A stretch of DNA of 24,358 bases from Nitrospirota bacterium (GTDB taxonomy: Bacteria > Nitrospirota > Thermodesulfovibrionia > Thermodesulfovibrionales > Dissulfurispiraceae), in NCBI GenBank assembly GCA_040754455.1, contig JBFMCP010000040.1, forward strand, positions 1-24,358. Direction: 5' to 3'. The notes under the pieces are model-generated. The model was not told the DNA's origin, searched no databases, and saw nothing but the letters and a program-made list of their open reading frames with translations. Positions 1 through 24,358 of this stretch are shown here, piece by piece; the first letter of the stretch is position 1, and each line of letters begins with the position of its first letter. A program made the position numbers and the translations under genes.

Positions 1-2
1 TG

Positions 3-137
3 AACCGCTGTATGGTCAGGGATCCGTCCAGCATCAACTGGCTAGGCCTCGAGCAGGCGATACCGGGGAATATCGTGCCCGACTTCCCCCTTTGTAACAA
101 GAGCTTTAATCAATCCTATTCGGGGAATGACCTATGA
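3..137 (+). CDS. C-terminus (partial) of energy-converting-hydrogenase-related (Ehr/HyfG-like) large subunit
   Basis: Frame 3 reads NRCMVRDPSSINWLGLEQAIPGNIVPDFPLCNKSFNQSYSGNDL*. The RDPS..NW and DFPLxNKSFN.SYSG.DL end is typical of Ehr large subunits. The stop overlaps the next ATG (ATGA). Confidence 0.85.
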   Translation, partial: NRCMVRDPSSINWLGLEQAIPGNIVPDFPLCNKSFNQSYSGNDL

Positions 138-655
138 TGAGAATACTCTATCAGATATTCCGTACCGGTATTGTGACGGAAGACATACCTTGGGAGATAA
201 ACGCGCAGATCGAGGCGATAGGAGAACGGCTTGAGGAGGCCGTTAAAGAACGGTTCAAGAAGAGCCTGACGATCCGGCAGGTGGATGCAGGCTCATGCAA
301 TGGGTGTGAGCTGGAGATCCATGCACTCAATAATCCCATCTACGATTGCGAGCGGTACGGTATTCATTTCACCGCCTCGCCGCGATTTGCGGATATGCTT
401 CTGGTCACCGGTCCTGTCGCACATAATATGGAGATCGCCCTCCGACGGACCTATGATGCCACGCCGGCCCCCAAACTGGTGGTTGCCGTGGGAGATTGCG
501 CCTGCAACGGAGGTATCTTCGGAGAAAGCTACGCCTCGCTTGGCGGCATTGATAAAGTAATACCCGTCGATGTCGCTATCTACGGGTGTCCGCCTCCACC
601 TCTTGCTATTTTGAGCGGCATCATGAGAGCTATAGAAGAGGGAAAAGGGAAATAA
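134..655 (+). CDS. NuoB/HycG-family Fe-S small subunit (Ehr small subunit)
   Basis: Motifs GSCNGCELE, SPRFADMLLVTG, VGDCA and GCPP. Translationally coupled to the large-subunit gene. Confidence 0.9.
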   Translation: MMRILYQIFRTGIVTEDIPWEINAQIEAIGERLEEAVKERFKKSLTIRQVDAGSCNGCELEIHALNNPIYDCERYGIHFTASPRFADMLLVTGPVAHNMEIALRRTYDATPAPKLVVAVGDCACNGGIFGESYASLGGIDKVIPVDVAIYGCPPPPLAILSGIMRAIEEGKGK

Positions 656-690
656 AAGGGGGCAGCGCAATTACACTGCTCCCCTTTCTT
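655..690 (+). terminator. Probable intrinsic, possibly bidirectional, terminator
   Basis: AAAGGGGGCAG...CTGCTCCCCTTT hairpin between convergent genes. Confidence 0.5.
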
Positions 691-740
691 GCTCGCATAA
701 TCATCGGATGCATTAAGAGCGATCTTACCGCTTAGCCTCT

Positions 741-1316
741 TTACTTTCCAGACACCGCCAGGACGAAATGATCGCGCCTGTTCTTTGCCCAGCACGCTTC
801 GGTGCTCTCGGAGCAGGCAGGCTTTTCCTCTCCGTAGCTTGCAGTTTGGATTCTGTTCGACGGAATGCCGAGTGACAGGAGGTAGGTCTTTGCCGCGTGC
901 GCTCTTCGCTCACCGAGAGCCAGGTTGTATTCATTGGTACCGCGCTCATCGCAGTGGCCCTCGATAATGACCTTTGTCTTAGGATCTTTCGAGAGGAGCA
1001 TCGCCAGCTCCCTGAGCACCGGCTTTGCATCCTCTCTGAGATCGTACTGATCGAAATCGAAGAGGATATCCCTGAGATTCGCATCGACCTCTTTCACTGT
1101 GGGCTGTACTTCGGCCTGCTGTGCCTTTGCCAGCTGTTTTTCAGTGATGGATTCTCTTGAGGAATCAGCAGCAAGCTTATCCTTTTCTGCGGCGGATGAC
1201 TGAGACTGCATCTTCGACTGCGGCGTCTGCTCAGGTGCGATAGCTATTTTTTTCTGGGAGCATCCTGTCACTGAGATGGCCCCTGCTATAACCATGACGA
1301 CTAAAAAACGTTTCAC
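741..1316 (-). CDS. pal: Peptidoglycan-associated lipoprotein (OmpA-like C-terminal domain)
   Basis: Lipobox VTGC; motifs ILFDFD, IEGHCDERGTNEYNLALGERRA, SYGEEKP and KNRRD; AAGGAG RBS before the GTG start. Confidence 0.92.
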   Translation of the reverse strand: MKRFLVVMVIAGAISVTGCSQKKIAIAPEQTPQSKMQSQSSAAEKDKLAADSSRESITEKQLAKAQQAEVQPTVKEVDANLRDILFDFDQYDLREDAKPVLRELAMLLSKDPKTKVIIEGHCDERGTNEYNLALGERRAHAAKTYLLSLGIPSNRIQTASYGEEKPACSESTEACWAKNRRDHFVLAVSGK

Positions 1317-1400
1317 TCTTATCTCCTTTGCTTATTGAAAATAGACATTAATAGCAAAAGTCCATCAATCTCCCCAACAAGGGGATGACGAACATGACAC

Positions 1401-1859
1401 TTACAAAACATCAGGACATTTGGAGAAACGGGGAGGAGAGAGATCCGTATACCGGTGATAGGATTCTATCTGTCGTTTGTGCCGAACCCCGTAAGCCGGT
1501 ATTGCATAGAGCGAATTGTAAGCCGGCGTGAACGAGGTGTCGACGGACGAAATGCTCTTTAATGACAAGAGCTTTGGAATAATGTTTTTTGAAATTACCG
1601 CCCGTTTTTTCCGGAGGAGGATTTTGACTTGGAGCGTATCACTTTCTGTTTCTTTAGCAGAAATAAGCTGAGAGCAGAGATAATCCAATAGAAGAATATG
1701 AATATCCTCCTCTGTAGAGGAGCAGGGGGGTGCCGTAGGTGTGATGCCAGCGATGGCCTCTTCGGTAATGGTGAACGAAAGCGGCGATACCGTATAGATG
1801 AAAAAGGAGAGGAGGATCAGCAGGAGGAAGATATGTCGTCTCAGAACCGGATAAAACAT
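1401..1859 (-). CDS. Hypothetical protein with N-terminal hydrophobic segment
   Basis: 152-aa ORF filling the gap upstream of pal; N-terminal TM/signal segment; LSPP near the C-terminus. Confidence 0.55.
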   Translation of the reverse strand: MFYPVLRRHIFLLLILLSFFIYTVSPLSFTITEEAIAGITPTAPPCSSTEEDIHILLLDYLCSQLISAKETESDTLQVKILLRKKRAVISKNIIPKLLSLKSISSVDTSFTPAYNSLYAIPAYGVRHKRQIESYHRYTDLSPPRFSKCPDVL

Positions 1860-1932
1860 GTTCTTACTTTAAGAAAAAGGCTATACAAAAATCAATAATT
1901 GTGCACTGCGATGTTTCTTTTTTCACGTATCC

Positions 1933-1961
1933 TTGACAGGGTACCTGATGCCTGTTACCAT
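1933..1961 (+). promoter_or_regulatory. Sigma70-type promoter for the dienelactone hydrolase gene
   Basis: TTGACA-17 nt-TACCAT with TG extended -10. Confidence 0.6.
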
Positions 1962-2026
1962 TTGTTCAGAAAAACCAAGGAGTGTTGTTTATTTAGAACA
2001 TACCACATCTTCCGAAGGAGGCGACT

Positions 2027-2806
2027 ATGAAATATTTATTGTTGGCAATAGCGATGATTGTAATGACAGCAGCAAGCGTTCAGGCTGAAGTGCGCACGCA
2101 GGTGATCGAGTATAAATTGGGTGCTACGGTGCTTGAGGGTTATCTTGCCTATGATGACAAGCTTTCAGGGAAACGGCCCGGCGTGCTTGTGGTGCATGAG
2201 TGGTACGGGATCAACCCCTACATCAAGAAGCGGACCGAGCAGCTTGCGCAGCTCGGCTATATCGCCTTTGCTGCCGACATCTACGGCAAAGGGATCAGGC
2301 CGAAGAATGAAAAAGAGGCAGCGGCACAGGCAACCACCTATAAATCAGACCGCCGGCTTATGCGCGCCCGTGCGAGGGCCGGCCTCGATGTGCTCAGAAA
2401 GCACGAGCTTACCGACAATAAACGCATTGCAGCTATCGGGTATTGCTTCGGCGGGACGACCGTGCTGGAGCTGGCGCGTAGCGGTGAGGATATCAATGGT
2501 GTGGTGAGCTTTCATGGTGGCCTTGATACACCAAATCCCGGCGATGCAAAGAATATAAAGGCAAAGGTGCTGGCGCTCCACGGCGCCGACGATCCCTTTG
2601 TTCCGATGAAGGAGGTGCTCGCCTTCCAGGATGAGATGCGCAAGGGAGGCGTCGATTGGCACATGGTCATTTATGGGAACGCCGTACACAGTTTTACCAA
2701 CCCCGAAGCGGGTACGGATACTTCCAAAGGCGCAGCCTACAATGAAAAAGCCGATAAGCGCTCATGGAACGCGATGAAGGTCTTTTTTGCGGAGATCTTT
2801 AAATAA
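2027..2806 (+). CDS. Dienelactone hydrolase family protein, exported
   Basis: Signal peptide ending in VQA; motifs VVHEWYG, nucleophile GYCFGG, HGADDP and HSFT; AAGGAGG RBS. Confidence 0.92.
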   Translation: MKYLLLAIAMIVMTAASVQAEVRTQVIEYKLGATVLEGYLAYDDKLSGKRPGVLVVHEWYGINPYIKKRTEQLAQLGYIAFAADIYGKGIRPKNEKEAAAQATTYKSDRRLMRARARAGLDVLRKHELTDNKRIAAIGYCFGGTTVLELARSGEDINGVVSFHGGLDTPNPGDAKNIKAKVLALHGADDPFVPMKEVLAFQDEMRKGGVDWHMVIYGNAVHSFTNPEAGTDTSKGAAYNEKADKRSWNAMKVFFAEIFK

Positions 2807-2866
2807 ATGTTTATGCGCAGTATCCATCCAGCTGTTGGAGCGAACGTTGTATGCTATGATGAATAC

Positions 2867-3757
2867 ATGAAGTCGAATTTTTGCGCTGACCCCGGCGAAG
2901 ATAAAAAGCTCACCTTTCGCTTTGAGCAATCATTGAAAAAAGGAGTGACCCCGCATACTGTTGCGTTCTTCCGGAAAATCATTTATGATCACTATGAAAA
3001 GCACCGGCGCCCTTTTGCCTGGCGCATGACTGAAGACCCCTATCGTATTCTTGTTTCAGAGATCATGCTCCAGCAGACACAGACCGAAAGGGTCAGGGAG
3101 AAATACGAGCAATTCATTACCGCCTTTCCGAGTTTCAGGGCACTCGCCAGAGCGCCGCTGCAGAAGGTGCTCAGCGTATGGCAGGGCATGGGGTATAACC
3201 GCCGCGCCATCGCCTTAAAGGAGCTTGCCGACGTCGTGGTCAGGGAGTATAAGGGGAAGCTCCCTTCCACTCACGATGAGTTGCGGAAGCTCCCCGGCGT
3301 CGGCCCCTATACGGCATCGGCGATTGCGGCTTTTGCCTTCAATCAGCCTGTGCTCCTGATCGAAACCAATATCAGAACAGTGTTTATCCATCTCTTCTTT
3401 CAAGACCGGGATGAGGTAACCGACAGAGAGATTCTCCCCCTGATCGAGCTGACGCTCGATGTCGCCAATCCCCGAATATGGTACAACGCCCTGATGGATT
3501 ACGGTGCGATGCTGAAGAAATATCACCAGAATCCTGGCAGGAGAAGCGCACACTATAAACGGCAGACGCCCTTCGAGGGATCGGACCGCCAGATGCGCGG
3601 CGCGCTCCTGAAGGTGATTATCGAACATCCCGGGATTTCGGAACAGAAAATTATACAGATGGTTGATGCTCCAAGAGAAAGGCTCAAGCAAAATCTCAAC
3701 AAGCTGCGGGAAGAGGGCTTCATCAAACGGCAGGGCAGAAGACTGACTGTTGCCTAA
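2867..3757 (+). CDS. mutY: MutY-like HhH-GPD A/G-specific adenine glycosylase, short form without the Fe-S cluster
   Basis: Motifs WR...PY.ILVSEIMLQQTQ, WQGMGYNRRA, HhH LPGVGPYTA and NALMDYGA. The start may be 2807; 2867 is preferred because an extended -10 lies just upstream. Confidence 0.8.
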   Translation: MKSNFCADPGEDKKLTFRFEQSLKKGVTPHTVAFFRKIIYDHYEKHRRPFAWRMTEDPYRILVSEIMLQQTQTERVREKYEQFITAFPSFRALARAPLQKVLSVWQGMGYNRRAIALKELADVVVREYKGKLPSTHDELRKLPGVGPYTASAIAAFAFNQPVLLIETNIRTVFIHLFFQDRDEVTDREILPLIELTLDVANPRIWYNALMDYGAMLKKYHQNPGRRSAHYKRQTPFEGSDRQMRGALLKVIIEHPGISEQKIIQMVDAPRERLKQNLNKLREEGFIKRQGRRLTVA

Positions 3758-5115
3758 TCCTCTGCCAGTCCGTGCTTCTTTAACTTTCTCCAGAGCGACA
3801 CCCGGTCGATGCCGAGAATCTGTGCCGCCAGGGTCTTGTTGCCGCCCACCTCATTCATCACCCACTGAATATAGGCAATTTCCTGATCTTCAAGGGAAGG
3901 GATCTTGCCGTCCTTCTTTCTGAAGGTCTTTATATTCAGTTCCCGCAGGTCTTCGGGGAGATGGGCGATCTCGATCGAAGCGCCGTTCGAGAGGGCAACG
4001 CCCCGCTCAATGATATTTTCGAGCTCACGCACATTGCCGGGGAAGTCATAGTTCATAAGCAGTGAGAGTACGTCCGGAGATATTTCTGCGATAGACTTGT
4101 TCATGAGCGCTGCATACTTTTTGAGGAAATAATAGCTGAGCACCGGTATATCCTCTCTCCGTTCAGAAAGAGGGGGGATGTGGAGGGAAACGACATTCAG
4201 CCTGAAGTAGAGGTCCTGCCTGAAATGCCCGCTCCGCAGCGCATCATGGATATCCCGGTTGGTTGCGGCGATAAACCGCACATCCACCCGGGCCGGTTTT
4301 GTCGCCCCTACTCTCAGGACCTCCTTTTCCTGAATTACCCTGAGGAGCTTCACCTGCATGGGAGAGGGCATCTCGGTGATCTCGTCGAGGAAGAGGGTCC
4401 CTCCGGAGGCCATCTCGATCAATCCCTTCTTCAAGGTGGTCGCGCCGGTAAAGGCGCCTTTCTCGTGGCCGAAGAGCTCGTTTGAGAGCAATTCTTCGGT
4501 GAAGGCACCGCAGTTGATTGCAAGGTAGGGACCTTCGGAGCGCTTGCTGTTGAAGTGGATATATTTTGCGAAGAGCTCCTTGCCGGTGCCGCTTTCACCG
4601 CTGATCAGGACATTGCAGTCCGTCGGCGCAATCTGGCGCGCGGTATCGAGGAGCTGCTGCATCCGTGGATCCTGGGTGATGATCTTCACCTTTCCCTGGT
4701 ATGCCTCGATCTGGGCTCTGAGCTGGCTGTTCTCTCTCCTGAGGCGGACCTTCTCGAACGCCTCCCGCACTACCTTCCTCACCTCATCGAGCTTGAAGGG
4801 CTTCGCGATATAGTAGAAGGCACCGTGCTTCATGGCATCGACGGCGGATTGCAGCGTGGCGTATCCGGTGATCATGATGATCTCGGTATCGGGATGGAGC
4901 TCACGGCTTTTCTTGAGAATCTGCATGCCGTCCACCTTTTCCATCTTCAGGTCGGTCAGCACTACATCGAACTGCTGCTCCTCGAGCAGTTTGAGGGCGT
5001 TCTGGCCGCTCTGTGTTCCGGTGACGGTATATCCCTCTTTCTTCATCACATGCTCGAGATTCTTGAGCGCTATCTTTTCATCATCGACAATCAATATTCT
5101 GGCATGGTTCTGCAT
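3754..5115 (-). CDS. Sigma54-dependent two-component response regulator (NtrC/AtoC family)
   Basis: REC (DD, D in TDLKM, T, K in KPF), Walker A GESGTGKE, GAFTGA, LFLDEI, FPGNVREL and a C-terminal Fis HTH. Confidence 0.95.
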   Translation of the reverse strand: MQNHARILIVDDEKIALKNLEHVMKKEGYTVTGTQSGQNALKLLEEQQFDVVLTDLKMEKVDGMQILKKSRELHPDTEIIMITGYATLQSAVDAMKHGAFYYIAKPFKLDEVRKVVREAFEKVRLRRENSQLRAQIEAYQGKVKIITQDPRMQQLLDTARQIAPTDCNVLISGESGTGKELFAKYIHFNSKRSEGPYLAINCGAFTEELLSNELFGHEKGAFTGATTLKKGLIEMASGGTLFLDEITEMPSPMQVKLLRVIQEKEVLRVGATKPARVDVRFIAATNRDIHDALRSGHFRQDLYFRLNVVSLHIPPLSERREDIPVLSYYFLKKYAALMNKSIAEISPDVLSLLMNYDFPGNVRELENIIERGVALSNGASIEIAHLPEDLRELNIKTFRKKDGKIPSLEDQEIAYIQWVMNEVGGNKTLAAQILGIDRVSLWRKLKKHGLAED

Positions 5116-5118
5116 TGC

Positions 5119-6630
5119 TTAACTCCTCTCGTGCTGTTTCGGCAGAGGCAGCCGTATGAGAAAGACCGTTCCTTTTCCGACCTCGCTGTCGACGGCGATG
5201 CAGCCGTCATGTTCCTCTATAATTTCATGGACAATGGAAAGGCCCAGTCCCGATCCCTTTCCGACATCCTTGGTCGTGAAAAAAGGATCGAATACCTTCG
5301 GCAGCAGTTCGGGAGGAATACCTGCTCCCGTATCCCGTATCTCGATATCAACCGTATCGTCCTCGACGGTGCACTTCCCGTGGTACTTCAGATAATTGTA
5401 GATCTCCGGCCCGTTCTCCTCGATCTTGTCGATCGCCCGGCGCCGCTTGGCGCTGATGAATATTTTCCCTTCATCGTGAATCGCCTCGAGGGCATTTTTG
5501 ATCAGGTTCAGAAAGACCTGCTGTATCCGCTGCTTGTCGGCGAAAATGAAGATATAATCGGGAACAGCGACAGTTATTTCCACTTTCGCCGGTATCTGCC
5601 CCTTGATGAAGCGCAGGGTCTCCTCGATGAGCTTTTTCAGCGGAAGCATCTCCTTACGGAAATCCTGCTTCCTCGAAAATTCGAGAAGGGAACGGACAAT
5701 GTTCCGTGCCCGGTCGGTCTGCTCATTGATCTGCGCGAGGAGCTCTTTTTTGTATTCTATATCATTTTCTTCGATCTCCTCGGAGAGAATCTGAGAGGAG
5801 GTCGATATGTTTGAAAGAGGGTTATTGAGCTCATGGGCGACGCCGGAAAGGAGGGTGCCGAGGGAAGCGAGCTTTTCGGATTGTATAAGGTGCCGCTGCC
5901 GCAGCTCGAGCTCTTTCAGCATTTTGTTGAAGGCGTTGGTCAGTGAAATGATCTCCCGGTCTTTCGAATCGATCCGGATTTTTTCGAACCTGCCGTCGGC
6001 AATAATCTCCATACTCTCTTCGAGCCGCTTGAGCGGCCTCACTACGATTCTCGACAGCACCTGACCGATGACAATTCCCAGAAAGGAGAGGGCAAGAATG
6101 GAGAGAATGAGTGTGCTCTGTGAATTGGCCAGAAGCACCTGGAGGTTTCTCCGTTCGGCCTTTGCAATTTCTTCGGCGATGTTCACAATGTCCTTTCCGA
6201 TCACGCGTATCTTCCCCTCCAGGATTTCGCGTTGTGCCCACGCCTGTTTGTCGAGCGCTGCATATGCCTCGATGAGCTTTTTGTATTCACCGAGGTCGTA
6301 CTGCAGTGTGCTGATCTGGAAGGACGTGGCAATGGTATAAAATTCCTTGCTGTTGCGGGCGAGCGATTCCTGTGCTGTGGTGATGTAGTGTATGTTCTCC
6401 TGATAATCCGATTCCTGGCCATAGAGGAAATAATTCTTTTCAAATCGCCTGATCTCGAGCGCGGTGTTGAAAAACTCGGCAACCGCCTCACCCGACATGA
6501 CCTTTTTTTCGACAGACCTGAGCTCCATGAAGTTGAAGATGGCGAGCCCGACGATAATAATAACAATGGCATAGTAGCCGAGGATGATCTTTTGCCTGAT
6601 GCTCGAGTAGTAGAGAAAGCGCCTGAACAT
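5119..6630 (-). CDS. Membrane sensor histidine kinase (2 TM, HAMP, HisKA, HATPase)
   Basis: H-box AHELNNPL, N-box NLIKNA, DTGAGI, FDPFFTTK and GSGLGL. Confidence 0.95.
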   Translation of the reverse strand: MFRRFLYYSSIRQKIILGYYAIVIIIVGLAIFNFMELRSVEKKVMSGEAVAEFFNTALEIRRFEKNYFLYGQESDYQENIHYITTAQESLARNSKEFYTIATSFQISTLQYDLGEYKKLIEAYAALDKQAWAQREILEGKIRVIGKDIVNIAEEIAKAERRNLQVLLANSQSTLILSILALSFLGIVIGQVLSRIVVRPLKRLEESMEIIADGRFEKIRIDSKDREIISLTNAFNKMLKELELRQRHLIQSEKLASLGTLLSGVAHELNNPLSNISTSSQILSEEIEENDIEYKKELLAQINEQTDRARNIVRSLLEFSRKQDFRKEMLPLKKLIEETLRFIKGQIPAKVEITVAVPDYIFIFADKQRIQQVFLNLIKNALEAIHDEGKIFISAKRRRAIDKIEENGPEIYNYLKYHGKCTVEDDTVDIEIRDTGAGIPPELLPKVFDPFFTTKDVGKGSGLGLSIVHEIIEEHDGCIAVDSEVGKGTVFLIRLPLPKQHERS

Positions 6631-6726
6631 ACTTCATTGTAAACAGTAACTATTGCAAAAAGCAACAATGACTGTTCACACGGTGCCTTCACTCGTTTTT
6701 AAGAGAGGACAGTGCTGCGGGCAGGA

Positions 6727-8739
6727 TTACTTGGTGAGCACTGTGTCGATTACCTCGTCCAGATAATCGGTGAAGTGAATGGTCATTCCTTTTTTCATCT
6801 CCCCGGTCAATTCCTCGAGGTCGGGTCTGTTCCTGGAAGGCAGGATGACGGCCTTTATCCCTGCGCGCCGGGCTGCCGCGAGCTTTTCCCGTATGCCGCT
6901 GACCTGAAGCACTCTTCCGGTAAGGGTTATCTCGCCGGTCATGGCGACGTCCCTGCGGGCGGGCCTGTTGGTGAGGAGTGAAATGAGCGCCATGGCAATG
7001 GTAATCCCTGCGGAAGGGCCGTCCTTCTGGATAGTGCCGGACGGGACATGAATATGGATATCGTGGTGCTCAAAGAAGTCTTCAGGGATGCCGAACACGG
7101 CAGCATTGCTCCGCACATAGCTGAGGGCGGCCTGTGCGGACTCCCTCATCACTTCACCGAGCGAGCCGGTCAGAATAAGCTCTTTTCTGCCTTTCATCCG
7201 CGCCGCCTCGACAAAGATGATATCTCCTCCGGTCTCGGTTAGCACCAGCCCGGTCGTAACGCCGACCCGGTCATGTTCTCCAGCAGTTTCGTAATGGTAG
7301 AGGGGACGCCCCAGATAGTGCTCAATGAGAGCAGGGGTGATGACCAGAGGTTTTGACTGCCCGCTGCTGGCAGCGCGGTCCTGAACGATCTCCTTTGCCG
7401 TCTTTCTGAAGATGGCGGCGATCTTTCGCTCGAGATTTCTGGTTCCCGACTCATGCGTATACTCCTGAATTATTTTGTAGAGCACCTCCTCGGTAAATTC
7501 AGGAGCATAACCGCATAATCCCTTATCGTTGAGCTGCCGCGGGATAATGAACTGCGAGGCTATGTGCACCTTCTCTTCAGGGGTATAGCCGCTGAATTCG
7601 ATCACCTCCATGCGATCCCTGAGCGGGGCCGGTATGCTCTCGACCGTGTTTGAAGTGAGAATGAACATCACCTCCGAGAGGTCGAAGGGAACGTCGAGAT
7701 AGTGATCGACAAAGCTGCGGTTCTGTTCGGGGTCCAGCACCTCCAGCAGCGCCGACGCCGGGTCTCCCTTGAAGTCATGGCCTATCTTGTCCAGCTCATC
7801 AAGCATGATGACAGGGTTGGAGGACCCCACGCGGCGTATTTCTTCGATAATCCTTCCGGGCTTTGCGCCTACATAGGTGCGGCGGTGCCCCCGTATCTCC
7901 GCCTCGTCCCTCATCCCGCCCAGCGCGATCCGTACGAAATGCCTCCCCAGGGCTTTTGCAACGGTTCTCCCCATTGAGGTCTTTCCTGTCCCCGGCGGGC
8001 CGGCAAAACAGAGTACCGAGCTGTGTGTTGTGCTCATCATCACGCGGTTCTCAAGCGCCTGTTTGACGGCGGCACGTACCTCCTCGAGCTTGAAAGGCTT
8101 TGCGATATACGAGAAGGCGCCCTTTTTCATAGCTTCCACTGCAGAGGGAACGGTGGCATATCCGGTGATCATGATCACCCGGGTGTCCGGCTGTTGTGCG
8201 CGAATGTTCTCAAGGACCTCCATGCCGTCCACGCCGGGCATCTTGAGGTCGGTGATAATGACATCAAAGCGGGTGGTGCGAAGCTTGTTCAAGGCATCGG
8301 TGCCATCCGTTGCGACCGCCACCTCGTAGTTTTCCCGAGCCAGTATATGGGTCAGGTTCTTTCTCGCGATCTCTTCATCGTCGACAACAAGAATACGCGG
8401 CGGCGTATCCAGTTTGAGGATTTTTACGGCGAGATGTTCGAGAATCCTCTCTTTAACGCTCGTGAGGCCGTAGTGACTCTCCGTCATTATATTCTCTGCG
8501 CGCCTGAGATCGAGGTTGTCCTCGGTTTTCTTGTTCCACGGCAAAGTAACAAGGTAATCGATATACGTAAAGCCGATCGTGTACTCTGCGGTTGAGGGGC
8601 TGATTTTAGAGAGGGTCTCGAGTTCCTGAAGGGCAATGCTCTCTACGGAGGAAGGCATCCGTACCGCGATGATCTTCTGCCTGAGCTCCTCCAGGGCCTC
8701 ATCGTGTAGCTCTCCCTCTGATTTTTTGAAGAATCCCAT
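6727..8739 (-). CDS. lon: Lon (S16) ATP-dependent protease with an inserted receiver domain and no N-terminal domain
   Basis: [21 protein letters not shown] insert at about aa 115-230, Walker [26 protein letters not shown], catalytic KDGPSAG and IREK. Confidence 0.92.
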
Positions 8740-8808
8740 CGCTGCAGTAATTTACCATAATGTGGAATCTGTGTGGAAGCTAAGGAAGTATGCCTGTTAT
8801 AATATGTT

Positions 8809-8910
8809 GTTGCATATTGAAACATCGCACCCCTTTCTGCATCGCTCAGGATTTCTCTTAAAATTCAACGCATAAAATCATAGTGCGCTATGGCAGTTGC
8901 AGAATGCAAC
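8809..8910. promoter_or_regulatory. Pair of palindromic sites, probable enhancer (UAS) for the sigma54 activator
   Basis: GTTGCA-TAT-TGAAAC (8809-8823) and the perfect GTTGCA-GAA-TGCAAC (8896-8910), about 80-180 nt upstream of the -24/-12 site. Confidence 0.55.
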
Positions 8911-8986
8911 GAAAAGGTGCCGACGGTACCTACATTTTTTCGAAAATATACTAATAAATTCAACGCGATGCTGGAAAGGGCTGTTC

Positions 8987-9003
8987 TGGCACGGAACATG
9001 ATA
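8987..9003 (+). promoter_or_regulatory. Probable sigma54 (-24/-12) promoter
   Basis: TGGCACGGAACATGATA has a perfect -24 TGGCAC and correct GG-N10 spacing, but GA replaces GC at -12. It is divergent from a GAFTGA-containing activator. Confidence 0.6.
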
Positions 9004-9045
9004 AAAGGGTAATGATTATTTTCAATTTTAGAAGGGAGGATAACG

Positions 9046-9222
9046 ATGAAGGATTTGTTGAAGAAGTTTGAGACAACGATGATGGCAGCAGCCTTTGCAG
9101 AGGAGGGTGAATTCGATACCGCACGGCAGATACTCAAAGAAGAGCGGCAGCGAAAGACCGAACGGCCCGTCCAGTACAAAGACAAGAGGGCTTCCAACAG
9201 AAAAGAATTGCGGGCTGACTAA
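9046..9222 (+). CDS. Small 58-aa protein not in the ORF track (AxFAEEGEF motif)
   Basis: GGGAGGA RBS; MKDLLKKFETTMMAAAFAEEGEFDTARQILKEERQRKTERPVQYKDKRASNRKELRAD*; paralogous to the N-terminus of the next gene. Confidence 0.8.
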   Translation: MKDLLKKFETTMMAAAFAEEGEFDTARQILKEERQRKTERPVQYKDKRASNRKELRAD

Positions 9223-9329
9223 CAAGTTACAACTACCCACAAGAGGATGTAAGCAATGGGGAAGCTGAAGAAAACGATGAGGCAGATTGAGACAGCGCTG
9301 ACGGCAGCCTCTTTTGCAGAGGAGGGTGA
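9094..9329 (+). repeat. Direct repeat shared by two adjacent genes
   Basis: TTTGCAGAGGAGGGTGA exact at 9094-9110 and 9313-9329, inside a longer diverged duplication (9067-9147 vs 9286-9366). Confidence 0.8.
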
Positions 9330-9735
9330 GTTCGCAGCGGCCAGGGAGATGCTCAAAGAGGAGCGGAGAGTGCTGCTCGCCATAAAGAAAGGGCAGATGG
9401 ACAGAAAGACCTTCAGGTATGCAGTCAACACCTGTAAGAGGGTGGGGGCCCATCTCGATGTCCTCTATGTCGCCCCATCGGAAGCACTCGACCCGGTTCT
9501 TGAGCAGTGCCTGTCGGAATTAAAAGAGGAGGGCATCAATTACCGTTTGCTGTACAAGAGCGGGTGCCTGAAGCAGGCGATTATCGACTATACCAACGCG
9601 AAAAAGGAGATTCTCTTCGCTGTTACGGAGTCGTCTAAAAATTTGGAAGTGGATTGTAGGGGGAAGGGTAAAAAGCTTTCGGATGCATGGAAGAACCTCA
9701 GATGTCCGTTGGTCGTGGTAGCAGAGAGTGTATAG
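9256..9735 (+). CDS. USP-like (adenine nucleotide alpha-hydrolase-like) protein with N-terminal FAEEGEF segment
   Basis: RVLLAI...YAVNTCKRVGAHLDVLYV and C-terminal CPLVVV resemble the USP fold; GAGGA RBS. Confidence 0.7.
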   Translation: MGKLKKTMRQIETALTAASFAEEGEFAAAREMLKEERRVLLAIKKGQMDRKTFRYAVNTCKRVGAHLDVLYVAPSEALDPVLEQCLSELKEEGINYRLLYKSGCLKQAIIDYTNAKKEILFAVTESSKNLEVDCRGKGKKLSDAWKNLRCPLVVVAESV

Positions 9736-9780
9736 AAAAAACCGGCATCGGTTGATGCGTAATCGAAAAGGAGGAAGGTA

Positions 9781-10032
9781 ATGGCACAGTATGGCAGTAA
9801 AAAAAAGAAGCCCTATGGCATGTTGATCATCACGGGGATTATTTCGATAGCACTCTATACAATATTGTTATCGAATCAGAGTTTTTTTAACGACTATTTC
9901 AGTCGCGGCGGTCTGTATGCGTTTCTCCCGATAGGAACGGCGTTCATCTTTTCGTTCGTGCACGGTTCCTTTACGGGCAACTTCTGGACAGTGCTCGGCA
10001 TTGAGGCTGCTAAAAAGAAGGAGGTAAAGTAA
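9781..10032 (+). CDS. Small two-TM membrane protein
   Basis: Two hydrophobic helices, FVHGSFTGNFW; GGAGG RBS; 1 nt from the TauE gene. Confidence 0.8.
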   Translation: MAQYGSKKKKPYGMLIITGIISIALYTILLSNQSFFNDYFSRGGLYAFLPIGTAFIFSFVHGSFTGNFWTVLGIEAAKKKEVK

Positions 10033-10033
10033 C

Positions 10034-11125
10034 ATGCATGACGTGGTCAATGTAGCAGCTAATTTTATCAATCTCGATGCAGTGAATCTCATTTATCTTT
10101 TTCTCGTAGGATTCGTCGGCGGCCTCGTGAGCGGGTTCATCGGCTCGGGTGGCGCGTTCGTCCTTACCCCCGGCATGATGAGCCTGGGCGTCCCCGGCCT
10201 TGTTGCCGTGGCGAGCAATATGTGCCACAAATTTCCCAAGGCGCTGGTAGGAGCGATCAAGCGTGCGAAATACGGCCAGGTTGATGTCAAACTGGGTATT
10301 GTTCTCGGTGTATCGGCTGAGGCCGGCGTTCTCTACGGTGCGCACATCCAGGAAAGCATCAAGAAAGCTTTCGGCGACGCAGGCTCAAACCTTTACGTCA
10401 GCGTGGCTTTTGTGGTGATCCTTGCAGTCGTTGGAGGTTTTGTGTTGAGGGATGCCTGGAAGACATATAAGTCAGGCAATGCACACGAAGAAGAAAAAGT
10501 AACAAAATTGGCAAAATGGGTACAGTCGATAAATATTCCTGGAACGATGGTCTATTTCAAAAGCCTGAACGCAAAGGTTTCTGTTCTTTTCACCATTCCC
10601 CTCGGCTTTGCAACCGGCATGCTCGCTGCTACCATCGCGGTCGGCGGCTTTATTGGCGTTCCTTCCATGATCTACGTTCTCGGTGCGCCGAGTCTTATGG
10701 CATCGGCGACTGAGCTGGTCATTGCTTTTGTTATGGGTGTAGGTGGATCCTTTAAATATGCATTGCACGGTCTCGTCGACATCCGCCTCGCCATGATCAT
10801 CCTGGCAGGCTCGCTCTTCGGCATTCAGTTGGGCGCAATCGGCACTACCTATGTAAAGCCCTTCATGATCAAGGTGGTCATGGGTGTTATCATGGTTATC
10901 GTCCTCTTCAGCCGTGGCCTGATGGTCCCGGTCTACCTTTCCCAGCTCGGTCTTATCACAAAGCTGAGTGATACAACGGTAAAGGCGTTGAAGAGCACCA
11001 GCTTCGCCATCATGATCTTCGCGCTTGCTCTCGGTGCATTCATCGTCCTCCGCGCTATGTGGCAGGGCCGCAGGGCTGAGCGTGAGCTGGCGGCAAAACA
11101 GGTTCTGGAGCATGGTAAAATCTAA
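10034..11125 (+). CDS. TauE/SafE (DUF81/TSUP) family sulfur-compound transporter
   Basis: GFVGGLVSGFIGSGGAFVLTP, second repeat IAVGGFIGVP, multiple TM helices. Confidence 0.88.
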   Translation: MHDVVNVAANFINLDAVNLIYLFLVGFVGGLVSGFIGSGGAFVLTPGMMSLGVPGLVAVASNMCHKFPKALVGAIKRAKYGQVDVKLGIVLGVSAEAGVLYGAHIQESIKKAFGDAGSNLYVSVAFVVILAVVGGFVLRDAWKTYKSGNAHEEEKVTKLAKWVQSINIPGTMVYFKSLNAKVSVLFTIPLGFATGMLAATIAVGGFIGVPSMIYVLGAPSLMASATELVIAFVMGVGGSFKYALHGLVDIRLAMIILAGSLFGIQLGAIGTTYVKPFMIKVVMGVIMVIVLFSRGLMVPVYLSQLGLITKLSDTTVKALKSTSFAIMIFALALGAFIVLRAMWQGRRAERELAAKQVLEHGKI

Positions 11126-11127
11126 CC

Positions 11128-11997
11128 ATGAGTGCGTGCAAGAGCGGGAAGTGTAAGAAAATGCTGGTCGCTATCGACGGCTCTGAATCAAGCCTGCATG
11201 CCCTGAAGGAATCCTTCAAGCTTGCGGCGAACGAGAAGAGCTGGATCACGGTGACCTCGGTGGTTCCTCCCTACGAAGGCGATCTTGACCTCGTCGGCAT
11301 CGGCAATATACAGCACGCGCTCAGGCACCCCTGTGAGAAAGCGCTTGCCGATGCAATGGCACTGGCAAAAGCGGAAAGGGTGCTGATAAAAACAGTCTGT
11401 GAGGAAGGTGAGCCGCACGAACGGATCATCGATCTTGCTGAGGCCGAAAACTGCGATCTGATTGTTATGGGAAGGAGAGGCCTGCACAGGGTAGGGAGGA
11501 CGCTCATTGGCAGTGTCGCGGCGAGGGTCATCGGCTACAGTCAGAAGGATGTGCTGATTGTCCCTCATACCGCAACGATAGACTGGAAGACGATTCTCGT
11601 TGCTACCGACCTCTCCCGTTACAGCAAGGTCGCCATAGATCGGGCGATAGACTTTGCCGACTCCTACGGCGGGGCACTGAAGATAGTATCGGTGGTAGAC
11701 GTGCCGTCGGAGTTTTATGGCGAAGCGCCGAATGTCGTCGATGACCTTGTCAAAAAGGCAAAGGCCCATGTGGAGGAAGCGAAGCTGAAGGCCGAAGCAG
11801 CGGGCATTAAAGCCGAAGCCTTTGTGAGAGAAGGAGATGCGCCTCAGATGATCCTTGATATGGCAGAGGACCTCGGTGCAAATACGATTGTCATGGGTTC
11901 CCATGGAAGAACTGGCCTTAAACGACTGCTTATGGGAAGTGTTACCGAGAAGGTGATCGGTAGCGCCCGCTGTCCTGTGCTTGTTGTACGGTCATAA
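11128..11997 (+). CDS. Tandem-domain universal stress protein
   Basis: Two USP domains: VAIDGS...IVMGRRG...IGSVA and VATDLS...IVMGSHGRTG...MGSVTEKV...CPVLVV. Confidence 0.93.
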   Translation: MSACKSGKCKKMLVAIDGSESSLHALKESFKLAANEKSWITVTSVVPPYEGDLDLVGIGNIQHALRHPCEKALADAMALAKAERVLIKTVCEEGEPHERIIDLAEAENCDLIVMGRRGLHRVGRTLIGSVAARVIGYSQKDVLIVPHTATIDWKTILVATDLSRYSKVAIDRAIDFADSYGGALKIVSVVDVPSEFYGEAPNVVDDLVKKAKAHVEEAKLKAEAAGIKAEAFVREGDAPQMILDMAEDLGANTIVMGSHGRTGLKRLLMGSVTEKVIGSARCPVLVVRS

Positions 11998-12072
11998 TAA
12001 TCGGAATTAAGCTGACAAGAGAGAGTAAAGGTAAAGACCCGGAGCTTCATGTTCCGGCCCGGTGCGGACTTT

Positions 12073-13359
12073 TCAGTTCCTCTTCAGAACGAGGACGTGC
12101 ACAGAACAGGAGATGCAGGGATCGTAGCTCCTGATGATCTTTTCACACTCCCTCTTCAGGTAGTCGGCAGGCTTCTCAAGGTTTTTCTGAAGGAAGGCAT
12201 GAATATCCTTCTCCATGTGCCCGAGGTTCTGGGACGTAGGCGGAATGAGGGTGCACGCCTTGACGTATCCGTTATCATCGAGCTCATAGCGGTGGATGAG
12301 CATGCCGCGCGGCGCTTCGGTGATCCACGTTGCGGTGCCGCTCCGCGGACTGTATTCGACAAAGGCCTTTGCAGGCTCTTCATAGTCCCTGATGAGGCGG
12401 ACCGCTTCATGAAACGCGAAAGACAGCTCGGCAGACCGTGCGATAATGCCCATCCCGGTGTTATGCAGGGGAACGAGAGTTCCGGTTTCCCTGATGATGC
12501 TCTTCACCTCAGGAGGCAGCATTTCAAAATTCAGATTGAAACGCGCCAGCGGGCCCACGAGATACGGTGTCATCGTTGTATTGCGCTGTACAGCCGAGTG
12601 GAGCGCTGTTGATCGCTCGACCTGATGTTCGCGGAGTGCGCCAAAAAACTCTTCCATGGTCATGTCCAGCCCTCTGTTCGACACCACCCGACCTTCGTTC
12701 ATGGGATACTCTTCGGGGTGTCTGAGGGAGACGTATTCCATATCCCGCTCGATACCGCCGAAGGGGAGCCCCGCCGCCCACCTGATGGCATGCAGAGATT
12801 CCTCATAAGCCTTTTCAAGGTCGTCAATGAGTGCGGTCAGGCTTTTCTTTTTCGGAACGCCGAAGAACCCGCCTGTCCGTACCGAAACAGGATGGATCGG
12901 TCTCCCTCCTAGTACGCTCAGAAGATCGTTGCCGATCTTTTTAAAATGAAGCCCCTTCTTTGCAAGCGGCAGGTATTCACTTTTCGTCCATGCGCTCTCT
13001 GCGCCGTAGAAATCGGGCCCCTGAAGCAGGTAGATGTGCAGCGCATGGCTTTCGATCCACTCGCCGGTATAGAAGAGCCTGCGGAGGAGGCGTATCTGCG
13101 GGTCCACATCCACGCCGAATATTTTTTCTACTGCGTGAGCGGAGCTCATCTGGTACGCCACCGGACAGATGCCGCATATCCGTGCGGTAAAATCGATGAT
13201 ATCCTGGTGTGGCCTCCCCCGGAGAAAGGATTCGAAAAAACGGGGCGACTCGAAGATCGAGACATTGAGCCTGCTGATCCCGCCATCTTTTATTTCGACG
13301 AGGAGGCCGCCTTCTCCCTCAACCCGTGACAGATAATCGATTCTTATTCTCTTTTTCAT
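12073..13359 (-). CDS. Group 3b [NiFe] hydrogenase (sulfhydrogenase) large/alpha subunit
   Basis: RVEGEG, L1 RICGICP, EAPRG and L2 DPCISCSVH. Confidence 0.93.
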   Translation of the reverse strand: MKKRIRIDYLSRVEGEGGLLVEIKDGGISRLNVSIFESPRFFESFLRGRPHQDIIDFTARICGICPVAYQMSSAHAVEKIFGVDVDPQIRLLRRLFYTGEWIESHALHIYLLQGPDFYGAESAWTKSEYLPLAKKGLHFKKIGNDLLSVLGGRPIHPVSVRTGGFFGVPKKKSLTALIDDLEKAYEESLHAIRWAAGLPFGGIERDMEYVSLRHPEEYPMNEGRVVSNRGLDMTMEEFFGALREHQVERSTALHSAVQRNTTMTPYLVGPLARFNLNFEMLPPEVKSIIRETGTLVPLHNTGMGIIARSAELSFAFHEAVRLIRDYEEPAKAFVEYSPRSGTATWITEAPRGMLIHRYELDDNGYVKACTLIPPTSQNLGHMEKDIHAFLQKNLEKPADYLKRECEKIIRSYDPCISCSVHVLVLKRN

Positions 13360-13405
13360 GATGCCTCAGTTGCGATGCACACACGCATCGACCCCTTCAG
13401 ATCCT

Positions 13406-14176
13406 TTATGTAGGGGAAGCGGCTTTGTATTTTTCTTTTCTGTATGCATAGGTATTCATTTTGTCGATCATCTGCATACATTCATTCTGCGAGTAACCGA
13501 ACTGCTTGAAGACAGTGAAAAGCGAATCGATGTTCGCGCCTTCTTTCGGGCCGAAACATCCATAGCAGGGCCGGTCGAGGGAAGGACAGAGCACCCCGCA
13601 TCCGGCTTTGGTGATCGGTCCAAGGCATGGCTCCGATTGTGAAACCAGAATGCAGGGGATTCCCTTTTGCTTGCACTCCATGCACAGGGCGTATGTGGGA
13701 ACGGGCGGTCTCCTTCCCAGCAGAAAAGAGGTGAGCGTTTTCAAAATGGCGCTGTTATCGGGCGGACACCCCCAGAGCTCGTAGTCCACATGCACATGCT
13801 CTGATATGGGATCGGACGTCGCGAGGGTCTCGATGACCTCAGGCGAGGGATAGACGCTCCTTTTATATTCTGCTGCGCTTGCCCAGTTCTTCAACGCCTG
13901 CACCCCGCCGCAGGTCGCACATGCGCCGATGCTGATCATGAACGTTGACCGTTCGCGTACATCGATGATCTCCTCCACCTGCCGGTCAGTAGAGATGGAC
14001 CCCTCTATGACGGCGATGTCGAAGTGACCGGCGAGGGGCTTATCGGATACTTCGCGGAAGTACGCGACATCGAACACCTCCAGGATGCCCAGGAGCTGTT
14101 CCTCCAGGTTCAGGATGCTCAGCTGGCAGCCGTCGCAGGAGGTGAACTTGAAGACCCCGATCCTCGGCTTTTTCAT
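13406..14176 (-). CDS. Group 3b [NiFe] hydrogenase small/delta subunit
   Basis: MKKPRIGVFKFTSCDGCQL, GACAT.GG, GCPP and a C-terminal Cys cluster. The start is set at 14176, 2 nt past the gamma stop, rather than 14368. Confidence 0.9.
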   Translation of the reverse strand: MKKPRIGVFKFTSCDGCQLSILNLEEQLLGILEVFDVAYFREVSDKPLAGHFDIAVIEGSISTDRQVEEIIDVRERSTFMISIGACATCGGVQALKNWASAAEYKRSVYPSPEVIETLATSDPISEHVHVDYELWGCPPDNSAILKTLTSFLLGRRPPVPTYALCMECKQKGIPCILVSQSEPCLGPITKAGCGVLCPSLDRPCYGCFGPKEGANIDSLFTVFKQFGYSQNECMQMIDKMNTYAYRKEKYKAASPT

Positions 14177-14178
14177 CG

Positions 14179-15039
14179 CTACACCTCGCTTACCGCCAAA
14201 AACCGTGCCACGTCGGTCAATCTGAAAACAGGGCCGTCCTTGCAGACGAACGTGGGGCCGAACATGCAGTGCCCGCAGGTTCCTACTCCGCAGTTCATAT
14301 TTCTTTCCATGGAGATGAATATCTTCTCCTCCGGAATACCCATTTCGAGCAGACCTCTGATCATGCACTTCATCATCACTTCAGGCCCGCACATAAAGAC
14401 TACCGTATTAAGGGGATTAAGAGTGATTCTTCCCAGGAGCGATGAGATAAGACCCACCTCCCCTTTCCAGTATTCCTCCGGGTCGGTCTTATCAACGGTG
14501 AGATACACACGAAAGAACTTGCGGTAGCGTGGGAATTCATCTCTGAAGATTACGTCTTTCGGCGTCTTCGCTCCGTACAGCAGGACAGGAGCTTCAGATA
14601 ACTTCGGGCATTGCTGATCGTTCTTTGAAGGATGATTGCTCTTTGCGAGCAGCCGCACCACGGGCCGCAGAGGCGCAATGCCCAGACCTCCGGCGATGAT
14701 GAGCAGGCTCCTGCCGTCAGCCTCCTCCAGAGGCCATCCGCTGCCGAAAGGCCCTCGCAGTCCCACCGTATCTCCGGAGGACAGTTTTGAGAGCGCAGTG
14801 GTGACATTTCCGGCGACTCGTATGGTGTGTGTCAGTTCCCTGTCACCGGGAGAGCTGCTGATGGAAATGGGCGCCTCACCGACACCGGGAAGGTAAATCA
14901 TATTGAACTGCCCTGGTCTGAAGCGGTATTCTCCCACTGTCCTGGTGCTGTTCAATCTTATTGCATACGTTGAGGTGTCTCTTGTCTCTTTCCTGATCCA
15001 TCGTATGGTGGCGGGCTGCGGGATCAGCTTATCGTACAT
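14179..15039 (-). CDS. Group 3b hydrogenase gamma subunit (FAD/NAD(P)-binding, 2Fe-2S; AsrB-like)
   Basis: PGQFNM, GEAPISISS, RGPFG, AGGLGIAP, CGPE and CGVGTCGHC..VCKDGP. Confidence 0.92.
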   Translation of the reverse strand: MYDKLIPQPATIRWIRKETRDTSTYAIRLNSTRTVGEYRFRPGQFNMIYLPGVGEAPISISSSPGDRELTHTIRVAGNVTTALSKLSSGDTVGLRGPFGSGWPLEEADGRSLLIIAGGLGIAPLRPVVRLLAKSNHPSKNDQQCPKLSEAPVLLYGAKTPKDVIFRDEFPRYRKFFRVYLTVDKTDPEEYWKGEVGLISSLLGRITLNPLNTVVFMCGPEVMMKCMIRGLLEMGIPEEKIFISMERNMNCGVGTCGHCMFGPTFVCKDGPVFRLTDVARFLAVSEV

Positions 15040-16135
15040 TTCTCAACGCCTCCAGTTCTTCGGTAATATCTATGCCGGCCGGGCACCATGTGATGCAGCG
15101 TCCGCATCCCACGCATCCCGGCAGGCCGAATTGCGCACCGGTGTATGCCAGTTTGTGCGATATCCAGTGGCGATAGCGGGCGCTTCTCGAATATCTGAAA
15201 TTACCGCCGTGCACACTCGCAAAATTCGTAGAAAAGCAGGAGTCCCATTTGCGCACTCTTACCCCGGAGGTCTCAGGGGGGCTCCTCAGCAGACCATCGA
15301 GATGGGGGATTTCATAAATGGAATTGCAGAAGCAGGTAGGGCAGACTTGCGTACAATTGCCGCATTCGAGGTCCCGTGCTGCTATCTCATTCCAACAGGG
15401 ATGATCAAGGTTTCGATAAATGATATCCGGCAGCTCATGGGCCGCAATGGTTTTCTTCATCATCCGAGCACAACGATCTACGCGCATCCTTTTTCCCTTC
15501 CAGTCCGCATCATTTGGCGCTTCGGCAGACAGACGACCCACCATCTCCTTTCCTCGTTCAGTCGCTGCTTCGAGCAGGAAGGAGTCCTCCAACTCTGTCA
15601 TGCAAATATCGAAATAGTCCTTGACCTCAGGGCCGGTACCCAAGGAGGCGCAGAAGCAGGTATCGCCGGGGAAGAGGCAATTAAACGCTATTATTAAAGA
15701 ATTAGATCGAAGGTGATGATAGGTGCGGTCCTGTACCGGACCTTCCAGAAATACCCTGTCATAGAGCTTCAAGGCGGTGAGATCGCACCCCCTGACTCCC
15801 AGCAGCGCCACGGGACGGTCTCGTGCCGGAAGAGGATCTATTACTATTCCGCTCTTTCCTCTCCTGAATGCGAAAAGCTCTTTTTCCGGTGGATGGAGGA
15901 CCCTTTTGAAGGAGTCTGGACCGGGCGCAAATGAGAAGATGTCTGCATCATCCCCTTTTGAAAGCCTATAAGAGCCGGGGCTTTGATGATCTCTGTATCC
16001 CGCGGGGATATCGTCGAACACAATCTCCCTCATAACGACAACTCCGTCATCAACGGCAGGACCGATGAGCCTGTATGACTCTTGGAGAAGGGAAATAAAA
16101 GCCTCAAAGGAATCTTTTCTTATTTTCTTTTTCAC
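15029..16135 (-). CDS. Group 3b hydrogenase beta subunit (4Fe-4S; AsrA-like)
   Basis: VRGCDL, CFCAS, ECGNCTQVCPTCFC, WDSC and CVGCGRCITWCP; GTG start. Confidence 0.9.
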   Translation of the reverse strand: MKKKIRKDSFEAFISLLQESYRLIGPAVDDGVVVMREIVFDDIPAGYRDHQSPGSYRLSKGDDADIFSFAPGPDSFKRVLHPPEKELFAFRRGKSGIVIDPLPARDRPVALLGVRGCDLTALKLYDRVFLEGPVQDRTYHHLRSNSLIIAFNCLFPGDTCFCASLGTGPEVKDYFDICMTELEDSFLLEAATERGKEMVGRLSAEAPNDADWKGKRMRVDRCARMMKKTIAAHELPDIIYRNLDHPCWNEIAARDLECGNCTQVCPTCFCNSIYEIPHLDGLLRSPPETSGVRVRKWDSCFSTNFASVHGGNFRYSRSARYRHWISHKLAYTGAQFGLPGCVGCGRCITWCPAGIDITEELEALRNVR

Positions 16136-16384
16136 GATTGTTGCTCAAGAGAAGTACGCAGGAGCCTTATAACTAAAACCTACTATACATCTGTTTGAAA
16201 TGCAACGATGAGAGTGTTCTATGTGTGAGGCGAGAGCGGCTGACATTTTATGTCGAAACCGATGTGGTAATGCTCATCATGCCCCGGCCAGTGGCTCTTC
16301 TCTGAAAATATAATATTATATAAATAACAATAAGTTATGAGCTTAAAGACGTTCATGCCGCGTTTTTTGCTTTTTTTCATTTTT

Positions 16385-16426
16385 TTGACTTGTATCAAAG
16401 ATTATTTGCCGCATATCGGGTAAAAT
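16385..16426 (+). promoter_or_regulatory. FNR/DNR/HcpR-type box with class II -10 (distal hcp promoter)
   Basis: TTGAC-TTGT-ATCAA (16385-16398), 22 nt, then TAAAAT (16421-16426). Confidence 0.6.
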
Positions 16427-16466
16427 TTAAACAAGATAAACAAAAAGATAAGAAAAGTTTTTCGAT

Positions 16467-16508
16467 TTGATCTAAGTCAAGGGCAATCGTAAAGGGATTC
16501 AGTAAACT
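16467..16508 (+). promoter_or_regulatory. FNR/DNR/HcpR-type box with class II -10 (proximal hcp promoter)
   Basis: TTGAT-CTAA-GTCAA (16467-16480), 22 nt, then TAAACT (16503-16508). Confidence 0.65.
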
Positions 16509-16574
16509 GGAATCAAGATCACCGCATTCGTGAGATCTGGCTTTGAGCCAAAGATTCATCAAAAGGAGGACAAC

Positions 16575-18221
16575 ATGTTTTGTTATCAGTGTGAACAGGC
16601 TGCAAGGGGAACCGGATGTTCGGCAGTCAGCGTCTGCGGCAAGGACCCTGATGTGGCGGCGCTCCAGGACCTTCTGGTCTATGCGCTCCAGGGGCTTGCC
16701 CTTGTTGCGCATGAGGGAAGGAAGGTCGGCGTGAGCGACAAGGGAGTGAACGAATTTACGGTCAAAGGACTCTTCTCGACGCTCACCAACGTCAACTTCG
16801 ACGCAGCCCGCTTTGTCGGGCTCATCAATAAGACCGTTGAGCTCAGGGAAGGCCTTGCGGCAAAGGTGGAAAAAGCCAGCGGCAACGTTTCCTTCGCAGA
16901 GGGACCCGCAGTGTTTAAGCCTGAAGCATCAGTGGAAGGGCTGTTGCGGCAGGCAGAGAGGGCAGGGCTGAAATCCGATCCCTCTATCGACCCCGATATC
17001 CTTTCGCTCCAGCACACGACGCTGTTCGGCGTGAAAGGTATCTCCGCCTATGTCGACCACGCGCAGATACTGGGCAAGAGCGATGACGCGGTCTATGCCT
17101 ATATCCACGAGGCCCTCGCATCGATGACCAGAAGAGACCTCGGCCTCAATGATTGGGTGGGCATTGCCCTGAAGTGCGGCGAGACCAACCTCAAGGCAAT
17201 GGAACTGCTCGATGCGGCACATACCGAGCGGTACGGACATCCTGTTCCGACCAAGGTCCCTCTCGGCGCAAAGAAGGGAAAGGCACTCCTCGTTTCGGGC
17301 CACGATCTTATGGACCTTGAAGAGATACTCAAGCAGAGCGAGGGCAAGGGCATATATGTCTACACTCACGGCGAGATGCTCCCGACCCATGCCTATCCTC
17401 AGTTGAAAAAATATCCACACTTCTACGGCCATTACGGCACGGCATGGCAAAATCAGCATAAGGAATTCGCCACGTTCCCGGGTGCCATTGTGATGACGAC
17501 CAACTGTCTGCAGGAGCCGGAGCAGTCATATAAAGACAACATCTTCACTACCGGTCTTGTCGGCTGGCCCGGCGTGACGCATATCGTCGACAAGAACTTT
17601 GCGCCGGCGATCGAGCGGGCGCTCGCCCTTCCCGGGTTCACTGAAGACGTTCCGGGCAAGACTGTGATGACGGGCTTTGCGAGGAATGCGGTGATGGGCG
17701 TTGCCGACAAGGTTATCGAGGCGGTCAAGAATAAACATATCCGCCATTTCTTCCTGGTCGCGGGGTGCGACGGATCGAAGCCGGGGAGGAACTACTACAC
17801 CGAATTTGTCGAAAAAGTGCCGAAAGATTGCGTGGTGCTGACCCTGGCCTGCGGCAAGTTCCGCTTCTTCGACAAAGAGATGGGCGATATCGGCGGCATA
17901 CCGAGACTGCTCGATATCGGCCAGTGCAACGATGCTTACTCGGCCATCCAGATTGCGGTAGCGCTCTCAAAGGCCTTCGGTGTCGGCGTCAACAACCTGC
18001 CGCTCTCGCTGGTGCTCTCATGGTATGAGCAGAAGGCGGTGGCGATCCTGCTGACGCTCCTGTACCTAGGCATCAAGAACATCCGCATCGGTCCTTCGCT
18101 TCCGGCGTTCATCACCCCGAACGTTCTGAACGTGCTGGTGCAGAATTACAATATCATGCCTATCACCACGCCTGATAACGATCTCAAGGCGATACTGGGA
18201 GAGAGCGTCAAAGCAGCGTAA
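16575..18221 (+). CDS. hcp: Hybrid cluster protein (hydroxylamine/NO reductase), class I
   Basis: MFCYQCEQ with C-x2-C-x8-C-x5-C, SGHDL, THGEMLP, GCDG, GQCND and SWYEQKA; AAGGAGG RBS before the ATG at 16575. Confidence 0.96.
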   Translation: MFCYQCEQAARGTGCSAVSVCGKDPDVAALQDLLVYALQGLALVAHEGRKVGVSDKGVNEFTVKGLFSTLTNVNFDAARFVGLINKTVELREGLAAKVEKASGNVSFAEGPAVFKPEASVEGLLRQAERAGLKSDPSIDPDILSLQHTTLFGVKGISAYVDHAQILGKSDDAVYAYIHEALASMTRRDLGLNDWVGIALKCGETNLKAMELLDAAHTERYGHPVPTKVPLGAKKGKALLVSGHDLMDLEEILKQSEGKGIYVYTHGEMLPTHAYPQLKKYPHFYGHYGTAWQNQHKEFATFPGAIVMTTNCLQEPEQSYKDNIFTTGLVGWPGVTHIVDKNFAPAIERALALPGFTEDVPGKTVMTGFARNAVMGVADKVIEAVKNKHIRHFFLVAGCDGSKPGRNYYTEFVEKVPKDCVVLTLACGKFRFFDKEMGDIGGIPRLLDIGQCNDAYSAIQIAVALSKAFGVGVNNLPLSLVLSWYEQKAVAILLTLLYLGIKNIRIGPSLPAFITPNVLNVLVQNYNIMPITTPDNDLKAILGESVKAA

Positions 18222-18256
18222 CTGATATTTCTGGAAATAAAAGGAAGTAACGAGGC

Positions 18257-18288
18257 AGGAGAGGGGAGGCGACTCCCCTCTCCTTTTT
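18257..18288 (+). terminator. Rho-independent terminator after hcp
   Basis: AGGAGAGGGGAG-GCGA-CTCCCCTCTCCT perfect 12-bp stem, GNRA loop and T-run. Confidence 0.85.
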
Positions 18289-18290
18289 GT

Positions 18291-18935
18291 TTATTTCTTT
18301 TTATTCTTCTTCGCCTGAGCTTTCTTTTCCGCCTGTTTTTGCTCCTGCTCTTTTGCCTGTTCCTGCTCTTTCTCTTTCGCCGCCTTGTACGCCATCATGC
18401 CGCCTCTCAGATACTTCACATTTGTGTAGCCGAGCATAGAGAGGTACATCTGCCCTGTTGCAGAGCGCGGCCCCGCGGCGCAATAGACGACGATCTCGGT
18501 GATCTTCAGTGCAGGCAGCTTGTCGAGGTTTTTCCGCATTTCTTCAAGAGGTATGTTGATGGCGTCAGGGATGTGCTCTTCGTTGTAGTCCTTTGCCCCC
18601 CGCAGGTCAATGGTGACGAGGCCGGGATTGTCCCTCTTTCTCGATGTGTATTCTTCATAGGTTATCGCATTGTAGGAGCCGGTGAGGGTCATCAGAAAGC
18701 GGGTCGCTGCATCGGCCTGGTACGCGTCGTTATAGGCGCGCCAGAGTTTATTGTTGCCCGGCTCAATGGTGATCGCCTTGCGGAGCACCTTCGTGGCGTC
18801 ACTGAACTCTCCTTTGTTATAGAGGTCGATTCCCTGCTTCAGGAGATCCTGCGCTGTCTCTGCAGAGACAGCAGGCGTCTGCGTCAACAGGAACAGGGCA
18901 AAGAGCACGCATGCAGAGAGAATTATTTTCTTCAT
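18291..18935 (-). CDS. Exported TPR + rhodanese (sulfurtransferase) domain protein
   Basis: Signal peptide (VSA); TPR-like GIDLYNKGEFSDA...AITIEP; IDLR...HIPDAINIP; active loop YCAAGPRS; LRGGM; Lys/Glu/Gln-rich tail. Confidence 0.88.
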   Translation of the reverse strand: MKKIILSACVLFALFLLTQTPAVSAETAQDLLKQGIDLYNKGEFSDATKVLRKAITIEPGNNKLWRAYNDAYQADAATRFLMTLTGSYNAITYEEYTSRKRDNPGLVTIDLRGAKDYNEEHIPDAINIPLEEMRKNLDKLPALKITEIVVYCAAGPRSATGQMYLSMLGYTNVKYLRGGMMAYKAAKEKEQEQAKEQEQKQAEKKAQAKKNKKK

Positions 18936-18937
18936 GG

Positions 18938-20275
18938 CTATTTCCTCCCCGCCTCTCGGCCTGTTTTCTGCGGTATTTTTTCTACGATGACCCTGCTGTT
19001 CGCCTTGAGCTCATTCGGAACGATGTCTTCCTTCCTCAGGAAGAGCGCTGCGTTGCCGTGGCAGGAATCGCAGGACCTGTTCTGCGGTGTGAGTCGCTGC
19101 ACGTTGTGGGGAGCGGCGTATTTCCATGTGGGGACAGTATTGAAGCCGGTCATCATATTCGGTCCGTAGGCAGAAGCGAGGTCAGGTGTTGTCGGCGCAT
19201 GCCGTACTACAACATACTCATAGGGCCGGTCGTTCCGGTAGTTCCTGCCGATCTTGAACGCCATGAAGGAATGGTCGATCTTATAAAAACGGGCTGTAAT
19301 TTTTCCATCTTCCTCCTTGTATTCGAGATGGCAGTTTTTGCAGTTCTTTGCAATGACAGAATGGCAGACATTGCATTGGAGCCGGTCGCCATGGATGGCG
19401 TGCTGCTCCACTGTTGTGTTCCCTTGCAGCACATCCTTATGGCACTCTTTGCAGTCAGGGAGGAGCGGATTATCATAGCGGTCCCGGAGCGGTGTGCCGG
19501 TCCCATGGAGAGCATTCTCCCTCTTATGGCAGCCGAGGCAGACCATGCCGGAAAGGCGGACATGCGTGTCGGCAGGAGCGCCGGGGTTTTGACCGTAAAA
19601 TTCGTCACCGGCGCGGGCGCTGTGGCAAATGCCACAGGTCATATCCTCGGGAGGAGTCTTTAAAAAGGTATGGCCTGCAAGCAGGCCGCCTTTTGCCGGA
19701 CCTTTCGGTCTGTTGACGTGGCAGTCGCCGCAGGAGGCGTGGCAAGAGTAGCAGTGGCCTTTGAAGATGCCCCCCAGTTCTTTGGGGCCGTCCCCTGTTT
19801 TATCGGGATTCCAGCGCTCTTTTAGGGGCTGCTTCATTCCCGAGGCGGTCATATGCAGGCTCGTTTTGAATCTGTTGACGATATCGGCATGGCACTGGGC
19901 GCAGACGTCCGGTTTTTCATCAGGGCTCCTGATGATGCCTTCATGCGCCTTTTTCATGTCCGTTGCCTTGCCGTCACCGTTGTGGCAGAACGTACAGCCC
20001 TGCGCATTGTGCGTCGAATTCAGAAATTCCTTGCTGCTGACGTAGACGCGCTCAAAAGGCTCCAACGGAGCCACTGCTTTAGCTCACCCTTCGCCTTCCG
20101 AAAGTTTTTTTGGCGGTTCGGGCAGCGCAGGCGCAAGAGATTTCAATTTTTCGAGATTCGTGTGGCAGTCGGCACATGAGTCCGCCTTCGCCTGCTGCAA
20201 GCAGAGCAGAGAGGACAAAAACAGGAGCACAGCGGCAGTCACTAAATTGAGGCGACAACAGTTCCGTCTTTTCAT
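18938..20275 (-). CDS. Exported 11-heme cytochrome c, predicted selenoprotein (UGA=Sec at codon 64)
   Basis: ORF 20275-20084 (signal peptide + CADCH) and ORF 20074-18938 (10 CxxCH) are in the same frame, joined by TGA-GCT-AAA-GCA. A SECIS-like hairpin follows. The downstream part has no RBS or signal peptide. Confidence 0.8.
20050..20083 (-). promoter_or_regulatory. Putative bacterial SECIS element
   Basis: mRNA UGA-GCUAAAGCAGU-GGCUCC-GUU-GGAGCC-UUUUGAGC has a perfect 6-bp upper stem starting 11 nt after the UGA, an apical GU, and a possible lower stem GCU.AAAG/UUUU.AGC. Confidence 0.7.
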
Positions 20276-20353
20276 ACCTTACCCTCCATAGTGGATTCCC
20301 CCTTTGCGAGACATGTGTCTACTAATTATAATTAATAGATAATATGTTTATTA

Positions 20354-20382
20354 AAGTTAGCAACAATGAAAGCAAATGTCAA
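20354..20382 (-). promoter_or_regulatory. Sigma70-type promoter for the cytochrome-rhodanese operon
   Basis: Minus strand TTGACA-17 nt-TAACTT with TG extended -10. Confidence 0.55.
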
Positions 20383-20528
20383 TACAAAGGTAGATCTCTC
20401 CCCTGGAGGTATTTACTTGCACCCGGAGGAGAAAAATATATAATTTATATAAGTACAAACATCTTCGGACAGCTTTTGCCGACAACGGTAGAAGAAATAT
20501 CAAAGAGTAAGTTCTTGAAAGGAGCAGC

Positions 20529-21962
20529 ATGAGAAGAAGCATTGCTATAAAGCTTTTTATCGCAGGAATCATTCTGGTGAGCATAGGGGTTTTCATCGGG
20601 TCACACCTCGGTGGAGAGAAAGCACAGAACGGATCCCAGTTCATCGGGTTTCCGCAGTCCTTTGCCGATGTGTCGGCGAGGGTCACCCCTGCAGTGGTGA
20701 ATATCAGCACGACGACGACGGTAAGGGTGCCGGGTAATCCCTTCAAGCACTTTTTCGGCCCTGACGATGAAGGCCCTTTCGGTGATTTCTTCAGGCGCTT
20801 TTACGGTGATATCCCTGATCGGGAGCTGAAGCAGCAGAGTCTCGGGTCAGGTTTTGTGATCGACAAAGAGGGATATATCGTAACCAATAACCATGTTGTG
20901 GAGGCCGCCGACGAGATCAAGGTGAGGTTTGCCGACGGCAAGGAATTCAAGGCAAAGGTCGTCGGAAGAGATCCGAAGACCGATCTCGCCCTCATAAAGA
21001 TATCCTCGCTCTTCAAGGATCTCCCTGTCCTTACCCTCGGTGACCCCGATAAAATGAGAGTCGGTGATTGGGTGCTTGCTATCGGCAACCCCTTCGGCCT
21101 GGAGCATACGGTGACCCAGGGCATTATCAGTGCTACAGGAAGGGTGATCGGGGCCGGGCAGTACGATAATTTCATCCAGACTGATGCGCCGATCAATCCG
21201 GGTAACAGCGGAGGCCCGCTCGTCAACCTGAAAGGAGAGGTGATCGGTATCAACACTGCTATTGTCGCCACAGGGCAGGGCATCGGCTTTGCCATCCCGA
21301 GCAGCATGGCGAAATCGGTCATTGCCCAACTCAGGGAGAAAGGGAAGGTCGTGCGCGGATGGATCGGTGTTGCAGTACAGAACATAACGCCCGAAATTGC
21401 GCAAACCCTCGGGCTGAAAGACACCAGGGGTGCACTTATCGGAGATGTGGTTCCCGAGGGACCGGCACATAAAGCCGGAATCAAGCCGGGAGATGTCATC
21501 GTAGCATTCAATGGAAAGGACATAAAAAATATGAACGACCTTTCGCGGATTGTTGCCGAGACCACTGTGGGAAAGACGGTGCCGGTGACGATTATCAGAG
21601 ATGGGAAGAAAATGGATGTCTCGCTGACCGTTTCTGAATTGAAAGAGGGGAGAATGGCATTCCGCGCGCCCGGCCAGACGAGCAATCCGGGCATCGCTGT
21701 CAGCACGATAACGCCCCATCTTGCTCAGCAGCTCGGGCTTCGGGACAGGTCCGGAGTCGTAGTGGTTGATGTCGCGCCCGGCAGTCCTGCCGATGACGCC
21801 GGCATTGAGGTGGGGGACATCATAAAAGAGGTGAACCGTCAGTCAGTCAAGAGCAGGGAAGAGTACAGGAATGCCCTGTCCAGATTAAAACCGGGCAGTC
21901 CCGTGCTCTTTCTGATCAAGCGGGGAGCGCAGTCATTCTATATCTCTCTCAGGGCGTCATGA
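20529..21962 (+). CDS. degP: Periplasmic serine endoprotease DegP/DegQ (Do) with two PDZ domains
   Basis: TNNHVV, DLAL, GNPFGL, IQTDAPINPGNSGG and two PDZ repeats. Confidence 0.93.
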   Translation: MRRSIAIKLFIAGIILVSIGVFIGSHLGGEKAQNGSQFIGFPQSFADVSARVTPAVVNISTTTTVRVPGNPFKHFFGPDDEGPFGDFFRRFYGDIPDRELKQQSLGSGFVIDKEGYIVTNNHVVEAADEIKVRFADGKEFKAKVVGRDPKTDLALIKISSLFKDLPVLTLGDPDKMRVGDWVLAIGNPFGLEHTVTQGIISATGRVIGAGQYDNFIQTDAPINPGNSGGPLVNLKGEVIGINTAIVATGQGIGFAIPSSMAKSVIAQLREKGKVVRGWIGVAVQNITPEIAQTLGLKDTRGALIGDVVPEGPAHKAGIKPGDVIVAFNGKDIKNMNDLSRIVAETTVGKTVPVTIIRDGKKMDVSLTVSELKEGRMAFRAPGQTSNPGIAVSTITPHLAQQLGLRDRSGVVVVDVAPGSPADDAGIEVGDIIKEVNRQSVKSREEYRNALSRLKPGSPVLFLIKRGAQSFYISLRAS

Positions 21963-21981
21963 TTGCCGTCGACGATCTGCG

Positions 21982-22380
21982 ATGTTTCAGAAAAGAGACA
22001 ATAATAATAAGATCAGAGTCCGCAACCGCCGTGTCCATATGGCAAACGAGCGGACCTTTCTCGCCTGGGTCAGAACCAGCATCGGCATCATGGCCTTCGG
22101 CTTTGTTGTCGAGCGCTTTGCCCTCTTCACAAGACAGCTCTCTTTTCTCCTCGGAAAAGAGATAGCCCCTCCTCCCAAGGGATATTCCGCCTTTTTGGGT
22201 ATTGTCCTTGTCGGTCTGGGTGCGTTAATGGGAGTGCTTGCCTTTATTCGATACCGGCAGGTTGCACGACAAATAGACGAGGATACCTATTATCCTTCCC
22301 CGTTGCTCAATATCATGCTCACTCTATCGGTCCTCGTGATCGGTACGGTGCTCATTGTTTACCTGCTCCATACAATATAG
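21982..22380 (+). CDS. DUF202/YidH family inner membrane protein
   Basis: Signature HMANERTFLAWVRT and three TM helices. Confidence 0.88.
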   Translation: MFQKRDNNNKIRVRNRRVHMANERTFLAWVRTSIGIMAFGFVVERFALFTRQLSFLLGKEIAPPPKGYSAFLGIVLVGLGALMGVLAFIRYRQVARQIDEDTYYPSPLLNIMLTLSVLVIGTVLIVYLLHTI

Positions 22381-22491
22381 GAACAGGTAAAGATACTTAC
22401 GTATCCCCGCATGCTTTATGGTATGCTCATGAAAATTCCGGAAATCACGAAAATATAGAAAAAAGAGCTTCTTGAAAGGGTGGAGCGCGCG

Positions 22492-23175
22492 ATGGCGTTG
22501 AAAAGCAAGAGCACAAAGCTCGAAAAGATCATACGGGGCATTCCTCTTTTTACGTCTCTTTCCGACGAGGAACTGCGGGACCTGCAGCACATCCTTGTCG
22601 AGAAGAATTTTCCGAAGGGCAGGATCGTCCTGCTCGAAGAGGATACGCAGAACTACATGTATATTATCCTCTCCGGGAAAGTGAAGGTGGTGCACCTGGA
22701 TGAGGACGGCAAGGAGCACATTCTCGCGGTGCATAAGCCCGGTGATTTCTTCGGCGAGATGGCCCTGCTCGACGGCAAGACCGCTCCTGCAACGGTGATG
22801 ACCATGGAGGATACCGGGATCGTCATCATCGCAAAGCGGGATTTCGAAGAATACCTGCTGAGAAATGACAAGGTCCTCAGGCAAATCATCGCCATCCTAT
22901 GCTCAAGACTGCGAGAGGCATGGATGATGCTCAGGGTCCTGAGCCTGCCGAATGCCGAGGAGCGGATAAAAACCGTGCTCAGGCTGATAAGTGCGGGCAA
23001 CGGGGTAAGGGACCAGAGGGGCACGATTATTACCCTGAAGCTTACTCACCAGGATATTGCTGATTATGCGTCGGTTTCCCGCGAAACGGTTACCCGCCTT
23101 TTGAACAGGCTCGTCAAGGACGGCACTATTGAAATTCTCGACGACCGGAACATCCTCCTCAAGCCCGGTTTCTGA
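22492..23175 (+). CDS. Crp/Fnr family transcriptional regulator
   Basis: cNMP-type beta-barrel (FFGEMALL) and HTH LTHQDIADYASVSRETVTR; GGAG RBS before the ATG at 22492 (alternative GTG at 22480). Confidence 0.92.
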   Translation: MALKSKSTKLEKIIRGIPLFTSLSDEELRDLQHILVEKNFPKGRIVLLEEDTQNYMYIILSGKVKVVHLDEDGKEHILAVHKPGDFFGEMALLDGKTAPATVMTMEDTGIVIIAKRDFEEYLLRNDKVLRQIIAILCSRLREAWMMLRVLSLPNAEERIKTVLRLISAGNGVRDQRGTIITLKLTHQDIADYASVSRETVTRLLNRLVKDGTIEILDDRNILLKPGF

Positions 23176-23322
23176 AGCCTGGACTGTTCCCCGGTCCCTT
23201 TTTAACTTAAACACGTATGGCCCTACCTCTTTAAAATCGTTTTTGGTGACCTCTGTCACAACCCGACGCGTGCCGGCTTATGTACAATGAAGTCAGACAC
23301 AGAGGGAGAAGGGAGGTGTACC

Positions 23323-23553
23323 ATGCTTAAGAAGATTTTGATCGTCTGGATATCTTTTGTGGTATTTGCCGTTGTGGGCGGCGGCGGAGAGCGTTTCAGG
23401 CTGCTGAACGATGAGGCGGGATGGGTGACCCAGAAGATTGTCGATCTGCTTGCAGCGAAGGCTGACAGCTTGAAAGGAGAGGTGGACGGCCTGAAGGAGC
23501 GCATTAAGGAGTGGACAGGCGATAAGAAAGATCTCGCAAAGAATATACCTTAA
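23323..23553 (+). CDS. Small hypothetical protein (N-terminal TM plus coiled coil)
   Basis: GGGAGGT RBS before the ATG at 23323; hydrophobic N-terminus. Confidence 0.6.
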   Translation: MLKKILIVWISFVVFAVVGGGGERFRLLNDEAGWVTQKIVDLLAAKADSLKGEVDGLKERIKEWTGDKKDLAKNIP

Positions 23554-23563
23554 GGCATAATGA

Positions 23564-24241
23564 TCAGAGCCCTTTGTTCAGAAAGCCTTTCATGAGCGCA
23601 GCGGTGAACTGCTCCTCTATATTGACGCTATTACCGAAGAACCGGCTGTTCTTCTTGAGGATCTCGATGACACCATCAACATTAAGCAGGTGGCAGGGGA
23701 GTGCAGCAGAGGGATTAGAGCTGATAATGAAAAGAAGCTCCTTATTCGCTCCCACACGCCAGTAGTACCCGTTCTTGTCCTCGACAATAAAGATGAAGTG
23801 CGCTGTGCAGAGCTCCTTTAGAATGTTACCGTAGAGTGCCAGGAACTCCTTGTGCGCTATCTGTTTCGCTTCATAGACCCGTTTCCATTGAGGATTGGTG
23901 AATTCGACAATTGTATCGCCTTCCGAAGGTGTCCTCGGGGTGCGGCACTGGAATTGTACCAGATCGATATGGGCCCTCTCTGATTTGCGTGCAGGGTAGT
24001 GTTCGAGCCAGACGATCCTGTCCACCGGCCGGTTCGGGAGAAAGGTACGGTAGACCTCTGTGGCGATGCGACTGCAGACGTTCGTAAGCGATGCTCCTTT
24101 GTTGTCCTTCCTCTCGGTCATCATAACGCAGCAGACGCCGTTATCGTATTCCACGATATCGATATCATAGATGCCTTCGGGGATTTTCGGTGACGGGCGC
24201 GGTGCCGAGATCCGTATGGTACCGCTCTGCAGGAAATTCAT
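23564..24241 (-). CDS. Hypothetical protein
   Basis: 225-aa ORF with natural composition, the only long ORF in this stretch; no recognised family. Confidence 0.7.
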   Translation of the reverse strand: MNFLQSGTIRISAPRPSPKIPEGIYDIDIVEYDNGVCCVMMTERKDNKGASLTNVCSRIATEVYRTFLPNRPVDRIVWLEHYPARKSERAHIDLVQFQCRTPRTPSEGDTIVEFTNPQWKRVYEAKQIAHKEFLALYGNILKELCTAHFIFIVEDKNGYYWRVGANKELLFIISSNPSAALPCHLLNVDGVIEILKKNSRFFGNSVNIEEQFTAALMKGFLNKGL

Positions 24242-24358
24242 GGGTTATATGCCTTTCTCTTACGGTATCGAGCACGATTATTGTACTCTTTTGTGCCGTT
24301 CGCTGCAAAGCCCCTGATCAAGAAAGGGGAGCACCTGAGCACGGTAATGTATATTTAG

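Follow-up and report, generated by a model that had tools for sequence, protein, structure and literature searches.

An in-frame UGA almost certainly encodes selenocysteine in an eleven-heme c-type cytochrome of a widespread, multi-phylum family

In its accessible part, a 2026 table of 119 prokaryotic selenoprotein families contains three with heme, namely ExtKL, GSU2204 and the selenocysteine (Sec)-type octaheme tetrathionate reductases (OTRs) (PMC13188914). MccSep, of the ExtKL type (GSU2937-2936, NF040886), is described in the available text of its report as a polysulfide reductase with five hemes, a His/Cys-ligated heme and Sec in a C-terminal Ig-like domain (DGUP) (PMC13510729). For OTR, the accessible descriptions give heme II as C74-H78 with Lys56 (PMC3769277) and as five-coordinate (PMC9250108), and Sec-type OTRs are reported with U in place of the OTR Cys (NNFU; PMC12013277, supplement 1). 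Dethiobacter alkaliphilus AHT1 is stated to disproportionate sulfur without psr or dsr, and the absence of sat, dsr and psr in this sulfur-reducing species was termed surprising (PMC5609068, accessible text).

Here we describe a cytochrome gene in a 24,358-nt stretch of DNA from a Nitrospirota bacterium (contig JBFMCP010000040.1, assembly GCA_040754455.1; hereafter, the window). Read through a single in-frame TGA (SEGEG-U-AKAV), the gene translates to 445 residues (Table 1) with 11 CxxCH motifs at residues 34, 94, 125, 175, 182, 214, 246, 275, 301, 312 and 402, one of which precedes the TGA and ten of which follow it. Like MccSep/ExtKL, the window protein would be exported, bind multiple c-type hemes and contain a single Sec that follows a Gly, and the two genes have in common an intragenic SECIS, a sulfur context and annotation as two genes; unlike MccSep, it has 11 hemes, Sec near the N terminus and no free Cys. 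Because the mature chain has no Cys outside the heme motifs, Sec64 would be its sole free thiol or selenol. The predicted structure has a helix at residues 6–30, the signal-peptide region, and the ten-heme part downstream of the TGA has no signal peptide, as the initial annotation of this DNA had said. Its further statement that this part lacks a ribosome-binding site was too strong, since a Gly codon and the TGA together make a Shine–Dalgarno-like GGTGA 9 nt before GTG 20074, which accounts for the usual split gene call.

Table 1. Features of the cytochrome and rhodanese genes, in positions of the window.
Feature	Positions	Strand	Remarks
Full cytochrome gene	18938..20275	-	445 residues, predicted Sec64, 11 c-type heme motifs, TAG end
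GGAGG ribosome-binding site	20283..20287	-	7 nt before ATG 20275, read from sequence
Signal peptide, residues 1-31	20183..20275	-	KRR / hydrophobic / AKA, judged by eye
Heme 1 motif CADCH (C34-H38)	20162..20176	-	
In-frame TGA, predicted Sec64	20084..20086	-	Motif G-x-G-U
Putative SECIS hairpin	20058..20072	-	+12 to +26, 6 bp stem, GUU loop, G at +18
Hemes 2-11 (C94-H406)	19058..19996	-	OTR-like core, C-terminal beta region
Heme 4 motif CYSCH (C175-H179)	19739..19753	-	Aligned with catalytic heme II of OTR
Arg221-Glu225 segment	19601..19615	-	Aligned with invariant GGGD-x-x-K loop of OTR
Signal peptide + TPR + rhodanese protein, 214 aa	18291..18935	-	Active-site loop CAAGPR, 2 nt past cytochrome stop
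Terminator-like hairpin	18257..18284	+	Between convergent hcp and rhodanese genes, consensus match only

We compared the window with other members in a set of 88 loci, comprising L014, the best 80 of 599 confirmed metagenome matches and seven genome loci including the window's own; the 80 were ranked by similarity to the read-through query, a ranking that favours Sec-like members, and L015 (a partial-length match at 26%) and L016 (a duplicate of the window) were excluded from the counts. Across these 88 loci the column of the window's TGA reads TGA in 86, TGG in one and TTA in one (TGA in 85 of 87 without the window's own) and never TAA or TAG, and the downstream stops of the 79 closed frames are TAA in 36, TAG in 30 and TGA in 13. 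Gly precedes the column in 87 of the 88, and one in-frame CxxCH lies 25–35 residues upstream of it in 85, the other three loci being truncated by contig ends. The single locus without Gly at −1, L089, has Cys immediately before the TGA (G-E-C-U). L099 (1060-1070; genome G411) is a Sec-type member with a premature TAA within the heme 3 motif, either a pseudogene or an assembly error, and this TAA is counted among the 79 stops. One search returned 1079 clusters at E ≤ 1e-50, and 226 of 380 protein matches examined begin within about 18 residues past the column and 57 include the heme 1 part, in keeping with the initial expectation that standard annotation would split the gene. A single-protein scan of genome contigs gave two loci only; relatives were absent from all 60 other genomes searched and present in 7 of 401 genomes at the phylum level.

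Among 45 uninterrupted homologs (50 candidates minus the query and four mis-anchored sequences), Cys is the commonest residue at the column (20), followed by Trp (6), Tyr, Ala and a gap (3 each), Met, Leu and Val (2 each) and His, Gly, Glu and Pro (1 each). The initial annotation had named TGA or Cys in homologs as the outcome expected of a Sec codon, which is what 86 of the 88 loci and 20 of the 45 homologs have, and Trp or variable residues as evidence to the contrary, which were found in part, in the 25 homologs without Cys, whose heme motifs are mostly retained, and in the TGG and TTA loci. We read the non-Cys columns as losses, because they are scattered over several points of the tree and because L057, the one case checked in DNA, lost the hairpin, Arg221 and the rhodanese as well. 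Two proteins with Trp at the column in an otherwise Sec-type context, P0135 and P0393, may owe this Trp to gene callers translating a TGA. A FastTree tree of 120 rows, unrooted and with long branches, for which we claim neither an order of Sec and Cys events nor a direction, requires 15 changes of the Sec label, and strong branches force at least nine of these. The Cys-type members P0155, P0164, P0143, P0171 and P0317 have CC or CxxC/CxGC near the column.

The candidate SECIS element, GGCTCC-GTT-GGAGCC, begins exactly 11 nt past the TGA. By itself the hairpin is no stabler than shuffled sequence (z of +1.02, +0.02, −1.14 and −0.92 for four stretches), and because folding energy alone is uninformative, its support is comparative. 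Codon usage was analysed in 62 of 82 distinct TGA stretches that lie in the main register, from the best 80 of 599 metagenome matches and eight further loci. At codon U+5 all 62 have CCT or GCT (background 14–15%), U+6 is CCG in 57 and CAG in five, U+7 is TTG in 55 of the 62 versus 13% of Leu elsewhere and U+8 is GAG in all 62 versus 50% elsewhere, and at other conserved Pro and Glu columns of these stretches the codons vary freely. The pair +13/+25 is C-G in 46 of the 62 and G-C in 16, and the swap between P-P-L-E-A/V and A-P-L-E-P follows the RNA, as this pair switches between the two forms. In 82 TGA stretches (78 distinct) from the same loci, 91.5% of stem cells are paired, compared with 40–55% in slid controls. 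The 52 two-sided changes were matched by none of 500 shuffles and the number of pairs having a two-sided change was equalled by 31 of 500, figures that are not probabilities, as the structure was taken from the window and the kin are related. A hairpin rule defined after the data were seen passes 69 of 84 distinct loci, none of 74 true stops and 0.31% of 118,829 genomic TGA triplets. The hairpin and its 11-nt spacing proposed initially are thus borne out by frozen codons and covariation in relatives, and the conservation at synonymous positions is real; the possible lower stem that went with them is not consistently present in folds.

The window's genome (G000) encodes tRNA-Sec, selA, selB and two selD genes (C21:48405-49331 and C37:23899-24813), each with one in-frame TGA, so all of selA, selB, selC and selD, on which the initial proposal depended, were found. 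The second selD has an 11-nt spacer, a 6-bp stem and a GUC loop, the same geometry as the cytochrome hairpin, and the first has a similar stem with the loop G absent. All five other TGA-bearing genomes tested contain selA (G255 lay outside the test). This genome also carries dsrA, an OTR and two true MccSep/ExtKL genes picked up by the NF040886 model, L104 and L105 (C49:11522-12787 and C32:7990-9135), with one TGA each (DG-U-P) and with hairpins less like the selD type.

It is extremely improbable that the TGA is an assembly error, marks a pseudogene or is read as Trp or Gly under a changed genetic code. Contigs of run X2 (possibly the source) and of run X5 (another study) extend across the gene and have no listed difference at the TGA or hairpin, which speaks against the assembly error considered at the outset; 11 differences from the window are listed for the X5 contig and 12 are counted, and runs X6 and X10 do not cover the TGA. 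A changed code would find support in the Trp at the column of 6 of 45 uninterrupted proteins and in the TGG of L032, but tRNA-Sec is the only tRNA in the genome with anticodon TCA, and TGA terminates the gene itself in 13 of the 79 closed frames. We consider it very improbable, too, that the TGA is a real stop separating a 63-residue mono-heme peptide from a re-initiated ten-heme protein. Re-initiation would be served by the GGTGA before GTG 20074, by a start-type codon within 10 codons in 65 of 82 loci (best 80 of 599 plus eight) and by the starts that gene callers chose in the 226 of 380 matches; against it, the stop in the 88 loci is TGA without exception and never out of frame, Cys-type homologs are one chain, the downstream part lacks a signal peptide and the hairpin overlaps the GTG, and of the 82 loci only 34 have a start-type codon at U+4 and three have none until after heme 2 has begun. 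The conserved TGA, the Cys homologs, the covarying hairpin and the Sec machinery uphold the single 445-residue protein with Sec64 put forward initially. The pieces of the window gene almost certainly form one exported eleven-heme protein in which the TGA is almost certainly Sec, and from the sequence evidence we regard insertion at codon 64 of a single exported chain as very nearly assured.

Two AlphaFold2 models of the protein have mean pLDDT of 88.9 and 93.0. The blocks around Sec reach a pLDDT of 86–88 with the fuller, full-length alignment and 63–64 with a shallow one, and on the former value the Sec loop is probably ordered and docked, so the flexible linker of the initial annotation, which mentioned neither the rhodanese partner nor the OTR-like core, is probably wrong. 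The best structural match of both models was the OTR structure 1sp3 (Z 8.6, rmsd 4.4, 263 aligned residues for the first; Z 8.7, rmsd 4.2, 247 aligned for the second), with Z values barely above the range of 7–8 that the comparison tool calls common, and the next match had a Z of 4.5–4.7. Foldseek gave 1sp3 at E 4.5e-3 and TM 0.34 for the first model and did not list it for the second; MccSep structures were not among the fold-search matches, which carries no weight either way. Profile comparison against nine OTR-family sequences gave a probability of 98.3% and E 2e-14. At an identity of 18–19%, hemes 3–9 of the window protein are collinear with OTR hemes I–VII and heme 11 corresponds to VIII by motif order, with heme 4 aligned to the catalytic heme II, and all seven conserved non-motif His residues of OTR have counterparts, five aligned and two by motif order. 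The window protein differs in having three extra hemes (1, 2 and 10), and the OTR residues K59, N64 and C67, invariant in the nine-sequence alignment, fall on a variable position and a gap, so the Lys ligand and the NNFC/NNFU insert have no counterpart in the window family. Sec is found among OTRs as well, at NNFU, and would lie N-terminal to the OTR-like part in the window protein. The OTR set of the window's genome comprises C5:188-1477, C12:35611-36858, C48:13914-15179 and C7:47308-48552, one of which scores above the cut-off as an OTR; the three others are OTR-like paralogs in which the Lys and N-x-x-C are retained, KRGD replaces KHGD and the open frames span 539–921 codons.

For the 11 hemes there are nine near-invariant non-motif His residues (89, 111, 141, 202, 238, 257, 292, 295 and 390), a count up to two short of one invariant His per heme; His359, His174 and Met244 vary, and we did not treat His359 and Met244 as fixed ligands. 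All 73 Sec-type members have Arg221 and Glu225, and Arg or Lys occupies position 221 in 73 of 73 Sec-type, 18 of 20 Cys-type and 12 of 26 other members, counts overstated by the non-independence of kin. The Arg221-Glu225 segment aligns with the GGGD-x-x-K loop, which we take to line the pocket of OTR. Residue 174 was considered as covarying with Sec, Cys or Trp and dropped, being H in 57, A in nine, S in four, N in two and D in one of the 73 Sec-type members.

A rhodanese gene accompanies the cytochrome in 65 of the 88 loci (best 80 of 599 plus eight) and in 33 of the 37 that have at least 1.2 kb on both sides; three of the four well-flanked loci without it are TGA-type. It lies on either side of the cytochrome or is fused to it (P0004, P0146 and P0165, and L098 by inspection). 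A 4Fe-4S protein follows the cytochrome in 21 of the 88 loci, with a TAT signal in one of two scanned, and a b561-type cytochrome is present in several of these 21. Across the gene, L057 is 70–73% identical in nucleotides to the syntenic loci L038 and L046, and every heme motif is intact. In L057, TTA stands in place of the TGA, Val replaces Arg221, the hairpin is missing and the former rhodanese position holds about 760 nt with no long frame; L032, the TGG locus, kept the hairpin, Arg and rhodanese. The comparison indicates that selection ties Sec, Arg221 and a rhodanese together.

Divergent ccmE and ccmF genes lie about 1.3–1.8 kb upstream in 11–12 loci (L024, L037, L040 and nine similar). 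The window also contains, on the reverse strand, a four-gene operon for a group 3b (sulfhydrogenase-like) NiFe hydrogenase (12073-16135), with hcp beside the cytochrome–rhodanese cassette, and this operon is not a recurring neighbour in the 88 loci (best 80 of 599 plus eight). A further reverse-strand gene (6727-8739) encodes 670 residues in which a response-regulator receiver domain is joined to the C-terminal portion of a Lon protease; genes for a histidine kinase and an NtrC-type regulator lie downstream of it. A promoter scan found three matches against 1.9 expected. When window positions 16530-21962 were compared with the same-genus genome G001, hcp and degP lay near the ends of separate contigs and the cytochrome–rhodanese pair had no match; the pair is probably an accessory cassette, an assembly gap in G001 being possible.

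A truncated protein named Dethiobacter alkaliphilus by its source (P0428; 354 residues, 10 hemes, 39.315 kDa) is 40% identical to residues 78–435 of the window protein. In the accessible text of PMC10376724, DealDRAFT_1917 has 10 hemes and no signal peptide, adjoins the rhodanese DealDRAFT_1918 and was reliably upregulated with thiosulfate as acceptor. WP_008516925.1, at 39.315 kDa equal in mass to P0428, rose 2.4-fold with thiosulfate relative to ferrihydrite (q 0.032, 3 peptides), the rhodanese of the neighbouring accession was not significantly changed (q 0.37), SelB was about 2-fold up in the thiosulfate comparison and SelD was detected, and in strain Z-1002 expression of the ortholog was confined to Fe(II) oxidation (PMC10376724). 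DealDRAFT_1917 / OMD50_RS07060 was published as a SirA-like cytochrome or thiosulfate sulfurtransferase (PMC10376724, PMC5609068), and the accessible main text on it contains no word starting with 'selen'. Linking locus tag and accession by mass, neighbour and regulation, we consider it very probably a member of the window cytochrome family. The loci with DNA nearest to P0428, L094 (54%) and L075 (51%), have TGA. Named cultured carriers are D. alkaliphilus, Desulfitibacter alkalitolerans and Gudongella oleilytica.

On balance we favour the reading that the window protein is a Sec-heme sulfane-sulfur reductase served by a rhodanese; more broadly, the family probably reduces sulfur compounds. 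Cytochrome and rhodanese would share one mRNA, SelB would bind the +12/+26 hairpin and insert Sec at codon 64, and the protein would be exported and, given known cytochrome c maturation, fitted with 11 hemes to a holoprotein of about 52.5 kDa. The loop carrying Sec64, predicted to be ordered between heme 1 and the OTR-like core, would deliver the selenolate to a heme lacking a distal His, for which heme 4 is the foremost candidate, a site we assign tentatively, and Arg221 would hold an anionic substrate there. Sec would then do the job of the Cys or Sec of NNFC/NNFU beside the OTR catalytic heme, an element that the window family lacks. The selenolate would attack the sulfane sulfur of polysulfide, thiosulfate, tetrathionate or a persulfide on the partner rhodanese, the heme chain would reduce the Se–S bond and sulfide would be released, an MccSep-like working on an unrelated scaffold in which the second sulfur would come from the rhodanese and not from a heme-ligating Cys. 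In some hosts, electrons of the quinone pool may arrive via the co-encoded TAT 4Fe-4S protein and b-type cytochrome. A bolder version, which we regard as doubtful, is that the undecaheme Sec family is the missing thiosulfate/polysulfide reductase or sulfur-disproportionation enzyme of anaerobes without Psr and Dsr, among them D. alkaliphilus, with Sec binding or gating the heme iron at the OTR catalytic position from another part of the chain and sulfur supplied by a dedicated rhodanese.

Several observations weigh against parts of this scheme. His202 or His174 could fill heme 4, next to which Sec64 would lie. The scaffold persists without Sec or Cys in 25 of 45 uninterrupted homologs, the D. 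alkaliphilus rhodanese showed no significant change on thiosulfate, the expression in strain Z-1002 argues against a role in sulfur metabolism alone, and there is weak similarity to proteins of the ExtN/ExtM/DmsE type (at most 57 bits against cut-offs of 192–800). Some of the same facts would suit Sec64 as a standing His/Sec axial ligand in an electron carrier of very low potential, with the rhodanese or another protein doing the chemistry: the ExtN/ExtM/DmsE matches and the Fe(II)-linked expression (PMC10376724), to which can be added the nine near-invariant His for 11 hemes, the mature chain without a partner Cys, Tyr (3), Met (2) and His (1) among the 45 column residues and the existence of a native Sec-ligated P450 (PMC11703216, accessible text). 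We nonetheless judge a ligand role unlikely, as 19 of the 25 substitutes other than Cys are Trp, Leu, Val, Ala, Gly, Glu, Pro or gaps, and the loss of Arg221 and rhodanese together with Sec in L057 agrees better with a substrate site than with simple electron transfer. The same Sec-heme chemistry could also run in another direction or on another substrate, as sulfide or thiosulfate oxidation (TsdA/SoxA-like, or the oxidative branch of disproportionation) or as selenite or tellurite reduction and detoxification. The disproportionating AHT1 strain without psr or dsr (PMC5609068), the reduction of selenite by MccSep as well (PMC13510729, accessible text) and the place of the weakly matching profiles in the selenite/tellurite ext operon would favour this; since the closest solved fold is a reductase, the reported upregulation came with thiosulfate as acceptor (PMC10376724) and nothing selenium-specific recurs among the neighbours in the loci (best 80 of 599 included), it seems quite improbable, and sulfane-sulfur reduction remains our preferred reading.

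Compared with known families, none of 43 family proteins scanned (in sets of 1, 30 and 12) passes any NCBIfam cut-off for the cytochrome part. Among the 43, NF040886 (cut-off 250 bits) and the GSU2204 selenoprotein profile NF041027 gave no match, and the OTR profile TIGR04315 gave no more than 38.8 bits among the members scanned (cut-off 375), with no match for P0001. Carriers of the decaheme type (ExtN, ExtM, GSU2203 and DmsE) yield weak profile matches through CxxCH spacing, up to 57 bits for ExtN; the ExtN profile NF040967 gave at best 56.4 bits (P0023) against a cut-off of 200 and no match for P0001. Between the window protein and the MccSep proteins of its own genome there is no sequence similarity (best E 0.032), and with the NF040886 result this confirms the initial impression of an architecture different from ExtKL/MccSep. 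The accessible deep-Sep main text makes no mention of cytochromes, the 'cytochrome' matches examined in its supplement are of the MccSep or OTR type, and the peptides PHNIQ and PHNVQ were not found in a search of the accessible deep-Sep material. The family is not described in the literature searched; subscription papers, bioRxiv supplements and large MAG surveys, where it may be listed, were beyond reach.

The window cytochrome is none of the three heme selenoprotein families in the accessible part of the 2026 table (PMC13188914), and by sequence comparison it is almost certainly a real selenoprotein gene, from a widespread multi-phylum family uncatalogued in the table and in NCBIfam as searched. 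Database entries cut at the UGA, 226 of the 380 examined, lose the signal peptide, heme 1 and the likely catalytic residue. The family is a candidate answer to a question already in print, namely how D. alkaliphilus both reduces and disproportionates sulfur without psr or dsr (PMC5609068, accessible text), and it would stand as a fourth heme-containing selenoprotein family beside the three of the 2026 table, on a scaffold unrelated to that of MccSep.

Follow-up and report, generated by a model that had tools for sequence, protein, structure and literature searches.

Does an in-frame TGA separate two cytochrome genes in a Nitrospirota bacterium, or does it encode selenocysteine (Sec) within a single one? 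We addressed this question in a 24,358-nt stretch of DNA (contig JBFMCP010000040.1), referred to below in its entirety as the window. On the minus strand, one frame runs from ATG 20275 to TAG 18940–18938 with TGA 20086–20084 as its sole interruption. The original prediction had described a 63-aa ORF ending at this TGA, an open frame beyond it, and a 445-aa product spanning both; its coordinates and sequence agree with ours. Comparative evidence shows that the UGA is recoded and that the two parts belong to one predicted protein. We also consider it probable, on balance, that 20275–18938 (minus strand) is one gene for an exported 11-heme cytochrome in which UGA64 specifies a Sec acting catalytically on sulfane sulfur, together with a rhodanese. 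The features of the gene are as follows.

20325..20354, minus strand: candidate sigma-70-like promoter upstream of the CDS (TTAATA, 18-nt spacer, TATAAT; consensus match only)
20282..20287, minus strand: Shine-Dalgarno sequence GGAGGG, 6 nt before ATG 20275, read from the sequence
18938..20275, minus strand: single read-through CDS, 445 codons plus TAG stop, from translation, Pfam, and homologues aligned across the TGA
20183..20275, minus strand: predicted Sec-pathway signal peptide, residues 1–31 (MKRRN, hydrophobic core, AKA before DS), identified by eye
20162..20176, minus strand: heme-binding motif 1, CADCH, residues 34–38, encoded upstream of the UGA, from translation
20084..20086, minus strand: in-frame UGA, proposed Sec64, within S-E-G-x-G-U-(G/A)-G; the column is conserved in related loci
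19058..19996, minus strand: heme-binding motifs 2–11, residues 94–406, with conserved distal-ligand candidates, from invariant Cys/His columns in alignments A1 and A3

Translated through the TGA, the frame yields 445 aa with 11 CxxCH motifs, counted on the translation: CADCH before the TGA and ten after it. Pfam assigns Cytochrome_C7 (37.8 bits; cutoff 24.8) and Cytochrom_c3_2 (30.3 bits; cutoff 25) to the read-through protein; with the invariant His/Met columns and the signal peptide recognized by eye, these features mark it as a multiheme c-type cytochrome. C34, C37, and H38 of heme motif 1 are nearly invariant in protein alignment A3, which also holds ten conserved His residues outside the motifs (H89, H111, H141, H202, H238, H257, H292, H295, H359, and H390) plus Met244. 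Sec/Cys64 is the sole conserved Cys-type residue outside the CxxCH motifs. An AlphaFold2 model built from 53 aligned sequences reached a mean pLDDT of 81.0 and a pTM of 0.77. When this model was compared with the PDB by Foldseek, none of the 229 matches listed had E ≤ 0.001 (best 5ze8, E 0.16, TM 0.12–0.14), and a PDB sequence search gave weak, chance-level matches only (best cytochrome 5ze8, E 0.064). Judged from the predicted structure, no known fold is assignable to the 11-heme protein among the PDB matches listed.

The layout of export signal and hemes bears directly on the one-gene question. Attachment of c-type heme occurs outside the cytoplasm, and at the position of the predicted cytochrome signal peptide the homologues have either a signal peptide or a lipobox. 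The part after the TGA, beginning MAPLEPFERVYVSS, has no hydrophobic character by eye. Since both the sole export signal and heme 1 reside in the N-terminal piece, the other ten hemes could be made only within the read-through product. The original prediction had held that the downstream region has neither a ribosome-binding site (RBS) nor an export signal. The latter half stands; the former is not strictly true, because a purine-rich stretch, GAAGGCGAAGGG, lies 12–23 nt upstream of GTG 20074. Promoter-type consensus sites numbered three, against 1.9 expected in shuffles.

Conservation of the UGA column supports its reading as Sec within a single protein, as had been proposed. TGA occupies the same column in 78 of 80 fetched loci, a count that is neither unbiased nor independent because these loci are mutually related and are the best of at least 591 relatives ranked by similarity to a Sec-type query. 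Of the two exceptions, L071 is truncated where its contig stops, and L026 encodes neither Sec nor Cys at the column. Flanking residues are conserved on both sides in the same frame, and the TGA-bearing loci span several phyla. The surrounding S-E-G-x-G-U-G-G is among the most conserved motifs of the cytochrome's family in the alignments, so the earlier placement of Sec64 in a flexible linker no longer holds.

A column that varies between Cys and UGA among homologues is the classical mark of a selenoprotein. Among the matches listed, Cys lies at or next to the UGA column in 8 of 120 homologues, and among 150 cluster representatives the column holds Cys in 15, Trp in 6, other residues in 17, and a gap in 11. 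Trp or variable residues here had been named in advance as evidence against Sec; they do occur, as a minority (Trp also in 3 of the 120 homologues listed), and in P0150 the Trp sits within an otherwise Sec-type context (GEGWAGE.APLEAWEK). Given these Trp, other, or gapped relatives, Sec64 is dispensable in parts of the family. The expectation that standard annotation would split the gene was borne out: 107 of the 120 listed homologues are annotated from just after the UGA, 89 of them starting at query residue 68 or 71. As deposited, these truncated homologues lack the export signal, heme 1, and Sec.

Elsewhere in the window, TGA acts as an ordinary stop: of 19 genes checked, 4 terminate with it, each where its family normally ends. 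The genetic code is therefore standard, and a variant code was rejected. A second selenoprotein was considered and set aside at 12073–13359, where the NiFe hydrogenase large subunit has Cys (DPCISCSVH) and a normal TGA end. No further selenoprotein was found elsewhere in the 24-kb window; its scanned ORFs contain no sel genes, and it contains no tRNA gene.

Immediately past the UGA lies the RNA element that would direct its recoding.

20058..20072, minus strand: SECIS-like hairpin GGCUCC-GUU-GGAGCC behind an 11-nt spacer (20083–20073), from folding, comparative evidence, and a covariance model

The hairpin starts exactly 11 nt after the UGA, as the original prediction had it, and forms a 6-bp stem with G at the first loop position. 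Folding of the window alone was unremarkable: a 66-nt segment gave z = 0.17, with 99 of 200 shuffles at least as stable, and a 48-nt segment gave z = −0.18, with 77 of 200. Because the window fold is not unusually stable, the case beyond chance comes from the related loci. In 79 aligned sequences the interval from TGA to stem is gap-free. Paired cells amount to 89.1% versus 82.1% in shuffles, with 0 of 500 shuffles attaining the observed value, and shifting the 3′ partner lowers pairing to 27–55%. Compensatory change is evident: one stem pair reads CG in 43 of the sequences and is flipped to GC in 30, and another is GC in 63, GU in 6, and AU in 5. At codon level, CCT at position +5 accompanies a G-initial codon at +9 in 43 of 43 cases, and GCT accompanies a C-initial codon in 28 of 29. 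The Ala-Pro/Pro-Ala swap that the stem thus imposes is a clean case of RNA structure shaping protein sequence.

Synonymous codon choice, measured against the remainder of the same genes, follows the stem as well, so that the anticipated conservation at synonymous positions is found in both codon bias and compensatory changes. Of 69 Pro codons at +6, 68 are CCG (background 44%), Leu at +7 is UUG in 59 of 62 (15.5%), and Glu at +8 is GAG in 73 of 74 (51%); Glu at +11, outside the hairpin, is GAA in 34 and GAG in 32. L020 and L075 encode different residues, and yet each can fold another 6-bp hairpin there, whose loop is GGUC; L026, the sole locus without Sec, has no hairpin at that site. A covariance model (R1) built from 76 loci, with the window excluded, matched the window only at 20074–20056 (minus strand; 21.7 bits, rough E 1e-4); among the 28 matches listed, the runner-up scored 9.4 bits. 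Rfam returned no SECIS or other credible family, either over the whole window at gathering thresholds or over 19950–20150 at E ≤ 10. In E. coli fdhF, the type bacterial SECIS, a stem-loop lies in the coding sequence immediately 3′ of the UGA, with an 11-nt spacer and G (GU) first in the apical loop. The window hairpin shares the location, spacer, and G-first loop; it differs in a loop of only 3 nt (GUU or GGU), in having no bulged U, and in matching no Rfam family. Comparative data thus mark it as a putative SECIS element with an apical G, under selection as RNA.

Directly downstream of the cytochrome lies a gene that provides a clue to function.

18291..18935, minus strand: secreted 214-aa protein combining TPR and rhodanese, active-site loop CAAGPRS (Pfam Rhodanese, 69.3 bits)
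18257..18284, no strand assigned: palindromic hairpin resembling a terminator, with 12 pairs including 8 G-C, in the gap separating the rhodanese gene from the convergent hcp (identified by consensus match only)

The rhodanese ATG lies 2 nt past the cytochrome stop, and we read the two genes as co-transcribed partners; the terminator-like hairpin is the likely end of this two-gene operon. The association recurs among relatives, through both genetic linkage and fusion to a rhodanese with an active-site Cys: in 54 of the 80 loci the cytochrome has a rhodanese either fused to it or encoded by the neighboring ORF on its strand. The remaining 26 lack one, 15 of them with at least 1.5 kb on both sides. 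Under stricter clustering, four-domain rhodanese lipoproteins follow the cytochrome in 29 loci and two-domain ones precede it in 21, and L024, L032, L048, and L060 carry in-frame N-terminal rhodanese fusions. The CxxG loop is present in 48 of 48 domains of 24 one- and two-domain rhodanese ORFs, and CxxGx[RK] in 93 of 112 domains of three-, four-, and six-domain ones. In P0004, whose cytochrome is 72% identical to that of the window, an orthologue of the window rhodanese is fused at the C terminus (67% identity, the match beginning past the signal peptide of the window protein). Other neighbors in related loci include NrfC-like TAT 4Fe-4S proteins (31 loci), cytochrome b561 (13), and NrfD (11); the window operon itself includes no NrfCD and no cytochrome b gene.

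By analogy and gene linkage only, the protein would be an extracytoplasmic Sec- and heme-dependent sulfane-sulfur reductase. Inference likewise extends to the chemistry on sulfur, to whether this runs as reduction or oxidation, and to the source of electrons in this Nitrospirota bacterium. In the mechanism we propose, the hairpin 11 nt past the UGA, with its first-loop G, would direct Sec decoding; the N-terminal piece would bring the export signal and heme 1, and ten further hemes would follow via read-through. Sec64, in the glycine-rich conserved loop SEGxGUGG, would serve as the catalytic chalcogen nucleophile. Its substrate would be sulfane sulfur (polysulfide or persulfide, possibly selenite), acted on outside the cytoplasm: The secreted rhodanese would take up sulfane sulfur as a persulfide and pass it to Sec64, and electrons from the heme chain would resolve the resulting Se-S adduct. 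For many Chloroflexota relatives, a neighboring NrfC/NrfD-type or cytochrome-b quinol module would supply them. As a tentative and somewhat doubtful extension, the protein may be the first example of a second class of chalcogen oxidoreductases built on Sec and heme, one with its own evolutionary origin, with Sec64 at or ligated to a c-type heme and sulfane sulfur supplied by dedicated secreted multi-rhodanese lipoproteins. We know of no precedent for a natural His/Sec heme.

Three other explanations bear on these conclusions, two of them on the decoding of the UGA. The locus could be two genes, a pseudogene, or an assembly error, with a 63-aa monoheme cytochrome and a 378-aa decaheme protein from GTG 20074. 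This is the version of the gene callers and the form in which most listed homologues are deposited, and the purine-rich stretch ahead of GTG 20074 suits it; it is nonetheless extremely unlikely, since TGA recurs in the same motif with the frame kept in loci of several phyla, full-length homologues with Cys exist, and the hairpin directly past the TGA is constrained at nucleotide level. The downstream piece, moreover, would have to acquire its hemes outside the cytoplasm with no export signal of its own. Alternatively, the UGA might be read as Trp, Cys, or Gly through near-cognate decoding or a variant code, the hairpin aiding read-through without SelB. Trp at the column in some deposited homologues, including P0150, is consistent with such decoding, but the alternation of Cys and UGA is the classical selenoprotein pattern, the hairpin agrees with bacterial SECIS elements in its spacing and its G-first loop, and TGA terminates other genes of the same window. 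A 100%-identical DegQ bears the label Nitrospirota bacterium, and its relatives are labelled Thermodesulfovibrionales and Dissulfurispiraceae; PMC13510729 reports Sec-type homologues of MccSep, a multiheme selenoprotein discussed below, in this lineage, Nitrospirota/Thermodesulfovibrionia. We regard near-cognate or variant-code reading as very unlikely.

The remaining explanation accepts a true selenoprotein and assigns Sec64 a structural or redox-tuning role, for example as a distal axial ligand (His/Sec, possibly of heme 1). On this view we would be dealing with an electron wire, or with a thiosulfate or sulfide oxidizer of His/Cys type that delivers electrons to the quinone pool. Its attraction lies in the singular conservation of Sec/Cys64 among Cys-type residues outside CxxCH and in the conservation of the N-terminal module (heme 1, helix, SEGxGUGG) as a unit. 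NrfCD and cytochrome b neighbors operate in either direction, and the Discussion of PMC13510729 notes catalytic His/Cys-ligated hemes in the sulfur oxidizers TsdA and SoxAX. Ligand supply argues the other way: The ten conserved nonmotif His residues and Met244 could ligate all 11 hemes, so neither an open nor a Sec-ligated heme is forced. Replacement of Sec64 by Trp or other residues also fits loss of catalysis more easily than loss of a heme ligand. We judge a noncatalytic Sec64 rather unlikely and retain the reading of Sec64 as the catalytic residue.

The protein had been taken for a rare oddity; it belongs instead to a large family. At least 591 of 600 scanned stretches, drawn from species-representative genomes, are confirmed as relatives of the cytochrome, and the loci among them include Chloroflexota and Acidimicrobiia. 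JGI frequently labels homologues "thiosulfate/3-mercaptopyruvate sulfurtransferase." The 11-heme cytochrome family is missing from the "cytochrome" passages of the table in a 2026 review (PMC13188914), and no NCBIfam model fits it. In the literature, we found no 11-heme or rhodanese-linked Sec cytochrome described, with the proviso that the supplementary tables of PMC13510729 and PMC13188914 might list more. The family would be a large addition to the selenoprotein families, and a family profile combined with a SECIS model would mend hundreds of gene calls. Most copies are labelled truncated "cytochrome c3 family" proteins in annotation; if the tentative extension to a second Sec-and-heme class is true, a sulfur or selenium respiratory trait and Sec use have for that reason been overlooked in hundreds of species, among Chloroflexota (Anaerolineae, Dehalococcoidia), Acidimicrobiia, Nitrospirota, and Desulfobacterota. 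In Thermodesulfovibrionia-like Nitrospirota and in Anaerolineae, the protein would also be a candidate enzyme for reducing or disproportionating sulfur.

How does the 11-heme protein compare with known systems? A scan of NCBIfam at E ≤ 0.001 matched only ExtM, GSU2203, and DmsE, all far under their cutoffs. The best of these was ExtM (NF040943), a c-type cytochrome of the Geobacter selenite/tellurite reduction operon, with a local likeness in the heme 2–3 region (residues 85–157 on model positions 32–107); ExtM membership was rejected, the score being 35.1 bits against a cutoff of 800 with about 75 of 599 model positions covered. PMC13188914 names two further cytochrome selenoproteins, an OTR-family octaheme cytochrome (TIGR04315) and a GSU2204-family CXXCH protein (NF041027). 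Both are likewise CxxCH-containing bacterial selenoproteins, but they differ from the 11-heme protein in heme number and Sec position, and the read-through protein matched neither model in the same NCBIfam scan.

In the Sud/PsrABC system of Wolinella succinogenes, a periplasmic rhodanese-like sulfur carrier works with a polysulfide reductase fed by quinol through PsrB/PsrC (NrfC/NrfD-type). Related loci of the 11-heme family likewise include NrfC-like and NrfD genes. The catalytic subunit of Sud/PsrABC is a molybdopterin enzyme, whereas here it would be a Sec multiheme cytochrome; also unlike that system, the window operon is not adjoined by NrfCD genes. Psr is cited in the Discussion of PMC13510729.

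Among the closest known systems is MccSep (ExtKL, GSU2937-2936), a selenoprotein of Geobacter sulfurreducens that is a multiheme cytochrome c and reduces polysulfide (PMC13510729). In August 2026 it was shown to be the missing polysulfide reductase of Geobacter; it has 5 hemes and a conserved heme-ligating Cys239, and its C-terminal Ig-like domain holds Sec325 in a D-G-U-P loop (PMC13510729). The architecture here is different, as the original prediction had suggested: 11 hemes rather than 5, and Sec64 of 445 residues, between heme 1 and heme 2, rather than a C-terminal Sec325. Cys239 ligates heme in MccSep, whereas the 11-heme protein has no conserved non-CxxCH Cys save the Sec/Cys column. 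The ExtKL model NF040886 did not match the read-through protein in NCBIfam at E ≤ 0.001, and PDB searches by sequence and by fold gave no match, in copies from which the MccSep entries 9WT8–9WTC may be absent. The two proteins nevertheless share much: Both are periplasmic or exported multiheme c-type cytochromes with a single in-frame UGA and a SECIS-like stem-loop, both are routinely annotated as two genes, and both have Sec-type and Cys-type homologues and occur in Nitrospirota and Desulfobacterota. The Geobacter ExtKL cluster also includes a rhodanese, ExtH. A second, unrelated Sec-multiheme protein tied to rhodaneses suggests that Sec-plus-heme sulfane chemistry is recurrent.

Re-reading the window sequence confirmed the ORF layout, the eleven hemes and the hairpin spacing of the original prediction. 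The features on which the analysis draws are listed below.

Features of the cytochrome gene and its surroundings
ATG 20275 to TGA 20086-20084, minus strand: 63-aa ORF (ORF reading)
Beyond the TGA to TAG 18940-18938, minus strand: open frame (same frame, by translation)
6 nt before ATG 20275, minus strand: Shine-Dalgarno sequence GGAGGG (sequence reading)
20354-20325, minus strand: promoter-like TTAATA-18-TATAAT (consensus match only)
20072-20058, minus strand: hairpin GGCUCC-GUU-GGAGCC, exactly 11 nt after the UGA
18257-18284, after the rhodanese gene: terminator-like 12-bp palindrome (consensus match only)

Translated with the TGA as U, the product has 445 residues, begins with a predicted signal peptide (MKRRNCCRLNLVTAAVLLFLSSLLCLQQAKA/DS, judged by eye) and contains eleven CxxCH motifs, of which CADCH precedes the TGA and the other ten follow it. 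The hairpin by itself is thermodynamically unremarkable: 66 nt around it fold with z = 0.17 (99/200 shuffles as stable or more) and 48 nt with z = −0.18 (77/200), and an Rfam scan found no family at this site. The earlier description was accurate, yet the window sequence alone is insufficient to settle recoding.

Related DNA loci carry the same interruption. A contig scan using one genome per species matched at least 600 stretches, 591 of the 600 being confirmed relatives, and the best 80 of these (at least 591) were kept with 6-kb flanks; by record title, most belong to Anaerolineae or Dehalococcoidia, and the others include Acidimicrobiia/Actinomycetota and two records from Desulfobacterota. 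TGA occupies the Sec column in 78/80, as the original prediction anticipated, a proportion that is not a whole-family estimate because the 80 are the matches nearest to a Sec-type query. One of the two others, L071, is truncated by its contig edge; L026 (6040-6170) is the sole fetched locus with neither Sec nor Cys there (FVGLANKTEALEAWEKV), and its hairpin and codon bias are also gone, with GAA and GCA codons in their place. In-frame flanks are kept on both sides, typically (L/E)S(E/S)G(E/V/P)G-U-GG..(A/P)P(L/V)E(A/P/V)WEKV, and upstream of the column the fetched loci always encode a CxxCH motif and a signal peptide or lipobox.

Protein databases show how this gene is usually annotated. With the read-through cytochrome as query (U sent as C), 210 proteins among 5921 candidates reached E ≤ 0.001, and the best 120 of the 210 were aligned. 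Of these, 107 begin past the column of the UGA (89 at query residue 68 or 71), which is what gene callers give on meeting an in-frame stop; the expected splitting of the gene by annotation is thus borne out. Cys, the other predicted signature, lies at or next to the column in 8/120 (P0015, P0023, P0073, P0088, P0111, P0117, P0118, P0121) and Trp in 3/120 (P0045, P0049, P0055); of the other two, P0096 is in effect truncated and the N-terminus of P0024 is unrelated. An exhaustive scan of 50%-identity representatives gave 562 clusters at E ≤ 0.001, 121 of them at E ≤ 1e-30. Of 150 listed representatives, 78 start immediately after the column, 23 align further downstream only, and the remainder have Cys (15), Trp (6), other residues (17) or a gap (11). 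By these residue counts, the column is Sec or Cys in the family core and has been lost in some divergent branches. Many N-terminally truncated homologues whose Pfam domain lists include no rhodanese bear the JGI name "thiosulfate/3-mercaptopyruvate sulfurtransferase"; its probable source is the fused rhodanese-cytochrome members.

Comparative evidence shows that the hairpin 3′ of the UGA is selected as RNA. In a 79-row alignment, no gaps occur between TGA and stem, and pairing cells amount to 89.1% against 82.1 ± 0.7% when 3′ letters are shuffled (0/500 shuffles reach it); sliding the 3′ partner by 1–3 columns lowers pairing to 27–55%, and covariation scores 0.178, where shuffles give 0.077 (0/500). 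At one stem pair, 43 sequences have CG and 30 have GC; a second is GC in 63, GU in 6 and AU in 5; kinship among the sequences inflates such counts, and several lines of evidence still agree. The CG/GC exchange is an amino-acid swap between codons +5 and +9 after the UGA: CCT (Pro) at +5 accompanies a G-initial codon (Ala, Val or Glu) at +9 in 43/43, and GCT (Ala) accompanies a C-initial Pro codon in 28/29. Synonymous sites in stem or loop are nearly fixed, the Pro codon supplying the loop-opening G at its third position, and the predicted conservation at synonymous positions is evident at Pro +6, Leu +7 and Glu +8, where codon bias is far above background.

Codon use at the hairpin, with background from the same genes
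+5, GCU / CCU: 29/30 Ala / 43/45 Pro; background 14% / 12%
+6, CCG: 68/69 Pro codons; background 44%
+7, UUG: 59/62 Leu codons; background 15.5%
+8, GAG: 73/74 Glu codons; background 51%

At Glu +11, just beyond the hairpin, GAA (34) and GAG (32) are used. A covariance model trained on 76 loci, with the window, L020 and L075 excluded, scored 21.7 bits (rough E 1e-4) in the window at 20074-20056(−), the runner-up among 28 listed window matches scoring 9.4 bits. L020 (6160-6207) and L075 (6163-6210), titled as a Chloroflexi bacterium MAG and an "uncultured bacterium" MAG, encode different residues (PIPRSGELW) and carry a GC-rich 6-bp hairpin, UCCCCC-GGUC-GGGGGA, 10 nt past the UGA; the L075 fold has z = −3.64, with 0/200 shuffles as stable.

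Other readings of the UGA fare less well. A variant genetic code was rejected, since TGA terminates 4/19 checked window genes (NiFe large subunit, DegQ, a Crp-like regulator and ORF 23564-24241), which indicates the standard code. A separate 378-aa decaheme protein would be non-functional because the piece downstream of the TGA has no export signal and c-type heme attachment occurs outside the cytoplasm. The Trp entries P0045, P0049, P0055 and P0150 are either TGG mutants or TGA rendered as Trp by the source pipeline; P0150 has its Trp in an otherwise Sec-type context (GEGWAGE.APLEAWEK) with the hairpin residues still encoded. The 24-kb window yielded no tRNA genes, and no sel genes were found among its scanned ORFs. 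A database DegQ with 100% identity to that of the window bears the label "Nitrospirota bacterium", and its relatives are labelled Thermodesulfovibrionales and Dissulfurispiraceae; Sec-type MccSep homologues are reported in Thermodesulfovibrionia, the class of the window lineage (PMC13510729). There is strong support for a single selenoprotein gene, and recoding of the UGA as Sec, taken alone, is highly probable.

Beginning 2 nt past the cytochrome stop, an ATG opens the gene for a secreted protein of 214 aa with TPR and rhodanese parts (69.3 bits to Pfam Rhodanese; loop CAAGPRS). P0004, 72% identical to the window cytochrome, is fused C-terminally to an orthologue of this rhodanese (67% identity), the match starting past the rhodanese signal peptide. 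By an ad hoc rhodanese profile, rhodanese ORFs are same-strand adjacent or fused in 54/80 loci; none is seen in 26/80, 15 of which are flanked on each side by 1.5 kb or more. Under stricter clustering, 29 loci have four-domain lipoproteins directly downstream and 21 have two-domain lipoproteins directly upstream; L024, L032, L048 and L060 carry in-frame fusions at the N-terminus. Secreted lipoproteins of four tandem rhodanese domains (six in L050) lie directly downstream in L006-L009, L012-L014, L021, L034, L035, L050 and others, with a CxSGHR-type active-site loop in nearly all domains; the literature search found no description of multi-rhodanese carriers beside a cytochrome. The loop is CxxG in 48/48 domains of the 24 one- and two-domain ORFs and CxxGx[RK] in 93/112 domains of three-, four- and six-domain ORFs. 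Other neighbours include a divergent LysR regulator (32 loci), a TAT-exported NrfC-like 4Fe-4S protein (31), cytochrome b561 (13), NrfD (11), a CsoR-like repressor (11) and Ccm genes.

By analogy with MccSep (ExtKL of Geobacter sulfurreducens) and the Sud/Psr system of Wolinella, we infer that the rhodanese would bring sulfane sulfur to Sec64, which would form a Se-S intermediate resolved by heme-chain electrons. The reaction could also run in reverse, oxidatively towards quinone, and selenite may be a substrate. In the alignment, conserved non-motif ligand candidates comprise ten His and Met244; these would be enough for every heme, so ligation by Sec, or an open heme, is possible and not required. 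A Sec-decoded single cytochrome acting as a sulfane-sulfur reductase is our favoured explanation, and a reasonably probable one.

Elsewhere in the window, an hcp-type hybrid-cluster protein gene (16530-18221, plus strand; Prismane, 556 bits) converges with the rhodanese gene, and the palindrome between them could serve both strands. Residues about 114-236 of a Lon protease at 6727-8739 (minus strand; TIGR00763, 726 bits, residues 231-668) form an N-terminal receiver domain of the response-regulator type, an unusual receiver-gated fusion; its gene adjoins those for a histidine kinase (5119-6630) and a sigma-54 response regulator (3754-5115). The four-gene NiFe hydrogenase at 12073-16135 (minus strand; large, small, FAD/NAD-binding and 4Fe-4S subunits) resembles cytoplasmic sulfhydrogenase-type enzymes; its large subunit is Cys-type (DPCISCSVH) with a normal TGA end, and a NuoB-like ORF (134-655) has weak sulfhydrogenase delta-subunit matches. 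ORFs 23564-24241 (−), 10034-11125 (+) and 12049-12612 (+), of 225, 363 and 187 aa, have no NCBIfam match, nor the first a Pfam match; the 187-aa ORF, which overlaps the oppositely oriented hydrogenase large-subunit gene, may be spurious.

Cytochrome-type selenoproteins in the cytochrome passages of a review table comprise ExtKL, OTR and GSU2204 (PMC13188914). An NCBIfam scan at E ≤ 0.001 matched none of their models (NF040886, TIGR04315, NF041027) and returned, below cutoffs (in brackets), ExtM at 35.1 bits (800), GSU2203 decaheme at 27.1 (325) and DmsE at 27.2 (192). The AlphaFold2 model (pLDDT 81.0, pTM 0.77) is mainly helical in its N-terminal two-thirds, with a beta-rich region at about residues 310-360; neither a PDB sequence search nor Foldseek of the model against PDB, in a copy that may predate the MccSep entries, gave a significant match. 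A literature search, covering texts outside supplementary tables, found no description of an 11-heme Sec cytochrome family. On sequence comparison, these proteins appear to form a second multiheme cytochrome selenoprotein family, large, usually mis-annotated and without sequence kinship to MccSep. In the characterised multiheme selenoprotein, MccSep, five hemes are combined with a helical cap and, at the C-terminus, an Ig-like stem; Sec325 lies in a D-G-U-P loop and Cys239 ligates heme (PMC13510729). The window cytochrome has eleven hemes, places Sec64 in SEGxGUGG before heme 2 and, unlike MccSep with its Cys239, conserves no Cys outside the heme motifs save at the Sec/Cys column; with no NF040886 match and a different heme number and Sec site, its architecture is, as predicted, unlike that of ExtKL.
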